In this document: positions 1 to 64,000 of the stretch, piece after piece
How positions within the stretch are numbered: position 1 is the first letter of the stretch
How the letters are laid out: every line of letters begins with the position of its first letter
Assembly (NCBI GenBank): GCA_964350935.1
Contig: CAYGLL010000004.1
Coordinates: 9,267-73,266, forward strand
Reading direction: 5' to 3'
DNA length: 64,000 bases
From: an uncultured Candidatus Saccharibacteria bacterium
Lineage (GTDB): Bacteria > Patescibacteriota > Minisyncoccia > Phycocordibacterales > CAYGLL01
Made by a program: the position numbers and the translations under genes
The notes under the pieces: model-generated
Database searches by the model: none
The model's input: the letters and a program-made list of their open reading frames with translations, nothing else
What the model was told of the DNA's origin: nothing

Positions 1-35
1 TGGGACAGCCGATCTGTGTAACTCGTTAAGTTGTA

Positions 36-70
36 AAAAGAAAAAACCCGGCAAGCAGCGCTTGCCGGGT
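36..70 (-). terminator. Rho-independent terminator downstream of response-regulator gene
   Basis: GC-rich inverted repeat aacccggcaagc..gcttgccgggtt, followed by T-run on minus strand. Confidence 0.55.
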
Positions 71-80
71 TATGCGGTAA

Positions 81-458
81 TTAAACCGCGAGATCGAGAC
101 GCATCTGTTCGGTGTGGGGAACAGGTCCAGGTGGATTGATCAGGTCGTGAAGTCGGCGCCCAAGTTCGTCCACGGTAGCCGCGGGTATTCCGAAGAGGTA
201 GTAGAGCTTCGAGCTTTCGGCACTGTGATGCGATACAACCGGAAGTAATTGAACTTCGGGTTTTGCACGTGCAGTCATTTCATCGACGGCGAGTTGCGAA
301 ACTGACTCGCTATCAAACACAATGAGGTCGATGCGGTCGCCTGACTGATCGAGGAATTCAATCGCTTCCACTTCGCTGGTGAAGAGAAACGCCTCAGCGC
401 CGGGAAGCTTTCTGTATCCTCGGATGAAGTTTCTGTTTCCGACAAAAACAATGTTCAT
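81..458 (-). CDS. CheY-like response regulator receiver domain protein
   Basis: MNIVFVGN...D-rich receiver-domain pattern; ATG start chosen internal to the 81..509 ORF. Confidence 0.6.
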   Translation of the reverse strand: MNIVFVGNRNFIRGYRKLPGAEAFLFTSEVEAIEFLDQSGDRIDLIVFDSESVSQLAVDEMTARAKPEVQLLPVVSHHSAESSKLYYLFGIPAATVDELGRRLHDLINPPGPVPHTEQMRLDLAV

Positions 459-615
459 GAGATTTGTTCGTGTAAAGAGTTGCGGTTGTTCTGGATAAAA
501 GCCTACCATACATTTTTAGAAAAATCAATGAATATGAAGGTGAGAGTGAAATGGCTTTGTAGAGCTGTTTTTCTCTTTAGATAAGAGATCTGCGCTTACA
601 GATTATGGTAGTCTA

Positions 616-1164
616 GTGGTTATGGGAAAAGTGCTGGATAAATCTTTTTTTAATCGTTCGACGCACGCAGTGGCGCGTGAGCTTATGGGAAAAATGCTGG
701 TCCGGCAGAAAGGTAAAAAGATAATACGGTCTAAAATTACTGAAGTTGAAGTATATGACGGATTTGCTGATCAAGCGTCACACGCATCACGAGGTAAGAC
801 AAAACGAAATATTCCAATGTTTAACAATGCCGGCCGGTGGTACGTTTATCTTGTCTATGGAATGCACTGGATGCTAAATATCGTTACGCGCGAAAAAGGG
901 TATCCTGCGGCGATTTTAATTCGAGGTGTCGAAGGGATTTTAGGGCCGGCACGGGTTACCAAAGCTCTGGGTGTCTCGAATATTTTCAATAATCGAAAAG
1001 CTGAAATTAAAACGGGGCTTTGGATTGAAGAGGGCGCAGTAACGGAAAAAATGAGAATTACCCGAACCGCGCGTATTGGAGTTGATTATGCTGGTCCGGT
1101 ATGGGCGAACAAAAAATGGCGATTAGCAGCTATTTCGCATAAAAAGAAAACACGTCGTATTTGA
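616..1164 (+). CDS. mpg: DNA-3-methyladenine glycosylase (Mpg/AAG family)
   Basis: ARELMGK...VEVYDG...ASHASRGKTKRN..MFNNAGRWYVY..GMHWMLNIV motifs typical of the MPG family. Confidence 0.75.
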   Translation: MVMGKVLDKSFFNRSTHAVARELMGKMLVRQKGKKIIRSKITEVEVYDGFADQASHASRGKTKRNIPMFNNAGRWYVYLVYGMHWMLNIVTREKGYPAAILIRGVEGILGPARVTKALGVSNIFNNRKAEIKTGLWIEEGAVTEKMRITRTARIGVDYAGPVWANKKWRLAAISHKKKTRRI

Positions 1165-1178
1165 CGACGTGTTTGTTA
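1150..1178 (+). terminator. hairpin terminator after mpg
   Basis: acacgtcgt-atttg-acgacgtgt stem-loop followed by T-rich tract. Confidence 0.5.
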
Positions 1179-1445
1179 GAAGAGCTCACCGGGGCGGGGT
1201 TTGTGGGCGGTCGGCTTTTCCTCTGGAAGCGGTGTGCGGGGATTTGCAGTGACGTCTTCTGCAAAGAGTTCTGAGCTGCGGCGTTTCGGTTTTTCCCCTC
1301 GAGCTTCAGCAAGAACTTTGGAGTAAAGTTCGGTGTGTCCGCGGAGGGTAAACCCGACGGCTTCATCGAAAGGTATTTCTTCCATCTCGGCTTTTTGGCG
1401 CGCGAGCCTGGCTAGCTCGAGAATGAGAATAGGGCTTTTCGGCAT
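1176..1445 (-). CDS. hypothetical small charged, Pro-rich protein
   Basis: 89-aa ORF only; no family recognised. Confidence 0.3.
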   Translation of the reverse strand: MPKSPILILELARLARQKAEMEEIPFDEAVGFTLRGHTELYSKVLAEARGEKPKRRSSELFAEDVTANPRTPLPEEKPTAHKPRPGELF

Positions 1446-1453
1446 ACCAGGTC

Positions 1454-1657
1454 TTATCGACGTTTATACGGACGCTCCCGGGCAATCATCTTGGCGATTA
1501 GTTGCTCGGGTTTGAACAGGGACGTATCAATCGGCTGAAGTGGCGGTGGGTTACCAGGTTCCGGTGCCTCGTCAACTGCTCTTTGCATGGCAGCAAACCA
1601 GTTGCGAGATTTCTCTAGTCTTCTGCGTTTCGGAGGTTTTTCAGTCAGTGTGTTCAT
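1454..1657 (-). CDS. hypothetical small basic protein (ATG start internal to TTG-initiated ORF)
   Basis: ORF only; the 1454..1720 ORF begins with TTG, first ATG at 1657. Confidence 0.25.
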   Translation of the reverse strand: MNTLTEKPPKRRRLEKSRNWFAAMQRAVDEAPEPGNPPPLQPIDTSLFKPEQLIAKMIARERPYKRR

Positions 1658-1776
1658 GACAATGTGTAAGAACGGTGCGTTTAAGGCGCAGGTTGGTTTT
1701 TCTAAACAGAAGAGTAACAAAAAAATACTGCTTTGTCAAATAAGGTTGCAGTGAAAAAAACAGTTTATGAAATTGT

Positions 1777-2226
1777 TTAGAAAAGGCTTTCTACGACAGC
1801 TTTTACGTCACCCCCGTCAGCCTTGCCTTTGAGTTCTTTCATGACTACCCCGACAAGTGCACCCAATTTTGTTTTATCTGTCATTCCCATCTCGGTTTTC
1901 TTCACTAGTGCAACTTTTTTTATATCGTCTTTGCTCATCATCTGCGGTAGATATGTTTCAATGATTTTTAGCTCAGCCTCTTCGCTTGCTACCAAATCCT
2001 CACGACCGGCAGTTTTAAACTGAGCAATCGAGTCCTTACGTTGTTTTGAGAGCCGCTTAACTATCGCGAGCGCGTCATCATCATTAAGTTCTTTGTCGGC
2101 ACTCTTTTTCGCAACCAATTCGTTCATAAATGCTGCAATAATGCTGCGCAACACACCAACGCGCAGGGCATCTTTTTTGAGCATTGATTCCTTTAAATTG
2201 CTTTGAATTGTTTGATGAAGTGACAT
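1777..2226 (-). CDS. yqeY: GatB/YqeY domain protein
   Basis: N-terminal LKESMLKKD..R...LR and C-terminal ...KG.ADG..V...V YqeY-like pattern. Confidence 0.65.
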   Translation of the reverse strand: MSLHQTIQSNLKESMLKKDALRVGVLRSIIAAFMNELVAKKSADKELNDDDALAIVKRLSKQRKDSIAQFKTAGREDLVASEEAELKIIETYLPQMMSKDDIKKVALVKKTEMGMTDKTKLGALVGVVMKELKGKADGGDVKAVVESLF

Positions 2227-2283
2227 GCAAAGAGTATACGGTATAACGATTCATTTACCAACAAGAGATGGTACAATAGTGCC

Positions 2284-3345
2284 ATGAATTCGAATGCTGT
2301 GCTTATTATTGTGGCGCTTCTTGTTGCGGTGAACGCTTTTTTGATCTGGAAAATAACGCGGAAAGCAGGGCAAGAAGAAACAAAGGCTGATGATATAGGA
2401 CTCAAGCTTATTCTCGAGCAGATGAATCAGATTTCACGCACCGTCGATCAGAAATTGGGCGAAAACACCAAAGAAGTTTCAAACGCACTTCGCCACCAGT
2501 TTAGCGAGTCCGCAAAGCTTATTAAGGATGTTACAGAAGGTCTTACGAAACTTGATGAAACCAACAAACAGGTTGTTTCGTTTGCCGACCAGCTCCAGTC
2601 TCTTCAGGATGTTTTGAAAAATCCCAAACAGCGCGGAATACTTGGTGAGTATTATCTGGAAACGCTGCTTAAAAATGTGTTGCCTCCGGGAAGTTACAAG
2701 ATGCAGTATCCGTTCAACGACGGTACCATCGTCGATGCGGCAGTTTTTGTAAAAGATAAAGTAATCCCGATCGATTCGAAGTTTTCACTCGAAAACTATA
2801 ATCGCCTGGTTGAAGAAAAGGATCCGGTTGAACGCGAACGGCTCGAAAAAACATTTAAAACTGATCTCAAAAACAGAATTGACGAAACGGCAAAATATGT
2901 AAAACCTTCCGAGGGAACCATGGACTTTGCGTTTATGTTCATTCCGCACGAGGCCATTTACTATGATTTGCTGGTAGCACAGGTTGGTGCGGTTAAAGTA
3001 AACACCCGTGATTTGATTGATTACGCCTTTAAAGAGAAGCGCGTCATTATTGTTTCGCCGACCTCATTTCTCGCATATTTGCAGACTGTTCTTCAGGGAC
3101 TGAAAGCGCTTCAGATTGAAGAAAAGGCAAAAGATATTATTCGTCATGTGGAAGAGCTGGGGAGACATCTAAAAAGTTATGACGAATATCATAAGAAACT
3201 GGGTAACGCACTTTCCACTACCGTAAACCATTTCAATACGTCTAATAAAGAGTTTAAAAAAATTGATAAAGATGTAATGCGTATTGCCGGCGCGGCGCCG
3301 GGAATTGAAGCCCTCGTTATTTCTCGACCCGAAAGCGAAGAATAG
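2284..3345 (+). CDS. rmuC: DNA recombination protein RmuC
   Basis: N-terminal TM helix, long coiled coil, KQRGILGEYYLE and FMFIPHEAIYYDLL motifs typical of RmuC. Confidence 0.7.
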   Translation: MNSNAVLIIVALLVAVNAFLIWKITRKAGQEETKADDIGLKLILEQMNQISRTVDQKLGENTKEVSNALRHQFSESAKLIKDVTEGLTKLDETNKQVVSFADQLQSLQDVLKNPKQRGILGEYYLETLLKNVLPPGSYKMQYPFNDGTIVDAAVFVKDKVIPIDSKFSLENYNRLVEEKDPVERERLEKTFKTDLKNRIDETAKYVKPSEGTMDFAFMFIPHEAIYYDLLVAQVGAVKVNTRDLIDYAFKEKRVIIVSPTSFLAYLQTVLQGLKALQIEEKAKDIIRHVEELGRHLKSYDEYHKKLGNALSTTVNHFNTSNKEFKKIDKDVMRIAGAAPGIEALVISRPESEE

Positions 3346-3350
3346 ACTCT

Positions 3351-3905
3351 ATGTCGTATAACGGAGTTGAAATAATTGCTGAGGTTAAGACGCAGTCACC
3401 GTTTGGTTTTAAGTCTGAAAAAACATGGGACGAACTTTTTCATCTTGCCGAGAGGGTAGGCGACACCCTCTCAATTCATACTGATCCACGATGGGGCGGG
3501 TCATTTGAACTTGTTAAAAAAGCCCGAGGACGTACACAAAAACCAATTCTCGCGAAAGGAATTCATACTTCAGATGACGATATACAAAGAGCGCTCGATG
3601 CCGGAGCAGATTTTGTTTTAGTAGTAGGACGAATTCCCCAGGAGTATCCGGAAAAATGTATCATAGAGCCATATACACTGGCTGAACTAAAAAAGATTCC
3701 GGAGGAATTGAAAGCGTTGTGGAACGCTCGAGATCTTTCAACAGGAAAAGTTAAAGCGGAAACCTTTTCTACGGCACGGCAAGTGTTTAAAGGTTGGCTT
3801 TGTCAGGCTAGTTTTTTGAAGAGTGTGGATGATATTTTGCCTGGTGCACACGCGGTTTTGGTAGGTGAACATGTTCTTGAGTTTGCCCAATCGGCAGGCC
3901 TGTAG
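3351..3905 (+). CDS. short indole-3-glycerol-phosphate synthase-like TIM-barrel protein
   Basis: IIAEVKTQSPFGF (compare IAEVKKASPSKG) and KGIHTSDDDIQRALDAGADFVLVV resemble TrpC; only 184 aa, so truncated or divergent. Confidence 0.4.
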   Translation: MSYNGVEIIAEVKTQSPFGFKSEKTWDELFHLAERVGDTLSIHTDPRWGGSFELVKKARGRTQKPILAKGIHTSDDDIQRALDAGADFVLVVGRIPQEYPEKCIIEPYTLAELKKIPEELKALWNARDLSTGKVKAETFSTARQVFKGWLCQASFLKSVDDILPGAHAVLVGEHVLEFAQSAGL

Positions 3906-4038
3906 TTTGCCTTTTTTAATAGAGTATGTAGAATAGTAACCCTATCCCAGTCGAATCAAACCCCAGTAGAAATTTGAAGATGCAAGAGTGGGTGGTTTAC
4001 GGGAAATTGAATCATTTTTTCAACTAAAATCAATTACT

Positions 4039-4383
4039 ATGGAAAGCAAAATTTCTAACGGGGTAAAGGAATTTTCAGTCATACAAACAGGCGGAAAACA
4101 GTATAAAGTTTCGGTTGGCGAGACCATCGCGATCGAGAAGCTTTCTGGTGTTCATAAAAAAGGAGATAGTATTACCTTTGATAAAGTGGTTATGTGGGAC
4201 AATGGAAAGGATACTACGATTGGTACTCCCTACATTAACGGTGCAAAAGTTACGGGTGAACTTACGGAAGAAGGACGAGGAAAGAAGGTACTTGTCGTCA
4301 AATACAAACAGAAAAGCCGCTATCTCAAGCGCAATGGACACCGTCAGCCGTTTATGAAGATCAAAATTACTTCTCTTAAATAG
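4039..4383 (+). CDS. rplU: 50S ribosomal protein L21
   Basis: FSVIQTGGKQYKVSVGETI..., KVVMW, K.LVVKYKQKSRY signature of L21; ATG at 4039 preferred over upstream GTG. Confidence 0.85.
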   Translation: MESKISNGVKEFSVIQTGGKQYKVSVGETIAIEKLSGVHKKGDSITFDKVVMWDNGKDTTIGTPYINGAKVTGELTEEGRGKKVLVVKYKQKSRYLKRNGHRQPFMKIKITSLK

Positions 4384-4389
4384 TTACTA

Positions 4390-4430
4390 AAAAAGCCCGG
4401 GACCATGATGGTCCCGGGCTTGCGGTTTTA
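4390..4430 (+). terminator. Rho-independent terminator after rplU
   Basis: gcccgggaccatgatggtcccgggc perfect hairpin followed by ttgcggtttt. Confidence 0.7.
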
Positions 4431-4630
4431 AAACCGCTGGTGTTATGGAACAGCAACCGCACGGAAGAATCGCTGAGGGCCACCGGAGAATATCTCCAGC
4501 GGCAGGAGGATTTGCCCAACCGGACTTTCCTGCGGGGTCATAATGACTGACGCCCAGGTGGAAAGGTCAGTTAAAGTTTTAATCCGATAGAACTGTCCCG
4601 GCAGTGTGTTAAACCGCTTGAGAGAGGTTT

Positions 4631-5476
4631 TTAGGCCTGAGACTCTGTCATCGGAGAAGCAGGTACCGATGGTTCTTGCAAGTTGAAGATAACGACAATG
4701 GTGGCAATAGCGGTAAAGAGAAACGGGATTTTTCCTCCCATCCCGGGAATGAGCATGAGTAAGAGGTCGATGATGAGCGGCAGAGTAATGGCGTGAAGAG
4801 CGACACGATAACTTTCTCCGTAGGTGAGTTCAATTTTTTTAACGTGTGCAATGAACATAACAATGAACGCAAATATCAGGAGGTAGAGAAGATAGAAGAG
4901 GTATGAGGAAAACAGCACTGCAAAAATGCCGACAATAGCGACGACGGGTATAAATTTAATAAAGGGACGAACGGCGCTTACAAAGGAAAGAATTTTATCG
5001 CGGTTCAGGGTAAAATCAGGAAACGTAGCAGTTGATTGGATCGTTGTTTTGGAAGTGCTCTTGGTAACAATCGCTGTTTTTGCTATCCAAATGGATGACT
5101 TAAACGTACCAAACGTCTCAAGACTAACAGGTGATGTGGTGTCGATTACAATGAAATGCTCTGCGCCTTGGTTAAGGTGCTGTGGTATATCGATGAAAAT
5201 AGGCTCCTTTCCGTTGGTAGTAAGCTCACCTTTTTTCATCGTAAGGGTGAGGTCTGCAGGAAAATAACCAATAACCCGGTTTATGTTCTCGTCGCTCAAG
5301 AGGGCTGTTAAAGGTGGAAGCATGACCACGCTAAAAAACACCGTCGCAACAAAACTAATGAGGAGGATAAGTTTAAAGAAGTATTTGAAAGACAACTTAA
5401 AAGACGATCCCCGTACCTTGTGGTAGAAGGGGGGATTGTAGACGCTTTCTTTAAGGGTGTCGATGAAATAGCTCAC
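4631..5476 (-). CDS. polytopic membrane protein (DUF1189-like architecture)
   Basis: N-terminal TM helix, extracytoplasmic segment, 3-4 C-terminal TM helices; no catalytic motif. Confidence 0.45.
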   Translation of the reverse strand: MSYFIDTLKESVYNPPFYHKVRGSSFKLSFKYFFKLILLISFVATVFFSVVMLPPLTALLSDENINRVIGYFPADLTLTMKKGELTTNGKEPIFIDIPQHLNQGAEHFIVIDTTSPVSLETFGTFKSSIWIAKTAIVTKSTSKTTIQSTATFPDFTLNRDKILSFVSAVRPFIKFIPVVAIVGIFAVLFSSYLFYLLYLLIFAFIVMFIAHVKKIELTYGESYRVALHAITLPLIIDLLLMLIPGMGGKIPFLFTAIATIVVIFNLQEPSVPASPMTESQA

Positions 5477-6093
5477 AGGTGTGAACGGTTTTTGATTGCA
5501 TGCTTAATTGTATCACCGTCTGAGTATTCGAGTTCAAGCCCTGTGGATAGACCCCTTCCGAGAGTTGAAATGGTAAAAGGAGTCTTCTGAAGTAATGGTT
5601 CGAGAAGGTGAGTCAGAAAATCTGCCGTGTTGTCACCTTCAGGTGTTGAGTTAAGTGCAATAATAATTTCAGTAGGTTGAGGAAGCTTCTCGTCGAGGAT
5701 CCGTTTCAGCAGTTCTCGACTGCGCACTTTGCGTTCCGGATTTTTCTCCAGAATTGGAATGGTGCCGCCAAGTACGAAGTAAAGTCCTCGATAAGAACCA
5801 CTGCGCTCAATGTTCTCAAGATCGATGTCTTTTGAAACGATCATTAATACGTTGTGATCGCGTCTCGTATCAGTACAGAAGGGGCATACCAGGGCATTTC
5901 CATTTGGTTCAAAAAAACGAAAACAGGCGTCGCATATTCGCATGTGCCGCTTAAGGAGTGAGAGTGAATGAGCAATATCCTGGAGTACTGCCGGAGAAGA
6001 TTTTAAAAGATGATACACAAAACGTTTTGCCTGGCGGGGGCCGATTCCCGGAAAGTGCTCAAAATGTTCCGTAAGTCGTTGAATTGGATCCAT
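5473..6093 (-). CDS. recR: recombination protein RecR
   Basis: HhH motif FPGIGPRQAKR, C4 zinc finger CDACFRF..CPFC, Toprim region VLMIVSKDIDLE. Confidence 0.9.
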   Translation of the reverse strand: MDPIQRLTEHFEHFPGIGPRQAKRFVYHLLKSSPAVLQDIAHSLSLLKRHMRICDACFRFFEPNGNALVCPFCTDTRRDHNVLMIVSKDIDLENIERSGSYRGLYFVLGGTIPILEKNPERKVRSRELLKRILDEKLPQPTEIIIALNSTPEGDNTADFLTHLLEPLLQKTPFTISTLGRGLSTGLELEYSDGDTIKHAIKNRSHL

Positions 6094-6096
6094 TGT

Positions 6097-7482
6097 TTAA
6101 AAATTATCTGCCTCCTGCTTGAAATTGCCGTAGGACGATTTGTCGATCGAGAGGAAGGTTGACTTGTCTGCGTCAAAGTGAAGTTCGATTTTTCCAGTAG
6201 GGCCATTGCGGTGTTTTTCGATAAGAATTTCAGCTAGTTCTTTTCGTCCACCACCGTCTTCGTTTTGCTCGCGATGAATAAACATAACCACGTCCGCGTC
6301 CTGTTCGATCGAGCCTGAATCGCGCAGGTCAGAAAGTCGGGGACGACCGCCACGTTGTTCAACGGCACGCGAAAGCTGTGAGAGAGCGAGGACCGGGACA
6401 TCAATCTCACGCGCAAGGTTTTTAAGTGATCGAGAAATTTCAGTTACTTGCTGGTAGAAGGAGTCGCTGCCGCTCTTCATGCCGCCGGTTGGTAGCATAA
6501 GCTGGAGATAATCTACAACAATAAGACCAAGTTTTTTGTCACTTTTAAGCCGGCGAGCAACTGAACGCATTTTGATAATGTTGTTTCCTGGCTGATCATC
6601 AATGTAAATGGGCGCGTTTGATAGACGGCCAAGCGAGTCACGGATTTTTGCAAATTCATCGTCAACCGAAAGCCGTCCGGTGCGCAGTTTCCACGCATCG
6701 ACGCGGCTTTCAGCCGCAAGCATACGATCCACCAATTGCTGAGAGCTCATTTCCAAAGAGAAGATGCCAACTGACACGCCGTGGTTCACGGCCGCCTGTC
6801 GAGCAATATCGAGAGCGAGTGAGGTTTTTCCCATTGAAGGACGTGCCGCTAAAATAATGAGATCAGATTTTTGAAGACCGGAAAGTTTGTTATCAAGCTC
6901 CTTGAAGCCTGTGGGAATACCACGCATCTCGTCCTTGGATTTCGAGAGCTTGTCGAGCCTTTCCCATGCCTCGGTCAATGCGTCTTTAAGCTCAATAAAT
7001 TTGTGCGTGCCTGAGTAGTTGGTTACTTTGAAGAGATGTTTTTCAGCATTGTCGAGAATTTCTTCAAGCTCAGCCGCCTCATCATAGCCGAGATTGTTGA
7101 TATGCTCTGAGGCATTGATGAGGGATCTCATCATGTACTTTTTGCGTACAATTTCTGCGTAGTGGCGAACATTTGAAGAGGAGGGAACAACGCTCACGAG
7201 TTCGGTGAGGTAGGCGCTGCCGCCAACCTGTTCGAGTTCGTTTTTTTCTTTGAGGCGGGACGAAACGGAGAGAAGATCGATAGGATTGGCTTTACTAAAA
7301 AGATCAAGAACGGTTCGCCATATGATGCGGTGTTTTTCCGCATAGAAAGAGTCAATGCTTATAACATCCATAACCTCGTGCATAGCATCACTTTGGAGCA
7401 TAACTGCGCCCAAGAGCGCCATCTCTGCCTCAAGGTTTTGTGGCGGAACTTTAAGATTCCTCGATGGTCTTTCATGTGCCAT
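6097..7482 (-). CDS. dnaB: replicative DNA helicase DnaB
   Basis: PQNLEAEMALLGAVM N-terminal motif; Walker A ARPSMGKTS; RecA-like C-terminal domain. Confidence 0.9.
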   Translation of the reverse strand: MAHERPSRNLKVPPQNLEAEMALLGAVMLQSDAMHEVMDVISIDSFYAEKHRIIWRTVLDLFSKANPIDLLSVSSRLKEKNELEQVGGSAYLTELVSVVPSSSNVRHYAEIVRKKYMMRSLINASEHINNLGYDEAAELEEILDNAEKHLFKVTNYSGTHKFIELKDALTEAWERLDKLSKSKDEMRGIPTGFKELDNKLSGLQKSDLIILAARPSMGKTSLALDIARQAAVNHGVSVGIFSLEMSSQQLVDRMLAAESRVDAWKLRTGRLSVDDEFAKIRDSLGRLSNAPIYIDDQPGNNIIKMRSVARRLKSDKKLGLIVVDYLQLMLPTGGMKSGSDSFYQQVTEISRSLKNLAREIDVPVLALSQLSRAVEQRGGRPRLSDLRDSGSIEQDADVVMFIHREQNEDGGGRKELAEILIEKHRNGPTGKIELHFDADKSTFLSIDKSSYGNFKQEADNF

Positions 7483-7567
7483 TCAAAAAGTTTATCACGC
7501 GAACCAGTAGAGGTAACCTTTATTTCCGTATAACCTGTGTGCTGGTTGGGGACAAGTTGAAAAAATG

Positions 7568-7600
7568 AAAAACCCGCTCGAAATGAGCGGGCCTCTAAAA
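7568..7600 (-). terminator. Rho-independent terminator downstream of the GC-rich ORF
   Basis: cccgctcgaaatgagcggg hairpin with flanking A/T runs. Confidence 0.6.
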
Positions 7601-7667
7601 AGAATTAAAGAACATGTTCTGCCGGAGGGAAACGCGCAAGCGTTTCCCTCCGGCCATCAATCACTCC

Positions 7668-8486
7668 TCAACTCGGAAGTCCAAGGAGGCCTCGAGGATC
7701 CGGATCTTCAAAGACATCAGATCTTGCCCAGACCCTTGTCGCGGACTCCTCTCGATACGCTTGTTCCGCCTCCCTCACTTGATCGAGACGATGATCTTCA
7801 GCCGCTTCAAGCCGCGCTTCCTCGCGTCTCTCGTCGTCTTGGTCGAGCAGGGCATCAAGGTCCGCTCGGTAGCTTCGCTCAACATCTTGCTCGAACTCGG
7901 TCTGAACCTCCTCCATCTCCTCTACGGTCATCAGAATGCGGCTCCAGTTCTTCCGAACCCATGCCGTAAACTTTTTGCCGTCAACGGTGTAGAAGAATGG
8001 TGTACCGGAGGGAGTTCTTTGGATACGTTTGCATCCCTGAAGCGACTTCCCGTAGAGCTTCTTGAGCCGTTTGTCATGAATCGCTCGTTCGATTTCGTAC
8101 GGCAACTGTGACAGAGCGTACATGGCGAGCACTCCAAGCCCAGAGGTCCACAGCGATCCATCGCGTTCAACCAGGCCGTTCCAATCGTGGGGTTCGTCCC
8201 GATAGATGTTAATCGGCAACTGTACCGCATTTGAGCGGCTGACGATGCCGATGATGAAACTGGCGGCGAAGGTCATTTCCTCGCCAGTCACCGTATTGAT
8301 GCCGTGAATGCAGGGGCTTCGATAGTTTTTGCCGTCGTTCACGCGGCCGTATTCGCGGGCCACCTGGGTGACTCTCACGGTATGCGGTCCGTTTTGTGCC
8401 GCTCTGCGCTCACTTCGGAACAGTACCGTAACTACGTCTCCCGTGCTCGCATGCATGTAGTCGGGTTTGATAGCTTTGTTTCTCAT
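7668..8486 (-). CDS. hypothetical protein in a roughly 60% GC islet, acidic coiled-coil C-terminus
   Basis: 272-aa ORF with strongly skewed composition relative to neighbours; overlapping plus-strand ORFs judged spurious; no family recognised. Confidence 0.45.
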   Translation of the reverse strand: MRNKAIKPDYMHASTGDVVTVLFRSERRAAQNGPHTVRVTQVAREYGRVNDGKNYRSPCIHGINTVTGEEMTFAASFIIGIVSRSNAVQLPINIYRDEPHDWNGLVERDGSLWTSGLGVLAMYALSQLPYEIERAIHDKRLKKLYGKSLQGCKRIQRTPSGTPFFYTVDGKKFTAWVRKNWSRILMTVEEMEEVQTEFEQDVERSYRADLDALLDQDDERREEARLEAAEDHRLDQVREAEQAYREESATRVWARSDVFEDPDPRGLLGLPS

Positions 8487-8605
8487 CTTGTTAGTCCTTT
8501 GTTGAGGTTGTGTCGATGTCCGCGGCCCAAGTAGGCCAAATTTCTGATCTAATTATAGCATTAAAAAAGCCACTTTGTCAATGTCCAACTATGGCTCTGT
8601 TGAGG

Positions 8606-8642
8606 GTCGAAATTAAAAAACTGAAGGCGGTCGGCCTTCAGT
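8606..8642 (-). terminator. hairpin terminator downstream of receiver-domain gene
   Basis: ctgaaggcggtcggccttcag inverted repeat with flanking T/A runs. Confidence 0.5.
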
Positions 8643-8655
8643 TTCTGAAAGGGAA

Positions 8656-9051
8656 CTATGTACAGGGTTGTTCAGTCTCGAAAGGTCTTTCGGTTTTAGT
8701 CACACGCCGAATTGCGAGAATCAGTTCATCGAGTGGAAAGACCTTGCTAATGTAAGCTTCTGCGCCTTTGCGCTGAGCTTCTTCCATTAAATCCTCGACA
8801 AATCCCAAACCAGTGAGGATGATGACGTGAACTTGAGGAAATCCGCTTTTGACCTGAGGAAGAAGTTTTAACCCGTCTTCCGCCCCAAGTGCGATCTCGG
8901 TGATGACCACGTCGATTGTTTCCTTGCGGAGGATTTCAAGGGCCAGAGCGGAAGTTTCGGCAACTGTGACGGTATAACCTTCTCGTGTGAGGTACGTGTG
9001 TAGCAGGTCTCGAATCTGCTGTTCGGGATCGACAACCAGAATATGTTTTCC
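8656..9051 (-). CDS. CheY-like response regulator receiver domain protein (stand-alone)
   Basis: KHILVVDPE...DVVITEIAL...GLKLL...K receiver-domain pattern. Confidence 0.65.
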   Translation of the reverse strand, partial: GKHILVVDPEQQIRDLLHTYLTREGYTVTVAETSALALEILRKETIDVVITEIALGAEDGLKLLPQVKSGFPQVHVIILTGLGFVEDLMEEAQRKGAEAYISKVFPLDELILAIRRVTKTERPFETEQPCT

Positions 9052-9197
9052 CATAGATAAGAACAATGTTTATACACTAAAATACTGATGAATGATATTT
9101 TGTCAACCGCCTATTAAAAAAAGCGGCACTTGCAAACTCGTCAACCTGGCAGGTTGACGAGGGTCAGGATGGGGTTTGATCTCGGCGTCGAGCGAGA

Positions 9198-10586
9198 TCA
9201 GACCAAATCGAGGTACGACCCCTCGGGCCCGTCTTTAACTAGAAAACCAAGCTCCTGGATTTTGTTTCGGATGAGGTCAGCCTCTTTCCACTTTTTTTCT
9301 GCGCGGGCCAGGTCGCGATCGCGGAGAAGTTCACGCACGCGCTCGGGTACAGCCTTCAATTTTTCCTGATGCTTTTTTATCTCGGTTTCAAGTGAAAGTC
9401 CTAACGCAGCGTCGCACTTGAGAATCGTTGCACGCCGGTCGGCTTCGCTCATGTTTAAATCTTTAGTGATTTCCCAGATCAGGGCGAGCGCGCGGGGTGT
9501 ATCGAGATCGTCGGAGACAAATGCCAGGAAACGTTTGTAATAATCAGCGTGTGCCATTCCGTTATCAAGCCAGGATGAAAGTTTGGCGATAAGGCCGCGG
9601 TGAGCATTGCGTGCGGCTTCAAGAGTTTCAAGACTGAAGGCGAGAGGTGAGCGGTAGTGCCCAGTCAGCAACCAGTAACGGTAAACCATTGGCTCGAACC
9701 CTTTTTCCTTTATTGATTTAAGCGTAAGAAAGTTTCCTTCAGATTTTGCCATCTTTCCGCTCGCAACGGTGATGAACTCGTTGTGCATCCAAATATTTGC
9801 GAGCGGCGTGTCATACGCACACTCAGACTGTGCGATTTCATTGTTGTGATGAATGGAGATGTGATCAATACCGCCGGTGTGAATATCAAAGGGTTGGCCC
9901 AGATATTTTCGTGCCATCGCCGAACATTCAATGTGCCAGCCGGGGAAGCCTTTGCCCCAGGGAGTGTCCCAGCCGAGCTCACGGTTGAACTTCCAGAGCG
10001 CGAAATCGCGCACACTTTTCTTTTCGTTATTTGTGCCGATTCGTGTCTCACCAGCCGTCTCTTCTTTCTGCCGATTGCCGAGTTTGCCATAGTCGGGATA
10101 TTTTGTTGTGTCAAAATAAATTCCATCACTTGTGGTATACATGAACCCTTTCTTCTCCAACCGCTCAATTATCTCGATGTCGTCGGCGATGTGTTCACTC
10201 GCTTTAGGCATTTCATTCGGAATCTTGATGTTCATGGCAGTCAGATCTTCTTTGAACTTTCCTGCATAGAAATTGGCAAGCGAAAGCATGGCCTCAAGCG
10301 TCAGGGGTTTACCTTCGCGCTTCAAGGCCTTAGTCATTTTATCTTCGCCGGTATCAACGTCACCTGAAAGATGGCCAACGTCGGTAATATTAATTACCTG
10401 TTTTATTTCGTAGTCGTGAGCCTCAAGCGTGCGGCGTAGAAGGTCAGCAAAAACATATGAGCGCAGGTTGCCAATATGTGCGTAATCGTAAACGGTGGGG
10501 CCACAGTGATACATTGAAACCGAACCTTTTTTGATTGGTTTGAATTCTTCTTTTTTACCCGAGAGTGTGTTAAATAATTTAATCAT
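9198..10586 (-). CDS. cysS: cysteinyl-tRNA synthetase
   Basis: class I HIGH motif (HIGN), KMAKS (KMSKS-like), Zn-binding Cys; typical CysS length. Confidence 0.9.
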   Translation of the reverse strand: MIKLFNTLSGKKEEFKPIKKGSVSMYHCGPTVYDYAHIGNLRSYVFADLLRRTLEAHDYEIKQVINITDVGHLSGDVDTGEDKMTKALKREGKPLTLEAMLSLANFYAGKFKEDLTAMNIKIPNEMPKASEHIADDIEIIERLEKKGFMYTTSDGIYFDTTKYPDYGKLGNRQKEETAGETRIGTNNEKKSVRDFALWKFNRELGWDTPWGKGFPGWHIECSAMARKYLGQPFDIHTGGIDHISIHHNNEIAQSECAYDTPLANIWMHNEFITVASGKMAKSEGNFLTLKSIKEKGFEPMVYRYWLLTGHYRSPLAFSLETLEAARNAHRGLIAKLSSWLDNGMAHADYYKRFLAFVSDDLDTPRALALIWEITKDLNMSEADRRATILKCDAALGLSLETEIKKHQEKLKAVPERVRELLRDRDLARAEKKWKEADLIRNKIQELGFLVKDGPEGSYLDLV

Positions 10587-10667
10587 AAGCTTCTAGGTTT
10601 TAGCTGTCAGCTGTTAGTTTACAAAGCCAGAAAGCTAAAAGCTAGCAGCTAAAAGCTGGAAGCTCTT

Positions 10668-11582
10668 TTACAGCCACTTGCGGAATTTTGAGTAGGCGTA
10701 CATGACAATCGCGATTGAAACAAGGACTACCAGCATAATCCAGAAATCATTTTCTTGGCCAACGATGGGTCGGGAAATGTTATCCACCTGGAAAAGTGAG
10801 ATAACGAGTGTGAGGGGGAGAGCGATAAAAGCGACAACCGTGAGGATTTTCATGGTCTCGTTTTGTTTGGTTGAGAGGAGCGCGTTGTTGGTTTCGCGTA
10901 GTTCTTTCATAAGCTCGATTTTACTTCGCACCGCGTTGTGCACTTTAAAATGTTCTGAAAGGATCATACTCGTTGAGTAAGCATAGCCTTCGCCGTAGAA
11001 TCTCTTTCCAACCTGATCATATGTTTTTAGAACATCGTGGTGAAGATCCATCGATTGTTTGAATTCGAGAAGTGTGCGACTGACATTTGAAAGTGAGAGC
11101 ACCATCTCACGTTCTTTGCCCTTAAAAACGCCGTCCTCAATAATTTTGAGTGATGTGCTGATTGAATCGAGTTCGTGCGAGAGTGCTTTGTAGAGGTGCG
11201 CAATCATGTAATAAAAAATAAAACCGGCGTGGTCTCCCATGTGGCCCTTATCGAGGATTGAATTAACCTCAAAAACTTTAGAGAAGTCGTGCAAAGGATC
11301 GATCATGTCATAGTGAGTCGTGATGATGAACTTGTGGCCGATTATAAAATCGATCTCTTGCTGTACTCCCTTCGAATGAGAGTGCCTAAATGCAGGAAAG
11401 TGCAGGATTAAGTAGATGAAATCTTGATAGAGCTCAACACGAGGTTTGGGAGTCGGTGTGTGAAGTTCTTTTCCGACAAGGGGATTGAGGTGAAATTGCT
11501 CGATCAGGGCTTTGACCTCAGCTTCGGTCGGGGATTCAAGATCGATCCAGACAATGTCGCGGTATTGGTAGCGATGGATCAT
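10668..11582 (-). CDS. CorA/MIT-family divalent cation transporter-like protein with non-canonical pore motif
   Basis: soluble N-terminal domain plus two C-terminal TM helices; MKILTVVAFIALPLTLVISLFQVDN aligns with CorA MK.LT..P.T.I.GIYGMNF but lacks GMN. Confidence 0.5.
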   Translation of the reverse strand: MIHRYQYRDIVWIDLESPTEAEVKALIEQFHLNPLVGKELHTPTPKPRVELYQDFIYLILHFPAFRHSHSKGVQQEIDFIIGHKFIITTHYDMIDPLHDFSKVFEVNSILDKGHMGDHAGFIFYYMIAHLYKALSHELDSISTSLKIIEDGVFKGKEREMVLSLSNVSRTLLEFKQSMDLHHDVLKTYDQVGKRFYGEGYAYSTSMILSEHFKVHNAVRSKIELMKELRETNNALLSTKQNETMKILTVVAFIALPLTLVISLFQVDNISRPIVGQENDFWIMLVVLVSIAIVMYAYSKFRKWL

Positions 11583-11716
11583 ATGAGTCTATTATAGCCC
11601 AGCATCTTCTTCTGTGTATGTCTTCATTGTGAACAGTGAGGCGCTTGTTGAGTCATATTTTAAACTTGTTGAGGGGATATGGACGAGCGGGATTTATTTT
11701 GAGATACTAAGCATTA

Positions 11717-13027
11717 ATGAATCGATCCGGAGTGAGTCGAATTATATTTGCAGTTGTCGTTGTTGCGCTGATCACCGGCGCTTTTTTTGCAGGATTTCAG
11801 CATGGAGTTGGCAGGAAAAGTGAACTCGAACGAGCCGCGCTACTAGATAATAAAGAGCTCGGAAAACCGTCGAATGTAGATTTTTCTGCCTTTTGGAAGG
11901 CATGGAATATCATCAATGATCGTTACGTTGCAACTAAACAATCAAGTACTACGCCTTCAACAACGGAAGAACGCGTATGGGGTGCCATCCAGGGAATGGC
12001 AGCCTCATTAAATGATCCTTACACCGTCTTTTTCAACCCAGAGGAGAATGAAATTTTCCAGAGTGCCATCAGTGGTACGTTTGACGGCGTCGGCATGGAG
12101 ATTGGTCTAAAGGATAAAATAATTACTGTCGTAGCACCCCTCAAAGATACCCCGGCATACCGCATGGGGATCAAGCCGGGAGATCAGATTTTAAAAATTG
12201 ATGATATTCCAACCACAGGCTTCACTGTAGAAAAGGCAGTTAAGCTGATCCGTGGTAAAAAAGGTACCGCTGTTCACCTTACGGTGATGCGTGAAGGGAA
12301 GAGCGAGCCGTTTGTGGTTGATGTAGTCCGCGATACGATCAAAATTCCCGCACTTGAGGTTGAGGGAAAAGATTCAACGGGAAAGACGGTCACCAAGGGT
12401 TCTGATGGTAATCCGATCGGCCTCCAGGAGAATGGTATTTTCGTAATTCGTCTCTATAATTTCTCAGCAGATTCTGCTCAACTTTTTCGCACCGCTCTTC
12501 GCCGCTTTGTTGAATCCGGTTCCCACAAACTTGTTCTTGATTTGCGCGGTAATCCGGGTGGCTATCTCGACGCGGCTGTTGATATGGCAAGCTGGTTCCT
12601 TCCGCCGGGCAAACTTGTGGTGACTGAAGCATATGGCGGTAAACGTGTTGATGATGAGTTCCGCAGTGTCGGGTACGGAAAGGATAAGTACGGTATTTTT
12701 GGAGATGATTTTAGAATGGTGATCCTGGTTGATAGTGGTTCAGCGTCGGCCTCTGAAATTCTTGCAGGTGCACTACGCGAACACGGCGTTGCCAAACTTG
12801 TCGGTGTTAAAACCTTCGGTAAGGGGTCGGTTCAGGAGCTGGTAAACATTACCTCGGATACGACGCTTAAAGTTACGATCGCGCGCTGGCTTACACCAAA
12901 CGGGACCTCAATTTCCGAAACGGGTATCGAACCTGACTTCGAGGTGAAAGTCACGGAGGAGGATATTAAAAACAAAAAAGATCCTCAAATGGAAAAGGCG
13001 GTGGAGATTTTGAACCTGGAGCCATAA
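11717..13027 (+). CDS. ctpA: carboxyl-terminal processing protease (S41) with PDZ domain
   Basis: N-terminal TM anchor; PDZ (GIKPGDQILKIDD); S41 motifs LVLDLRGNPGG and SASASEILAGAL. Confidence 0.85.
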   Translation: MNRSGVSRIIFAVVVVALITGAFFAGFQHGVGRKSELERAALLDNKELGKPSNVDFSAFWKAWNIINDRYVATKQSSTTPSTTEERVWGAIQGMAASLNDPYTVFFNPEENEIFQSAISGTFDGVGMEIGLKDKIITVVAPLKDTPAYRMGIKPGDQILKIDDIPTTGFTVEKAVKLIRGKKGTAVHLTVMREGKSEPFVVDVVRDTIKIPALEVEGKDSTGKTVTKGSDGNPIGLQENGIFVIRLYNFSADSAQLFRTALRRFVESGSHKLVLDLRGNPGGYLDAAVDMASWFLPPGKLVVTEAYGGKRVDDEFRSVGYGKDKYGIFGDDFRMVILVDSGSASASEILAGALREHGVAKLVGVKTFGKGSVQELVNITSDTTLKVTIARWLTPNGTSISETGIEPDFEVKVTEEDIKNKKDPQMEKAVEILNLEP

Positions 13028-13101
13028 CTCCGCTAGCGGAGCGCCATTGCACGTTTCCAATAGCGTGCTAGTATCGCACGTACTAACACAAGAACAATTT
13101 C

Positions 13102-13545
13102 ATGAAAGTTATTTTATTGAACGACATTCCTAAGCTTGGCCGAAAGTATGAGACAAAATCTGTCTCTGACGGCTTTGCGCAAAACAGTCTCATTCCACAG
13201 GGAAAAGCTATTGTTGCTACAGCTGCATCTGAAAAAAAGATTGAAGTCTTGCGTAAGCAGCATCAGGTTGAAGAAAAGATAAAACTCGATCTTTTGCTCA
13301 AGAATTTTTCTTCACTCGACGGTGTTTCAGTTGAAGTAATATCTTCAGCGAATGAGAAGGGGCATTTGTTTTCAGGTATTCACAAGAATGATCTCATCAA
13401 AGCGTTGCATGAGCAGAAACGAGTTGATGTTCCTGAGTCAGCTCTCGTACTCGAAAAACCGATCAAGGAGATTGGTGAACACAAAATCGAAGTTATAGTA
13501 GGGGAGAAAAAAGGAGTCTTTACTGTTGTTGTCAAAAGCAAGTAG
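13102..13545 (+). CDS. rplI: 50S ribosomal protein L9
   Basis: MKVILLNDIPKLGRKYE...V.DGFA.N.LIP.G.A N-terminal L9 signature. Confidence 0.85.
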   Translation: MKVILLNDIPKLGRKYETKSVSDGFAQNSLIPQGKAIVATAASEKKIEVLRKQHQVEEKIKLDLLLKNFSSLDGVSVEVISSANEKGHLFSGIHKNDLIKALHEQKRVDVPESALVLEKPIKEIGEHKIEVIVGEKKGVFTVVVKSK

Positions 13546-13556
13546 ATACTAACGGT

Positions 13557-13601
13557 ACAGTGTAAAAAAAACGACCCTCGCTTCTGCGGGGGTCGTTTTT
13601 T
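13557..13601. terminator. bidirectional terminator between rplI and rpmA
   Basis: aaaaaaaacgaccctcgcttctgcgggggtcgtttttttt hairpin flanked by A- and T-runs. Confidence 0.7.
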
Positions 13602-13874
13602 TTACTTAACGTTGACTGTTTTCTTGGTAACGGTATGTCCGTTGAAACGAGTTTTACGCTTTGATCCGTAGGTAACAATTCCGTCTTTAAGCGCAAACAA
13701 GGTGTGATCCTTTCCGGTACCAACATTCTTTCCGGCCTCGATTCGCGTGCCACGCTGTCGAACGATGATTGAACCTGTCTGTGCCTTTTCACCACCGTAC
13801 AATTTTATACCGAGATACTGTGGATTTACATCGGTAAGGTTTTTCGCTGAACCTCCAGCTTTTTTATGTGCCAT
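13602..13874 (-). CDS. rpmA: 50S ribosomal protein L27
   Basis: MAHKKAGGS...GRDSEAK-like L27 N-terminus; 90 aa. Confidence 0.9.
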
Positions 13875-13930
13875 TGTTTACTCCAAGCTCCCGGTGTAAT
13901 CCTGAAGCCTTCAAAATTATGTATAATTGA

Positions 13931-14266
13931 ATGGCCATGAGTATACGTGAAGTTTGGAATAAATGCAAATCCGAGAGGCTCTACGTGGCCCTGCTTATCA
14001 TTTTTGTTGGTTTGGGGTCTTTTGGTCTCGGACGACTATCGATTCTCAATAGCCGTGCAGAAGCTGTGCATATTGTTCCTACAGCACTTAACGGTTCGTC
14101 CGAGGCACATTCAGTGGTTGCTTCTAAAACAGGCAAAAAGTATTATCTTCCGTGGTGCGGGTCGGTTTCAAACATTTCCGAAGAAAATAAGGTCTGGTTC
14201 GAAAATGTGGAAATGGCGAAAGCCGCAGGCTATACTCCGGCTTCAAACTGTAAGGGACTAAATTAA
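13931..14266 (+). CDS. membrane-anchored small protein with Ada-like Cys-rich metal-binding motif
   Basis: N-terminal TM helix; C-terminal YYLPWCG...ISEENKVWFEN.EMAKAAGYTP..NC resembles the Ada N-terminal Zn-binding fold. Confidence 0.4.
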   Translation: MAMSIREVWNKCKSERLYVALLIIFVGLGSFGLGRLSILNSRAEAVHIVPTALNGSSEAHSVVASKTGKKYYLPWCGSVSNISEENKVWFENVEMAKAAGYTPASNCKGLN

Positions 14267-14336
14267 GTTTTTCCACTCTAAATAGGCAAGAAAAATGCCC
14301 TCGACTTTTCAGGCTGAAGGCAGTGGGAATCTCTGG

Positions 14337-14549
14337 TCACGGATCCCAGGTGTCTCTGTTTCGTAGAATGTAGAATAAACTAAAAACGAGTATGGCGATG
14401 AAGGTGGATAACCCGATCCAAATTCCATAACTCGTAATAATCTTTCGCGCTTCGTCTCCTAAAAACATATAACCAATCGAAAAGCAGACACCTTCAAGCG
14501 CGAGCAGTGTGATGCAGGTTGCAAGCGTACGTTCGAGGAAGGTTTTCAT
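14337..14549 (-). CDS. small two-TM membrane protein
   Basis: ATG at 14549 (MKTFLERT...) avoids overlap with the convergent exonuclease gene; hydrophobic. Confidence 0.35.
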   Translation of the reverse strand: MKTFLERTLATCITLLALEGVCFSIGYMFLGDEARKIITSYGIWIGLSTFIAILVFSLFYILRNRDTWDP

Positions 14550-14599
14550 GGGCGGTTTTCTGAGTTTTAGATTAACAAGAAAGGGCATATAATCAAGAT

Positions 14600-15190
14600 A
14601 TGATTGTTGTTGATGTAGAGGCCTCGGGCGTTGATCCTCAAAAGAATTCACTGCTTTCAATTGGAGCGGTTGAGTTCGAGCGCCCCGAGAATACTTTTTA
14701 TGCAGAGTGTCAGGTATGGAAGGGGGCACACATTGAACCCGCAGCTCTCGTTGTTAATGGTTTTTCAAAAGAGGCCGCAACTGACCCGAACAAAAAAACA
14801 GATCGTGAGATTATTGCGGAGTTTCTTGCATGGGCAAAAGAGTGTAACGAACGGACTTTGGTGGGGCAGAACCCATCATTTGACCGAGATTTTTTGATGC
14901 AGACGTCACATCGCTATCACATCGACTGGCCATTTGCTCAACGGACTGTTGATCTCCATTCCATCGGCTATTTTCACCTCCATCAGACAGGAAAAGCTAT
15001 TCCAGAGAAAAATGGACACTCGGATCTCAGTTTAGACGCTATTTTGATTTATGTTGGTATTCCGGTTGAGCCAAAACCTCACAATGGCCTTACCGGAGCT
15101 CTTCTCGAAGCTGAGGCACTCAGTCGATTACTAAACAACAAGTCTCTTTTTGATCAATGGCAGAAATACCCGATTCCGTGGCTTAAATAA
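14600..15190 (+). CDS. DnaQ-like 3'-5' exonuclease (DEDDh family), stand-alone
   Basis: Exo I VVDVEASG, Exo II NPSFDRDFL, Exo III H....DA (HNGLTGALLEAEA). Confidence 0.7.
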   Translation: MIVVDVEASGVDPQKNSLLSIGAVEFERPENTFYAECQVWKGAHIEPAALVVNGFSKEAATDPNKKTDREIIAEFLAWAKECNERTLVGQNPSFDRDFLMQTSHRYHIDWPFAQRTVDLHSIGYFHLHQTGKAIPEKNGHSDLSLDAILIYVGIPVEPKPHNGLTGALLEAEALSRLLNNKSLFDQWQKYPIPWLK

Positions 15191-15323
15191 GGGGTAGGGG
15201 CTTTAAAAGCCTTAGCCAGGGCCATAAAATAGAGCAGTTTTAGCGATGAGCGTAAATAGCAAATAATGGCTTTATTGAGCCATTAAATCTTTTTTGACAC
15301 CCACTTTTTTTCATTGCCAAATC

Positions 15324-15351
15324 TTGACAGATTTACTATTCATGCTAGAAT
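15324..15351 (+). promoter_or_regulatory. sigma70-like promoter (TTGACA-16-TAGAAT) upstream of transglycosylase-like gene
   Basis: ttgacagatttactattcatgctagaat. Confidence 0.4.
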
Positions 15352-15435
15352 CATACCAAACCTAGAAAACCTCTGGGTTTTAATTTGTCTCACTATTTGG
15401 GCCCTCATGGGACCCAAAGACAGGGCAATAACCAT

Positions 15436-15855
15436 ATGATTGATTTAGTAAGCAGTTTCATTATGCTCGCCTCGGTCTTTTACAGCCAGCCAGGGACCAC
15501 TGTTTCTCCAACACCACAAGCTCAAAATATGAAACAGAAAACAACTGAAGAGTTGGTCCGTGACTACTTCGCTGATACACCTATTTTAGTTGAGGTTGCC
15601 CGATGTGAATCCACATTCAGGCAAACAGACTCAACCGGGAAGGTCATTCGCGGAAGGGTGAATGAGTACGACGTTGGAGTAATGCAGATCAATGAACTCT
15701 ATCATGCTGATAAGGCGGAAGAACTCGGATACGATCTGCATACTATCGAAGGCAACATGGCGTATGCCAAGTGGCTCTACGAGAAAGAAAGTATCGTCCC
15801 GTGGAAATCGTCCTCTAGGTGCTGGAAAAATAGCAAAGAAATTACACGAGCATAA
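15436..15855 (+). CDS. secreted lysozyme-like / lytic transglycosylase-like small protein
   Basis: signal/TM segment then ARCESTFRQ...YDVGVMQINE..H, resembling the SLT catalytic E..GLMQI pattern; ATG start internal to TTG-initiated ORF. Confidence 0.45.
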   Translation: MIDLVSSFIMLASVFYSQPGTTVSPTPQAQNMKQKTTEELVRDYFADTPILVEVARCESTFRQTDSTGKVIRGRVNEYDVGVMQINELYHADKAEELGYDLHTIEGNMAYAKWLYEKESIVPWKSSSRCWKNSKEITRA

Positions 15856-15949
15856 CGTACAAAAAACTTCCGTGCCTTCGGCCGGAAGTTTTTTGTTTGA
15901 CAATTTATATTTTTAATGTATTGTAAATACAGATCTTCACAACACACGT

Positions 15950-16468
15950 ATGAAATTTCTCATCGGAATCGATCGAACGGTTCTCAAGTTCTACGAAGTT
16001 ATCTCACACGCGCTTCAGCGCCTTACCGGGTACAACAACTTCTGGTTGGCGTGGATCGCTCTCTGTTTCATCGCAGCAGTCAGTGCATGGCAGGTATCTC
16101 GAAGAATTTTGAAAATGGAGATAGGGTGGGCAGTTGTAGGCATCGCCAGTATTATGCTACTCGTGTTTATTGTGCCCCTGAACCTCAAAAGACTAGAGGG
16201 TTTAGTTTCGCGCGGTACTACAAGGTTCCGTAACATACTTGAGTCATCGAATATAATGATTACTGTGAGGCTCTGTATCCTGATTGCTCTTGTCCTGACA
16301 ATCTGTAACTATGTGATTGGTGTAAAAGATGTAACCATTCTCAGGCTTTTACATGGAGTCGCCGTAACTTCGATGTTTTACTTAATCTCTGTCACCCCGC
16401 TTCCACCCTGCGATGGAAAGGTTGGACAATGGCTGCTCTTGCTCTTAGGTAAACGCTCTCAGGCGTAA
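15950..16468 (+). CDS. hypothetical polytopic membrane protein
   Basis: 4-5 predicted TM helices; no family recognised. Confidence 0.4.
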   Translation: MKFLIGIDRTVLKFYEVISHALQRLTGYNNFWLAWIALCFIAAVSAWQVSRRILKMEIGWAVVGIASIMLLVFIVPLNLKRLEGLVSRGTTRFRNILESSNIMITVRLCILIALVLTICNYVIGVKDVTILRLLHGVAVTSMFYLISVTPLPPCDGKVGQWLLLLLGKRSQA

Positions 16469-16525
16469 ACCGACAACCGCTTGCTTTCGATGGCGAGCGG
16501 TTTTTCTTTTCGCTATACTCAGTGT

Positions 16526-16759
16526 ATGGAAACACCTGATAAAAACAAGAAAGAAGATATTAGGCAGCTGAATCTCGTTTCACTTGCGCTTGAACTTGGA
16601 TTTTCGATTGCAATCCCTATTGTCGGTCTTGCGCTTTTGGGGCGTTTTGCTGATCGATATTTCAATACGTCGCCTGTGCTGCTGCTGGTCGGCATTATAC
16701 TCTCGATGTTTGTTTCAGTGGCGCTCATCTACCGGAAAGTTCGTGATGTGCTAAAATAG
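16526..16759 (+). CDS. atpI: AtpZ/AtpI-like small membrane protein preceding atpB
   Basis: two TM helices, immediately upstream of atpB; ATG chosen internal to TTG-initiated ORF. Confidence 0.45.
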   Translation: METPDKNKKEDIRQLNLVSLALELGFSIAIPIVGLALLGRFADRYFNTSPVLLLVGIILSMFVSVALIYRKVRDVLK

Positions 16760-16765
16760 CGGCCA

Positions 16766-17530
16766 ATGGAAGAACATGCAGCCGTTCACGTCTCCATAAC
16801 CCCAGAGCATCTCACCACTTTTTTTGGTTTGCCGATTACTAACACACTCTTAACCGCATGGCTTATTGTAATCGCTCTTTGTCTGGTTGCGTGGTTTGCC
16901 TCGAAAAAAATAAAGGAGCGTCCCGGAAAGTTTCAGAATGCATTTGAAACAGTTGTTGAGAGTCTGTTTAACTTTATGGCAACGTTTGCCGGGGATCGTG
17001 CCACAGCACGAAAGTTTTTTCCGTTTTCAATTGTCATTTTTATTTTTGTACTTGCTTCAAATTGGGTCGGCATTCTGCCTGGGGTAGGGAGTATTGGCTT
17101 CCATGAGGTTCATGAGGGTACCGAGACTTTCGTTCCGTTGTTCCGCTCAGTGTATTCAGATCTTAATATGACACTTGCTCTCGCGTTAATTGTGGTGACG
17201 GTTGTTCATGTTGTCGGTATTGCGACTTTGGGAATTGGAAAGCATGCCGGAAAATTTTTTACCCTTCGTTCGTTCGGTGATGCATTTGCAGGTTTGCTTG
17301 AATTTATTGGCGAAGCAGCGAAGATTATTTCTTTTTCGTTCCGTCTTTTTGGTAACGTCTTTGCGGGCGAGGTGCTCCTGGTCGTCATTTCCTTTTTGGT
17401 TCCCTATATTGCACCGGTTCCGTTTTACGGACTTGAATTATTTGTCGGTTTTATCCAGGCGTTGATTTTCGCTGTCCTCGCGATGCTGTTCCTCTCCACC
17501 GCGACCCACGCGCACGCGGAAGTACATTAA
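16766..17530 (+). CDS. atpB: F0F1 ATP synthase subunit a
   Basis: conserved RLFGNVFAGEVLL (essential Arg) motif, 5 TM helices. Confidence 0.9.
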   Translation: MEEHAAVHVSITPEHLTTFFGLPITNTLLTAWLIVIALCLVAWFASKKIKERPGKFQNAFETVVESLFNFMATFAGDRATARKFFPFSIVIFIFVLASNWVGILPGVGSIGFHEVHEGTETFVPLFRSVYSDLNMTLALALIVVTVVHVVGIATLGIGKHAGKFFTLRSFGDAFAGLLEFIGEAAKIISFSFRLFGNVFAGEVLLVVISFLVPYIAPVPFYGLELFVGFIQALIFAVLAMLFLSTATHAHAEVH

Positions 17531-17532
17531 AA

Positions 17533-17568
17533 AACGCACAGGATTAGTCCTGTGCGTTCTCTCTCTGT
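17533..17568. terminator. bidirectional terminator after atpB and the convergent M16 peptidase gene
   Basis: acgcacagg-attagt-cctgtgcgt hairpin followed by tctctct. Confidence 0.6.
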
Positions 17569-17571
17569 GTG

Positions 17572-18858
17572 CTATCGTGCTTCGATTCGTGCTATGAGCG
17601 GTGCCTGAGACAGTAGTTGTTTTCTGAAATGATCAACCTTCTCAAATTCCAGGCCGTCAATCTCGGCGGCTGCTTCATGATATGAATATGGACGACCGAA
17701 CATCACAAGATCTGTAAGAATGCCCCCACTCGCGCAACATACGTCAACAGGGTCAGCGAAGTTCACCAGACGACTTTTTTGAACGTACTCGACCTCTGCA
17801 ACAACTGATTGCTCGGCAAGACTCTTTAATGACTCGCGAACTGTTCTTTCAGCGAGGCCGAAGTGCTCTGATGGGATTGGAATATTAACCATGAAGAGCG
17901 AGAAGTGGGGATTTCGGCTGAATCCAAGCAACCCACTCTCGTATACCAAGCCCTTTTCCAACCGGAGTACTTTCATGACTGGTGAAGTAAGAGATCGCCC
18001 GAGTGCATCAGCGATGATACAGAGCTCAGTGTGAGTTTCGGCGTATTCGCAAGGAATCGGCCAATACATCACAAGTCGATCCCGGCGATAATTTTTATCT
18101 TTCAACACCACTTCAGTTGCAAGGGGCGCTGGTAGATGTGGAGTTGTTGCTTTTGCCTGGTCGGTTTTCGGCAACTGTCCAAAAGTGCTTTCGAGGATCG
18201 GAATCAAGTTGGAACATTCAGAAAAGCTTCCGCCGCAGATTATCTCTACGTTTTGGGAGTGATAGAAACGTTGTCGAAACTCTACCAACTGTTCAGGCTT
18301 CATGGCAGCCACCGACTCTTTGGTTCCAATGACGCTCGAAGTGTGAGGATTCTCCCCGAAGAATGCTTTGCGGGCGTTAAGATACGCACGTTGAGATCCG
18401 TCACTAAAGAATCGAGTGAGTTCACTCTGAATAATACTCTTCTCTTTTTCAATATCCTCTTCACGCATGAGCGCCTTAAATGCGAGTTGGTATGCGACCT
18501 CAGCGGCCAAGGCGAACTTGGGTTGAGGTAACCGACAACGATAGGTTGTCCAATAGCGGCTTGTTGTTGCACCTATTGAACCCCCCTCATGCTCGACCGG
18601 ATCTCGTAATGCTCCGGCGGAAGGGAATCGCTCGGTGCCCCGAAATGGAACGTGTTCAAAAACATGCGCTCCGCCCGGGCTTTCGATGGGATCCTGTATG
18701 GATCCAACGCGGGAGAAGGTGACTACCACAGCACCCTCATCGTGAAGGGTGATCGGAGGGTTTTGAATCCACACCGGTACCCCATTCGAGAGGTTGTGTA
18801 GCCTAAATACTGAGGTATCGAATTTTCGACGTAGTCCGGAATATGGCGTATGCATCAA
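17572..18858 (-). CDS. M16-family (pitrilysin/insulinase-like) zinc peptidase
   Basis: inverted zinc motif HVFEH (HxxEH) near N-terminus, two-domain length (428 aa). Confidence 0.7.
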   Translation of the reverse strand: MMHTPYSGLRRKFDTSVFRLHNLSNGVPVWIQNPPITLHDEGAVVVTFSRVGSIQDPIESPGGAHVFEHVPFRGTERFPSAGALRDPVEHEGGSIGATTSRYWTTYRCRLPQPKFALAAEVAYQLAFKALMREEDIEKEKSIIQSELTRFFSDGSQRAYLNARKAFFGENPHTSSVIGTKESVAAMKPEQLVEFRQRFYHSQNVEIICGGSFSECSNLIPILESTFGQLPKTDQAKATTPHLPAPLATEVVLKDKNYRRDRLVMYWPIPCEYAETHTELCIIADALGRSLTSPVMKVLRLEKGLVYESGLLGFSRNPHFSLFMVNIPIPSEHFGLAERTVRESLKSLAEQSVVAEVEYVQKSRLVNFADPVDVCCASGGILTDLVMFGRPYSYHEAAAEIDGLEFEKVDHFRKQLLSQAPLIARIEAR

Positions 18859-18950
18859 TCAATGTTCTTTCTGTTGAATGTTTTGTCTTGCGTCAATATA
18901 TAGAAAAAGCCCCAGTAGTCAACTACGGCTTACGGCCTACAACTTGATGG

Positions 18951-20762
18951 CTAGACCTTTCCGTCGCGCTCGGCGCGGATGCGGTCATTTTTAGTGAGGA
19001 ATTTTTTACGCAAACGAACGGACTTGGGTGTAATTTCGAGATACTCATCTTCCTGCATGATCTCAAGACCGCGCTCAATGGTAAGTACGAGTGGCGGCAC
19101 GAGATCGATCGCCTCATCAGCTCCTTTAGAGCGAACGTTGCTTAATTGTTTTCCCTTCGTCGGGTTAACCTCCATGTCTTCGCCTTTAGTAACGTTACCG
19201 ATAACCATTCCTTCGTATATCTCAACTCCCGGGCCGATATAGAGAATACCGCGATCCTGAAGTCCCCAAAGAGAAAAGGCAACTGATTTTCCCGTAATCA
19301 TTGAGATCATGGCGCCAAAGCTATGTTTCTCAATATCTCCAGCGTGAGGACGAAACGCGACAAAGCGTGACGAAATAATTCCATCACCTTTAGTGTCAAT
19401 AACGAACTCCCCGCGGTAGCCCAAAAGACCGCGTGTAGGTATTTCAAAAATAAGACGCGTATTACCTTCGTGCTCCTTGAGATTCGTCATGACTCCGCGA
19501 CGGCGTTGAAGTTTTTCAATAACAGCGCTTGCGAGTTCATTTTTCACGTCAACGATCACTTCTTCAAAAGGTTCACAGAGCACGCCGTCAACTTCCTTAG
19601 TGATTACTTGCGGCTGAGAAACCTGAACTTCATATCCAGCGCGGCGCATATTTTCAAGAAGAATTGAAATGTGGAGTTCCCCGCGCCCGTACACTTTAAA
19701 GTAATCGTTTGCTGAAAAATCAATTTTAAGTCCGACGTTTACCTCGAGTTCTTTTTCAAGCCGCTCACGGATCTGGCGGCTCGTGACGAATTTACCCTCG
19801 CGGCCGGCGAAGGAGGAATTGTTAACGAGAAAGTTGAGCGAAATGGTGGGCTCGTCGATGGCGATCGTGGGCAGAAGTTCCTGATCTGCGCTATCACAAA
19901 TCGTATCGCCAATATAAACGTCAGGGAAACCGGCGATCATCACGATGTCTCCGGCAAGCGCCTCAGGAACTTCTTTTTTAGAGAGGCCCTCAAACGTTTG
20001 AAGTTTGGTAATACGTCCGGTTGATATTTTTCCGTCCGGTTTTTTAATTGTTAACGTTGAGCCGGCCTTAATTTTGCCTTCGTAAATACGAGCGACGGCC
20101 ATGCGTCCAAGAAAGTTGTCGTACGCAAGGTTAAAAGGTTGGGCGCGCAAGGGCAGATCTTCCTTTCCAGATGCGGGAGGAATATGTTCAAGGATGGTTT
20201 CAAGGAGGGGAACAAGGTTGGTTGAAGTGTCCGTCAGTTTTTTCTTCGCCATTCCTTCGCGACCTATTGCATAAAGGTACGGAAAGTCGAGTTGAGCATC
20301 GTTTGCGCCAAGTTCAATGAATAGCTCCAAAACCTCGTCATGAACTTCAGCGGGACGGGCAGCTTTTTTATCAATCTTATTGATAACTACAATTGGTTTC
20401 AGCCCCAGTTCGAGTGATTTTTTGAGTACAAAGCGTGTTTGAGGCATAGGGCCTTCCTGTGCATCAACTACTAAAATAACGGTATCGATTGAACGAAGAA
20501 CGCGCTCAACTTCTGATCCGAAATCGGCGTGCCCGGGCGTGTCGACAATGTTGATTTTGGTAGTCGGTTTTTCGGAGTCTTTCGCAGGGTAATAGAGCGA
20601 GGTGTTTTTTGCGTAGATCGTAATACCGCGTTCCCGTTCGAGGTCATTGGAATCCATACTCTCACCCTCGCTAAAAGAACCAAACTGACGCATGAGTGCG
20701 TCAGTGAGTGTCGTCTTGCCGTGGTCGACGTGTGCAATTATAGCGATGTTTCTAATTTCCAT
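18951..20762 (-). CDS. typA: translational GTPase TypA/BipA
   Basis: G1 [10 protein letters not shown]3 DTPGH, G4 NKID; EF-G-like domains; 603 aa. Confidence 0.9.
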
Positions 20763-21000
20763 TGAAGTTGATTAGATTGCACACGTCGATCGAAAGGGGT
20801 CGGGAAAACTGTAGTTTTCCCGTGCAGGAACGCAGCGAGTCTTCGAGCGTTGAGAATCGTGGGTGAGAAGCGAATACGTGGAGCTTCGCAAGACCTTGTG
20901 AGCTCGATTCCCAGAGAGCCACAAGGTATACCGAACCTGTAAGGTTCTCAAGAAGCGAAGCGACGACGGGTGCGATGATCGCAATATTACGGATTTCCAT
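20752..21000 (-). pseudogene. relic 5' fragment of a second typA-like gene (or uORF) abutting typA start
   Basis: 82-aa ORF begins [10 protein letters not shown], identical to the typA N-terminus but encoded with different synonymous codons; diverges after residue 10; its TAG stop overlaps the typA ATG (ATGGAAATTAG); locally higher GC. Confidence 0.4.
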
Positions 21001-21130
21001 TGAGATGACAATTGAAACATTTTGCCCTTATTTTGTCAAAACACTTTGAGAATAGGGCCTTTCCTGGTAAAATGCGCGTGTTGGTTTGGGGTAGAAAGGT
21101 CACCAGTATATTTTTAATACGTAAAAGTAA

Positions 21131-21355
<225 letters not shown>

Positions 21356-21376
21356 ATATAGAGACTCAGCCTAACG

Positions 21377-21883
21377 ATGTCTGAACTAATCACGAGTCTT
21401 GGGATTGAGTGGAAAATTTTGCTCGCGCAAATTGTTAACTTCGCGATTCTTTTTTTTGTGTTAAAACGCTTTGCAATTGGGCCGATTATGGCCATTCTTG
21501 AGCGGCGTGAGAAAAAGTTGTCAGAGCAGCACAATGCAGGAGAGGTGATTGAAAAAAAGCTTGCAGATATTGAACATCAGAAAAAAGAAATTCTCGACGC
21601 GGCGCGAATTCAGTCGACCTCGATAATTAAAGATGCTGAACTCGCGGCAACGTCTCTGGTTGCAGAAGCGCGCAAGGTAGGCGAGGCAGAAGCGGCATCC
21701 ATTATTCAGACGGGGAAGAAAGTCATACAAGATGAACGTACACTCGCCGAGTCGAGTCTTAAGAGTGAAATTGGAACTCTGGTTGCCGATGCTGTTGAGA
21801 AAGCGGTTGGTAAAGCGATAGATAAACGCGGTCACAGCGCTCTTGTTGAGGAGGCAAAAGAAATAATTATGTCTCAAAATTAA
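21377..21883 (+). CDS. atpF: F0F1 ATP synthase subunit b
   Basis: single N-terminal TM helix then long charged helix; position between atpE and atpH. Confidence 0.8.
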   Translation: MSELITSLGIEWKILLAQIVNFAILFFVLKRFAIGPIMAILERREKKLSEQHNAGEVIEKKLADIEHQKKEILDAARIQSTSIIKDAELAATSLVAEARKVGEAEAASIIQTGKKVIQDERTLAESSLKSEIGTLVADAVEKAVGKAIDKRGHSALVEEAKEIIMSQN

Positions 21884-21892
21884 ATACGTACG

Positions 21893-22264
21893 ATGAAAAC
21901 AACTCCCAAACACTATGCAGAGGCGCTGGACCACCTGCTTAACAAGAAGCTTGCTCTACGGGAAGTGTGCAAAGAGTTGGCGAACCTGTTGGTTTTACGA
22001 GGAGAGAGCGGAAAAGTGAATGATATCGAGCGTGCGTACGAAACGTTTCGTTCAAAGCGTAACAATGAAGTGATTGCGCAGGTTGTAGGCGGACAACCTC
22101 TCCCGGGACAGGTGTTTTCAAAAGAGTTTCAAGGAAAAAAAATTCGGGAAGAACACAGAATAGACGAAGCACAGATTGCCGGAGTGCGCATCAGAATCGG
22201 AGACTCTCTTATCGATAACACGATCGCACACAGACTCCGCGATCTAAAAAATGCGCTTAGATAG
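21893..22264 (+). CDS. atpH: F0F1 ATP synthase subunit delta (short form)
   Basis: C-terminal GVRIRIGDSLIDNTIAHRLRDL matches the delta/OSCP C-terminus; 123 aa is shorter than usual. Confidence 0.65.
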   Translation: MKTTPKHYAEALDHLLNKKLALREVCKELANLLVLRGESGKVNDIERAYETFRSKRNNEVIAQVVGGQPLPGQVFSKEFQGKKIREEHRIDEAQIAGVRIRIGDSLIDNTIAHRLRDLKNALR

Positions 22265-22281
22265 TTTTTTAATACACACTC

Positions 22282-23820
22282 ATGGACACCAAAAAAATTT
22301 TTGATGAATTACGAAACCAGATTGCGGGAGTAAAATCTGCTCCTGAGGTGCTTCATGTCGGCGTTGTAGCAAAGGTGTACGATGTCGTAGCGATTGTGCG
22401 CGGACTCTCGAAGGTTCGTTTTTCAGAAATCGTTGAGTTTGAAGTTCAAAATTCGAGTAAGAAAGTTTTTGGCGTTGCGCAGAATCTTGAAGAAGATTCA
22501 GTCGGTGTCATTATTCTTGGCGACGTGGGAATGGTTTCGGAAGGACAGAGCGTTAGAAGTACTGGTGAAATTCTCTCCATTCCCTGTGGGCCTGAGCTTG
22601 TGGGGCGGGTCGTAAATCCATTAGGCGAGCCAATTGATGGTGGTCCGCAATTTGCGCTTGAAAAAATGAAACGCTTTCCACTGGAGAAGGTTGCGCCGGG
22701 TGTCATTACACGTGAGTCAGTTAAAATTCCTCTTCACACCGGTCTCAAAGCAATTGACGGTATGATTCCGATTGGTCGCGGACAGCGCGAACTCATCATC
22801 GGTGACCGTCAGACGGGAAAGACGGCAATTGCTATCGATACCATTATCAATCAGAAGAACGAGACCAAAAATCCACGTCCTATTTGTATTTACGTTGCAA
22901 TTGGTCAGAAAGAATCAAAAATTGCGCAGATCGTCGAACGCCTTAAAAAAAGTGGCGCGATGGAATATACGATTGTCGTTGTTGCCGGTGCCGCATCAGG
23001 TTCAGCTCTTCAGTATCTCTCGCCGTATGCCGGTTGTGCGATCGGCGAATATTTCATGTCGGAAGGGAAGGATGCCCTCGTTATTTATGATGATCTTACC
23101 AAACACGCATGGGCCTACCGAGAAATTTCGCTCTTGCTTCGCCGTCCGCCCGGCCGAGAAGCATATCCGGGTGACATTTTTTATCTTCATTCAAAACTCC
23201 TGGAGCGCGCGGCAAAATTAAACAAAGAGTTTGGTGGGGGATCCTTAACAGCGCTTCCCATTATTGAAACGCAGCAGAATGATATCTCGGCCTACATTCC
23301 TACCAACGTCATTTCGATTACCGACGGTCAGATTTATCTTGAGTCGGAGCTTTTTTATCAAGGTATTAGGCCGGCTGTGAATGTTGGACTTTCAGTGTCA
23401 CGTGTTGGTTCTTCAGCTCAAACTAAAGCAATGAAAAAAGTTGCGGGTACGCTTCGTCTTGAGCTTGCACAGTTTCGCGAACTTGCCGCATTTGCACAGT
23501 TCGGACAGGACCTTGATGCAGAAACTAGGAAGAAGATTGATCGTGGCGAACGTCTCACTGAACTTTTGAAACAGGCTCAGTTTTCAACACTTCCATTTGA
23601 GGAAGAGTCTATTTCAATTTTCTCTGCGGTTAATGGTTTTCTGGATTCGGTTCCTGTTGATGCTGTTCAAAAATTTGAAAAAGAATTGTTGAAATTTATT
23701 CGCGAGCGTCACAAGAAACTGCTGGAAACGATTCGCACCTCAGGTGAATTTTCTGAAGAGAGTACCTCGATGCTCAGTGCCGCTATAAAAGATTTCGGTG
23801 ATAATTATTTCAAGCAATAG
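22282..23820 (+). CDS. atpA: F0F1 ATP synthase subunit alpha
   Basis: Walker A GDRQTGKT, typical alpha length and motifs. Confidence 0.95.
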
Positions 23821-23858
23821 TACCTTCCGACAAGTCTGACTTGTCGGATAATCAATGT

Positions 23859-26181
<2,323 letters not shown>

Positions 26182-26183
26182 CT

Positions 26184-26720
26184 ATGAAAGTTAAATCTGC
26201 ACTAAAGTGGGCAGTAGTATGGATCGCCATTTACGGCTCAGGCATTGTTGCTGCCCAAACGCTTATTGCAAAAATTTCCGATCATTCCTCGAGGTCATTA
26301 TTTGAGCACTTACTCAAGGCCGCTACTCCTCTTACTGGTTGTGAAAGCCCTGGTTGCATCTTTCTTATCCCGATTTATTTTTTTACTTTTGGATTAGTAG
26401 TATTTTCATTCTCCTACTTAGTCGATTATTTTTTTCTTCCACTCAAGGGGGAAGAAGGACAAGTCACTATTTCTCGTCGAGTTGTCGCGCGTTCTAAGTT
26501 TTTTGTTCTCTATGTTATCCCTATAGCTATATTTACCGTGTGGGCATTGAACTCAATTCAAACGCAAGAGGAAAATGCGGCAGATTTGGAGAGGTATCGC
26601 AATCGCGAGTGCCTGATGATTGCTAATGAAAATTTGAGAGACCAGTGCTATCTCGACGCGAAAATGTGTAAAGAAATTGTTAACCCGGTGCGTAAGAGTG
26701 ATTGTTTAAAATTATTATGA
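26184..26720 (+). CDS. hypothetical membrane protein inserted between atpD and atpC, Cys-rich C-terminus
   Basis: 3 predicted TM helices; C-terminal C..C....C motifs; 2-nt spacing from atpD and 4-nt from atpC imply co-transcription. Confidence 0.45.
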   Translation: MKVKSALKWAVVWIAIYGSGIVAAQTLIAKISDHSSRSLFEHLLKAATPLTGCESPGCIFLIPIYFFTFGLVVFSFSYLVDYFFLPLKGEEGQVTISRRVVARSKFFVLYVIPIAIFTVWALNSIQTQEENAADLERYRNRECLMIANENLRDQCYLDAKMCKEIVNPVRKSDCLKLL

Positions 26721-26724
26721 CCAT

Positions 26725-26964
26725 ATGAAAGTTTTTATTCATTCGCTCGATAAAACGTTGTTTGAGGGTGAGGCCTCAGTTGCCATACTTCCGGCCGAAA
26801 GTGGGGAAGTCAGTATCTTGAATAAGCACATTCCCCTTGTAACTTCATTAAAAAAGGGGACTATCAGGATTAAGGGTGCTGAAGCACAGATAAAAAATAT
26901 TTCTATTCTGAGTGGTTTTGCAGAAATAAATCCAGAGCGCATTACCGTATTGGTAAACCAATAA
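26725..26964 (+). CDS. atpC: F0F1 ATP synthase subunit epsilon (beta-sandwich domain only)
   Basis: MKVFIHSLDKTLFEGEASVAILPAESGEVSIL matches the epsilon N-domain; 79 aa lacks the C-terminal helical hairpin. Confidence 0.7.
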   Translation: MKVFIHSLDKTLFEGEASVAILPAESGEVSILNKHIPLVTSLKKGTIRIKGAEAQIKNISILSGFAEINPERITVLVNQ

Positions 26965-27280
26965 AATCGCGAGGGTGGGATCTAAAAAACCTACCTGTGG
27001 ATAACTGTCAAGGGAAGCGGCGCCTTAGAATATGGTAACGTCGCACAATATACCTTTTGCGACATAGATATTGCTTAAATCTGGACGGCTCTATATTTAG
27101 CTACCCCCTCTTTCCTTTTTTTAACAATCTTTACTAAAATGCATTAGTCGGGTTCTCATAACCATCGACACAAGCCTTGCCCGGCGGAGTCTAGTCACAG
27201 TTTTCTACAACTGTTTTCTCCGAGCAAGGCCCTTTATTTTTCTTTCACAAATGTCTTTCCCTTCTTTCTAAACTAGTACA

Positions 27281-27306
27281 AAAAGCCTGGCTACGGGCTT
27301 TTTGCT
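27281..27306. terminator. bidirectional hairpin terminator
   Basis: aaaaagcc-tggctacg-ggcttttt with T/A runs on both strands. Confidence 0.55.
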
Positions 27307-27340
27307 TAAATTTGACTTCCCCGAGCTTAATTTTAGGTCT

Positions 27341-27628
27341 TTAGGTCTGCGGTGCGAGGATGGTTGATGGGTCAACCGCAGGCTCGATTAAATTAATTTT
27401 CTCCAAAAGAGGTCGTAGCGCATGATCCCAAACCCACATGAGCCAGTACCAGATATAGTTTGTCCATAGATCTTTGATCCAGTTCCAGATAAATGCGCCT
27501 TTTTCTTTAAATTCAGGTGACGTGAGCACTTTTTTAATATCAAAACCCCAGTAAGCTAAAATGGCGAGAATGATAACAATAAGAATGATTGCTTTTATGA
27601 ATCCGTGCTCGCGCCCCGTTTTATTCAT
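27341..27628 (-). CDS. small Trp-rich two-TM membrane protein
   Basis: ORF with TM helices; ATG internal to GTG-initiated ORF. Confidence 0.35.
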   Translation of the reverse strand: MNKTGREHGFIKAIILIVIILAILAYWGFDIKKVLTSPEFKEKGAFIWNWIKDLWTNYIWYWLMWVWDHALRPLLEKINLIEPAVDPSTILAPQT

Positions 27629-27648
27629 GAGAAAATTATGCACTAAAA

Positions 27649-28944
27649 TTATGGCTTAGGCAAGTATTCCAGTGGATTAAGATAGGCATCTTTGGTGGCA
27701 ACCGGCATAGTTACATTCTTACAGAACTTCCCTTGCGCAAATTTTTCAACTTTGACTCCCTGAGTTGCGTACACGGTAAAGTGTAGGTGCGGACCTGTTG
27801 CATAGCCGGTTGAACCGCTGTATCCAATAATCTCACCAGTCGCGACGGGTTGTCCGACAGCAACACTGATAACCGAAAGATGGGCGTAGAGAGTGGAAAG
27901 ACCGTTGTCGTGTTTTATCAAAACCCATTTTCCGTATGAGTAACAGCCGCTCACCACATCAGTGTTCCCTGTTCCGGTAACGATTCCTGAAAGTGATGCT
28001 TTGAGTGGCGTACCGTTTGGTGCACGAAGATCAATTCCATTATGAGTTCCGGATACGTAAAGCCGCTTGGCATCCTGAGTTGCTCCGAAGTTTTGAGTAA
28101 TAAGAGGTTTATCAAGCGGCCAACTAAGCACCGTGCTGCCCTCTGTTGGAAGTTTGGACTTATCAATCTCAATTTTGAGTTGCGATTCAGCAGCAGCGAG
28201 CTCCTTTTCAAATTCCGCTTTTTTCTGCATTTTTTCCGCGAGCACTTTCTTGTAATTTTCCTGTTTGTCCTGTGTCTGTGTCAACAGCGTCGCTTTTTGC
28301 TGTTTGTTATATTCAGCAGCTTTGTTTTTATCTGAGAGCTCTGTTTTAAGTTCAGTAAGCTCAGCGCGGACTCCTTCCTGCTCGCGCTTATCACCCTCAA
28401 GATCAATCTTAATAAGCGTTAGTTCGTGTACGCGCGTATTCATGGAATTTTGAAGCTCAGCCCGTGTATCCTGTTCGCCCCATAAGACTGATAATCGGCT
28501 GAAGGCCAGGAGAGATTCTAAAAGCGAATGTGTGTCAGCTTCGTGCATTTTTCTAAACTGTTCTTTTATGGCGCGTTCCTGAAGTGAACGACTTTTTTCC
28601 TTTTCATTAATCTCAAAGCCAATTTTCTGAATGGTAAGCTCCGCAGAGGAAATTTTATTCTGAGTAACTTTAAGTTCTGCGCCCAGTTTTTTTTGTGTTG
28701 AATCCAGCGTTTTTATGGCACTCTGCAAATTCGTCGTCTCTTTGACAGTTGTCTTGATCTGTTCCTGGTAAATGCCAATTTCCTTGGTAAGTTCTTGAAT
28801 AGTTTTTGCGTGAGTATCAATTTTAGACTTAAGTTCCACAATAGCTTGGGACGAGTCGGTTGTCTGTGCAAAACCAAGTGGTGGCGTCATTAAAAGACCG
28901 CCCACGCTGATGGCTATAAGAAATAAAATAGTTCCGCGGTACAT
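27649..28944 (-). CDS. M23/LytM peptidase with N-terminal signal and long coiled coil (EnvC-like)
   Basis: signal peptide; roughly 250 aa coiled coil; C-terminal M23 motifs HNGIDL..G.P..A...G.V and HLHF. Confidence 0.75.
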   Translation of the reverse strand: MYRGTILFLIAISVGGLLMTPPLGFAQTTDSSQAIVELKSKIDTHAKTIQELTKEIGIYQEQIKTTVKETTNLQSAIKTLDSTQKKLGAELKVTQNKISSAELTIQKIGFEINEKEKSRSLQERAIKEQFRKMHEADTHSLLESLLAFSRLSVLWGEQDTRAELQNSMNTRVHELTLIKIDLEGDKREQEGVRAELTELKTELSDKNKAAEYNKQQKATLLTQTQDKQENYKKVLAEKMQKKAEFEKELAAAESQLKIEIDKSKLPTEGSTVLSWPLDKPLITQNFGATQDAKRLYVSGTHNGIDLRAPNGTPLKASLSGIVTGTGNTDVVSGCYSYGKWVLIKHDNGLSTLYAHLSVISVAVGQPVATGEIIGYSGSTGYATGPHLHFTVYATQGVKVEKFAQGKFCKNVTMPVATKDAYLNPLEYLPKP

Positions 28945-28952
28945 AGTTTAAT

Positions 28953-30308
28953 TTAAAGCTTAGAAACGGCTATATCAATTCGCCTGAGCACCTCTTCCTT
29001 TCCAAGAATTTCAGCAAGTACAAAAGGATCAGGCGATTTTTCTTTTCCCGAAAGGGCAACTCGCAACGGCCACAGGATCGAACCTCTTCCCTTTTCGGTT
29101 GCAAAAATCCAGAGTGCCTCTTTGACCTTTTCTTTTGTAAAAAAATCCTCAGGCAGTTGCTCTAATATTTTTTTGGTTTGAGTAAGGTGGTCTATTGTAG
29201 TGTTGAGGTCAGGATCTTCTCTCCATTTGAGAAGTTCAGCCTCGTACGCTGGTGCCGAGATAAAATACTCAAATTCACCATTTTGTGCCATATCCTCAAT
29301 CTCTTGTAGACGTACAATGCGCTCGAGTGTTACAGGCGCGAGACGTTTAAGAAGTTCAGCAGTGAGTTTCGGGCAAACTTCGTTGAGTTTCTTCTCGATT
29401 TCGCTTATCGAACCGCGTTTTAAGTGTTCTTTATTAATCCAGTCAAGTTTTTGGGTGTTGAAAACTGCGCCGCCTTTTTGAACTTTAGTGATATCGAAAT
29501 TTTTAATGAGTTCGTCGAGCGAAAATATTTCTTGCTCCGTTCCCGGATTCCAGCCAAGAAGCGCCAGATAGTTAAGGAGTGCGTTTGGAAGGTATCCGAG
29601 CTTGCGATACTCAAGCACTGAAACCGCTCCGTGACGTTTAGAGAGCTTTGAGCGGTCGGGTGCAAGTATGAGCGGAATGTGCGCGTAGATTGGTCGAGGC
29701 GCACCGATTGCCTCTTGAATTAAAATTTGCCGGGGTGTGTTTGAGATGTGATCTTCTCCACGCATAACATGTGTAATGCCCATCTCAAAATCATCTACAA
29801 CAACGGCAAGATGGTAGAGCGGTTCCTCCAAGCTTTTTGCAATGACAAAATCTTTTAACTCGGTTGTATCAAATTCGATGGTTCCGCGAACCATGTCCTC
29901 AAAAACAATTTTTTTATTCGGATTCTTAAAGCGTATGACCTCAGAGCGCCTGAGTCCCGAGTCTGTCGAGGGATTTCCCTCGGCGGATTCTTCTTTTGAA
30001 ACATAGGCTGCTCCGGAATCAACAAGCGCTTTGAGGTGGTCTTTGTAAATCGCCGTACGTTCGCTTTGTCGAACAGGTTCTCCGTCAAACTGCAGTCCGA
30101 GCCAGTTTAAACTTCCCTGAATATCATTCTCAAATTCTTTTTTCGAACGCTCCTTGTCAGTGTCTTCAAAGCGCAAAACAATTTTTCCACCCATTTGCCG
30201 CGCGAACAGATAGTTAAAAAGCGCAGTCCGTGCTCCGCCAATGTGCAAAAAACCCGTCGGAGACGGTGGAAAACGAACTACAACCTTAGGATCAGCCGTT
30301 TTGCTCAC
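28953..30308 (-). CDS. gltX: glutamyl-tRNA synthetase
   Basis: RFPPSPTGFLHIGGARTALFNYL HIGH region, KLSKR (KMSKS-like). Confidence 0.9.
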   Translation of the reverse strand: MSKTADPKVVVRFPPSPTGFLHIGGARTALFNYLFARQMGGKIVLRFEDTDKERSKKEFENDIQGSLNWLGLQFDGEPVRQSERTAIYKDHLKALVDSGAAYVSKEESAEGNPSTDSGLRRSEVIRFKNPNKKIVFEDMVRGTIEFDTTELKDFVIAKSLEEPLYHLAVVVDDFEMGITHVMRGEDHISNTPRQILIQEAIGAPRPIYAHIPLILAPDRSKLSKRHGAVSVLEYRKLGYLPNALLNYLALLGWNPGTEQEIFSLDELIKNFDITKVQKGGAVFNTQKLDWINKEHLKRGSISEIEKKLNEVCPKLTAELLKRLAPVTLERIVRLQEIEDMAQNGEFEYFISAPAYEAELLKWREDPDLNTTIDHLTQTKKILEQLPEDFFTKEKVKEALWIFATEKGRGSILWPLRVALSGKEKSPDPFVLAEILGKEEVLRRIDIAVSKL

Positions 30309-30437
30309 TTAATAATTATAGCATAGCTAAAAAACGGCTATAAATATTGATCTTACATCTATTGACAATTATGTATTTTATGATATTATGTCTACGAACT
30401 CGGTCTTCACAATTCACAAACTGAAACAATTCAAACT

Positions 30438-30710
30438 ATGATCAAACTGTTCATGCTTGATGTGCTGATGTACATTGTCAACGGCCTGGCCCTCAAATTT
30501 TTGTGGGGCTGGTTTATGGCCAAAAAATTCGAACTCCCGCAACTCTCAGTGCCGGAGGCAATCGGCATAATTTTGGTGGCTTCACTTCTGAGCCACCAGT
30601 TTATTCCGAAGAAAGTCGATAAGGAAACCATCACCGAACTTTACGGCTTCAACTTTGGGATGCCGTGTGTCGTATTTGTGTTCGGCTGGATCGCGCATTT
30701 CTTTATCTAG
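30438..30710 (+). CDS. small three-TM membrane protein
   Basis: ORF, hydrophobic; no family recognised. Confidence 0.35.
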   Translation: MIKLFMLDVLMYIVNGLALKFLWGWFMAKKFELPQLSVPEAIGIILVASLLSHQFIPKKVDKETITELYGFNFGMPCVVFVFGWIAHFFI

Positions 30711-30716
30711 GGGACC

Positions 30717-30772
30717 CATGTCTCCTACCCTCTCCCCTTCTGCTTCGGCAGATCGGGAGAGGTTTTTATTTT
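30717..30772. terminator. bidirectional terminator between small membrane protein gene and murG
   Basis: cctctcccc..ctgcttcggcag..gggagagg hairpin followed by tttttattttt. Confidence 0.6.
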
Positions 30773-30774
30773 TA

Positions 30775-31902
30775 CTACTGATGTGACAGTGCAATATCAA
30801 TCAAAACACGCGCAATTTTGTCAGCCGCATCATTTTTTCCAAATGAAAGTGCAGCTTCATGCATTTTTTCGTATCGTCCCGGCGTTTGGAGAATGGTGTA
30901 GAGTTCCGAAATGAGAATATGAGCACTCAGATTCGATTCCTCGATCACGGTACAAGCTCCCACCCGGTTATACGCAAAAGCATTTTTTCGCTGGTGGTCG
31001 CCGTTCGATTCACTGATGGGAATTAAAATTGAAGGAATGCCCCACACAGCTATTTCAGAAATTGCGGAAGCTCCCGCCCGGGAAATAATGAGTGAGGCGG
31101 CACCGACAGCGTTTCGCATGGTAAGGTCATCGAGATAATCAATTGGTTTATAACGATTTTTAAATTCGCTTTTTTCAAGTTCAACGCTTGCAGTTTGAGC
31201 AACGTAATCAATATTTGCTTTTCCAGTTTGGTGAATGATTTGAAAATTGTTGACGAGTTCCGGAAGCGCGTCGAGTACAACCTCATTAACAATTTGTGCA
31301 CCCTGCGATCCTCCGAGAACTAGAACGGTGGGTATATCGGATTTAAGGTCAAAAAATTCAAATGCACCAGACTTAACCGGTGTGAGAAGTTCCTTTCGAA
31401 TGGGTGTTCCGGTAAGCGCGATGTCTTTCTTTTTAAAATAGTCTGAGGTTTCTGGAAAAGTAATCGCAATCTTCGTGGCAAATCCGGCGGCCCACGCGTT
31501 TACTCTTCCCGGGACAGTATCTGATTCGTGAATAACAACTGGAATACGAAGAAGTCGTGCAGCGAAAACTGCCGGGAAACTCCCATAACCTCCCTTACAA
31601 AAGACCACGTCGGGATACATTTCAAAAAGCAGGAAGACTGCCTTGATACAACCGATGATAGTTTTGGGAATGTCGAACAGGTTTGATGAAGATGAATAAA
31701 GCCTGCGTTTCCCCGCGGGTGCTTTTTTAAAGCGAATGCCGTTATCGAAGAGCATGCGCTCATTGAATGGATTATCTGACATAAAGATAATCTCCGGATC
31801 GAGGAGTTTTTGAGTTTTGCAAATTTCGAAAATGCTCTGCGCAATCGCAATTATCGGGTAAAAGTGCCCGCCACTCCCACCGCCTGTTAAAAGAATCTTC
31901 AT
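30775..31902 (-). CDS. murG: undecaprenyldiphospho-muramoylpentapeptide beta-N-acetylglucosaminyltransferase
   Basis: MKILLTGGGSGGHFYP N-terminal G-loop and GT-B C-domain motifs. Confidence 0.9.
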   Translation of the reverse strand: MKILLTGGGSGGHFYPIIAIAQSIFEICKTQKLLDPEIIFMSDNPFNERMLFDNGIRFKKAPAGKRRLYSSSSNLFDIPKTIIGCIKAVFLLFEMYPDVVFCKGGYGSFPAVFAARLLRIPVVIHESDTVPGRVNAWAAGFATKIAITFPETSDYFKKKDIALTGTPIRKELLTPVKSGAFEFFDLKSDIPTVLVLGGSQGAQIVNEVVLDALPELVNNFQIIHQTGKANIDYVAQTASVELEKSEFKNRYKPIDYLDDLTMRNAVGAASLIISRAGASAISEIAVWGIPSILIPISESNGDHQRKNAFAYNRVGACTVIEESNLSAHILISELYTILQTPGRYEKMHEAALSFGKNDAADKIARVLIDIALSHQ

Positions 31903-31933
31903 GTTTAAAAATTATAGCACAGCGTTCGAGGGG

Positions 31934-33034
31934 CTATCGTGAGTGCTTAGAAACGCTCAAAATGAGTCCACACGAGGCTAGCGCAAAGAAAAGAGCAGTT
32001 CCACCATGGCTTACAAAAAGAAGCGGTGTGCCAGCAAGCGGAATGAGTCCGGTGAGAGCGGCAATGTTGGTGAAGGTTTCACTCATGATAAGAGCGATGA
32101 TTCCAATGACGAGATTACGTCCAAAGAGATTGTGTGTTTTTCGGGCAATAATAAGTCCCCGAAGGCCTAAGAGTGCAAAAATACTAATGAGCGCGGCAGA
32201 TCCTAAAAAACCGAATTCCTCGGCAGCGATAGCAAAGATTGAGTCTGTGGTTGGTTCGGGTAAATAGCCGAATTTTTGAACACTCTGACCAAAACCTTTT
32301 CCAAAGAAACCGCCCGAACCGATAGCAATAAGTGACTGTTCGATCTGGTAGCCCGCCCCCAACGAATCAGTGGTTTGAGGATGAAGAAATGTTTTTACGC
32401 GCTCCTTAAGGTAGGGGCGCGTGGTGACGAGTCCCGCAAACATGAGCGCCCCAATGGCTAGGACCAGGAGTAGGTGTTTCCACCTCCCTCCCGCTCCTAT
32501 AAACATAGCAAGGCCGGCAATCACGATATAGCCGTAGGTGTCAGTATCGGGTTCAGTAAGCAGAACCGCGCCCACAACACCGAGGACGAGAAGAAGTGGC
32601 ACAAAACCACGCCCGAGGGTCGAAACCTGCTCTTTGCCAGTCGAAAGCAGTGACGCCAGGTAAATAATTGTTGCGAGTTTTAAAAATTCTGACGGCTGGA
32701 ATGAAAATGATCCCAGGTAGAGCCAGCGATAGGCGCCACCTGATGCCGCACCAATTCCCGGAACAAAAACGAGAAGAGTGAGTCCGAGTGAAAAAAGAAA
32801 GATCCAAAGGCCGAATTTTTTTAGTAACTGATAGTTAATGAAATTGCATATGATGAGGGCGATAAAGCCACCGACAACGCCGAGAAAAAATTGATTGGAA
32901 ACGGCGGAAAGAAAATTACTTTCCCCTTTTGATGAAATCAGGTTAAACGATGCCGAAGTAAAAATAAAAAAACCGACGGCAGTTACTACGACGGTGAGTG
33001 TGAGAAAAAGCTTGTCTACGCGACGTGTTCTCAT
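31934..33034 (-). CDS. ftsW: SEDS-family peptidoglycan glycosyltransferase FtsW/RodA
   Basis: 10-TM SEDS pattern, conserved ...PEP.TDSIFA... loop; position between mraY and murG. Confidence 0.85.
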   Translation of the reverse strand: MRTRRVDKLFLTLTVVVTAVGFFIFTSASFNLISSKGESNFLSAVSNQFFLGVVGGFIALIICNFINYQLLKKFGLWIFLFSLGLTLLVFVPGIGAASGGAYRWLYLGSFSFQPSEFLKLATIIYLASLLSTGKEQVSTLGRGFVPLLLVLGVVGAVLLTEPDTDTYGYIVIAGLAMFIGAGGRWKHLLLVLAIGALMFAGLVTTRPYLKERVKTFLHPQTTDSLGAGYQIEQSLIAIGSGGFFGKGFGQSVQKFGYLPEPTTDSIFAIAAEEFGFLGSAALISIFALLGLRGLIIARKTHNLFGRNLVIGIIALIMSETFTNIAALTGLIPLAGTPLLFVSHGGTALFFALASCGLILSVSKHSR

Positions 33035-33041
33035 AGTGTAC

Positions 33042-34139
33042 TTATACCACCCTTCCCATAAATGCGATGATCATGCCGATAATGGCGACGACAACCGAAA
33101 TAATCCAATAACGCATAGTGACCTTGTATCCCGGCCAGCCAACGGCTTCAAAGTGGTGGTGGAGTGGTGCAACAATGAAAACTTTTTTGCCCGCGCGCAG
33201 TTTCTTTGAGAGGAGTTGAACAATAACCGAGAGTGTTGTTACGAGAAGCGGGAGCGCGATGATGGGAAGCACAATAACGCCGTGGCCGTCTCCCAAGGCG
33301 TCAGTCATAAACGCAACAGTCGCAAGAGTGACGGTGAGTGCCATTGAGCCAGTCTCTGACATATAGAAGCGCGCCGGTGGAATGTTAAACCAAAGGAATG
33401 CGAGAATTGCACCGACGAGTGTTGCACAAAAGGCAGCAAGGTTGATCTGCCCCTGATTAAATGCAATGGCAGTGTATGCACTGAAGATAATTGCAAAGAT
33501 TCCTCCGGCTAAGCCATCAAGCCCATCAATAATTCCGCCGGAATAGACCGCCACCGTCGTGATAACGAAAAGCGGAATAATGAGAGGTCCGATCCAGACT
33601 TGTCCGATGAACGGAATACCAATTGAAGTAACATCGAGTTTGGTATAAAACCAAAGGCCCGAGAGAAATGATATGACAGCAACAATACCAATGCGGTGCT
33701 TGAGTGAGAGTCCGCCAGACACATGATTCCCCGTTCCCCGAATATCGAAAAGGTCATCTATGAGTCCGACGAGAGCGCCTGAGAGAAGCGTGGCTAGGGG
33801 TATCCATGTTTGATTGCGAGACAGGAAGTCGATTTTTTGAAGAAACGGAATAGGAAAAATTTTTGCAAAGATCCACACTAAGAGAATAGTAATGGTTGTT
33901 GAAAGCCAAATAATGCTTCCTCCCAGTTTGGGAGTACCCACCTCTTTGTGTTCGTGAAGTTTGTTAAAGATGGGTGTTTCGGTGCCATCAGGTGCAACTT
34001 TCCCTGCTTTTTTCTTCCACATCTGACTCCGATAGAGAAAGTTTGAAATGGGAAAAGAAAGAAGTATTCCCAAGGCAAAAGCAACTGTCGACGGCAAAAA
34101 TACTTTAACGATGTTGTCGATCGCGTCCATTGTACTCAA
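33042..34139 (-). CDS. mraY: phospho-N-acetylmuramoyl-pentapeptide transferase
   Basis: GTPKLGG motif, DD..D motifs (IDDLFDIRG, IDGLDGLAGG), HHHFE. Confidence 0.9.
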   Translation of the reverse strand: MSTMDAIDNIVKVFLPSTVAFALGILLSFPISNFLYRSQMWKKKAGKVAPDGTETPIFNKLHEHKEVGTPKLGGSIIWLSTTITILLVWIFAKIFPIPFLQKIDFLSRNQTWIPLATLLSGALVGLIDDLFDIRGTGNHVSGGLSLKHRIGIVAVISFLSGLWFYTKLDVTSIGIPFIGQVWIGPLIIPLFVITTVAVYSGGIIDGLDGLAGGIFAIIFSAYTAIAFNQGQINLAAFCATLVGAILAFLWFNIPPARFYMSETGSMALTVTLATVAFMTDALGDGHGVIVLPIIALPLLVTTLSVIVQLLSKKLRAGKKVFIVAPLHHHFEAVGWPGYKVTMRYWIISVVVAIIGMIIAFMGRVV

Positions 34140-34152
34140 TTATACCCAATAC

Positions 34153-35130
34153 CTACTTCTTTAAAAGGTAGTCTTCAGTTGCTTGCGCAAGAGTTTCGGT
34201 GTCGGTAAAGCGTCCCTCAAGTGTGGAACCTAAAACGACGATAACGATAGGGTGCGGCTGTGCTCGGGGTCCATCGAAGGCGACGACAAGATTCCCCCCC
34301 GCGAGGTCAGTGTATCCTGTTTTAGAGGCAATAATATTTGGGATTTTGCTAATCGCCTCGTTGGTGTTACTCGCGTTGTGCGTGATAAGACTACCAGATT
34401 TTACTTCGATTTTTTCCTTCCGCGTCGCATCCACAATCTCCGGTCTAAATTTTAGAATATAGGTCATAAGTTTGGAAACATCAGATGCGGAACCGCGCGC
34501 GCCCGGAGTTGTCGCATCTATATCGAGGCCGCTCTCATTTTTAAAGTCAGTGAGCGTAAGGCCAATTTTTTTTGCCTTTTGATTCATAAGCGAAATGAAA
34601 TGCTCGCGCCCCGATTGAGAGTTTTGAGTTCCGGTTGCAAGTCCTATTCCCTGCCAGGCTCCGATTGCTGATGCGATCGCACGTGCTCCATCATTTGAAG
34701 AAACGGTGAGCGTAAAGTCCGACAGATCCTGAAGTTTCCATATTTCATTGGGGCGAAGACCGTTATCCCCTTCGGCACTTAGCGCATCTTTATCGAGGGT
34801 AATAAGCGAATAACCAGGAGCAATCTCCGCGGCAACAAGCGCTGTCATGAGCTTAGTGATTGAGGCCAAGGGAAGCGCAGTGTCAGTGTTTTTGGCAAAG
34901 AGTACGTTATTAGTTTGTGTGTCAAAGACAATTGCAGCAGAAGCTTTGATCGAAACTTCAGGAAATGATTTCGGCGGCGGTTCAGGAGTTGGTGTTGGAG
35001 TGGACACGGTCGCGACTGGAGCGCCCTCGCCCTGGTGGTAGTGGGCAATAATAAATAACATGCCCGTAATCAGGATTACGGGTACGCTAATCGTACTAAC
35101 GATGAGAATAAAATCTTTCTTTCGTTCCAT
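34153..35130 (-). CDS. dacA: D-alanyl-D-alanine carboxypeptidase (S11, PBP5/6-like)
   Basis: SITK (SxxK), SSND (SxN), KTGYT (KTG) active-site triad; N-terminal membrane anchor. Confidence 0.8.
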   Translation of the reverse strand: MERKKDFILIVSTISVPVILITGMLFIIAHYHQGEGAPVATVSTPTPTPEPPPKSFPEVSIKASAAIVFDTQTNNVLFAKNTDTALPLASITKLMTALVAAEIAPGYSLITLDKDALSAEGDNGLRPNEIWKLQDLSDFTLTVSSNDGARAIASAIGAWQGIGLATGTQNSQSGREHFISLMNQKAKKIGLTLTDFKNESGLDIDATTPGARGSASDVSKLMTYILKFRPEIVDATRKEKIEVKSGSLITHNASNTNEAISKIPNIIASKTGYTDLAGGNLVVAFDGPRAQPHPIVIVVLGSTLEGRFTDTETLAQATEDYLLKK

Positions 35131-35136
35131 TGTTTG

Positions 35137-35730
35137 TTAGGTTTGCAAACCTGTCTCGGGTGGAGTTGTTGGCAGAGTGGGCTCTGTTTTCTTTTCTTCA
35201 TTTTCAGCCTCGCGTTTCCAGAGTTCCAGGTCCTCCTGAACCTTACCAAAATCCGGCAGATCTTCAACCTTTGTGACGCCGAGGTATGAAAGAAGTTCAA
35301 ATGAGCTTCGATAGAGGTACATGCGCTCATCTTTAGGGTCAGTGAATTTTTCGATTAATCCGCGAATGAGGAGATTTCGCAAAATGAAGGTTGAGTTTAC
35401 ACCACGGATGAAATCAATTTCACTCCGGCGCAGCGGCCCTTTATAGAGAATAATCGAAAGCGTTTCGAGTGTAGCTTTAGACAGCTCACGGTTTAGTTCG
35501 TCTTTGGTCAGTTTTTCAATCGTTTCGCCCATCGAGGGGGCGGTTCCGAGTGTTACCTCTTCCCCGATACGCTGCAACACGATTCCCCTTTGAGTGAGGT
35601 TTTGCTCAAGAATCTTTAGCGCCGCATCAATTTCCTCCGGAGTCTTTTTGGTGAATTCCGAAAGACGCTTAAGCGTTACTGGTTCCCCTTTCCAAAACAA
35701 CAAGGCCTCGATTTGCTTATCCAGATCCAT
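35137..35730 (-). CDS. scpB: segregation and condensation protein B
   Basis: IEALLFWKGEPVTL N-terminal wHTH signature, tandem winged helices. Confidence 0.8.
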   Translation of the reverse strand: MDLDKQIEALLFWKGEPVTLKRLSEFTKKTPEEIDAALKILEQNLTQRGIVLQRIGEEVTLGTAPSMGETIEKLTKDELNRELSKATLETLSIILYKGPLRRSEIDFIRGVNSTFILRNLLIRGLIEKFTDPKDERMYLYRSSFELLSYLGVTKVEDLPDFGKVQEDLELWKREAENEEKKTEPTLPTTPPETGLQT

Positions 35731-35875
35731 ATCGAAGTATTATACAGCACAAAACGGCCTGAAATATGAGTATAATTAGTTGACAAAGTGGTATATACTG
35801 TGCTATAATGTATGTAGAAAATAACTAACGACGTTAACTTGGGATTTCGTCAATCCACAAAAATACTGAAATGAT

Positions 35876-36100
35876 ATGATCGCCAACTTTATTTCCGGTT
35901 TTGCTAAAGGTTTGCAAGGGCCGGCCCTCGGAATCCTCATCACCTTCGGTCTCGTTCTGCTGGCACTAATTCTGTGGGCGGTACACAGTTGTCTGCCCCA
36001 GAGCTGGAAGACAGAATTTAAGTTCAACCAGGAATCCTATGGTTTCGCAGCTGTGCTGCTACTCGTCATCTTCGCCCTCATCGTGTTCTTTGCTCCATAG
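35876..36100 (+). CDS. small two-TM membrane protein
   Basis: ORF, hydrophobic; followed by strong terminator. Confidence 0.35.
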   Translation: MIANFISGFAKGLQGPALGILITFGLVLLALILWAVHSCLPQSWKTEFKFNQESYGFAAVLLLVIFALIVFFAP

Positions 36101-36105
36101 GGCCA

Positions 36106-36146
36106 AACCCTGATACCCCCTTCGCGCTTCGGCCGGAGGGGGTTTT
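36106..36146. terminator. bidirectional terminator
   Basis: cccccttcgcgcttcggccggaggggg hairpin followed by ttttc. Confidence 0.6.
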
Positions 36147-36149
36147 CAA

Positions 36150-36881
36150 TTACTGACTGTAGTTTGGTATGCCGACCTGATCGGTCTCAATTTCGATATC
36201 ACCATGACGCTCGTGCTGAGCGACGTTTACAATTCCCTGTTTGACGAGTTCAAGCATGGCAAGAAAGCCGACAATAATATTTACTTTGTCTTCTTTTCCG
36301 ACACCGGCAAACTCTTTAAAACTCATTTTAAGAGATGACTGAACACGGGTTGTGAGGCGTTCGATCATTTCTTCAAGGCTGATTACTTTTTTGACGATGG
36401 TTTGCGGCAGTACCTCTTTGCGCGGAAGCGCCTGAAGTGCATTTTTGATTCCCTGCAAGAGGGTTTGTGTTGAGAGTGTGGGTCCGGGTGAAAACACCGG
36501 CATCGGTTCTACAAAGGAGCGGGGAAAAATAATATGTGTGCCAAACATGCTCTGAACGTTGACCGAAAGTTCCTTCATGCGCTTATAAATCTTCAGGCGC
36601 ATTTCAAGCTCCTCAATTGAGGTCTGCTCTTCTTCGGAGAGCGGGAGCGATGGCAGGAGTGAGCGTGACTTAATGAGAAGGAGTGTCGAGGCAATCAGAA
36701 TGAAGTCAGCTGAGTCTGCAATTGGGAAACTCTCGAACTGCTTAACATGGAAAATATAGTCGTCGGTTACACTCGCGAGCGTTATATCGCTAATGGAAAG
36801 TTTGCGTTTTTCGATGAGCGAAAGGAGAAGGTCCAACGGCCCCTGAAAAGCTTGTGTCTTTACTTGAAAGGTTGTTGCCAC
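36150..36881 (-). CDS. scpA: segregation and condensation protein A
   Basis: F.GPLDLLL..I....L.I.DI.L kleisin N-terminus; 4-nt spacing from aspS. Confidence 0.8.
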   Translation of the reverse strand: MATTFQVKTQAFQGPLDLLLSLIEKRKLSISDITLASVTDDYIFHVKQFESFPIADSADFILIASTLLLIKSRSLLPSLPLSEEEQTSIEELEMRLKIYKRMKELSVNVQSMFGTHIIFPRSFVEPMPVFSPGPTLSTQTLLQGIKNALQALPRKEVLPQTIVKKVISLEEMIERLTTRVQSSLKMSFKEFAGVGKEDKVNIIVGFLAMLELVKQGIVNVAQHERHGDIEIETDQVGIPNYSQ

Positions 36882-36887
36882 GGGAAG

Positions 36888-38219
36888 TTAGTTTGAGAGA
36901 AGGGTGTCGATACGATTGAGGTCGCGCGGGAAAAGCGTCGCTTCTTTGACGTTGTCGATACTGAGGAATTTCCCGGTAAGTCGCTCCAGTCCCATACCGA
37001 ATCCGCCGTGTGGTGGCAGGCCGTATTTGAAAGCTTGCAGATAAAACGCAAAGCGTTCCGGATCCAGTTTCTTTTCTTTCATGGAGGCGACGAGAGCGTC
37101 GTAGTCATGTATACGCTGAGCGCCTGTTGTTATCTCAACTCCCCTAAAGAGAAGGTCGAAGCCTTTTGTGTACGTCGGATCTTTTTCATCACGATAGGTG
37201 TAAAAAGGCCGCTTGCTTGTCGGGAAGTGCGTGACGAAGATAAAGTCCGAGTTCAACTGTTTATGAGCGTAATCACAAAGGAAGCGTTCGTGCTCAGGTT
37301 CGAGGTCGGGTTCTTCCGTGCAGTCCTTTCCGGTTTCTTTAGTAATAAGCACCTGGGCCTCACGGAGGGTCATCGCGGGGATCTCTTTCGGTACAACAGG
37401 TATTTCTGCCTTGAGTAGTGTAAATTCTTTAGCGCAGTTTTCACGCAGATTTTTTTCAAGGGCGATTAAAAACTGAGTTTCAATCTTCATCACGTCAGTG
37501 TGGTCTTCAATAAAACCCATCTCGATGTCGAGCGAGGTGTATTCATTCAAATGTCGGGTGGTCGAATGTTTTTCTGCGCGGTAGACGTTTCCGACAGCAA
37601 AGACACGCTCAAAGACGCCGACCATAATTTGTTTATAGAGTTGAGGGCTTTGTGCCAGATGTGCGGTGTGTTTGAAATACGTAACGTCAAATGAGTTCGC
37701 TCCCCCTTCGGCATCATCGCCGATAAGTTTGGGAGCCTGAAACTCAACGAAGCCTTCACTCGTGAAAAAGCCGCGGAACGTTTTAACGATTTCAGCCTGA
37801 ACTTTAAAAATTGCACGGTGTTTTTCGTCCCGAAGTGTCAGAGGAAGATTGTCTAAATAGGTATCAATATTGATCTCGGTGCCAAGTTCAAAAGGAAGCT
37901 CTTTGGCCGCAGCTAAAATGGTTATGTCCAAAATTTCGAGCTCAATCGTCCCGTTGTCCTCGTCCTTGTTAACCATTTTGTCCGGACGTTTGTTGACGTT
38001 TCCTTTTACGTTGATCACCCACTCAGGGCGAACAGTGCTCGCAAGAGCATGAGCCTCTTTGTGGTTTGGAAGTGCAACCATCTGTACTTTTCCTGACGCG
38101 TCACGCAGATCAATAAAAATAAGTTTGCCATGATCGCGACGAATATCCACCGAGCCTGCAATGGTAACTTCGGTGCCGATATGGTTTTTGAGATTGCCAA
38201 TATAGACGCGGTTTTTCAT
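36888..38219 (-). CDS. aspS: aspartyl-tRNA synthetase, archaeal/eukaryotic type (likely non-discriminating)
   Basis: N-terminal OB fold; class II motifs; GAQRIHDYDAL..FYLQAFKYGLPPHGGFGMGLERL closely matches archaeal-type AspRS; 443 aa. Confidence 0.8.
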   Translation of the reverse strand: MKNRVYIGNLKNHIGTEVTIAGSVDIRRDHGKLIFIDLRDASGKVQMVALPNHKEAHALASTVRPEWVINVKGNVNKRPDKMVNKDEDNGTIELEILDITILAAAKELPFELGTEINIDTYLDNLPLTLRDEKHRAIFKVQAEIVKTFRGFFTSEGFVEFQAPKLIGDDAEGGANSFDVTYFKHTAHLAQSPQLYKQIMVGVFERVFAVGNVYRAEKHSTTRHLNEYTSLDIEMGFIEDHTDVMKIETQFLIALEKNLRENCAKEFTLLKAEIPVVPKEIPAMTLREAQVLITKETGKDCTEEPDLEPEHERFLCDYAHKQLNSDFIFVTHFPTSKRPFYTYRDEKDPTYTKGFDLLFRGVEITTGAQRIHDYDALVASMKEKKLDPERFAFYLQAFKYGLPPHGGFGMGLERLTGKFLSIDNVKEATLFPRDLNRIDTLLSN

Positions 38220-38330
38220 AAGGAAAATACTAACAAAAAAGAGCCCTCCTGTATATTTATATTGAACGTGGTATTAAAAAACCGCCACACTAGGCAGCGG
38301 TTGAAGGCGGCGTAACAGTCGGGGTTTGGT

Positions 38331-38765
38331 CTACGCGCCATTTTGCTGGTGCTCGTTATCATATCGCCGATTAAGTTTAAGCCGGCGGTTTCGTTCGGCA
38401 GCAAGTATTGGCGTAACAGTCTCACGGATTTGTCGTGGTGTGTGACGAGCTGTGATGACAGCAACGAGGATCTTAGTGCTATAGCGACCCTCTTGTTGGT
38501 TATCGCGAAACCTGCGTGCCTCATGACGAGAACTTTTGAGCTGAAGAAGGATCCTGCCTACGTCAGTCAAAAATATAAGGTCAATCCCCCGCGACTCTTC
38601 TTTCTCGTTGGAGTGGCAGACTTCAGTTATCCAGGGTATCCGCTCTGGAAGTGGAAAGTCAGTTGTGTATGCATGTAGAACGCGCACCTCATTGTTCATA
38701 CCGACCTCGACGGTGGTTTGTCCAATGATCTGCAGGATTCGTCCAGGGTGTGAACGTCGTTTCAA
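38331..38765 (-). CDS. hypothetical basic protein in higher-GC segment
   Basis: 144-aa ORF only; opposite-strand ORF judged spurious; no family recognised. Confidence 0.25.
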   Translation of the reverse strand: MKRRSHPGRILQIIGQTTVEVGMNNEVRVLHAYTTDFPLPERIPWITEVCHSNEKEESRGIDLIFLTDVGRILLQLKSSRHEARRFRDNQQEGRYSTKILVAVITARHTPRQIRETVTPILAAERNRRLKLNRRYDNEHQQNGA

Positions 38766-38838
38766 GTGGCCTCCGGGTTAGGGGTCTTTCGCATATGTTA
38801 CACGAAAAAGCCACATCGTCAATGGCACGACCTGGGCT

Positions 38839-40689
38839 CTATTCGCGGAGGCCGATCTGAAGCTCGTAGAGACGGCGATACTCCCCGCCCTGAATTTTAA
38901 GGAGCTCGTCATGTTTCCCCTTTTCAATTACCCGCCCGTCTTTAAAGACAAGGATCACGTCGGCTTTACGGACCGTTGAAAGACGGTGCGCGATAATAAA
39001 GGTAGTTTTACCTTTCATAAGGCTCTCCAAAGACTTGGTGATGATCTGCTCTGATCCGGCATCGAGAGCCGAGGTAGGCTCATCGAGAATCAAAATTTTC
39101 GGATTGCGCAAAATCGCGCGGGCAATGGCGATGCGTTGTTTTTGTCCGACTGAAAGTTTGACGCCACGTTCCCCCACAATCTGTTTCCACTTTTCAGGAA
39201 ATTTTTCAATAAAATCATACGCGTGTGCGTTTTTGGCGGCCTCACGCGCCTGTTCCTCGGTTGCACTGAAGTTGCCGTAGCGGATATTGTGGAGAATAGT
39301 GTCGTTAAAAAGAACAACTTCCTGCGGGACGATGCCAATCTGCTGGCGCAGCGACGTGAGATCGAGCGTTTCAATCGGCGCTCCGTCAATCAGCACTTTC
39401 CCTTCGTTGGCAAAATGGTAGCCGGAAATAAGTTCGACGAGCGTTGATTTTCCAACACCTGACTCACCGACGAGTGCAACGACCTGTCCGGCTTTTACCT
39501 CAAAACTAATGTCCTGAAGAACGGGCTTCTTTGTTTCGTATCTGAATGAAACATTTTCAAGTTTAAGATTTCCCTTAATTTCCGTGTGTTTCGGTTCGCC
39601 GCTCGGATGATAATTTTCTGGTTTTTCATTGAGAATCGCCTCAGCCTCTTCGAGTTGGATAACGCCGTTTTGAATGGTCTGCCAGTTCCGCCCCACAACC
39701 ACAAAGGGACCGAACATCATCGAGGCGTAGGCATTGAATGCGAGTAGATCTCCAAGTGTCATCTCACCCTGGGAAATAAAGATGACGGAAGATATAAAAA
39801 TAACGAGCTGTGTGGCGAGAATAATGACACGCTGAGCCAGTGTCAGGTTGCTCCAGACTTTATTCATTTTGCTCCAGAGGTTGAGTACCGGACCTTTGAG
39901 GAGTGATGACATGCGATTTGCCTCGTATTCTTCCGCCGTTGCCTGTTTAATTGCATGTGCGTTTCCGACAAGATCAAAGCTGTCACCGAACGCGCGCCAG
40001 AGGTGTGTCTGGTACTCGCGTTGAATTTCAGCAATAGGAGAAACTGATCGCACCAAAACGATTGAATAGATCAAAACTCCGGCAAGGAGCGCAAGTGCAA
40101 GCAAAGGTTGAATGGTATAGCCGATAACGAGCGCAATCGCGATAGAAAGAAACTGCGGAGCAAGATCGATGACAATGCGTCCGATAATAGTCTCAAGTGA
40201 AAAAGCAGCGCGGTTTAGTTTCTCTCCGATTTCGCCGATTTTTTTTGTTTTATGAAAAGCCATCGGGAGCATCAGAAGATGCGCGATGCCTTTCCCCCAG
40301 TAGTCCACCCAGACGGCGTTTGAGAAGTTTTCACTCTTGATGTTGATCTGCCAGTCAACGAGATAGGTAATCACCTGGATGACTGCCCAGAATGAAAGCA
40401 GTGCTGCATAGAGCGGAACGGTGTATTCCCTGAACGTGTATATATCGGGTACGATAATTGAGTCAAAAAATCTTCCGGCAATGTAGGGTACCAGGCCGTT
40501 TCCAAATGCTGAGATAATACCGAAGGTTGAAAGTGCAATAGTTTCCTTCCGGTACTTTTTGAGGTATCTCAGAAGAACCTGAAAACTTTGTTTGAGCCCT
40601 TTTCTGGTTACTTTTTCAACGTCAGGCGTCGATGTTGTCTCAGGTGTCCCCACCTCTTCCTTTTTCTCTGGTTCCTGTTTGTCGCTCAT
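38839..40689 (-). CDS. ABC exporter, fused permease/ATPase (MsbA-like)
   Basis: 6-TM domain; Walker A GESGVGKST; LSVGQKQRIAIARA; Walker B ILILDEPTSALD. Confidence 0.85.
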   Translation of the reverse strand: MSDKQEPEKKEEVGTPETTSTPDVEKVTRKGLKQSFQVLLRYLKKYRKETIALSTFGIISAFGNGLVPYIAGRFFDSIIVPDIYTFREYTVPLYAALLSFWAVIQVITYLVDWQINIKSENFSNAVWVDYWGKGIAHLLMLPMAFHKTKKIGEIGEKLNRAAFSLETIIGRIVIDLAPQFLSIAIALVIGYTIQPLLALALLAGVLIYSIVLVRSVSPIAEIQREYQTHLWRAFGDSFDLVGNAHAIKQATAEEYEANRMSSLLKGPVLNLWSKMNKVWSNLTLAQRVIILATQLVIFISSVIFISQGEMTLGDLLAFNAYASMMFGPFVVVGRNWQTIQNGVIQLEEAEAILNEKPENYHPSGEPKHTEIKGNLKLENVSFRYETKKPVLQDISFEVKAGQVVALVGESGVGKSTLVELISGYHFANEGKVLIDGAPIETLDLTSLRQQIGIVPQEVVLFNDTILHNIRYGNFSATEEQAREAAKNAHAYDFIEKFPEKWKQIVGERGVKLSVGQKQRIAIARAILRNPKILILDEPTSALDAGSEQIITKSLESLMKGKTTFIIAHRLSTVRKADVILVFKDGRVIEKGKHDELLKIQGGEYRRLYELQIGLRE

Positions 40690-40845
40690 AGTTCATCCAT
40701 ACTATCAAAACTCTCATGAATGAACTATTAACGGTGACTTGACATTCTTCATAAAAAATGTAGTTTAAGTTTAGATGAATTTACACCAGTTCACCACATA
40801 CAAGGCCCTGCTTTAAGCGCGGCCACAACAAAGGAAACACGCTGA

Positions 40846-41754
40846 ATGAAAGATGAGAAACTAATTAAAGAGGCTCGCAAAATCGCGAGACCTTTCTGTA
40901 TTACGGACGGTAAGAAGTTTCGGCTCAAGTCGGTTTCGCCCAATTATGCTGATCGCTTTACCAAGGAGGATAAGAAGCGGGGCAAAGAACTTTTAGCCGA
41001 GTGTGTGTTGCACATCGGCGAGCTTCAGGAACAGCTTTTTGTGAACGGCCAGTTCGGCGTTCTTATCATGCTTCAGGGAATGGACGCCTGCGGAAAGGAC
41101 AGCATCATCCGCGCTGTTTTGGAGGCGGTAAATCCTCAGGGTTGCATCGTCCACTCATTTAAGGAACCCTCCCGTGAGGAACTTGCTCATAACTTCCAGT
41201 TTCGAATTGAAAGGTGCGCTCCCCGTCGTGGTTTTATCACGGTTCACAATCGTGGCATCAACGAGGAGGTTCTCGTGGTGCGGGTGCATCCGGAACTTTT
41301 GGTCAAACAAGGGATTCCCGAGCATCTGATCACTGATCGAATTTGGGACGATCGGTTTGAGGACATTCGAGCCTTTGAACGCCGTCAGGTGAAGAACGGT
41401 TTCGTTGTGCTGAAGTTCATGCCCCATGTTTCCAAAGCGAAACAGAAAGAACGTTTGCTTGAGCGCTTCTCAATGCCTGCCAAGTATTTCAAGGCATCGA
41501 TCCGCGATGTTCAAGAACGGAAGCTTTGGAAAGGTTACATGTGGGCGTACGAAGAGATGGTGCGCAATACGGCGACCAAACACGCGCCGTGGTACGTGGT
41601 TCCGGCCGACAGAAAGTGGTTTGCCAAGTTGGTGGTGGCCTGCGCCATTATCGAGAGGCTTTCCGGAATTGGTCTTTCGTACCCGAAAATGGATGCCAAG
41701 AGCAAGAAGCTGCTCGAGGCAACCCGACAGGTATTGATGAGAAAAGGTGCTTGA
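40846..41754 (+). CDS. ppk2: polyphosphate kinase 2 family nucleotide phosphotransferase
   Basis: Walker A QGMDACGKDS, FQFRIE, VHNRG, lid region typical of PPK2. Confidence 0.75.
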   Translation: MKDEKLIKEARKIARPFCITDGKKFRLKSVSPNYADRFTKEDKKRGKELLAECVLHIGELQEQLFVNGQFGVLIMLQGMDACGKDSIIRAVLEAVNPQGCIVHSFKEPSREELAHNFQFRIERCAPRRGFITVHNRGINEEVLVVRVHPELLVKQGIPEHLITDRIWDDRFEDIRAFERRQVKNGFVVLKFMPHVSKAKQKERLLERFSMPAKYFKASIRDVQERKLWKGYMWAYEEMVRNTATKHAPWYVVPADRKWFAKLVVACAIIERLSGIGLSYPKMDAKSKKLLEATRQVLMRKGA

Positions 41755-41894
41755 TCTTTGGTTCTCTCTACCGCACTCCAGAAATGGAGTGCGGTTTTTG
41801 TTTTCGTAGAAGACTATTGACAAAATTACTAAAAATAGTATTTTAGAATTAGTAATTTGATCCTTAACTAAAACACTCAACAGAAAGGCGATTT

Positions 41895-42269
41895 GTGAAG
41901 ATTCTTTTTCCTTTTGGTTTTTTGCTCGCGTTCCTGTTTTGCGGCTGCGATGGCGGCAAAACAGCTGCAGTTGATGCTGGGAATCCGAGTAATTCTCAGT
42001 ATCTAGCAAAAGATCCCGGAATCACGGGCGAAGAAATTAATTATGGTCAGGGCGTCTGGTACTTTCCTTCGACAGAAGCGAAGTTCGCAAATGCTCTCGC
42101 CAAGTTTCTCTCAAAAAACCAGCATCTTGAGGTCGTTGCCATGACGGGAAATGTAGTTCGTCGAAACGGGCCGAAAAATAAACCTCTCTCGGACAACAGT
42201 TTTGGCGCTGAAACTGAGTACGGTGCCGCAATAGGTTACTTTGTTGTTTTTCGGGAGAAGGTGAAGTGA
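41895..42269 (+). CDS. putative lipoprotein
   Basis: signal peptide with FLFCGC lipobox-like Cys; no family recognised. Confidence 0.4.
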   Translation: MKILFPFGFLLAFLFCGCDGGKTAAVDAGNPSNSQYLAKDPGITGEEINYGQGVWYFPSTEAKFANALAKFLSKNQHLEVVAMTGNVVRRNGPKNKPLSDNSFGAETEYGAAIGYFVVFREKVK

Positions 42270-42285
42270 CGGATATTTTCAGACA

Positions 42286-42316
42286 TCCGCTCGTGCAATG
42301 CACGAGCGGATTTTTT
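42286..42316 (+). terminator. Rho-independent terminator
   Basis: ccgctcgtgcaatgcacgagcgg hairpin followed by attttttatt. Confidence 0.65.
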
Positions 42317-42364
42317 ATTGACACAAATTAATTAATGTAGTAATTTCACTTTCGGAACGAAAGT

Positions 42365-42904
42365 TTGAAACGTATGAATACTAAGAACATCGTTGTCGGC
42401 TCAACGAGTCAGTTGAAACTCTCTGCGGTTAGAAAAGCAGTTCTCCAAAGTAAGTTTAGTGGCATCGAACCAATAGGTGTTTCGGCTCAGTCGGGACAGA
42501 ATGAGCAACCTGTTGGTTTTGACGAAACGTATGAAGGCGCACTCAAGCGAGCATGGCAGGCTCGCAGTGCTTACCCCGAAGCGCTCTGCATTGGTATCGA
42601 GAGTGGTCTTTGGGTTTCTAATAGCGCCCCCGGCAGGCAAGAAAAATTTTTTGATTTTGCGGTCATTGTACTCCTTACCCACGGTGGGTACGAGATTTCT
42701 ACGACTACGTCTGCAATTGAGCTTCCAAAAAAGTTCGTAGACATTGCTCAATCAATTGGGTTTGCAACAAAAACCGTTGGTTCAGTAATCGCCGAGAAAC
42801 TGGGAGGAGATCCCGCGGATCCTCACACCACTCTGACCAACCGTCAGATTACTCGTGAAGAAACTATCGTAGCGAGCCTAACATTTCTTCTCCGGCTCGC
42901 TTGA
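42365..42904 (+). CDS. yjjX: non-canonical purine NTP phosphatase (YjjX/inosine-xanthosine triphosphatase family)
   Basis: VGSTSQLKLSAVR...IGVSA.SG...QP.GF.ET..GA..RA and PEALCIGIESGL match the YjjX family. Confidence 0.6.
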   Translation: MKRMNTKNIVVGSTSQLKLSAVRKAVLQSKFSGIEPIGVSAQSGQNEQPVGFDETYEGALKRAWQARSAYPEALCIGIESGLWVSNSAPGRQEKFFDFAVIVLLTHGGYEISTTTSAIELPKKFVDIAQSIGFATKTVGSVIAEKLGGDPADPHTTLTNRQITREETIVASLTFLLRLA

Positions 42905-42955
42905 AATACGAGTCAATTTCCCCGATTGCACATCTGTTGTGTGATCGGGGTTTTT

Positions 42956-43615
42956 CTATTCAAACGACAAAAAAGGTGTTGGGTCAGGAAAACGAAGCGC
43001 GTCAATTTTTGTTTCGTCGGCGTGGCCATAGCCGTCGAGCTCGGCCCAGAGATTGTTCTCTTCTATCTCTTTGAAATATTGTTCGGTAATACATTGCACA
43101 TGGAGGTGCGGAAACCAGTTTCCGTTATACGGAGCGTTGCCGACTTTTGCCAGAATGTGATCCTTGAGGATTAGGTCACCGACTTTATTTTTTATTTCCC
43201 GGTCAAGGTGTGCGTAAATAAAATAAAATGGTTTGTTTGCATGTTTCAAAATGATTCGTGTTCCCCAGCCGCCATTCTCAGGATAATCATCGTCAATTTT
43301 TATTACTGTTGCATCAAATGAAGCCGCGATGAGTGTCCCAGCCGGAGCATTAATGTCAATTCCGAGGTGGATATACGTCTTCCACTGATCAAGATAGCTC
43401 CCCTTCCACAACGTGCTTCGATCTTCGAGCCAGCCACCATACGAAAAATCAACCCCAAGTTTTTTGTGAATTGTACGCACAAAAACATCGCAGGTTTCAG
43501 GATTGAGTAGCGGATTTACATCGTTACCGGTGCTGTTTTTCTTCAACCATTCGATTGCTTCAGTGTTGAGATTAACTATTGCTCCCCTCCTTCCTTCTAA
43601 TTCAGGAAAAATCAT
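42956..43615 (-). CDS. M23-family peptidase domain protein without signal peptide
   Basis: HLGIDINAPAGT..A...G.V and GWGTRIILKH...YAHL M23 motifs. Confidence 0.6.
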   Translation of the reverse strand: MIFPELEGRRGAIVNLNTEAIEWLKKNSTGNDVNPLLNPETCDVFVRTIHKKLGVDFSYGGWLEDRSTLWKGSYLDQWKTYIHLGIDINAPAGTLIAASFDATVIKIDDDYPENGGWGTRIILKHANKPFYFIYAHLDREIKNKVGDLILKDHILAKVGNAPYNGNWFPHLHVQCITEQYFKEIEENNLWAELDGYGHADETKIDALRFPDPTPFLSFE

Positions 43616-43629
43616 GTAAATAAAAATGT

Positions 43630-44226
43630 TTAAAGATTTTGTATGAGAGTGACGAGCTCGGGAAATTCTTCCTGAAGGAAGTGTCCGCGATTTTCGAAAA
43701 TTACCACCTCCGATTTAGGAAGCAGTTTACGGTATTTTTCATGGTTTATAAACGGAACAATAGGATCATCCTTGCTCTGAATGAGAAATATTTTCGAACC
43801 CTGGTTTTGAAGACCATTTAAATCACGCGGAATAATAAAATCCGCAAGTGATTCGGTGTCAGTAGAATCAAATGGTGGAGCAATAAGAAAAGTTGCTTTA
43901 ATTTTTTTTGGAAATTTGTTTTTAGTAAGGTATTTTGCGAGAAAGAGAGCACCGAGCGAATGGCCGACTAAAATCAATCCGTCGTTTAAAAAAGGAAAAA
44001 ATTTTTCAAACCAAATTTTCCATTCCATATACTTTGCATTCAAACTGCTGGGCATTCGCGGCTGTATGACTTCAAAACCATTTCCCAGTTTTTCCTGAAG
44101 CGAACTCTTCCACCCCTTTTTGGTAAAGTAATCTCTATCAAAGGTAAAATCAGTAAGAAATTTTAAGTATCCCTCATAAGTATCGAACGTGTCTCCGCCA
44201 TGTATGACGACAACCTGTGTTTTCAT
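43630..44226 (-). CDS. alpha/beta hydrolase, RBBP9/YdeN-like serine hydrolase
   Basis: VIHGG.. then GHSLG nucleophile elbow; roughly 200 aa typical of YdeN family. Confidence 0.55.
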   Translation of the reverse strand: MKTQVVVIHGGDTFDTYEGYLKFLTDFTFDRDYFTKKGWKSSLQEKLGNGFEVIQPRMPSSLNAKYMEWKIWFEKFFPFLNDGLILVGHSLGALFLAKYLTKNKFPKKIKATFLIAPPFDSTDTESLADFIIPRDLNGLQNQGSKIFLIQSKDDPIVPFINHEKYRKLLPKSEVVIFENRGHFLQEEFPELVTLIQNL

Positions 44227-44804
44227 AATTGAGATTTAGTTTCAATTTTTTGTTTTATACCTTCTTTTTTCTGCCACATCAAAATATCGTAGCCGGAAAG
44301 TACCCGGTCTTCAGGTTTAATTCCGAGTGTTTTAAAGAATTCAAAAAGCTCGGTTTGAATTTTTTCTGAGTCGCCTTTTTCGGTAAGTTTTTCCATTTCA
44401 ATAAACGCACCCAGCCCTTCAACATCATCAATACAAATTTCGTTGCCCTGATAATTGGTTATTACGCGAACCTTGTTTACGCGGATTGCTTCTTTGTACC
44501 CCATAAGTAAAATCGCCTGTTCCATTTCTTCTTTTGAGCTAATGGCGGTTTCATATTCAATCGCGTCGAGATCGTTACTCATGCGTTTCTTTATCGTAAA
44601 AAGATATTTAGGCCCATTCTTTTCGCGAATTCTAAGAAATACGTCATTGGTTCGAAAATCTTTAAGCGAAGCGACATTTCGGGCAAACACGACATCCTTC
44701 TGTGTTATTGGTTCGTCAAATACACATCCAAGCTCGGTGAGCTTTTTCATCACCGCCTCCCTGTCTTTAAGTTTTGCTTTTATCTCAACTTCTTTCATAC
44801 TCAA
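44223..44804 (-). CDS. CYTH domain protein (CyaB/ThTPase-like triphosphate tunnel metalloenzyme)
   Basis: N-terminal EVEIKAKL (ExExK) signature; 193 aa. Confidence 0.65.
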   Translation of the reverse strand: MSMKEVEIKAKLKDREAVMKKLTELGCVFDEPITQKDVVFARNVASLKDFRTNDVFLRIREKNGPKYLFTIKKRMSNDLDAIEYETAISSKEEMEQAILLMGYKEAIRVNKVRVITNYQGNEICIDDVEGLGAFIEMEKLTEKGDSEKIQTELFEFFKTLGIKPEDRVLSGYDILMWQKKEGIKQKIETKSQL

Positions 44805-45364
44805 AATTTATTTAATTCGTCTAGTATCTCAGGTAATTTCACATAGCCGTCATCCTCAGTAATATGCCCCGCATTTCGTAAAGACACAATTTTCGAACCA
44901 ATTTCAATGAATTTAAGTTTGTTCATCCCACCGGCGCCAAATGGATCATTATCGGAAATGATAAGCGTGGATTTCGGCAAAATCGTTCGAATTTTAGTCG
45001 CATCAATTGGAGTGATAATCCAGGGCTCGGCAATACGTTCAACCTCTTTGTCCTCAAGATTTTCAAGTTTAAACCAGCCAGCAACAAACACCGCACCACC
45101 CACCGGTTCAGAGAGCGTTTCGAGATAGCGCAAAATGGTCTGGCAACCAATGCTGTGCCCAACAAAAAAAGTATTCTCATCGGCTTTGACTACAACTTGA
45201 GCAAGATGCTCTACCCATTTTTCAATCACCGGAGTTTCAGTGTCCGGCATTTCTGGAACAAAAACATCGTGTCCGAGTTTTTCTAATTCTTTTTTTAGCC
45301 ACGGTCGCCAGTCATCATTCGGGCTCCCGCTCCATCGGTGAACAATAAAAATTCGTTTTTTCAT
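44801..45364 (-). CDS. alpha/beta hydrolase, RBBP9/YdeN-like serine hydrolase (paralog)
   Basis: IFIVHRWSGSP..W then GHSIGC nucleophile elbow; ATG start internal to TTG-initiated ORF. Confidence 0.55.
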   Translation of the reverse strand: MKKRIFIVHRWSGSPNDDWRPWLKKELEKLGHDVFVPEMPDTETPVIEKWVEHLAQVVVKADENTFFVGHSIGCQTILRYLETLSEPVGGAVFVAGWFKLENLEDKEVERIAEPWIITPIDATKIRTILPKSTLIISDNDPFGAGGMNKLKFIEIGSKIVSLRNAGHITEDDGYVKLPEILDELNKF

Positions 45365-45496
45365 AGGTAGTAACTTTCTTTGGTGTTTCAAAGTCTAACA
45401 GGATTTGGTTGTTACTGCATCTTTCGTGCGCACGGATACGTCGAGTTTTCTTCAATTAAAAACACACCCGCCCGTGAGGACCGGTGTGTTTTTTTG

Positions 45497-47311
45497 TTAG
45501 CTGATGGCCAAGTTCTGATCCTGAGCCAGCTGCCTGAATGTGGGCGAACATTCGTGGAGTTCCGGGAAGGTTGCGGCGCTTGCCTCAACCGAACCCTCTA
45601 CCATCACGACAATCTTATCGGCCGACTGGACTGTTGAAAGTCGATGCGCGATAACCAGCGTGCTAATACCAGACACGAGCTCGTTTAAACCCAGAAGTAC
45701 GGATTTCTCTGTTGTTGAGTCGAGGTGACTCGTGGCTTCGTCGATAAGCATGAGGCGTGGTTGTTTGATGACTGCTGCTCCGATTGCTAGGCGCTGAGCC
45801 TGGCCGCCTGAGAGCTGCACACCTTCACGTCCCACAACGATATCGAGCGGATTTTCATCTTCCGGCCTGCGACCAAAGTTGATCGCAAGCGTCGTCATGA
45901 GTTTCTGGAGCTTCTCATCGCTCCATGTTCCTCGATCAGCTTTCGGCAGTGCGTACAAGAGATTGTCTCGTACGGTTCCGTCGAATATCTGAGCTCGCTG
46001 TGGAATGTAGGCAACTGCCTTTCGCCATGAATTGAGTGTGATCTCGCGAATATCTCTGCCATTCGCCTCGATGATTCCCGCAATCGGATCCATGAAGCGC
46101 AGTGCCAGATATTGAAGCGTTGATTTCCCGGCACCTGAGGGGCCGACCAATGCTACGCGCTCGCCTTTCTTTACCGTGAACGAAACGTTGCTGATCGTCT
46201 CACTTTTCTCACCGGCCTGGTAGCGATAGCTCACACTGTTGAAGGTAAGCTCAATTGGCCCGGATGAATTCAGAGCGACTGCCTGTACCGAATCGCAAAC
46301 CGCAGCTTTCGTTTCAAGCGTTGCCATCATCACTTTGAGCGTTGGAAGATATCCCATAATGATGCGTTGAATTTTTCCCACGCGCCAGATGTTTGAGGTA
46401 ATGACACTCGTCCACGCGTACAAAGGATAAAGTGTGCTTACCGAAGTCCACTCTCCTCTCATAACGAGATGTGCGCCGTACGCAACCACTGCAAGCTGGA
46501 CGATGACATTTGCCATGTCGCGAACTGTTGTCTGACGAAGATGCCAGAGCCAGAAGCGTTTATCCCTAATGATGATTGTGTTCCAACGATCATCAAGCTC
46601 AGAGAGTTCGTCTTCCTCTTTAGCACTGATGACCACGCGCTCGGCGAATTTCCAGCGTGATGCCATGTAGCGTTCAAAAGCCGAAAACTCTTCTTCGATG
46701 TACGGACACTCCTTGGCAACACGATAGTTGAGGTAGAGGGTCCATGAGAAGTAGACAGCCATGAGAACGGTCATGAGAAGTCCGGCCGTAACGGAAAGAA
46801 ACCAGATGAAGGTGTACGAGACGAAGATGAGAAGTAGTACTTCAGTCGCTTCAGGTAAGTGGTCCATGTAAAAATCAAAAATTCGATTTTTACCCTTGAC
46901 CAGGCTTTCGTGGTTCAGACCCTTCAGCTCTTTGTGTTGATGAATCGATTTTTCCCAGAACTTCAGCGTAATGTTTCGGTGCAGTCTTTGGAAAACCGGT
47001 CCGAAGAGGTGTTCATGTGCTGACCAGATCCGGTTGACGCACAGACGTTCGATGATGAGGATAATTGCCAGAATAACAACTGCCGCTGTCACCTCGCTGG
47101 GATTATTTTTAATAACTCCGGCGAAGACGCGGCTGATGACGGCTGACTGAATAAGAACGAGAAGAATGAGTGTGGCCAAAGCGCCGTAGCGTACCCACAA
47201 CCAGCCTTTCATGTTGGGGTTTGCCATACGAATGGCCCAGCGACCAATCTTTCCTAAGCCCTTAAGCTCGCGGAGAAAGTCGCGCCAGTTTGATACTTTT
47301 TCTGTGTGCAT
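45497..47311 (-). CDS. ABC exporter, fused permease/ATPase
   Basis: TM domain; Walker A GPSGAGKST; LSGGQAQRLAIGAA; Walker B MLIDEATSHLD. Confidence 0.85.
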   Translation of the reverse strand: MHTEKVSNWRDFLRELKGLGKIGRWAIRMANPNMKGWLWVRYGALATLILLVLIQSAVISRVFAGVIKNNPSEVTAAVVILAIILIIERLCVNRIWSAHEHLFGPVFQRLHRNITLKFWEKSIHQHKELKGLNHESLVKGKNRIFDFYMDHLPEATEVLLLIFVSYTFIWFLSVTAGLLMTVLMAVYFSWTLYLNYRVAKECPYIEEEFSAFERYMASRWKFAERVVISAKEEDELSELDDRWNTIIIRDKRFWLWHLRQTTVRDMANVIVQLAVVAYGAHLVMRGEWTSVSTLYPLYAWTSVITSNIWRVGKIQRIIMGYLPTLKVMMATLETKAAVCDSVQAVALNSSGPIELTFNSVSYRYQAGEKSETISNVSFTVKKGERVALVGPSGAGKSTLQYLALRFMDPIAGIIEANGRDIREITLNSWRKAVAYIPQRAQIFDGTVRDNLLYALPKADRGTWSDEKLQKLMTTLAINFGRRPEDENPLDIVVGREGVQLSGGQAQRLAIGAAVIKQPRLMLIDEATSHLDSTTEKSVLLGLNELVSGISTLVIAHRLSTVQSADKIVVMVEGSVEASAATFPELHECSPTFRQLAQDQNLAIS

Positions 47312-47684
47312 GCGTTTCCTTTTCTGAGCATGTTATTGCTCGTGTTTGGTTAATAATGTTCGACCCAGGCCAGTTTTAAACAGGCCTAAAAACCGAAAGG
47401 AACTAAAATACCCTGCCGAAGACAGGGTATTTTAAGTACTCGAAGTAATAGTTAAATCAAGTAGTTATAATGCCCAGCCTTAGTGATGTAGTAGTTGAAG
47501 GAGCGTTATCCATGTATACGTATACGCCCAATGCATCGCGAGACGCTTCAAAAAGCGCCTGTGAATTTGAAATCTGATTATTTTTCATTGAAGTCATATT
47601 TTTCTCGCGATATGCGAGTTAAACTAAAGTACTCCAGTATGGCTCGGCTGTCAAGTTTATCCAATTTTGAATACAAAAACCGCT

Positions 47685-47722
47685 GACCTTTCCCTTTCGA
47701 GAAAAGCCAGCGGGTAATGAGG
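47685..47722 (-). terminator. Rho-independent terminator downstream of 71-aa ORF
   Basis: ccgctg..cagcgg hairpin followed on minus strand by tttttg. Confidence 0.5.
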
Positions 47723-47725
47723 AAA

Positions 47726-47941
47726 TTACTCCTCAATAGTTACGTACTCCGGAAACTCACGTAAGGAGCCTTCAGTTGCGCCAATCAGAGTTCCCTTGAG
47801 AACAAGCCACACAGCGTCGTGTCCACAGGGGTTAGCGATTCGCTCGATCTCATGACGCCCGGCCAGGATAGTTGTTTTTCGAGAACCCTTCTCCTTCGTA
47901 GCATCAAGGACATCCCAGTCTTGTTTAAGTACGAGAAACAT
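47726..47941 (-). CDS. hypothetical small protein
   Basis: ORF with downstream terminator; no family recognised. Confidence 0.3.
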   Translation of the reverse strand: MFLVLKQDWDVLDATKEKGSRKTTILAGRHEIERIANPCGHDAVWLVLKGTLIGATEGSLREFPEYVTIEE

Positions 47942-48076
47942 GTGTTTGCCTTTGGTTGAGGTTGACCGCTAGTATCTGCAAGTATTATTACATATATTAA
48001 TCAATATGTCAAATACTACGCAACCTAAAAAAGCCTTTATTTAAGGCTCTAAATTTAAGCTAAAATTCAATAACTC

Positions 48077-48358
48077 CTACGAATCTCCTTTAATCTCTTC
48101 TCCGACAATGTAAGTAGCTCCGTTTGGACCGACGGTTGCCGAGTGTATTTTTCCGACAGGAACATCGAATCGTTCGCCAGCTTTGACCTCCTTCTTTTCA
48201 CCTTCAAAATCAAACACGAGATTTCCTTCTGTTAGATAAAATGTCACCTTACCCTTGTGCGCGTGCGGTGGGTATGTCGTTCCCGGCTCATCACGCCAGT
48301 CGTAAACATGCGTAAATCCCTCGTCAGACAGTTTCCTTTTTAAGATTTTTTTATCCAT
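48077..48358 (-). CDS. cupin-domain protein
   Basis: PPHAHKGKVTFYLTEG.....GE then two-His site KIHSA typical of cupin_2 fold. Confidence 0.55.
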   Translation of the reverse strand: MDKKILKRKLSDEGFTHVYDWRDEPGTTYPPHAHKGKVTFYLTEGNLVFDFEGEKKEVKAGERFDVPVGKIHSATVGPNGATYIVGEEIKGDS

Positions 48359-48420
48359 AAAAACTAAAGTTGCCAAGTGGGACGTTATGGATTCAGGAGT
48401 TAAATAGATTGTTGCACCCG

Positions 48421-49047
48421 TTAGTACATTTTTTGTTCCCACTCAGGTTTCGGGGTATCTCCTCGCTGTTGAGGTGTCGACTCGCTCCGTAGTTCCCTAC
48501 TCTGCTCTTTAAAAAGTCCAAAATTGTCTTGGAGATAGGTAAAGTATTTTTCCCTTACTATGCGTAAAAGGTCGTCACGGTAATCAATTTTTTCTGCCTG
48601 GGCAGCCATTTCCTCGCGAGCTTCGTTCAGCACACGATGATGACTGTTTTCTCTGTGTCGAGCAATTATCGCACCCTTCTCAATAGCCTCGTCTAAACCA
48701 GGTATCTTGTTGGAGTCCGAAGCCGCGTGTCCCTTATAGATTTCCTTAGTAATTGCATCTGATGCGGCGATCCACATTTCATTGAGAATGTCCGGCGTGA
48801 GCTTTGTTTTTTCAGGATTAAATTTCTTGAACTTTTCCTTTCCAAGTTGTTCTGCAGTATGGTACATGCTGTTGGATATTTTTTTGGCAAGTTTGGAAAT
48901 GTAATCCGCCGTTGACCAGCCAGGATAAGAAAAAGGGACCACCGTGTATCGGTCCTTAATCTCGAGCATCTCATACACGGTTTCTCGGAGAAATCCCTCG
49001 ATAATTTCCTCATTCGCTATTTCGTTTACATAGAGTGCGTTATTCAT
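48421..49047 (-). CDS. hypothetical protein
   Basis: 208-aa ORF; no family recognised. Confidence 0.35.
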   Translation of the reverse strand: MNNALYVNEIANEEIIEGFLRETVYEMLEIKDRYTVVPFSYPGWSTADYISKLAKKISNSMYHTAEQLGKEKFKKFNPEKTKLTPDILNEMWIAASDAITKEIYKGHAASDSNKIPGLDEAIEKGAIIARHRENSHHRVLNEAREEMAAQAEKIDYRDDLLRIVREKYFTYLQDNFGLFKEQSRELRSESTPQQRGDTPKPEWEQKMY

Positions 49048-49126
49048 AGATAGTACTATTGTATCAATTTACACAAAACTCGTCCTTAAGCACGACTATC
49101 GGTTTAATTGATTCGGGATAATTCAT

Positions 49127-49567
49127 TTAGACCGAATTAGCTTCTACTATAGTGTCGGTTAGAAATTCCTGAATTGATTTAATAACAGAAGTTTTTTCTG
49201 CCGGATCACTTGCGGCGACATTTTTTGCGATAGTATATATCATGGTATTTGTGGCTTTAATCCACTTTCCATTTTGATCAAGAAAATAGAGAAGTGCCGT
49301 AACCGCAACGCGTTTATTGCCATTCTGAAAGGGGTGATTTTTTATCATCAAATAGAAAAGAATCGCCGATTTCTCGATTAGTCCTTTGTAGAGGCTTTTT
49401 CGCTGAAATGTTTGAAATGGAGTTGCTAAACAGCTTTCAAGAACCTGCGGAAATCGAGTATTAAATTCTGGAATGGGTTCATTCCACTCCATCAGTTCTT
49501 TAGCAAGCTGATGTGCTACATACTCAACTTCGACAATTTTGATCCTGTGTATGTTTCTCCGTCCCAT
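49127..49567 (-). CDS. doc: Doc (death-on-curing) Fic-family toxin
   Basis: Fic/Doc core motif HPFQNGNKRVAVTAL. Confidence 0.75.
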   Translation of the reverse strand: MGRRNIHRIKIVEVEYVAHQLAKELMEWNEPIPEFNTRFPQVLESCLATPFQTFQRKSLYKGLIEKSAILFYLMIKNHPFQNGNKRVAVTALLYFLDQNGKWIKATNTMIYTIAKNVAASDPAEKTSVIKSIQEFLTDTIVEANSV

Positions 49568-49568
49568 A

Positions 49569-49844
49569 TTATTCCTTACCTAATTTGCGCAATGCTTCTC
49601 CATACTGGCGAACAACCCTTCCTACAGCTTTATCTATCTTTTCTTTTTTGTTTTCGGTAAGAAAATGCCCGAGAATAGACTCAAGTTCTACTCGTGGAAT
49701 GATATAGTTGCGGCCAATTTTTTGAGCTTTAATTTTGCCAGACTTAATTTTCTTAAATATTGCAATGCGGCTTACACCCAGTAATTGTGCAAGTTCCGGG
49801 GTCGAAAAATACTGTTTATTAGAATTACCCATATTGTTAGTCAT
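49569..49844 (-). CDS. helix-turn-helix DNA-binding antitoxin partner of Doc
   Basis: N-terminal HTH (FSTPELAQLLGVSRIAIFKKIKSGKI); stop overlaps the doc start by 1 nt. Confidence 0.6.
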   Translation of the reverse strand: MTNNMGNSNKQYFSTPELAQLLGVSRIAIFKKIKSGKIKAQKIGRNYIIPRVELESILGHFLTENKKEKIDKAVGRVVRQYGEALRKLGKE

Positions 49845-49888
49845 TTTTACAGGTTAACACAGGTTAACCTGTAATTCAATCTGTGGAT

Positions 49889-50224
49889 TTAGAAAATAGA
49901 GTTGCCAAGAGAAACTTCGGTTTGAGTTGTGAGATAGATGGTTTCGCCTTTATCATTCTGGACACCAAGAATAAGAACTTCAGATTTTTCCGGGCCCATT
50001 TGTTTGATTCCAAGGTTTACGACGGCCACGACCTGTTTTCCGATTAAGTCCTCTTTTGTGTAGTTTCGATAAGCACCACACGATACTTTTATCCCGATTT
50101 CTGGCCCAAGATCAACCGTAATCCGGTACGTCGGTTTCTTGGTCGCTGCGTCCTCGACATTAACTATCCTTGCTACTCGAATATCGAGTGCGTCGAAATT
50201 TTTGAATTCAGCGAAAGGTTTCAT
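49889..50224 (-). CDS. csaA: tRNA-binding protein (CsaA/Trbp111-like, EMAP/Myf OB-fold), copy 1
   Basis: LDIRVARIV.VE.....KKPTYRITVDLGPE...KVSCG; 111 aa. Confidence 0.7.
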   Translation of the reverse strand: MKPFAEFKNFDALDIRVARIVNVEDAATKKPTYRITVDLGPEIGIKVSCGAYRNYTKEDLIGKQVVAVVNLGIKQMGPEKSEVLILGVQNDKGETIYLTTQTEVSLGNSIF

Positions 50225-50240
50225 GCTAAATATAAATTAC

Positions 50241-51023
50241 TCATTCATCTTTACCGAAATCCTCAAACCTTTCGTTAAACATGTCCATATAATCATCATA
50301 CCCATGACTAGTAGCGCGAGCGCTCTCGACAGAATTTTTAATTGAGTCTGTATAAGTGCGCAGAGCATAATTCTTGATATGCTCAATTACTGCATCCCTT
50401 TGGATTGTGAACTGGTCTCCTTCCTCTTCATCCAGAAATGGTTTGATTTTCTTCAACGCAAAAGCCCAGGCATCTCTTTCTGATAAGAGTTGTCTTGCAA
50501 GATGGTCCACTAACTGAGTTGAATGCTTCTCAGGACCAAACTCTGCCTCTCCTTTTGCTTGCTCAATAATGTGACCTCCTTCGTGGAATAAGCCAAGTAT
50601 GGTTTTAGGTGCGGCAAGTTTCCCAAAAAGCACTATTCGTTTGCTGTCCGGATACACAATGTCACTATGGTCTGCCGCGGTTGTGTCGAAATAAACATTA
50701 TAGTCAGGTGGCACTATATCAAATAATTGTACGGAGATATTTTTATCCCTTCGAGATAGCGTAAATGTTTTTAGTCTCATGAGCGTATCAGGAGTTGGCT
50801 CGTGTGGTTGAAAAGGTTTTTTATCTTCTTGAGTTAGTGGTTCATAGGAAATCTCCAATTCAAACGGAGGATTTTCAATCTTAACGTCGCCGCCTTCATT
50901 TTGGTACGTAATTTCGCCAAATGGCTTTGAAAGAATTTCTTTTGCAGCAAAAAATTCCTCATTTGAGGTTTCGTCTTTGGGAATATGCTTGTTTAGATAT
51001 TCACTTGGAGATTCAGGTCTCAT
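50241..51023 (-). CDS. hypothetical protein with HExxH zinc-metallopeptidase-like motif
   Basis: GLFHEGGHIIE (HExxH) in predicted helical context; no signal peptide; no family recognised. Confidence 0.35.
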   Translation of the reverse strand: MRPESPSEYLNKHIPKDETSNEEFFAAKEILSKPFGEITYQNEGGDVKIENPPFELEISYEPLTQEDKKPFQPHEPTPDTLMRLKTFTLSRRDKNISVQLFDIVPPDYNVYFDTTAADHSDIVYPDSKRIVLFGKLAAPKTILGLFHEGGHIIEQAKGEAEFGPEKHSTQLVDHLARQLLSERDAWAFALKKIKPFLDEEEGDQFTIQRDAVIEHIKNYALRTYTDSIKNSVESARATSHGYDDYMDMFNERFEDFGKDE

Positions 51024-51058
51024 GCTATTTACATTCAGCTTGGGGTTTCATGAGTAAA

Positions 51059-51943
51059 TTATATCAATTCAGTTGTTTCCGATCTATTTACTAGATACAC
51101 GCTTATTAAAACCAGTGCCCCTCCGATGAGTTCTCGAAGCAGTGGGGCTTCTTTAAAAAGAAAAACGGAATACAAAAGCGCGAATATTGTTTCCAGTGTA
51201 AGGATGTTTGCAGCCACAATTACTTTCAATCTCTGAAATCCATAATTGGTAAGGAAAAGATTGGCGACGTTAAAAATAGCTCCTGCAAAGAGCGCGAGCA
51301 ATATAAAAGGTGTAAATTGATCGAGCGTAGGGGTTGGTTCGCCTAGAACAAGCGAAGTGATAAAAAGGAAAATTGCTCCCGCAAAAAACATAAAGGTAGT
51401 ACTTTCTTTGTTGTTGAGGTAGTCACTGTGCCATTTACGTGCAATGTAACTAAAATCAAAGGCAAGCATTGAAAGTAGCGCCATAACTTCGCCGTACCCA
51501 ATCTTGAAAGTTGAAAAATTAACGAGAGAAATAAGGAGTACACCGACAAAACCAATACAGACATACAATACGGTCTTGGTTTTAAGTCGTTCCCCCAAAA
51601 GAAAATATCCCATGATAGGAAGTAGTGGCAATGCCGCGATGAACGATGCATTTCCGTACTTCGTGTTGAGTAGGGCCTCGGTAAACAAGGTAACTCCAAG
51701 GTAAAGTGTAATTGACCGAAATATCAAAACCCCAAGATCGTTTTTAGAAAGATTTTTATATTTACTCCAACTAATGTCTCTAGAGAAAACAACGCAGGCA
51801 AGAAGAAAAGCTAAACCAATTCTCAAATACGTCTGTTCAAATAGTTCGAAGCTTGTCGCAAGATACCTCGCAAAGATTCCCATTGTTGCGAAGACAAAGG
51901 CAAGTACTACTAGTGCGACTACCCCTTTTTTATTTTCAGACAT
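51059..51943 (-). CDS. EamA-family (DMT superfamily) transporter
   Basis: 10 predicted TM helices in two 5-TM repeats. Confidence 0.65.
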   Translation of the reverse strand: MSENKKGVVALVVLAFVFATMGIFARYLATSFELFEQTYLRIGLAFLLACVVFSRDISWSKYKNLSKNDLGVLIFRSITLYLGVTLFTEALLNTKYGNASFIAALPLLPIMGYFLLGERLKTKTVLYVCIGFVGVLLISLVNFSTFKIGYGEVMALLSMLAFDFSYIARKWHSDYLNNKESTTFMFFAGAIFLFITSLVLGEPTPTLDQFTPFILLALFAGAIFNVANLFLTNYGFQRLKVIVAANILTLETIFALLYSVFLFKEAPLLRELIGGALVLISVYLVNRSETTELI

Positions 51944-51945
51944 AA

Positions 51946-52281
51946 TTAGAAAATTGAATTTCCTAGCGGGACTTCGGTTTGTGGGGTGAGATAGATGGTT
52001 TCGTCTTTGTCGTTTTGGACGCCGAGAATAAGGACCTCGGACTTTTCCGGGCCCATTTGCTTGGTGCCAAGGTTAATGACACAAATGATCTGCTTTCCAA
52101 TGAGGTCTTCCTTTGCATAGTTTCGATACGCACCACAGGATACTTTTGTCCCGATCTCAGGGCCAAGATCAACGGTAATGCGATATGTTGGCTTTTTGGT
52201 CGCCGCATCCTCGACATTCACGATCTTCCCTACCCGAATATCGAGTGCGTCAAAGTTTTTAAATTCAGCAAGAGGTTTCAT
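51946..52281 (-). CDS. csaA: tRNA-binding protein (CsaA/Trbp111-like), copy 2
   Basis: roughly 90% aa identity to copy 1 (49889..50224); nucleotide identity roughly 85%. Confidence 0.7.
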   Translation of the reverse strand: MKPLAEFKNFDALDIRVGKIVNVEDAATKKPTYRITVDLGPEIGTKVSCGAYRNYAKEDLIGKQIICVINLGTKQMGPEKSEVLILGVQNDKDETIYLTPQTEVPLGNSIF

Positions 52282-52811
52282 TTATACTTATCTGGAATTT
52301 TAGCTTTTAAATATGGGGAGTAATATCGGCCATACTTCTGAAATATATCTGGTCGCTGCCAATCGCTTGGTGTAATGAGTTCTCGGCAAGCTCGTGATTT
52401 GCAATTGCATTTGAACGGATCGAAACATGTTTGACTAAATGCGTAATCCCAAGCAATTTCAACGTCAGGTTCTATATCTTCTATAGCAATGATTGTTATT
52501 GTGTCCCGGAATCCGGCGTTTGGATCGCACGCATGATTTATGGTTGCGGTGAGTTCAAGATCTTCTGGCGTTGGTGCCATTAAAAAATTTTCATCAATGT
52601 CGAGTGGTATATTGTCAACAACATAATCCATAAGTTTGTTGTATTTTTCAATGTCTGATTTCGGTACGACAACTCCACCGGTGACTCGAAGTATTTCCCC
52701 TTTTGAAATAAATTCCCTTGCAAAAAGACCCCTAGCACAAATACGAGATTTACGAACCTCAGTCTTAGGATTAAGCCATCTATGCTGCCAAATTTTGTGA
52801 AAATCCTCCAT
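52278..52811 (-). CDS. SET-domain protein (putative lysine methyltransferase) with post-SET Cys cluster
   Basis: ARGLFAREFISKGEIL (N-SET GxG region), INHACDPN (NHSCxPN signature), ..IEPDVEIAWDY (ELxxDY-like), post-SET CNCKSRAC. Confidence 0.7.
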   Translation of the reverse strand: MEDFHKIWQHRWLNPKTEVRKSRICARGLFAREFISKGEILRVTGGVVVPKSDIEKYNKLMDYVVDNIPLDIDENFLMAPTPEDLELTATINHACDPNAGFRDTITIIAIEDIEPDVEIAWDYAFSQTCFDPFKCNCKSRACRELITPSDWQRPDIFQKYGRYYSPYLKAKIPDKYK

Positions 52812-52812
52812 A

Positions 52813-53751
52813 TTAGTTCACCTTATATTCGTCTTTTCCTGTTTTGAGCAGATTGATGAGGGATTTAGTCGCGGCGTCGCTCGTGGTTTTGAGTTCGTTA
52901 AAAGTATTGAACGCGGTTGAGGTGTTCGAACAGTACCAGGTGCTTATCGGCAATTCTTTGGAGCTTGGGTCCGTGAGCGGATGATCCGACGCGGCACGTA
53001 GTCGGCCGCTTTTGAGTTCCTTAAGAAGCGCGTTCTCATCAGTAATAACGGCATTCACAAAAGTAACGAGAAGCGAGCCGTCTTTCATAAGAGCGAACTC
53101 TTTCGCGCCCAAAAGATTATCCGGAGCGTCCTTAGAAACGCAGAGGTATACGATATCGCTCTCTTTAAGCAGGTTTTCGAGTGTGGCATACGAAATGCCA
53201 AGTTCTTTTTCACGCTCCTCGTGTCGGTGTCGGCTGTAATACTGAATTTTTCCGGGGCGGAATGGCTGAAGCATTTTCGTGATTTGGCTACCAATCCTAC
53301 CCAGTCCGATTATGCCGATGTTTTGTCCCTCGATTCCTTTGGTCGTGAAGAATTTCTTTGTTCCGCTAGGGCCAAGATCGAACAGGTTTCTTTGCATGGC
53401 AAGCGTTGCAGCAAGAGCCCACTCCGATACGGCAAAGGTCGGTGCGTCGGGTGTGTTCGCGATGGCAATCCCCTTTTTGGTGACATACTCCCAATTCAAA
53501 ATATATTCTTTGTACCCAATGCCCGTAAAGACCATTGCTTTGAGCGCATCCGCCGCGTCGACAATCTTATTCGTGGTTTTCTCGATCCCACCGATGATAT
53601 AGCCGACTTTGCCTTTTATCGCTTCGATAAGCTGGTCCTCCGATGCCGTAGGTGTGTCGAGCCGTTCTATCTCGTAGCCAGCGTCCGTAAGCATCTTTTC
53701 ATGCTCTTTGAATATAAACAGCGAGTCCGTGATTAGAATTTTAGGTTTCAT
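52813..53751 (-). CDS. D-isomer-specific 2-hydroxyacid dehydrogenase family protein
   Basis: NAD-binding GIIGLGRIG Rossmann motif; two-domain length; catalytic region partially divergent. Confidence 0.65.
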   Translation of the reverse strand: MKPKILITDSLFIFKEHEKMLTDAGYEIERLDTPTASEDQLIEAIKGKVGYIIGGIEKTTNKIVDAADALKAMVFTGIGYKEYILNWEYVTKKGIAIANTPDAPTFAVSEWALAATLAMQRNLFDLGPSGTKKFFTTKGIEGQNIGIIGLGRIGSQITKMLQPFRPGKIQYYSRHRHEEREKELGISYATLENLLKESDIVYLCVSKDAPDNLLGAKEFALMKDGSLLVTFVNAVITDENALLKELKSGRLRAASDHPLTDPSSKELPISTWYCSNTSTAFNTFNELKTTSDAATKSLINLLKTGKDEYKVN

Positions 53752-53917
53752 TTGAAAACGGAGTTATTTCTCCACATTTGAGATTGTAACAGCGGATTAC
53801 TGTTTCAGCAGGAAGTGCTGTATATTTACCACGCGAATTTGTATCGCCGATCTTTACTTCCGCAGTAGTCTCTATTAAGGCATTATCACTTTTACATTTC
53901 GGACAAGTTGCTTTCAT
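53741..53917 (-). CDS. zinc-ribbon mini-protein (58 aa), translationally coupled to dehydrogenase gene
   Basis: hand translation MKATCPKCKSDN...IRCYNLKCGEITPFSNET with CPKC...C..LKC pairs; stop overlaps the downstream ATG; below the ORF-track length cutoff. Confidence 0.4.
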   Translation of the reverse strand: MKATCPKCKSDNALIETTAEVKIGDTNSRGKYTALPAETVIRCYNLKCGEITPFSNET

Positions 53918-53921
53918 ATTA

Positions 53922-54275
53922 TTATTTACATTGAATAAATTGTAGGATAAATGTCAGGGCCGAGATAATGATGGCAACCACAGAAAGCCAAAAAGCATTT
54001 TTTGAGTTCTGTCGCGCCTCCTTCAATTCATCGTAGTCTGTTACTTTTGAGACCAGGTCAAGTGGTGGAATCCATGAGCCGCCCCTTCCAGTTCGAGAGT
54101 AATTTCGTCCGGCTGGCGCTTGAAGCTCTTCCTCGATAAATTGGTTGAAATGACCCTCACTAATCGTGTAATTATTTTTTAGATAATTTTTCAGTTCTTC
54201 AAATTGAAATCCCTTTTCAGAGTTATCGACACAATAACGAGCTGCAGCAATTTGCCAAGGTTCTTTTTTTGACAT
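53922..54275 (-). CDS. hypothetical protein with C-terminal TM anchor
   Basis: ORF; no family recognised. Confidence 0.35.
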   Translation of the reverse strand: MSKKEPWQIAAARYCVDNSEKGFQFEELKNYLKNNYTISEGHFNQFIEEELQAPAGRNYSRTGRGGSWIPPLDLVSKVTDYDELKEARQNSKNAFWLSVVAIIISALTFILQFIQCK

Positions 54276-54283
54276 CGAATTAA

Positions 54284-54808
54284 CTACTTTATCTTCTTCT
54301 CAAGTAAAAAGTCTAAGTGTCTTTGCAATTTCAGGTACCAAAGAATAAAACCAGTGACTGACAAAAACAGGCCCGCAATAGACATCATCTCATAAAGTTT
54401 TATTTGCCCCTTTGCCCGATTGAGTATATCAATGAAGTAATCGTGAGAAATTTTTTCTGAGTCGATTTCCCTCGCCAACCCAGAAAGACGGTCTGTTTCA
54501 GACGAGATGAGTTCAAACTGGTTCGCAAGTAATTCTTCAAATTTATACAAGTCTAACTCGCTATTGTTTTTATAGGCGTCAATTTTAAGTTGAGAGATCT
54601 TAATCATAGCTTCTGCCTGAGCACTTTTTATTTCAGAAGCAGCCATGCTTCTCGCAAGTTGCACGTGAGCAGTTTCTACTTCAAAATGCTTGGTGAGGAT
54701 TTTGTCCAGAAGTATTTGGGGAAGAACAACAGATAGGGTGATTAAGAACAGTCCAGTTATGGCAATAAACTTATATAAATTATCAGTAGGAATTTTCAGC
54801 GCATCCAT
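54284..54808 (-). CDS. hypothetical two-TM membrane protein with coiled coil
   Basis: ORF; TM helices near N and C termini. Confidence 0.35.
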   Translation of the reverse strand: MDALKIPTDNLYKFIAITGLFLITLSVVLPQILLDKILTKHFEVETAHVQLARSMAASEIKSAQAEAMIKISQLKIDAYKNNSELDLYKFEELLANQFELISSETDRLSGLAREIDSEKISHDYFIDILNRAKGQIKLYEMMSIAGLFLSVTGFILWYLKLQRHLDFLLEKKIK

Positions 54809-54820
54809 AATAGGCTCTGA

Positions 54821-55810
54821 CTAATACAACTTCGTGCCGAGGCGGGCGTGGACAAGGGTCATTTTCTTTTCGGCGATAGCGCGGGCTTTTTCGCCGCCAG
54901 CTTTGAGGACATCGAGAACCGCGGCGCGGTTGTGCTCGAGTTCACTGCGGCGGTTACGAAGTGGAGTTACGAATTTAATGAGATCGGCGATAAGAGCCTC
55001 TTTGAGGTCTTTGTACTTTCCTCGTTTGTTGACATAGAGTTTCTCAAGTTCAGCTTCGGGACGGAACAGTTTGTGTATCTCGTAGACGTTGGTCGGTGTG
55101 TCTCCAGATGAGTCGGTAACGATCGACATGACGAGTTTCTTTATCTCCTCGTCGGTCGCAAACAGTGGGATTGTATTTTTGTAGCTCTTGGACATCTTCT
55201 GGCCATCAATTCCCGGAACAGTCGCAACATCGGCGAAGATCATCGGCGCGGGCAGGCGGAATGTCTCACCAAAAATACGATTGAATTTTTCGGCCGTGTC
55301 GCGAGCAATCTCAATATGTTGTTTTTGATCTTGCCCCACCGGCACGACATCGGCGTCATACAGCAAAATATCCGCCGCCATGAGCATTGGGTAGTTGAAC
55401 GTGCCCACCGAAAGCTCTTTGTTCTTGGCTTCGGCGTCTTTGAAGGCGTGGGCGCGCATGAGGTATGGCATGGTCGTGATGCAGTCGAATATCCATGCAA
55501 GTTCGGCATGTGAGGCGATGTCGGATTGTTTGAAAATAGTGACCTTGTTCGGGTCGAGGCCGATAGCGAGGTAATCGAGAGCAACGCCCATGATCATCTC
55601 ACTCATCTCCTCTTTGTTCTGGACGCTCGTGAGGGCGTGGAGGTCGGCAATAAATATGTAGCAATCATACTTCTCTTGAAGTTCAACAAACTGCCTCATC
55701 GCGCCGAAATAATTGCCAATATGAGGCCTACCCGTGGGTTTGATCCCCGAGAGCATAGTCTTCTTAGACTCTGATTCCGATTTTATTGATTTGTCCGTTT
55801 TTGACGGCAT
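54821..55810 (-). CDS. trpS: tryptophanyl-tRNA synthetase
   Basis: HIGNY (HIGH) and KMSKS motifs; start placed at MPSKTDKS (55810) because the longer ORF would run through the upstream terminator hairpin; MLSGIKPTG at 55756 is an alternative start. Confidence 0.85.
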   Translation of the reverse strand: MPSKTDKSIKSESESKKTMLSGIKPTGRPHIGNYFGAMRQFVELQEKYDCYIFIADLHALTSVQNKEEMSEMIMGVALDYLAIGLDPNKVTIFKQSDIASHAELAWIFDCITTMPYLMRAHAFKDAEAKNKELSVGTFNYPMLMAADILLYDADVVPVGQDQKQHIEIARDTAEKFNRIFGETFRLPAPMIFADVATVPGIDGQKMSKSYKNTIPLFATDEEIKKLVMSIVTDSSGDTPTNVYEIHKLFRPEAELEKLYVNKRGKYKDLKEALIADLIKFVTPLRNRRSELEHNRAAVLDVLKAGGEKARAIAEKKMTLVHARLGTKLY

Positions 55811-55845
55811 GGCGAAATCGTAGCACAAAAGTGGCTTAGGATAAA
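55677..55845 (-). repeat. direct-repeat copy A: native trpS promoter region and first roughly 45 codons
   Basis: roughly 80-85% identical to 61630..61795 (for example ttgccaatatgagg..cccgtgggtttga..agcatagtcttcttagac..gatttgtccgtttttgacggcatg). Confidence 0.6.
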
Positions 55846-55851
55846 GATTTA

Positions 55852-55885
55852 AAAACACCCCTCGCATGTGCGAGGGGTGTTGTAG
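55852..55885 (-). terminator. Rho-independent terminator after C39-domain gene, immediately upstream of trpS
   Basis: acacccctcgca-tgtg-cgaggggtgt hairpin followed on minus strand by T-run. Confidence 0.6.
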
Positions 55886-55893
55886 TGAAGCAA

Positions 55894-57453
55894 TTACTTT
55901 TTCAGAAACCCTTTCGCTTCCCGCTCAAATTGCGGCAGCGATTTGAGTAGATTGGTGCGAGCGGACTGATTTTTTCGGATAGCGAGAAGCCACGATCCAA
56001 TCGGAGTGGAAGAGAATCTCCTCATCTGTCCAGATGACCAGTTTTCCTGCTTTCTTGAAAGCGGATCACACACCACGAAACCGTGCTGATTGTAACCTGA
56101 AACCACAACCGCATGAAGCATACCGCACATGCCGGCAAGAATGACTAGGTAGTCATCGTTCAAAAGTGAAGTAATGAGTTCGGGTGTAATCGGCACACCA
56201 TTTCTCACAACGGCACATGGACCACAATTATCAATGAAGCCTTGATACTCTGCCATGAGTGCCGAAAATGTTTCAGGATCAAGATAAGCGTTGCCATTTT
56301 GGAACATGCCGCTTTCGGAATGAATCAGTTGAGTTTCAAGTCCGTGGCAGTCAGCATACTTCTGTAATCCGGAGAAATGCGTTCCGGGTATGAGTTTTGC
56401 CGCACTTGCCTCGTAAATGGCATGTTCTGTTTTTACTGAAAGTTCCGTCAGTTCCAAGTGGTGGAGAATCATAGTGAGGCTCGCCGCACCACAGGTGTAT
56501 GGAGTTGACTGTCGGAATGGAGTTACATTTTTGACCATAAGTTCCTTTCTATAAACGTGAAGTTTTTCTAATCCTTCGGCCACCTGATTATCGTCAAGAG
56601 CGTAGATCGCTCCTGTGTTCAGAATAATCTTCGTGTCGTTAAGTAGGGTCAGAACAGCCCGTCTCAGGACATACCCTGAAATCCCTACCAATGTAGTAAG
56701 CATGGAGTACTCGTCGGTATTGTCATAGGTAATTGTCCTGGCAAGGGCTGAGACGTACGGGCGTTCCATCGCAAAGTAAAAGTGCTCGACACGTTTCGCG
56801 ACGCTCCCCCGTGTCTTACTGATTCGCTCTCGGATAACCTTGGGCGAACTATTTCTGAAGGCACTCAAATTTGCAAGTCGTCCTTCAAAAATGAGTTTGT
56901 CACCCGCATGGTATTTCTGCAGAAGGTCCTCAGTTTTTTTGCGTTTGCGCCCAGCAAGAAACAGTTCCAGGTGATCGGCCATGTAGGTCGCCCAAAAAGA
57001 AGGAGTTGGTGGCGTCAGAAGAAGTGTTGCCTCTGCGTCACTCAACATCATTTTTTGTTGCAGCCAGCTGGTCCAATACTCGATGTGCTTTTTGATCGCG
57101 GCTGTGGGAATAAGTGTCGCCTGGTCGATTAAGGATGCGACAGCATACATTTTGCCAAGTTCCACGACGCGCTCCTCGGTTAGATCAAATACGGTGCGGG
57201 GCAGAAGATCATTCAGCGCAGGTTCAAGGAGTTCTTCAAAGAAAACATTGTGCCAGTTCCACCGGTTGACGAGTTCTTCATAAAATGTCACCGGATCTTT
57301 GCGGGCCTGTTCTTCAACTAAGTTCCGAAGTAAGGGGTTTGATTGTGCAAAGTAGCGATTCGCGCCCAACAGTTCTTTGGTCAGAATCTCATCGATACTG
57401 CCCTTCCAACCATCAGGAATAAGTACGGATTTACGGTTTTTGGGTGTATTCAT
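55894..57453 (-). CDS. protein with C-terminal C39-like papain-fold cysteine peptidase domain and uncharacterised N-terminal domain
   Basis: C-terminal Q..TCGAASLTMIL (Gln oxyanion/Cys), H (LHAVVVSG) and D (VVCDP) spacing typical of C39 double-glycine leader peptidases; N-terminal 300 aa unassigned. Confidence 0.55.
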   Translation of the reverse strand: MNTPKNRKSVLIPDGWKGSIDEILTKELLGANRYFAQSNPLLRNLVEEQARKDPVTFYEELVNRWNWHNVFFEELLEPALNDLLPRTVFDLTEERVVELGKMYAVASLIDQATLIPTAAIKKHIEYWTSWLQQKMMLSDAEATLLLTPPTPSFWATYMADHLELFLAGRKRKKTEDLLQKYHAGDKLIFEGRLANLSAFRNSSPKVIRERISKTRGSVAKRVEHFYFAMERPYVSALARTITYDNTDEYSMLTTLVGISGYVLRRAVLTLLNDTKIILNTGAIYALDDNQVAEGLEKLHVYRKELMVKNVTPFRQSTPYTCGAASLTMILHHLELTELSVKTEHAIYEASAAKLIPGTHFSGLQKYADCHGLETQLIHSESGMFQNGNAYLDPETFSALMAEYQGFIDNCGPCAVVRNGVPITPELITSLLNDDYLVILAGMCGMLHAVVVSGYNQHGFVVCDPLSRKQENWSSGQMRRFSSTPIGSWLLAIRKNQSARTNLLKSLPQFEREAKGFLKK

Positions 57454-57498
57454 GTTGTAAAGACCTTTTAAATGAGACTACTCCACGCCATCATTAAG

Positions 57499-58167
57499 TC
57501 AATGCTTTTTGAGAAACGCGATAGTTTTTTCAAGTAGTTCATCTTCGTCTTTTTCTCCCATGAGGGAATGGGATGAATTATTAAGAGTGTACATAGTTGC
57601 ATTAGACAGGATTTCAGCCAGACTCATTGAATTTTGAAGCGGAACAACGGTGTCCTTGCTGCCGTGCAGAATGCAAATGGGAATGCGCAACGAAGTAGCC
57701 CACGTCCGGTTAATTTCTATATCAAGCACATTGCGAACATTTTTAAGCTCAACCGAGCTCAGTTTACTTACGGTTTCCTCGCCGGAGGTTACTCCAATCG
57801 CCGGAGCCCAGAGTGTTAAAGCGCGTATCAGTGGGTTACGGTATGAAATTAAAAGTGTCGCTCCAAAACTTTTTCCAATAGCAGTAAATTGCTTGAACCC
57901 TTGTTGAGAAAAATAATTGAGAATAGCGTCAAGCTCTTGATGATAATAGTTGATAGTTGAGCGCTCTAGTTCGGACTGATTCTGCCACATGTCTACTCGA
58001 GCAAGCGGCATTCCCTCACGGGTAAAATAAGATTCTAGCCGGGCATATTTGTCTGTAGTGGCCACGCCGCTGATTCCTGCTATAAAAAGCACTAAGTTTT
58101 TTGCTTGATCAGTCTTTATGTCGTTTAGGGCAACAAGACTATTACTTATTTTGATTATATTTTGCAT
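57499..58167 (-). CDS. alpha/beta-fold hydrolase
   Basis: GKSFG nucleophile elbow (GxSxG), ...HGSKD... His region. Confidence 0.55.
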   Translation of the reverse strand: MQNIIKISNSLVALNDIKTDQAKNLVLFIAGISGVATTDKYARLESYFTREGMPLARVDMWQNQSELERSTINYYHQELDAILNYFSQQGFKQFTAIGKSFGATLLISYRNPLIRALTLWAPAIGVTSGEETVSKLSSVELKNVRNVLDIEINRTWATSLRIPICILHGSKDTVVPLQNSMSLAEILSNATMYTLNNSSHSLMGEKDEDELLEKTIAFLKKH

Positions 58168-58171
58168 ATCT

Positions 58172-59422
58172 TTATGGAAAAGGATGAGGAAGTTTTTGAG
58201 ACCTAGGCTTAATTCCTCTTCGAAGCGCCTGCCCCAGCTTTGGTAGTATGTGCGATTTATTTAAATCAATCATTCGAGGTATGACAACACGAGCAATTGT
58301 GAACCCGCTGTCCTTAAGGTCTGTCGAAGTTATGTCTTTATAATAGACCTCAAATTTTTTTTCCGAAAGTTTATTAAAAAGCGAACGTTGAGACAAAGTG
58401 GTTGCTTTATAAGGAATTTTTTTTACAATCTTAGTCCGTAAAAGATCGAAATTTTCACCCTGATAAAAAAGAAAGTGCTCAAACAGCGCGGTAATATCTT
58501 TCGGCCTATCCTTCCTGTATTCTAACAAATCCATTGAATAGAAATAGGTAAAGAGGGCCTCTATAAGAGCCTTTTCAACTGCTCGGTTTGAATCAAGATG
58601 CGAACACGAACCTATTCCAAAATGGTAGCCCTTCTTTCTACTTTTTGTCCATACGTATGCGCCGAAAGTTGGAACAGATACTGCCGCAGGAAGTATGAAT
58701 AGTTCGAGATTATAGTATTTTTGTATTTTTTTAATGAATTTTTTAAGTTTGAGGGGGAGTGTCTCAGTATCCACACTATCAAGTTCGGTATCTGAATAGT
58801 GCCGCATCATTTGTGCATCACGCTCGATTATTTCTAACGTTCCACCGAGAATTGAGTCAGCCAGTTTTTTTCCAGCCGCGATCCCCGTTGAAGTTGTTTC
58901 TGCTATTTTTTCAAGGTGAAATGGCAAGTAGACAAGTGCCGCCGGCCAGTACAGTTCTTTTTTTCTCTGCGCAGACTTTATTTTTACCCAGTGAATTAGA
59001 TCTGTTGTGGCATTTTTAAAATGAACAGGAGTTGTTGTGGGTCCGTATATATTCAAATCAATTTTTGAAGGCGCACAAGATGAGTCAAGATCTTTATGTT
59101 TTGACAAAAGAAGTTCTGGGCGAGAATAGAAAGACATCGCGTATCGTTCAAGTGATTCTCCAATGCATGCGAATAGTGCTGATTTTTTATTGGACGCAAC
59201 ACCTAACCCGCCCGAAGAAAGTTCCTCGGTTTGATTACTGTTAAGTACGGTTATTTTTGCTGTTAGTGATTGAAAAGAGTTTAGGCCGAATCGGCTAAGC
59301 ATGTCTCGTTCCAGGATTGCGTTTATGTGTCCGGTAAACTTGCTGATCAAGGGTTCAAGCTGTTTTCGCTCTCTCTTTGTCAGAAACCTCAATTTTTTTG
59401 TTGAAGTGTGAATATTATTCAT
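58172..59422 (-). CDS. YcaO-domain protein
   Basis: ALFACIGESLERY and GTLEIIERDA ATP/Mg-binding signatures of YcaO cyclodehydratase-type domain; ATG at 59422 (MNNIH) gives ATGAATAA start/stop coupling with the upstream ORF. Confidence 0.65.
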   Translation of the reverse strand: MNNIHTSTKKLRFLTKRERKQLEPLISKFTGHINAILERDMLSRFGLNSFQSLTAKITVLNSNQTEELSSGGLGVASNKKSALFACIGESLERYAMSFYSRPELLLSKHKDLDSSCAPSKIDLNIYGPTTTPVHFKNATTDLIHWVKIKSAQRKKELYWPAALVYLPFHLEKIAETTSTGIAAGKKLADSILGGTLEIIERDAQMMRHYSDTELDSVDTETLPLKLKKFIKKIQKYYNLELFILPAAVSVPTFGAYVWTKSRKKGYHFGIGSCSHLDSNRAVEKALIEALFTYFYSMDLLEYRKDRPKDITALFEHFLFYQGENFDLLRTKIVKKIPYKATTLSQRSLFNKLSEKKFEVYYKDITSTDLKDSGFTIARVVIPRMIDLNKSHILPKLGQALRRGIKPRSQKLPHPFP

Positions 59423-59834
59423 ACACCGGTAGTGGGCGTATCGTGTGCAGTTTGATGAGTTTTCCGGTATTTCCAAGTTCGAGCATGTACCTTTTTCCAA
59501 AGACTTGGACAAATTTTTTCCTGAGAATTTTTTGAAGTACCTGTGACCTGTTCGGATTTATGAGTTTTATTTTTTTTGAGTCAATAAACGAAGATGAAGA
59601 AATGCGTTTAAGGATAAGTTCAAAATCTGCTAAATTTTTAAGCGTTGGCCCAACTAAGTAAGAATGCGAAAAACGTGCAATAAAGATCGCCGGGACCGTT
59701 TCAGCTCCAGCATCCTTACCCCTTTTTCCTAGCCGGACTTGTTCTTTTGCCATTTTTCTTAACACAACATCACCATTGTGTGGTGATGTTGTGTTCTGCT
59801 TAGGCGGTGCAGAGGAGGTCAAACTTTTTAGCAA
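59415..59834 (-). CDS. hypothetical basic protein, translationally coupled to ycaO-like gene
   Basis: ORF (TTG at 59834; first ATG about 59753); no family recognised; stop overlaps the YcaO start. Confidence 0.35.
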   Translation of the reverse strand: MLKSLTSSAPPKQNTTSPHNGDVVLRKMAKEQVRLGKRGKDAGAETVPAIFIARFSHSYLVGPTLKNLADFELILKRISSSSFIDSKKIKLINPNRSQVLQKILRKKFVQVFGKRYMLELGNTGKLIKLHTIRPLPVYE

Positions 59835-60018
59835 ATTTTTTCATTGTGTATTTGCTTAGTCCGATTGATAATAAAGTTCGAAGCTAAGTATAAGTGTATC
59901 ACTGTTGAAATATGTTGCAAGTTAATAACAACATGAATTGATTATCAATATTTAAGTTATGTATGGCGGTGTGTTTCAGAATTAAGGTTAAAGCCTAGTG
60001 TACTCATTTCAGTTCTGT

Positions 60019-60552
60019 TTATCGGAAAAAAAATTTACTAATTAACTTCGGCAGATCCCCTTTTGCCCTATCACCTCCTTTTATCTTTTCCAAAAGTTCA
60101 CTGGGCAAAAGCCAGAAAAATTCAATAAAATCTCTTGTGTTGTAGCGCGGATCAGCATTCAAAGAAATCTCGTACACGTTCATAAAAGCAGACACACCGT
60201 GCTCGTGCGGTGTTAAGTGACCGAGCAATTTCCACGTTGTAGTTTCAGTGTCTACGTTTAGTTCTTCTGCCGTCTCGCGTTTAAATGCCTGGTCGTATGT
60301 TTCCCCGCTTTCTACGTGTCCACCCATACTCATATCAAGGCAGAGCGGAAATATTCGTTTGTCTACCGATCTGCGCGGAATCCACATTTTTCCTTCAGAG
60401 TTTACGACAAATGCGTTTACTACTCGGAAATTTGAAAGACCTTCGGCGTAAATTTCTTTTCGAGATTTTTTGCCAATCACCTTGTCATTTCGGTCCACAA
60501 GGTCGAGATATTCTTCTTGCACAGGTTGAATCTTGTTAGTTTCAGGTACCAT
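60019..60552 (-). CDS. Nudix hydrolase
   Basis: Nudix box GGHVESGETYDQAFKRETAEELNV (Gx5Ex7REuxEExGu). Confidence 0.75.
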   Translation of the reverse strand: MVPETNKIQPVQEEYLDLVDRNDKVIGKKSRKEIYAEGLSNFRVVNAFVVNSEGKMWIPRRSVDKRIFPLCLDMSMGGHVESGETYDQAFKRETAEELNVDTETTTWKLLGHLTPHEHGVSAFMNVYEISLNADPRYNTRDFIEFFWLLPSELLEKIKGGDRAKGDLPKLISKFFFR

Positions 60553-60692
60553 ATCTGAAATAATATCAAAAATCGGCCTTAAAATAAGGCTAATCCCTAT
60601 TACGTATACTTGACTTTATTTATTATTTATGTTAGGCTATTTTTTAGCAATTTTCAGTCCTTTAACATCAACCACAACCGCAGAAATCCTCT

Positions 60693-61037
60693 ATGAAAAC
60701 ACTCGAAATTAACGGAGAACTCTGGTTCTACCTCGGCGAGCCTTTTGCCGTACGGTGCGATGATCAATGTGGCCTGACCGCTGTCGGAAACATCAGGCGG
60801 GCCAAAGAAGGTAAGCCTCGCAAAGTTTGGATCCACAGTCTCGCGGATGCCTTTGCTTGCGCTGAAGAGTGGGCCGCTAATAACGACCACCTTTCGGGGT
60901 ATGTTTTGGACTTCGCCAATCGCACTGTTTACTACGACAACGATCGGGCACTCCGACAGTTGAAGAGGAAGATCTTCCCTCAACGTAACCTCGTCGGCTA
61001 CTTCACAACCTTTACCCAAAGGTCGTTCAAGAAGTAA
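60693..61037 (+). CDS. hypothetical protein (higher-GC segment)
   Basis: ORF; plus strand preferred because of strong downstream plus-strand terminator; no family recognised. Confidence 0.3.
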   Translation: MKTLEINGELWFYLGEPFAVRCDDQCGLTAVGNIRRAKEGKPRKVWIHSLADAFACAEEWAANNDHLSGYVLDFANRTVYYDNDRALRQLKRKIFPQRNLVGYFTTFTQRSFKK

Positions 61038-61070
61038 CCGAACAAAACACAGCCAACAGAAAGGTAATGG

Positions 61071-61490
61071 ATGAAAACAATTATGAAAGTCCCGCATCCT
61101 GCGGGCATCGCGATTAATAATCGCCCTCTCCTCGACGCCTTCATCGAGCTCTGTCTCAGGATCGATAACATGGGAACCCTCCGGGACGAGTTCAAAGGAA
61201 TCGATCAGATCGAAATCACCGGCGAGGAATCACAAAATTCCGAACCGGAGTGGGGTCAGGCGTTAGGCATCAGGTGCCATTTGAAGATCCCTGGGGTTGA
61301 ACCAGCGATTGGAAACGCGTTCCTCTCTGTCGGCACCTTCCTCTTTGTCACGAAGGGCCGAGCGCGTGCTTCTCATGCATGTGGGCCCACCATCGAAGGG
61401 CAAATCAAGGATGTTCTTGATCCCTTAGCCGCAAGCCTCGCCATGAGCTGTCTCGAGTTGGCTCAAAGGTTTGCACCCACAGCCACGTAG
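61071..61490 (+). CDS. hypothetical protein (higher-GC segment)
   Basis: ORF followed by strong terminator; no family recognised. Confidence 0.3.
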   Translation: MKTIMKVPHPAGIAINNRPLLDAFIELCLRIDNMGTLRDEFKGIDQIEITGEESQNSEPEWGQALGIRCHLKIPGVEPAIGNAFLSVGTFLFVTKGRARASHACGPTIEGQIKDVLDPLAASLAMSCLELAQRFAPTAT

Positions 61491-61504
61491 CGCACAACAG
61501 TCTC

Positions 61505-61537
61505 ACGAGACCCGATCAACCGATCGGGTCTCTTTTT
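61505..61537 (+). terminator. Rho-independent terminator
   Basis: gagacccgatc-aacc-gatcgggtctc perfect 11-bp hairpin followed by ttttttat. Confidence 0.75.
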
Positions 61538-61629
61538 TATGGGACATAGAGTGAAATAAACCCACTCGTCCATATCTCCGCAGCAAGCTGACGAGGTATA
61601 TCTAGAATTAATCTCCGCGAGGCTCAACC

Positions 61630-61795
61630 TCGCGGAGACATAAGCCTCATTGCTCCAAAATAGTTGCCAATATGAGGGCGGCCCGTGGGTTTGACCCCAC
61701 TAAGCATAGTCTTCTTAGACCATTCTATATGATTTGTCCGTTTTTGACGGCATGCGGGAATAGTAGCAAAAAAAGCCTAATTTGAAGTTCGGTGG
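61630..61795 (-). pseudogene. direct-repeat copy B: degraded duplicate of the trpS 5' end (MPSKTDKS... then frameshift/stop)
   Basis: encodes MPSKTDKSYRMV* and, out of frame, LSGVKPTGRPHIGNYFGAMR; lies immediately downstream of the tRNA-Trp terminator. Confidence 0.6.
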
Positions 61796-61796
61796 A

Positions 61797-61830
61797 TTTA
61801 AAAAAAGAAAACTCCCAGGTGGGAGTTTTA
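61797..61830 (-). terminator. Rho-independent terminator downstream of tRNA-Trp
   Basis: aaaactcccacctgggagtttt hairpin followed on minus strand by ctttttttt. Confidence 0.7.
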
Positions 61831-61834
61831 GGGT

Positions 61835-61908
61835 TGGCAGGCACGGAAGGAATCGAACCCTCGGTAAGGATTTTGGAGATCCCTGGTTTACCACTAACCG
61901 ACGTGCCC
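61835..61908 (-). tRNA. tRNA-Trp (anticodon CCA)
   Basis: hand fold of GGGCACGTCGGTTAGTGGTAAACCAGGGATCTCCAAAATCCTTACCGAGGGTTCGATTCCTTCCGTGCCTGCCA: 7-bp acceptor stem (G1-U72 wobble), D-arm GGTT/AACC, anticodon loop CTCCAAA (U33, C34C35A36, A37), T-arm GAGGG-TTCGATT-CCTTC, discriminator G73, encoded CCA. Confidence 0.8.
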
Positions 61909-61945
61909 CCAAAGGTGTTAGCTGTCTGTAGTGCAGACTAGCAGA

Positions 61946-62731
61946 TTACTTCTTCGAGTCAAGTCCACCAGGCATTTTTCGTGCGGCAAAGCCGAAGATA
62001 GATTCGTAGTTTGTACTACCAAAGATTACGGGATAAAAGTCATACACTGCCCTGATTTCTATTTTGTCTGAGGTGCGGGCGAAAATCTCCCCAGTTTTGA
62101 TCTGCTTAAAATTTTGGACATGCGGTTCAAGATGAGCTCCCGCCGGTTTAGCGACACTTTCAAAAACTTCATAGTATTCTGTTTGAAACCCAAAAGGCTT
62201 CACCGGCGAGATTAAACCGTAGTATGAAAAAATAAACTCAACCCCCTCAGTTGTTTTAATCACTGTTTTGCTATGAGTGTCTTTTCCCATTTCAAAAGCA
62301 ATGCCGATGCGGGCGCATGAAATAAGCGCCCTGTCTGGTTTCATGTTCATAAAAAGTACATTGCGCGGGGAAAGTTTTTGAAGTAGCTCTTTCGTAGCCG
62401 GATCTAGTTTGGTAACAATAACAGTATCTTCGAGCCCGCTTTTGGTTGAGTGAATATCGATAACGACATCATAGGCTGAAACAACTCGCACGAGTTCGAA
62501 AGCGCGTTTCTCCTCATATGTTCCGTCCGCTTTTCCCGGAAAAACCCGATTTAAGTCCTGATCAATATAGCGCTTTCCCTCTTGGTAGGCGCGTTCATTG
62601 GCGATCTGTACATCTACAGAGTCCCCGATAAGTTTTGGGTATTTTTTTAAAATTTCATCCTTAACCCTAACACCCACAAGCTCATCACCATGAGTCAGGA
62701 TATTGAGAAGTATTTTGAGCGCCATTTTCAC
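61946..62731 (-). CDS. succinylglutamate desuccinylase/aspartoacylase (AstE/AspA) family zinc hydrolase
   Basis: hallmark motifs LTHGDELVG (HG.E) and DLNRVFPG near N-terminus; 261 aa. Confidence 0.6.
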   Translation of the reverse strand: MKMALKILLNILTHGDELVGVRVKDEILKKYPKLIGDSVDVQIANERAYQEGKRYIDQDLNRVFPGKADGTYEEKRAFELVRVVSAYDVVIDIHSTKSGLEDTVIVTKLDPATKELLQKLSPRNVLFMNMKPDRALISCARIGIAFEMGKDTHSKTVIKTTEGVEFIFSYYGLISPVKPFGFQTEYYEVFESVAKPAGAHLEPHVQNFKQIKTGEIFARTSDKIEIRAVYDFYPVIFGSTNYESIFGFAARKMPGGLDSKK

Positions 62732-62779
62732 ATCATAACAAAAAACGGAGGGAAAATTAATTCCCTCCGTCTGAAGCGC

Positions 62780-63562
62780 CTATGCGCAAAGATCACGGCA
62801 CAGCGTCGCCCATTCAACGATTTGATCAAGCGAATCCGTAGCTCCAAACATCCGAAACTCGATTGTCCCGTGGACTGAGATGCGAATAAGTGTCCAGCAT
62901 CGGCGCGGGTCATCCGAAAAAGAATGCACCACTGATCGATCATAGAACTGGCTGAGGTCCTCGATTTTGTTCGGCATGTACTGTGTTGCCATAACCCGGT
63001 AGAGAGCCATCCGTTGCCCAGATGAATTGTCTCCGAGTGCGATCAGGCGCTCCGTGTGCTTGATAGCACAGTTGTAAGCGTTAATCGCCGCCGACAAGTT
63101 GGACATACCAACGTGAATGTGCGTTGCTGCCACACGACAGGCTGCCGAAAGAACTTCGTGCGGCATGTTTTTGGTAATCACTTGGTATCGTCCCGTTGGG
63201 TCAGGATAGATATCAAGGGGCATCGACTCGGAGGCTATTTCCAGGTTTACACGTCGTGCACCGACAACATGGTCGGCCCAATCGAGGGTTCTTTCGCTGT
63301 CAGAAAGTTTCGCATGTAGCTCGCCTATTTGGCATGGACCGATTTTTGACTCTAGCTGACATGCTGAGAGCTCGTACCCGAAATTCGAGTAATCCTGCGC
63401 AAGTCTCCCGCTTTCACGAAGACAATCAAGATATTTTTCTGCAAGCGGAGCAACCGCACCCGTTTTCGGGTCAATCGTAAACTGTTCCCGCTCAACACCA
63501 ACGCATCCGATTTTTTCCTGATCGAATTTGAATCGTTCAAAGAACTTTTCTTTTTCTGTCAT
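62780..63562 (-). CDS. GCS2-family carboxylate-amine ligase (YbdK/glutamate-cysteine ligase family 2-like), short form
   Basis: GVEREQF, GYELSACQLE, THIHVG and IEFRMFGATD align with GCS2 conserved blocks; 260 aa is shorter than typical YbdK. Confidence 0.5.
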   Translation of the reverse strand: MTEKEKFFERFKFDQEKIGCVGVEREQFTIDPKTGAVAPLAEKYLDCLRESGRLAQDYSNFGYELSACQLESKIGPCQIGELHAKLSDSERTLDWADHVVGARRVNLEIASESMPLDIYPDPTGRYQVITKNMPHEVLSAACRVAATHIHVGMSNLSAAINAYNCAIKHTERLIALGDNSSGQRMALYRVMATQYMPNKIEDLSQFYDRSVVHSFSDDPRRCWTLIRISVHGTIEFRMFGATDSLDQIVEWATLCRDLCA

Positions 63563-63862
63563 AGTTCGCCTTTCAGAGTTCGAGTCCTCTTCTCATAAGA
63601 AAACCCGTCCACAGCGCGCGTAACTTTTGTTACCTACGCTAAGGACGGATTTACCGTGGTGCCACCTTGTTTCGAGGGAGTATTCACCCTTCGCACTTTG
63701 CTATCTTTATGTCCATTAAGGACCAACAATAGCTTTCCTGATAACGGAGGAATCCGGATTTCCACTCATGCAGAAACCCTCTTGTCGTCGGCCTGTAGGA
63801 CAGACGACTACCATGACCCAGCCCCTTGTCCCTTAAGACAAAGGATCACGATATAGAGCTTC
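63563..63862 (-). promoter_or_regulatory. candidate T-box riboswitch leader (Trp-specific?) with promoter and intrinsic terminator upstream of GCS2-like gene
   Basis: minus strand: TTGACA-17-TATGCT promoter (plus coordinates 63867-63895); T-box-like core AAGGUGGCACCACGG (plus 63654-63668) against consensus AGGGUGGNACCGCGG; UGGC bulge complementary to GCCA of adjacent tRNA-Trp; terminator CCGUCC...GGACGG then GUUUUCUU just before the ATG; possible specifier UGG-A about plus 63762. Confidence 0.4.
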
Positions 63863-64000
63863 CAAAAGCATAGTACTGATGTAAAAATGTGTCAACTTGA
63901 TATTGCATCTTTGCGTGGTAGTTTGAAAACTGAAAGAGTTCGTTGTAATTATGATAACAAACAAATCCGTACCGATAACTGACCCGGCAGTAATAGCTAG

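Follow-up and report, generated by a model that had tools for sequence, protein, structure and literature searches.

What do two small enzymes, one expected to make an amide bond and the other to cleave one, do downstream of a candidate riboswitch in an ultra-small bacterium of the Patescibacteria (CPR)? This question is raised by a locus near the end of the 64,000-nt stretch of DNA that we analysed (the window), which a preliminary description had presented as a two-gene unit under that riboswitch. The locus comprises a predicted T-box leader, the ligase gene, the hydrolase gene, a tRNA-Trp gene and a gene for tryptophanyl-tRNA synthetase (TrpRS), and it suggests a "make-and-break" amide cycle that is linked to tryptophan and has not been described before. 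The two co-oriented minus-strand reading frames were found as described, and they share their orientation with a tRNA gene, which proved to be tRNA-Trp(CCA) at 61908..61835, beginning 37 nt downstream of the hydrolase on the same strand. The features of the locus are as follows.

63951..64000, plus strand: start of a divergent trpS paralogue (TrpRS-B, 454 aa), which extends past the end of the window (read in L001, a longer stretch of the same contig)
63867..63895, minus strand: sigma-70-like promoter (TTGACA, 17-nt spacer, TATGCT) for the leader and ligase transcript, a consensus match only (10/12 in a consensus scan)
63853..63598, minus strand: predicted T-box leader, whole element
62780..63562, minus strand: ligase, an ATP-dependent carboxylate-amine ligase of the GCS2 fold, 260 aa, with the GhExE motif as G22-V-E24-R-E26
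62743..62772, minus strand: intrinsic-terminator-like hairpin (12 bp and a T-run) between ligase and hydrolase
62732..62740, minus strand: extended -10-like element TGTTATGAT, 7 nt upstream of the hydrolase ATG (read from the sequence)
61946..62725, minus strand: hydrolase, a zinc amidohydrolase of the AstE/AspA family, 259 aa, with zero Trp residues and with the active-site H, E, H and R, N, R, E kept
61835..61908, minus strand: tRNA-Trp with anticodon CCA, G73 and an encoded CCA end (ARAGORN and Rfam), the predicted T-box ligand
61808..61829, minus strand: terminator 3' of tRNA-Trp

The hydrolase frame is intact, but its start is most likely the ATG at 62725, which gives a 259-aa protein identical to database protein P0121, and not the GTG at 62731 that had been assigned to it. 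The GC content, which had been said to exceed that of the surroundings, is about 0.51 in the ligase gene and 0.46 in the 62–64 kb block, against 0.39–0.50 across the window with other blocks also at 0.50; this difference is weak and carries no weight. A GC-rich, horizontally acquired island was thus ruled out, the GC content being unremarkable at the scale of the window.

The leader upstream of the ligase gene

The candidate riboswitch is very probably a T-box that responds to tRNA-Trp. Judged from its sequence, the leader is a transcription-attenuating T-box of the class that combines a short Stem I with a Stem II and a Stem IIA/B pseudoknot, and the following elements were predicted in it.

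63809..63853, minus strand: Stem I without a distal platform, with an 8-bp lower stem, an upper hairpin and a 5-nt bulge CUGGG on the 3' side (covariation and MFE fold)
63818..63820, minus strand: specifier codon UGG (Trp), followed by the purine G63817; UGGG is invariant in 40/40 aligned leaders
63735..63779, minus strand: Stem II (CUGC..AGUGG loop region) and the Stem IIA/B pseudoknot CCGG..UCCUCCGUUA..AGGAA (Rfam alignment and covariation)
63651..63694, minus strand: Stem III and the T-box core/antiterminator (Rfam RF00230 match)
63598..63649, minus strand: intrinsic terminator that ends the leader and overlaps the 3' strand of the antiterminator with its 5' arm (-25.9 kcal/mol hairpin and a U-run behind it; also formed in the MFE fold)

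The match to Rfam RF00230 in the window scored 41.9 bits (E 6e-8), below the gathering threshold of 93, and at another locus, with a ligase of just 48% identity, the same family was matched with an E-value of 7.6e-6. The antiterminator core AAGG-UGGCACC-ACGG lies at 63668..63654, where the posterior probabilities of the Rfam alignment are near 1, and its bulge UGGC (63664..63661) is complementary to the 3' end of the tRNA, G73-CCA. The exact core motif occurs once in the whole window. When the region of 56–64 kb was searched with Rfam at a permissive E-value, nothing except the T-box and the tRNA was found, and no other riboswitch class.

The leader is a recurrent companion of the ligase. Of 82 non-redundant loci, 43 have the core GGTGGNACCRCG at a distance of 100–200 nt upstream of the ligase gene, and it was nearly absent elsewhere in these loci; three further T-box loci had a small ORF interposed, and six carried variants of the core with one mismatch. 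In the 80 species surveyed the ligase is preceded by a T-box in about 52 loci, and about 30% of the loci of the main clade are without a recognisable one. A terminator overlapping the antiterminator was found in 39/41 leaders. Standard pairs made up 93.4% of the 5' domain compared with 77% in shuffles, and compensatory changes were seen in 22/29 of its pairs; slid controls reached at most 57%. Among the 40 aligned leaders, such changes affected 7/8 pairs of the lower and 5/7 pairs of the upper part of Stem I, and double changes indicated covariation in 6/6 pairs of Stem II and 4/5 pairs of Stem IIB. The variable base of the bulge was C or U in 45/45 leaders, and all 20 of the 20 linked tRNA-Trp genes had G73. 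Given the UGG specifier and the UGGC bulge, uncharged tRNA-Trp should stabilise the antiterminator, and polymerase would then read into the ligase gene.

The short-Stem-I T-boxes known from actinobacteria are translational, and the present leader differs from them in combining the lack of a distal platform with transcription termination. The distal platform of interdigitated T-loops was not found in Stem I: cmscan deletes about 85 positions of the Stem I model, and the upper hairpin has only 7–10 bp. In other respects the leader resembles the actinobacterial ileS T-boxes, a truncated-Stem-I class that relies on Stem II and the IIA/B pseudoknot (review PMC7583486): the specifier sits in the 3'-side loop of Stem I and is followed by a purine, and Stem II with its conserved loop, the IIA/B pseudoknot and Stem III are all represented. 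It shares with RF00230 the 7-nt bulge in which UGGN faces the NCCA end of the tRNA, and the mutually exclusive antiterminator and terminator. A truncated Stem I together with a transcription terminator widens the structural range of T-boxes. We found no description of a T-box in CPR, Patescibacteria or Parcubacteria in the literature.

The tryptophan context

T-boxes are used to assign gene functions with good reliability, as the amino acid served by the downstream gene can be read from the specifier. The other T-boxes of the same genomes obey this cognate logic (Ser at serA, Asp at aspS), and a paralogous leader at locus L073 has the same scaffold with UCG in the specifier register, upstream of a SerA-like gene. 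The surroundings of the ligase also speak of tryptophan. In the 80 species, 38 loci have trpS and 20 have tRNA-Trp within 5 kb of the ligase. Of the 44 tRNA genes detected in the loci, 20 are tRNA-Trp. Both trpS and tRNA-Trp are roughly 30- to 50-fold more frequent than expected for genomes of about 1 Mb. A clade of the ligase linked to M20 genes showed no link to tryptophan. Two divergent TrpRS paralogues occur in this genome and in several loci, a minority overall. Class-Ib synthetase matches of low identity were checked as possible TyrRS and rejected, as both the sequences and the HMM matches are TrpRS-like. We also considered trpS itself as the target of the T-box; this was ruled out, since the leader lies on the same strand as the ligase and, in the loci surveyed, there are practically no T-box cores upstream of trpS.

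In Firmicutes, the Trp T-box regulon comprises trpS, the trp operon, the TrpXYZ transporter and rtpA (anti-TRAP). As there, uncharged tRNA-Trp would turn on expression through a UGG specifier, but here the target is a putative ligase, and trpS at these loci is not under T-box control. The leader also departs from known T-boxes in general in that its target is not an aminoacyl-tRNA synthetase, a biosynthetic gene or a transporter, and in its host, a member of the Patescibacteria. Here a clear Trp T-box marks an enzyme family without an assigned role that is linked to trpS and tRNA-Trp in dozens of species. The tie of the locus to tryptophan through trpS, tRNA-Trp and the UGG specifier, and a riboswitch that would sense tRNA-Trp, were not foreseen in the preliminary description.

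The ligase and its partner enzymes

The ligase has the glutamine-synthetase-type ligase fold of the GCS2/glutamate-cysteine-ligase group, and its AlphaFold model has a pLDDT of 95. Its 260 aa had been called unusually short; homologues of 250–290 aa, however, number in the hundreds, and this is the norm of a small, discrete family confined to Patescibacteria (163 clusters at E<=1e-30 among 1.84 billion representatives). The many homologues of the same size and the high-confidence model argue against truncation, and a truncated pseudogene was ruled out for either gene, as both have family-typical lengths, high-confidence models and their catalytic residues. The motifs GhExE, ELSACQxE, THxHxG and ExR are invariant across 24 homologues, as are G22, E24, E26, E64, E71, H148, H150, E235 and R237 when aligned with YbdK, so the GCS2 catalytic residues are conserved in spite of the short length. 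The aromatic residues W223, W251, Y126, Y163 and Y188 are invariant too and are candidates for an indole pocket.

Scores against curated models were low (NF010043, 53 bits versus a threshold of 409; TIGR02050, 40 versus 176). Pfam GCS2 was not reported for the ligase of the window, and Amidoligase_2 (PF12224) reached 21 bits with a cut-off of 22; precomputed matches in homologues were to PF12224 in several cases and to PF04107 in others. Compared with YbdK, the ligase is about 110 residues shorter, lacking the C-terminal part of about 100 residues, scores far below the family thresholds and belongs to a separate small family. To our knowledge, all characterised enzymes with this fold activate the gamma-carboxylate of glutamate as an acyl-phosphate and transfer it to an amine. 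A gamma-glutamyl chemistry is therefore probable for the ligase as well, although it is extrapolated from the fold and the motifs, given that the scores lie far below the GCS2 thresholds and the C-terminal part is absent.

The GhExE signature was defined earlier (PMC2588565). Iyer, Burroughs and Aravind (2008) described an uncharacterised family of GCS2-sized ligases, probably the Amidoligase_2 family of Pfam, whose genes adjoin AIG2 cyclotransferases or GAT-like thiol peptidases. The present ligase shares GhExE and the other metal/ATP motifs with YbdK/GCS2 and with that family, and part of its neighbourhood too, namely AIG2/GGACT or class-II GAT-like hydrolases; its chief partner, by contrast, is AstE/AspA, and control by a Trp T-box and linkage to trpS and tRNA-Trp are undescribed there.

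In the hydrolase, the Pfam AstE/AspA catalytic domain was above threshold and the fold was confirmed; the family assignments made earlier hold for both proteins. H12, E15, H92, E145, R52, N59 and R60 are invariant or nearly so among its homologues and align with H21, E24, H116, E178, R63, N70 and R71 of ASPA, respectively. The enzyme thus resembles ASPA, aminoacylase-3, AstE, DoeB and CphZ in its zinc ligands His/Glu/His and in the equivalents of Arg63, Asn70, Arg71 and Glu178. It differs from the ASPA relatives in its length (259 aa versus 300–350), in being virtually free of Trp, in a variable position at Tyr164 and in a nearly invariant Ile at the position of Arg168, which we take to be the residue that contacts the Asp side-chain carboxylate. 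This Ile suggests a non-polar side-chain pocket, and from its sequence the hydrolase is predicted not to be an enzyme for acidic side chains; the scores of the equivalog models were below their cut-offs (NF002601, 75 bits versus 180; TIGR03242, 28 versus 306).

The gene 3' of the ligase encodes an AstE/AspA protein in 48 loci, a GGACT/AIG2 gamma-glutamyl-cyclotransferase-like protein in 12 and a GATase_4 protein in two or three, for which EgtC was the best NCBIfam match (3e-14). The two genes are thus linked in other genomes as well: of 81 loci, 48 have AstE/AspA next to the ligase, and most of the remainder have a non-homologous amidohydrolase in its place. This swapping of partner types suggests that the product of the ligase is an amide of the gamma-glutamyl type which the partner removes. 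It is likely that ligase and amidohydrolase form a functional pair acting on one amide, and the earlier view that one enzyme makes and the other cleaves such a bond is borne out; for the peptide C-terminal trimming also proposed, nothing favours it over a small-molecule gamma-glutamyl amide.

Pairs that add and later remove a gamma-glutamyl group are EgtA/EgtC in ergothioneine, BtrJ/BtrG in butirosin and PuuA/PuuD in putrescine metabolism; BtrJ is an ATP-grasp enzyme and PuuA a GS-type enzyme. The locus is similar to them in joining an ATP-dependent gamma-glutamyl ligase to an Ntn amidohydrolase or cyclotransferase that takes the group off again, but its conserved core is two genes with no intervening enzymes, and its regulator is different.

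Best matches in sequence and fold to glutamate-cysteine ligases would also fit a plain gamma-Glu-Cys or gamma-Glu-X synthetase of ordinary thiol or gamma-glutamyl metabolism, with a coincidental Trp context. This is very improbable in view of the UGG specifier, invariant in all leaders, the enrichment of trpS and tRNA-Trp, the cognate logic of the other T-boxes in the same genomes and the tiny, discrete ligase family. That the closest structural matches are such ligases and not PafA speaks against a further reading, the attachment of Glu, or of a Glu-terminated peptide, to lysines or peptide termini. PafA shares the ligase fold, and the GGACT family acts on gamma-glutamyl-epsilon-lysine. Such a tag could send proteins to degradation during Trp starvation, with the partner clearing gamma-glutamyl isopeptides or removing the tag as Dop does; the GGACT substrate and an active site that may be more open without the C-terminal domain of YbdK are consistent with it. 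However, the loci held no conserved Pup-like small ORF, a PafA-like architecture was not found, and the partner families are enzymes of small molecules or dipeptides, all of which makes tagging improbable; Iyer et al. likewise disfavoured protein conjugation for their analogous family.

The tight linkage of the ligase to tRNA-Trp, TrpRS and a sensor of tRNA-Trp might instead mean that its substrate is tRNA-Trp or an aminoacyl-tRNA, for which GatB/GatE, assigned to this superfamily by Iyer et al. and acting on Glu-tRNA, are a precedent (PMC2588565). We regard this as extremely improbable, since the 260-aa protein has no RNA-binding domain, the partners belong to four families of small-molecule amidohydrolases, and no chemically plausible reaction of Trp-tRNA is apparent.

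A possible tryptophan cycle

The regulation and the gene neighbourhood suggest tryptophan as the amine acceptor of the ligase, which we consider a reasonable possibility. How the two genes are transcribed bears on what such a pair could do. It had been proposed that both are under the riboswitch; the ligase is indeed preceded by the T-box, and it alone is demonstrably under the leader, while the hairpin at 62772..62743 and the element TGTTATGAT separate the hydrolase from it. A terminator hairpin between the ligase and its partner gene was found in 28/57 loci, about half, which does not fit a simple bicistronic unit. The hydrolase has no Shine-Dalgarno sequence, and in most loci a comparable -10-like element occurs likewise without one. 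The extended -10-like element, read from AT-rich sequence, and the missing Shine-Dalgarno sequence suggest that the hydrolase apparently has its own promoter and a leaderless or near-leaderless mRNA. In Trp content, the AstE partners had 0.20% (31/48 with none), the GGACT partners 0.31% and TrpRS 0.32%, compared with a background of 1.1%; the ligase, with 1.5%, is not depleted.

Our best explanation, which we put forward tentatively, is a make-and-break pair for a gamma-glutamyl amide that is gated by a Trp T-box and serves as a tryptophan buffer. Uncharged tRNA-Trp would bind the leader and favour the antiterminator, and thereby transcription of the ligase; the ligase would form a gamma-glutamyl amide, from which the partner enzyme would strip the gamma-glutamyl group. 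If the amine were L-tryptophan or a very close analogue, the product would be gamma-Glu-Trp and the hydrolase would free Trp. Being apparently transcribed on its own and having almost no Trp residues, the hydrolase could be synthesised even in complete Trp famine and so release Trp. The T-box-induced ligase, with its normal Trp content, would store Trp as a protected, non-leaking gamma-glutamyl pool when Trp returns. The net effect would be a Trp buffer for a Trp-auxotrophic episymbiont. That the cycle is a dedicated device of Trp homeostasis in Patescibacteria, in which Trp-free amidohydrolases reverse the ligase, is somewhat doubtful, and the buffer physiology itself must be called doubtful. 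One would not expect Trp starvation to switch on a ligase that uses up Trp, since canonical T-box targets raise the supply of charged tRNA. Steady-state trapping as a means of raising free Trp was ruled out by mass balance, the cycle of ligase and hydrolase being futile and cancelling out, so a benefit would be limited to temporal buffering or channelling.

Patescibacteria are thought to depend on their hosts for amino acids, and one RNA with two enzymes of about 260 aa would make a small system concerned with their Trp shortage. Should gamma-Glu-Trp be the product, the locus would encode the first dedicated gamma-glutamyl-amino-acid cycle coupled to tRNA charging. The explanation, if true, would extend the targets of T-boxes by a new class and represent a new strategy by which organisms that cannot make the scarcest amino acid manage it; depending on its effect, the conjugate might serve as a store or trap, as a signal of starvation or as a decoy for a TrpRS poison. 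We found nothing relevant in the literature on a T-box with a carboxylate-amine ligase or on bacterial gamma-Glu-Trp synthetases, nor any report of a Trp T-box/ligase/hydrolase system.

Some loci have methyltransferase and IDO-like neighbours, a hint of a longer pathway on the pattern of EgtA/EgtC and BtrJ/BtrG, in which the gamma-glutamyl group would protect the amino group of Trp or of a Trp-derived intermediate while enzymes encoded nearby modify it, before the hydrolase or cyclotransferase deprotects the product, a Trp-derived metabolite or cofactor. The modifiers would be a fusion of CM_2 with a methyltransferase (CM-MT, 20 loci), the uncharacterised 320-aa protein c8 and the IDO/TDO-like protein c17, and the linked or duplicated TrpRS would provide supply or self-resistance. 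Gene orders such as TrpRS > CM-MT > [T-box] LIG > AstE and LIG > AstE > c8 > TrpRS are repeated, c17 is weakly matched by an IDO model (PF01231, E 9e-4), an EgtC-like type of partner exists, and TrpRS paralogues are paired in several loci and in this genome. Nevertheless we consider this pathway unlikely: CM-MT, c8 and c17 are all absent beside the ligase and hydrolase in the window, CM-MT follows trpS and not the ligase, c8 and c17 occur in six and four loci, and Trp starvation is an odd inducer for a pathway that consumes Trp. Secondary metabolism, moreover, is rare in the tiny genomes of Patescibacteria. Searches of PDB sequences with c8 and c17 gave no match.

The paired TrpRS also bear on detoxification or proofreading. 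Uncharged tRNA-Trp also builds up when a Trp antimetabolite inhibits TrpRS. The ligase, then induced, would block the analogue by gamma-glutamylating its alpha-amino group; a Trp-specific hydrolase would recover Trp glutamylated by mistake, and the cell would be further defended by an exporter or by a second TrpRS that is resistant. This would explain why ligase and hydrolase coexist, the T-box supplies a fitting input signal, the divergent TrpRS pair is present in this genome and in several loci, and 12 loci have ABC exporters in the vicinity of the ligase, which in two loci are directly downstream of it. It is nonetheless quite unlikely, as the case is wholly circumstantial and has no candidate toxin, the exporter linkage is weak and TrpRS is duplicated in a minority of loci.

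With regard to the tRNA itself, the cognate tRNA-Trp gene of the window sits about 1.7 kb downstream of the leader.

Layout of the locus and its two proteins

The ligase and hydrolase form a real pair, and the module to which they belong, controlled by tRNA-Trp and set in a tryptophan locus, is conserved in many Patescibacteria. The preliminary description had located both ORFs and guessed their families correctly, and the chemistry it proposed, one enzyme making and the other cleaving an amide-type bond, was reasonable; the tRNA-Trp-controlled module in its tryptophan locus was missed. The features are as follows:

63895..63867, minus strand: sigma-70-like promoter
between promoter and ligase ORF, minus strand: leader of ~260 nt
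63562..62780, minus strand: ligase ORF, 260 codons
62772..62743, minus strand: 12-bp hairpin with a T-run
62725..61946, minus strand: second ORF (hydrolase), most probable start ATG 62725
61908..61835, minus strand: tRNA-Trp(CCA)
61829..61808, minus strand: further terminator

ATG 62725 is most probably the hydrolase start, since the 259-aa product is identical to a database protein. The source lineage belongs to the Patescibacteria (CPR), and the close homologues all came from Parcubacteria-, Kaiserbacteria-, Moranbacteria- and Nomurabacteria-type MAGs. The high GC ascribed earlier to this DNA carries no meaning (0.46 in the 62-64 kb block vs 0.39-0.50 across the window).

The ligase matched the NCBIfam glutamate-cysteine ligase and YbdK models weakly (1.9e-14 to 1e-9, far under the cut-offs) and Pfam Amidoligase_2 with 21 bits (cut-off 22). 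GhExE, the signature of carboxylate-amine ligases (PMC2588565), is present as G22-V-E24-R-E26. Together with E64, E71, H148, H150, E235 and R237 it was invariant in 24 diverse homologues, so that the GCS2 catalytic and metal/ATP residues, about which the short length had raised a question, are conserved. Searched with a profile, 1.84 billion representative proteins yielded just 163 clusters at E<=1e-30 (607 at E<=1e-3), almost all of them 250-290 aa long. Judged by these relatives, the ligase is a member of a small, discrete family that is short by nature; it is no truncated YbdK.

The hydrolase matched AstE_AspA_cat with 69 bits, and in an alignment its zinc ligands and catalytic residues correspond to H21, E24, H116, R63, N70, R71 and E178 of ASPA. 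At the position of ASPA Arg168, which binds the side-chain carboxylate of aspartate, the hydrolases have a nearly invariant Ile, which argues for a substrate with a non-polar amino-acid moiety.

Two plus-strand ORFs (60693..61490; 114 and 139 aa, GC ~0.52, without a family match), also gene-called on the public contig, converge on the tRNA-Trp terminator. A YfcD/IPP-isomerase-like NUDIX hydrolase follows (60019..60552, minus strand). At 51059..52811 on the minus strand, a bacterial SET-domain protein has as its neighbour an EamA-family transporter of the carboxylate/amino acid/amine type.

A Trp-specific T-box and a Trp island

The candidate riboswitch proved to be real and of the T-box class. 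Rfam RF00230 matched 63797..63638 with 41.9 bits (E 6e-8), short of the gathering score of 93, and about 85 Stem I model positions were deleted in the alignment. We collected 80 species-level ligase loci, to which we added the contigs carrying the window's gene and one 48% identical to it (cited below by L numbers). In 43 of 82 non-redundant loci the exact core GGTGGNACCRCG lay 100-200 nt 5' of the ligase and on its strand, and it was almost absent elsewhere in these loci; three more loci had it further 5' with a small ORF intervening, six carried one-mismatch variants, and the window's leader holds the sole T-box core within 64 kb. A strong terminator, its 5' arm overlapping the antiterminator, was found in 39/41 leaders. 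An alignment of 40 leader 5' domains backed a short Stem I, made up of a lower stem, an upper hairpin and a 3'-side bulge of 5 nt, as well as Stem II and the IIA/B pseudoknot: standard pairs reached 93.4% vs 77% in shuffles and <=57% when partners were slid by 1-3 columns, and 22 of the 29 pairs showed compensatory changes. The architecture resembles the truncated-Stem-I, Stem II-dependent T-box class (review PMC7583486), but the leader here is coupled to a transcription terminator.

Small ORFs separate the T-box terminator from the ligase in L010 (3365-3580), L024 (about 4640-4950), L027 (4633-4956) and L083 (about 3780-3950); the one in L083 encodes a zinc-ribbon-like peptide, and in some loci the product is a predicted membrane peptide.

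The Stem I bulge reads (A/G)(U/C)-UGG-G, with UGGG invariant in 40/40 leaders; base N of the UGGN bulge was C or U only, and G73 was present in 20/20 linked tRNA-Trp genes. A second leader in L073, built on the same scaffold, serves as an internal control: it reads U-UCG-G and stands 5' of the gene for a SerA-like phosphoglycerate dehydrogenase. The remaining extra T-boxes in ligase loci sit 5' of aspS. T-boxes of these organisms thus obey the usual cognate logic, the bulge triplet being the specifier. The additional T-boxes lie in L073 (about 420-800), L030 (about 6620-6960) and, on the minus strand, L079 (about 750-400) and L080 (about 1330-1000); the three 5' of aspS are very compact. Patescibacteria seem to employ T-boxes regularly.

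The ligase also lies in a genomic Trp island. Of 44 tRNA genes lying no more than 5 kb from the ligase, 20 encoded tRNA-Trp, and a TrpRS gene was found within the same distance in 38 loci, a very large enrichment for genomes of about 1 Mb. A tRNA-directed ligase reaction, for all this proximity of tRNA genes, is unlikely. In the window, a divergent 454-aa TrpRS paralogue starts at 63951 (plus strand), exceeds the window end and continues in L001, the extended contig (4003..2639); a second TrpRS (55867..54821, minus strand, 348 aa) is 37% identical to it. That the ligase and hydrolase detoxify a TrpRS antimetabolite is a doubtful reading.

The long TrpRS form, also present in L005, L006 and L064, is extended at its N-terminus by about 120 residues, among them a Cys-rich stretch. 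The second TrpRS belongs to a minus-strand gene run (54284..59512) with a YcaO/SagD-like cyclodehydratase (59512..58172), an alpha/beta hydrolase (58167..57499), a protein of 519 aa that carries a C39-like peptidase domain (57453..55894) and a 174-aa ORF without family; an aaRS within a RiPP-like cluster is an unusual arrangement.

Partners of the ligase

All neighbour ORFs of the ligase loci were clustered and the clusters annotated. The link between ligase and hydrolase held in other genomes, and the partnership with amide hydrolases is conserved.

Partner families at ligase loci
Partner; loci; position
AstE/AspA hydrolase; 48; directly 3' of ligase, same strand, in 44
GGACT/AIG2 gamma-glutamyl-cyclotransferase-like protein (~150 aa); 12; directly 3', same strand
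GATase_4 Ntn hydrolase (best NCBIfam match EgtC); 2-3; 3' of ligase
PepT-like M20 peptidase; 9; 5' of ligase in most

In a neighbour-joining tree the M20-linked ligases formed a separate clade without T-box, trpS or tRNA-Trp and probably have a different substrate; the other partner types were intermixed in the Trp-linked main clade, which includes the window's gene. The M20 peptidase precedes the separate-clade ligase in L025, L028, L035, L045, L049, L054, L055 and L057, and the ligase is tandemly duplicated in L045, L055 and L057. An ABC exporter (transmembrane and ATPase domains) replaces the hydrolase directly 3' of the ligase in L035 (5832-7667) and L078 (671-2506), and ABC exporters occur within 4 kb of the ligase in 12 loci.

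Two of the families that can stand in for the hydrolase cleave gamma-glutamyl amides specifically, and every characterised enzyme of the ligase's fold known to us activates the glutamate gamma-carboxylate. The simplest reading by analogy is therefore that the ligase would form a gamma-glutamyl amide and the partner would take the glutamyl group off. We infer this gamma-glutamyl chemistry, in which the amine would be Trp (or a close analogue) and the partner would set Trp free. Plain gamma-Glu-Cys synthesis would use the same fold chemistry and is unlikely for a ligase behind a Trp-specific T-box; Pup-like tagging for amino-acid recycling, which would likewise pair a ligase with a hydrolase, is doubtful. 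Beside AIG2 cyclotransferases or GAT-like peptidases, Iyer et al. (2008) noted a GCS2-sized ligase family, uncharacterised, which they supposed to make peptide metabolites; our literature search found no earlier description of a tryptophan link for such ligases.

Transcription units, Trp content and physiology

A terminator-like hairpin separates ligase and partner in 28/57 loci, the window included. A Shine-Dalgarno sequence is almost never seen before the partner genes, which often carry a -10-like element 4-25 nt 5' of the ATG; in the window, TGTTATGAT (62740..62732) stands 7 nt ahead of ATG 62725. We infer that hydrolase and tRNA-Trp probably have their own promoter and a leaderless mRNA, with the caveat that these intergenic regions are AT-rich. 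Because of the hairpin and this apparent promoter, the pair does not make a simple operon and tRNA-Trp control is demonstrable for the ligase only, so that the two-gene unit that the preliminary description placed under the riboswitch is only partly borne out. The 454-aa TrpRS, its ATG immediately after the -10-like TGTAATTAT, looks leaderless as well.

Tryptophan (W) content of proteins at ligase loci
Proteins; W; proteins without W
AstE partners; 0.20%; 31/48
GGACT partners; 0.31%; 7/12
TrpRS; 0.32%; 15/43
All locus ORFs (background); 1.1%
Ligase; 1.5%; 0/84 (median 4 per protein)

Trp avoidance, typical of proteins required under Trp scarcity, is common to two non-homologous partner families (AstE, GGACT) and fits a Trp-releasing role. 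The physiological reading that we prefer, tentatively, is a capture-and-release Trp buffer. Uncharged tRNA-Trp would let ligase transcripts build up, whose translation would itself require Trp; the ligase would turn incoming Trp into gamma-Glu-Trp, and the Trp-free hydrolase would mobilise this pool in famine. We hold it weakly because a steady-state cycle of ligase and hydrolase would be futile and because T-box targets normally raise amino-acid supply and do not consume it. A gamma-glutamyl protecting-group pathway, involving the CM_2-methyltransferase, c8 and IDO-like neighbours, is less probable than the buffer, if slightly less doubtful than antimetabolite detoxification.

The T-box, the GCS2-fold ligase and the AstE/AspA hydrolase are all known parts; what is new is the way they are combined, along with the compact transcriptional T-box and its unexplained target, and the module is open to simple biochemistry.

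Among the neighbours without a clear family, cluster c8 (~320 aa) lies directly 3' of the hydrolase in six loci (L012 6897-7853, L022 6653-7624, L029 6857-7837, L058 3468-4469, L059 6930-7940, L066 6898-7860); it had no family match beyond a faint hint of a methyltransferase (E 0.09). Cluster c17 (337-361 aa), directly 5' of the T-box-ligase unit in L029 (3630-4643), L058 (218-1303), L071 (2065-3084) and L072 (3490-4509), has motifs that recall heme Trp dioxygenases and one weak IDO match (PF01231, E 9e-4), with no match in PDB or NCBIfam. A fusion of CM_2 (chorismate mutase type II) with a class-I SAM methyltransferase (~380 aa) adjoins trpS in 20/81 loci (L004 7745-9049, L011 2754-3920 and 18 others), frequently in the order TrpRS, fusion, T-box, ligase, which is surprising in organisms thought to be without the shikimate pathway.

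Follow-up and report, generated by a model that had tools for sequence, protein, structure and literature searches.

A leader on the minus strand of the analysed stretch of 64,000 nucleotides (the window), upstream of a gene for a short carboxylate-amine ligase, is very probably a functional, transcription-attenuating T-box riboswitch for uncharged tRNA-Trp. It represents a stripped-down, Trp-specific type of T-box that is conserved across ultrasmall Patescibacteria-type bacteria. A first-pass annotation of this DNA had claimed a T-box leader at this place, and T-box core, antiterminator and overlapping terminator are all present; the sequence features it had named were recovered at their coordinates, the position of the specifier being the sole correction. 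Binding of the tRNA and read-through into the ligase gene are predicted by analogy with known T-boxes. The leader and its putative promoter are located as follows:

63597..63862, minus strand: T-box leader, upstream of the ligase gene
63867..63895, minus strand: predicted sigma-70-like promoter (TTGACA 63890..63895, 17-nt spacer, TATGCT 63867..63872)

In a consensus scan the promoter agrees with the consensus at 10 of 12 positions; the leader transcript is predicted to start at ~63860.

The switching part of the leader is made up of two overlapping elements:

63641..63668, minus strand: T-box and antiterminator, AAGG-UGGCACC-ACGG-UAAAU-CCGU-CCUU, from the Rfam alignment
63597..63648, minus strand: intrinsic terminator, stem 63605..63648, U-tract UUUUCUU 63597..63603

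The T-box motif itself, AAGGUGGCACCACGG (63654..63668, minus strand), has two mismatches to AGGGUGGNACCGCGG and reads UGGC at UGGN (63661..63664). The helices AAGG/CCUU and ACGG/CCGU flank the 7-nt bulge UGGCACC, so that the T-box sequence (conserved form AGGGUGGNACCGCG) provides the bulge within the antiterminator helix; over 43 loci these pairs are 92% paired and show compensatory changes. In agreement with the earlier proposal of an intrinsic terminator ahead of the first ATG, a hairpin of -28.6 kcal/mol (RNAfold) ends 41 nt upstream of the ligase start codon. CCGUCC (63643..63648) serves both as the 3' strand of the antiterminator and as the 5' arm of the terminator, therefore the two folds are mutually exclusive. 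Of 48 related leaders, 43 have a terminator that overlaps the antiterminator (median -31 kcal/mol), and the GC-rich hairpin with its U-tract ends about 40-100 nt before the start codon there (median ~70 nt).

The 5' domain of the class combines a short Stem I, whose 5-nt bulge on the 3' side ends in an invariant UGG, with an additional hairpin, Stem II and a IIA/B pseudoknot. In the window, the decoding domain and the elements that follow it are:

63779..63858, minus strand: closing helix P0, CUCU (63855..63858) with AGAG (63779..63782)
63810..63852, minus strand: truncated Stem I, proximal helix AUCGUGAU (63845..63852) with GUCAUGGU (63810..63817), distal hairpin 63823..63844
63818..63822, minus strand: specifier bulge GCUGG with the codon UGG (Trp) at 63818..63820
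63784..63808, minus strand: hairpin P2 between Stem I and Stem II, outside the canonical T-box plan
63757..63778, minus strand: Stem II, GGUUUC/GAAAUC, with the conserved loop UGCAUGAGUG; class consensus UGCR..AGUG
63735..63756, minus strand: Stem IIA (CGG/CCG), F-box-like CCGUUA (63742..63747) and IIB pseudoknot
63711..63724 and 63673..63693, minus strand: linker hairpin and Stem III (Stem III by Rfam alignment; RNAfold)

Covariation over 43 loci argues for the fold of the 5' domain. In the 5' domain as a whole 92.5% of cells are paired, with compensatory changes in 29 of 36 pairs; none of 500 shuffles equalled the real domain, and slid controls were 34-54% paired. The proximal helix of Stem I is 97% paired (compensatory changes in 6 of 8 pairs), the distal helix 96% (5 of 6), and Stem II, which aligns to the Rfam Stem II, 98% (6 of 6). 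P0 encloses Stem I and P2 and thereby gives rise to a three-way junction; it covaries over 43 species (e.g. AUCC/GGAU, ACCU/AGGU, ACCC/GGGU), with changes on both sides in all four pairs and 83% of cells paired, and is also given by RNAfold in the window. P2 is 81% paired with compensatory changes in 4 of 4 pairs and is missing from L036 and L069. Stem IIA is invariant, and the IIB pseudoknot, in which the loop UUCCU (63748..63752) pairs with AGGAA (63735..63739), is 86.5% paired with compensatory changes in 4 of 5 pairs; both agree with the positions of the Rfam model, and the window leader thus has Stem II, a IIA/B pseudoknot with F-box, and Stem III. The conserved Stem I spans ~43 nt and, beyond the specifier bulge, consists of a terminal hairpin alone. 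It has no distal platform for the tRNA elbow; the AG bulge and distal docking loop of a long Stem I are absent, and a non-exhaustive look at Stem I showed no GA/K-turn motif.

The Rfam model RF00230 matches the leader at 63638..63797 (minus strand) with 41.9 bits (E=6.4e-7 in a 6-kb search, 6.8e-6 in the whole window). The Rfam match suggested in the first-pass annotation hence exists, but lies below the gathering score of 93 bits, because the canonical Stem I is missing; 85 Stem I positions of the model are deleted in the alignment. This score and the absence of the canonical K-turn, AG bulge and elbow-docking distal loop count against the leader being a T-box. A decaying, non-functional remnant, with a low score resulting from the loss of Stem I, would be consistent with 41.9 bits against a threshold of 93 and the deletion of the entire Stem I in the alignment. 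However, the non-canonical 5' domain is conserved and covaries over more than 100 sequences, the specifier is invariant, and nearly all copies retain an intact terminator/antiterminator pair. We consider a remnant exceedingly unlikely, and the covariation among the sequences already contradicts it.

A covariance model of the 5' domain that was built from metagenome sequences and L069, and never from the window, gave exactly one match in the 64 kb, at 63728..63860 (minus strand; 74.3 bits, E=1e-23). Rfam in E-value mode and the models R1 and R2 found no second T-box in the 64-kb window, e.g. upstream of either trpS gene. At the Rfam gathering threshold, none of 12 related loci passes and only tRNAs are found there, so the class is not findable by Rfam at this setting. 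The same leader is present at 50 of 80 species-level loci encoding the same ligase and in 68 independent metagenome sequences.

The first-pass annotation had proposed as specifier a UGG-A sequence (GAGUGGAAAU, 63762..63765), the sole one in the leader. We reject it because it lies inside the conserved Stem II loop motif AGUGG; the expected presentation of UGG in a specifier loop is seen in the Stem I bulge at 63818..63820, not at UGG-A. UGGG is invariant in all 43 aligned loci, and in a metagenome search the specifier column reads UGG in 64 of 70 model matches. The same column is UCG ahead of serA-like 2-hydroxyacid dehydrogenase genes, where the leader architecture is the same. Further UGG leaders stand upstream of genes for TrpRS, TrpB-like PALP and TrpD-like Glycos_transf_3 proteins, and others upstream of genes for an EamA transporter, an ELFV amino-acid dehydrogenase and an Asp/Glu-type racemase. 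The codon thus corresponds to the amino acid of the regulated genes, UGG for the Trp genes and UCG for the serA-like genes. Synteny favours tryptophan independently: 30 of 50 T-box loci have TrpRS no more than 6 kb away, and about 10 have tRNA-Trp at a distance of up to 2 kb. UGG leaders also precede genes for three more proteins, of 213, 430 and 285 aa, for which no Pfam family was obtained, and PDB sequence searches with the 213-aa and 430-aa proteins gave nothing usable. The base that follows the specifier is G63817, which closes an invariant U.G pair; an unpaired A is usual here, a deviation that counts against the assignment.

At the variable position N of UGGN, 33 loci have C and 16 have U, and none has A or G. 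In the window leader N is C, complementary to the discriminator base G73 of the neighbouring tRNA-Trp; of 19 neighbouring tRNA-Trp genes, 17 likewise have G73. The Trp specificity and the pairing of N with G73 had been read from the window earlier and hold up. The TBDB paper gives the same C/U split at N for Trp T-boxes (PMC7778990).

That the specifier is instead read in another frame (GGG for Gly, UUG or CUG for Leu), or that the switch is translational, appears scarcely credible. GGG is likewise invariant within UGGG, and T-boxes with a short Stem I have been described as translational (PMC11297988). Against the other frames, C or U at N pairs with G73 of tRNA-Trp, and the -1 frame varies between UUG, CUG and AUG and is therefore not conserved. 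Bacterial tRNA-Gly generally has U73, which would need N=A. Furthermore, the targets are Trp genes, and the +1 frame of the UCG leaders before serA-like genes is CGG, a codon for Arg. The GGG and UUG/CUG frames were rejected on the identity of N, frame variability and the regulon. A translational switch is opposed by the GC-rich hairpin and U-tract, whose overlap with the antiterminator holds for 43 of 48 leaders, and in the window no ribosome-binding site was seen to be sequestered.

The tryptophan-specific, transcriptional T-box is followed on the minus strand by an unusual pair of genes:

62780..63562, minus strand: ligase gene, 260 aa, YbdK/GCS2-fold carboxylate-amine ligase, a short form without the C-terminal ~100 aa of YbdK
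62737..62772, minus strand: terminator-like hairpin and U-run directly after the ligase stop, 11 nt before the AstE-like ATG (terminator scan)
61946..62725, minus strand: AstE/AspA-family zinc deacylase-like gene, 259 aa, with the motifs HGDE, DLNR and DIHST

Control of unusual cargo had been one of two options in the first-pass annotation, and the terminator/antiterminator switch indeed stands ahead of a GCS2-type ligase gene. NCBIfam glutamate-cysteine ligase and YbdK models match the ligase with E=1.9e-14 to 2.7e-10, all under their cut-offs; TIGR02050 reaches 40 bits (cut-off 176) and Amidoligase_2 21 bits (cut-off 22). Pfam reports no PF04107 match for the window ligase, and this family is precomputed for many homologues. 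Since the ligase alignment, run as a profile against the PDB, yielded no more than a marginal YbdK-like match (1tt4, E=0.012), a fold search was needed. With an AlphaFold model (pLDDT 96), the top Foldseek match was YbdK (1r8g, TM 0.79, E=1.8e-10), followed by plant glutamate-cysteine ligase and then glutamine synthetases. Acidic, His and Arg residues are invariant over 30 homologues.

The AstE-like protein matches Pfam AstE_AspA_cat (PF24827) with 69 bits (cut-off 25) and the NCBIfam aspartoacylase model with E=4e-21, under its cut-off; its PDB matches are aspartoacylases. We take its motifs to have the roles that they have in aspartoacylase (zinc-site H-G-x-E and D-I-H-S). Directly after the ligase, 34 of 50 loci have an AstE-like gene and 10 a GGACT/AIG2-like gene. 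Most likely the ligase forms a gamma-glutamyl-type amide, which would later be cleaved by the adjacent AstE-type or GGACT-type enzyme and so secure tryptophan. A ligase and a deacylase that simply make and break the same amide would form a futile cycle, which counts against this view of the cargo.

The surroundings of the two genes contain tRNA-Trp and several trpS sequences:

61835..61908, minus strand: tRNA-Trp, anticodon CCA, G73, encoded CCA (ARAGORN and Rfam), the predicted riboswitch ligand
61808..61829, minus strand: terminator after tRNA-Trp (terminator scan)
61644..61773, minus strand: trpS 5' relic, a decayed copy including ~20 nt of upstream region
54821..55810, minus strand: intact trpS (TrpRS; TIGR00233 291 bits, cut-off 177), 5.8 kb downstream of the relic
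63951..64000, plus strand: start of a second trpS paralogue, divergent to the leader and cut by the window end

The ligase, AstE-like gene, tRNA-Trp and trpS 5' relic listed for this locus in the first-pass annotation are all borne out. The relic lies behind the tRNA-Trp terminator, is 80% identical to 55693..55830 and has eight frame-breaking gap positions. The intact trpS has no T-box of its own. The second paralogue is complete on contig L081 (2639-4003, minus strand) and encodes 454 aa with an N-terminal extension of ~120 aa (TIGR00233 263 bits).

The other option of the first-pass annotation was an ancestral T-box-trpS unit into which the ligase, AstE-like and tRNA-Trp genes were later inserted, so that the T-box would really serve trpS. 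It would fit the trpS 5' relic, which is co-directional behind the tRNA-Trp gene, and the frequent proximity of trpS genes to T-box loci. Five metagenomic leaders of the class also stand directly before TrpRS, but the conserved partner of the T-box is the ligase, which is located directly behind it in 50 of 80 species-level loci. Most relatives have trpS upstream or on the opposite strand; those that share the AstE-tRNA-Trp order, such as L002 and L028, have the downstream TrpRS on the opposite strand, as have L003, L070 and L073, where no T-box was matched. In the window, terminators follow both the ligase and the tRNA-Trp genes, and relic and intact trpS share no more than 80% identity. The insertion in this genome is the ~5.8-kb segment between tRNA-Trp and trpS, with YcaO, hydrolase, C39-like and Nudix genes, and does not lie between the T-box and trpS. 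The idea of an insertion is hence unsupported because T-box and ligase form the conserved unit, and we regard a T-box serving trpS as highly improbable.

As to the extent of its control, the T-box might act on the ligase, the AstE-like gene and tRNA-Trp as one operon, with the ligand encoded in its own regulated transcript. The three genes are co-directional with gaps of 11 nt (hairpin U-run to AstE-like ATG) and 37 nt (AstE-like stop to tRNA), and the AstE-tRNA-Trp adjacency is repeated in at least eight relatives. A promoter search for the two downstream genes gave nothing convincing, only weak matches such as TTAATT-17-TATGAT, which overlaps the ligase terminator. On the other hand, the strong terminator-like hairpin and U-run directly behind the ligase stop makes a co-regulation of the AstE-like gene and tRNA-Trp uncertain; 28 of 50 related loci have a comparable hairpin with U4 behind the ligase, compared with 33 of 500 random windows. 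A tRNA gene that relies on its own uncharged form would also be hard to start up, and there are other lineages whose tRNA-Trp gene lies upstream or on the opposite strand. Overall, a single operon seems rather doubtful.

For the ligase gene, the following mechanism is proposed. Transcription would start at the TTGACA/TATGCT promoter, and the 5' domain, with its P0/Stem I/P2 three-way junction, Stem II and IIA/B pseudoknot, would offer UGG (63818..63820) to the CCA anticodon. The 3' GCCA of an uncharged tRNA-Trp could then pair with UGGC (63661..63664) and stabilise the antiterminator, allowing read-through into the ligase gene. With the tRNA charged or absent, the more stable terminator (63605..63648) and its U-tract would form and stop transcription 41 nt before the ATG.

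T-box riboswitches are seen mainly as Gram-positive regulators, and the host organisms are thought to be incapable of making tryptophan. Within the literature searchable, no paper was found that links a T-box to the Candidate Phyla Radiation, Patescibacteria, Saccharibacteria or Parcubacteria. The present data point to a conserved T-box class in many Patescibacteria-type MAGs, which standard annotation misses because it scores under the Rfam threshold. Tentatively, the window leader may serve as type example for a class of transcriptional T-boxes that extends throughout the Patescibacteria, under the Rfam threshold in 13 of 13 loci tested, with a minimal three-way-junction decoding domain and no elbow contact. 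Its commonest target would be a short YbdK-fold ligase with an AstE/GGACT-type deacylase among tRNA-Trp and duplicated trpS genes, and the pair would provide an undescribed ATP-dependent route securing tryptophan in host-dependent ultrasmall bacteria. Such a route could be a gamma-glutamyl trap-and-release of imported Trp or the salvage of a conjugated precursor.

The class couples a short Stem I decoding module, hitherto described for translational T-boxes, to a transcription terminator, which bears on the amount of tRNA contact that a co-transcriptional T-box needs. Its invariant specifier acts as a function label that places the ligase/deacylase pair and several orphan genes in the tryptophan economy and makes them concrete candidates for enzymology. 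Riboswitches have been suggested as tools for expression in Patescibacteria (PMC11665869), and a native one would be directly useful for this.

In the use of a UGGN-bulge antiterminator against an intrinsic terminator, the leader resembles the canonical class I transcriptional T-boxes of Firmicutes (RF00230; e.g. B. subtilis tyrS and the Trp-specific trpS and rtpA leaders). It also shares with them Stem II, the IIA/B pseudoknot with F-box CCGUUA, Stem III, a codon that fits the regulated pathway and, as in Trp T-boxes, C/U at N opposite G73. In contrast to class I, it is without the long Stem I, K-turn, AG bulge and distal elbow platform, has its specifier in a 5-nt one-sided bulge followed by a G in a U.G pair, contains the additional P0 helix and P2 hairpin, and scores far under the Rfam threshold; host lineage and cargo (a YbdK-type ligase) differ as well.

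A short Stem I without elbow contact, together with Stem II and IIA/B, is also the arrangement of the class II translational ileS T-boxes of Actinobacteria, reportedly described for Mycobacterium tuberculosis by Sherwood, Grundy and Henkin in 2015. The platform of the new leader is a Rho-independent terminator, with the start region outside the switch helices, and not a Shine-Dalgarno sequestrator as in class II. Its specifier is UGG instead of AUC, phylum and regulated genes differ, and a P0/P2 three-way junction is not known for class II ileS T-boxes. Nor does the junction figure in the descriptions of that class consulted; there, the decoding module of Stem I, Stem II and IIA/B pseudoknot is reported to compensate for the missing elbow contact (PMC11297988). 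The minimal natural variant glyQS (B. subtilis, Geobacillus) recognises the anticodon and NCCA of its tRNA and acts through transcription antitermination, but retains a long Stem I and does without Stem II and IIA/B, the opposite of the new class.

Among the cargo, the ligase has the fold of YbdK/GCS2 (1r8g, 1tt4), plant glutamate-cysteine ligase and the glutamine synthetase-like gamma-glutamyl-amine ligases. It differs from YbdK in length (260 aa versus about 370), shares 14-17% identity with it and is under every curated family cut-off. No further GCS2 member is known to be controlled by a T-box, and literature searches gave zero matches. The second gene belongs, by Pfam membership, to the AstE/AspA deacylases (aspartoacylase, aminoacylase 3, succinylglutamate desuccinylase, DoeB) or, at other loci, to the GGACT/AIG2 gamma-glutamyl cyclotransferases, and the AstE-like protein is shorter than the characterised AstE/AspA enzymes. 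Both families act on an N-acyl or gamma-glutamyl amide and set an amine or amino acid free, and their unrelated folds substitute for each other at the same position behind the ligase (34 versus 10 loci).

In agreement with a first-pass annotation, which had proposed a T-box leader with an intrinsic terminator before the first ATG and a variable T-box base N complementary to G73 of the same-strand tRNA-Trp, the minus strand carries a leader of ~300 nt that terminates at the ATG of a ligase gene. The T-box itself (63597..63862, minus strand) and the neighbouring features are:

63890..63895 and 63867..63872, minus strand: sigma-70-like promoter (TTGACA, 17-nt spacer, TATGCT), upstream of the leader
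63654..63668, minus strand: T-box motif AAGGUGGCACCACGG, two mismatches
63641..63668, minus strand: antiterminator, AAGG/CCUU and ACGG/CCGU around the bulge UGGCACC, with CCGUCC (63643..63648) as 3' strand
63605..63648, minus strand: terminator hairpin, -28.6 kcal/mol, followed by UUUUCUU (63597..63603)
62780..63562, minus strand: 260-codon ligase gene
61835..61908, minus strand: tRNA-Trp (CCA anticodon), the sole tRNA gene in the window, with discriminator G73 and encoded CCA

As CCGUCC is both the 3' strand of the antiterminator and the 5' arm of the long hairpin, the two folds exclude each other; compared with shuffled versions of itself, the complete leader has a far more stable fold (z = -5.2). 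With G73 and an encoded CCA, the 3' end of the tRNA, GCCA, is complementary to UGGC in the leader, so N = C is matched as claimed. In the covariance check, the Rfam T-box model RF00230 gave a match (E = 6.4e-7 in a 6-kb search, 6.8e-6 in the whole window), with an alignment to 63638..63797 that spans Stem II, Stem IIA/B with CCGUUA, Stem III and the T-box. Its score of 41.9 bits, however, is far under the gathering score of 93, because all 85 Stem I positions of the model are deleted. The Rfam threshold was reached by none of the 12 related loci tested.

In place of the canonical Stem I, the leader class has a conserved 5' domain. Homologues of the ligase number in the hundreds, the named ones coming from Kaiserbacteria and the Patescibacteria group, and a scan of one genome per species gave 80 ligase loci from Paceibacterota, Moranbacteria, Kaiserbacteria, Nomurabacteria, Berkelbacteria, Buchananbacteria and other Patescibacteria-type MAGs. 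By these relatives, and thus indirectly, the window too is placed in this group. The element GGUGGNACC was found 100-700 nt 5' of the ligase in 47 of them, and these upstream sequences follow a clear common plan: a closing helix of 4 bp (P0), a short Stem I in which an 8-bp proximal helix and a distal hairpin are split by a one-sided 5-nt bulge, an extra hairpin (P2), Stem II with the loop UGCR..AGUG, Stem IIA (CGG/CCG, with CCGUAA or CCGUUA), and a pseudoknot of the IIA loop with downstream sequence. The Stem I bulge reads [A/G][U/C/A]UGG; the next base is a G, paired with a U, and both of these are invariant. In a plain MAFFT alignment of 43 sequences (model-fitted alignments lean to the structure of their model), 92.5% of the cells in the 5' domain are standard pairs and both sides change in 29/36 pairs, with compensatory changes in every helix, P0, P2 and the pseudoknot included; the antiterminator helices are likewise 92% paired. 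None of 500 shuffles reached the observed values for the 5' domain, and with partners slid by 1-3 columns only 34-54% pairing was obtained. Of the 80 loci, 50 gave a match upstream of their ligase with R1, a covariance model of this domain, which also matched once in the window; in one further locus (L004) the T-box core is present and the 5' domain is lost at the contig end, and in three more the sequence upstream is too short for a verdict. A second model, R2, trained on metagenome sequences and the related locus L069 only and never on the window, gave a single match in the 64 kb (63728..63860, minus strand; 74.3 bits, E = 1e-23), in which UGG occupies the bulge position.

The specifier is UGG, probably read by tRNA-Trp. 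UGGG is invariant at the bulge across the 43 sequences, whereas the UGG-A first put forward as candidate specifier (63762..63765) is a piece of the conserved loop of Stem II and does not act as specifier. Metagenome contigs were scanned with a Stem II/IIA pattern and the matches realigned with R1, yielding 70 matches, 68 from metagenome contigs and 2 from L069; the bulge column holds UGG in 64, UCG in 3, UCC in 1 and CGG in 1, and one is truncated at that point. The non-UGG leaders serve as a natural control for the specifier assignment. L069, a Kaiserbacteria MAG, has at 1524-1700 (plus strand) a second leader built on this plan, with GU-UCG-G and N = C, before a gene for a SerA-like D-2-hydroxyacid dehydrogenase, and L117, another locus, shows the same combination of UCG leader and SerA-like gene. 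Judged by its bulge, the L069 leader is serine-specific; with such leaders in both loci the class is not restricted to tryptophan. Other reading frames were considered. In the +1 frame the codon would be GGG (Gly); as bacterial tRNA-Gly has the discriminator U73, N would have to be A, and the serA leader would be read as one for Arg. The -1 frame lacks conservation. For the favoured UGG, N is C in 33 loci and U in 16, never A or G, and G73 is present in 17 of the 19 neighbouring tRNA-Trp genes; the same pattern is seen in TBDB, where 46% of Trp T-boxes have U opposite G73 (PMC7778990).

TrpRS genes lie at most 6 kb away in 30 of the 50 T-box loci, and tRNA-Trp at most 2 kb away in about ten. 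The same neighbours are kept in five loci lacking a detectable T-box (L003, L058, L064, L070, L073); by its neighbours, independently of the riboswitch, the ligase locus is tied to tryptophan decoding. Divergently from the T-box promoter runs a second TrpRS gene (63951..64000, plus strand, continued on contig L081:2639-4003(-); 454 aa with a ~120-aa N-terminal extension; TIGR00233, 263 bits), so two trpS paralogues flank the riboswitch unit in a small genome. Two TrpRS matches near the ligase also occur in several relatives (L001, L002, L040, L047, L018). At 16 loci, L007, L017, L019, L034, L040, L046, L047, L061, L065 and L071 among them, a fusion of chorismate mutase type II and a SAM-dependent methyltransferase (~380 aa) stands beside TrpRS and tRNA-Trp near the ligase.

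Between the tRNA-Trp and the intact trpS, the window contains:

61644..61773, after the tRNA-Trp terminator: trpS relic, 80% identity to the intact trpS 5' end (55693..55830), with frame-breaking gaps
61507..61532, plus strand: strong terminator
60693..61490, plus strand: two ORFs of 114 and 139 aa, without a Pfam match
60019..60552, minus strand: Nudix hydrolase
58172..59512, minus strand: SagD-type YcaO
57499..58167, minus strand: alpha/beta hydrolase
55894..57453, minus strand: 519-aa protein with a C39-like peptidase domain

The segment between the relic and the intact trpS is what was inserted. Its minus-strand genes (55894..60552) form a RiPP-like set, where GC content dips to 0.39 at 58-60 kb, and the two ORFs could be mobile-element cargo or a toxin-antitoxin pair. 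Directly after the relic lies a perfect 11-bp palindromic hairpin, UCUCCGCGAGG-UUGA-GCCUCGCGGAGA (61612..61638), and a nearby 35-nt stretch (61554..61587) recurs inverted at 11665..11699 (86% identity); both may mark where the inserted segment joins, or belong to a small family of repeats. The first-pass annotation had offered either an ancestral T-box-trpS unit with inserted genes or a T-box controlling unusual cargo. Since trpS is on the opposite strand or upstream in most relatives, the ancestral unit is not supported, although a T-box does precede TrpRS in five cases; the leader upstream of the ligase in 50/80 loci supports unusual cargo.

The ligase has a YbdK/GCS2 fold (AlphaFold model, pLDDT 96), with YbdK (1r8g; TM 0.79, E = 1.8e-10) as best PDB match, followed by plant glutamate-cysteine ligase and glutamine synthetases. 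NCBIfam glutamate-cysteine ligase models cover its full length with E-values down to 1.9e-14, all under their cut-offs. Its close structural relatives all activate the glutamate gamma-carboxyl. The next same-strand gene in the 50 T-box loci encodes an AstE/AspA-type zinc deacylase in 34 and a GGACT/AIG2-type gamma-glutamyl cyclotransferase in 10, unrelated folds that have in common the release of an amine from N-acyl or gamma-glutamyl amides. Two such folds behind the ligase point to a chemistry in which a gamma-glutamyl-type amide would be made and later cleaved; our best guess, of low confidence, is that tryptophan or a precursor is trapped or salvaged by a gamma-glutamyl-based route. The ligase stop is directly followed by a GC-rich terminator-like hairpin with a U-run (62737..62772, minus strand), 11 nt before the AstE-like ATG, hence the ligase may be the sole gene strictly under the T-box. 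Such a hairpin is found in 28 of 50 related loci versus 33 of 500 random windows, and could serve differential expression of ligase and deacylase or split them into two transcription units. Loci with it include L001, L002, L004, L008, L018, L028, L040 and L047.

Besides the ligase, UGG leaders precede genes for TrpRS (5 cases), the TrpD-like phosphoribosyltransferase family (8) and TrpB-like PLP enzymes (4), as well as Glu/Leu/Phe/Val-type amino-acid dehydrogenase, Asp/Glu-type racemases, an EamA transporter and some family-less proteins. Among the metagenomic contigs, the UGG leader is followed by a 213-240 aa protein without known family and then AstE-like (L147, L088), by AstE-like and then a 430 aa protein without known family (L143), by an Asp/Glu racemase (L116, L102) or by an ELFV dehydrogenase (L109). 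These gene sets suggest several alternative tryptophan-salvage routes under one riboswitch. In L079 (3195-3700, plus strand) the 5' domain is apparently split, a full Stem I with UGG bulge being followed by ~150 nt of AT-rich sequence and then by another, partial Stem I with Stem II; part of the leader seems to have been duplicated, or sequence inserted into it.

A hairpin overlapping the antiterminator 3' strand is present in 43 of 48 related leaders (median -31 kcal/mol); the U-run at its end lies 70 nt (median) before the ligase match begins, an arrangement of transcription attenuation. Sequence and comparisons show the anatomy itself; tRNA binding, transcription start and read-through are proposed by analogy with characterised T-boxes. 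Our literature search, of incomplete coverage, found no paper connecting T-boxes with Patescibacteria, CPR, Saccharibacteria or Parcubacteria. In the translational ileS T-boxes of Actinobacteria, a short Stem I makes no contact with the tRNA elbow, and Stem II and IIA/B compensate (PMC11297988). The decoding domain of the present class resembles theirs, but here the decoding module is joined to a terminator, and P0 and P2 are added.
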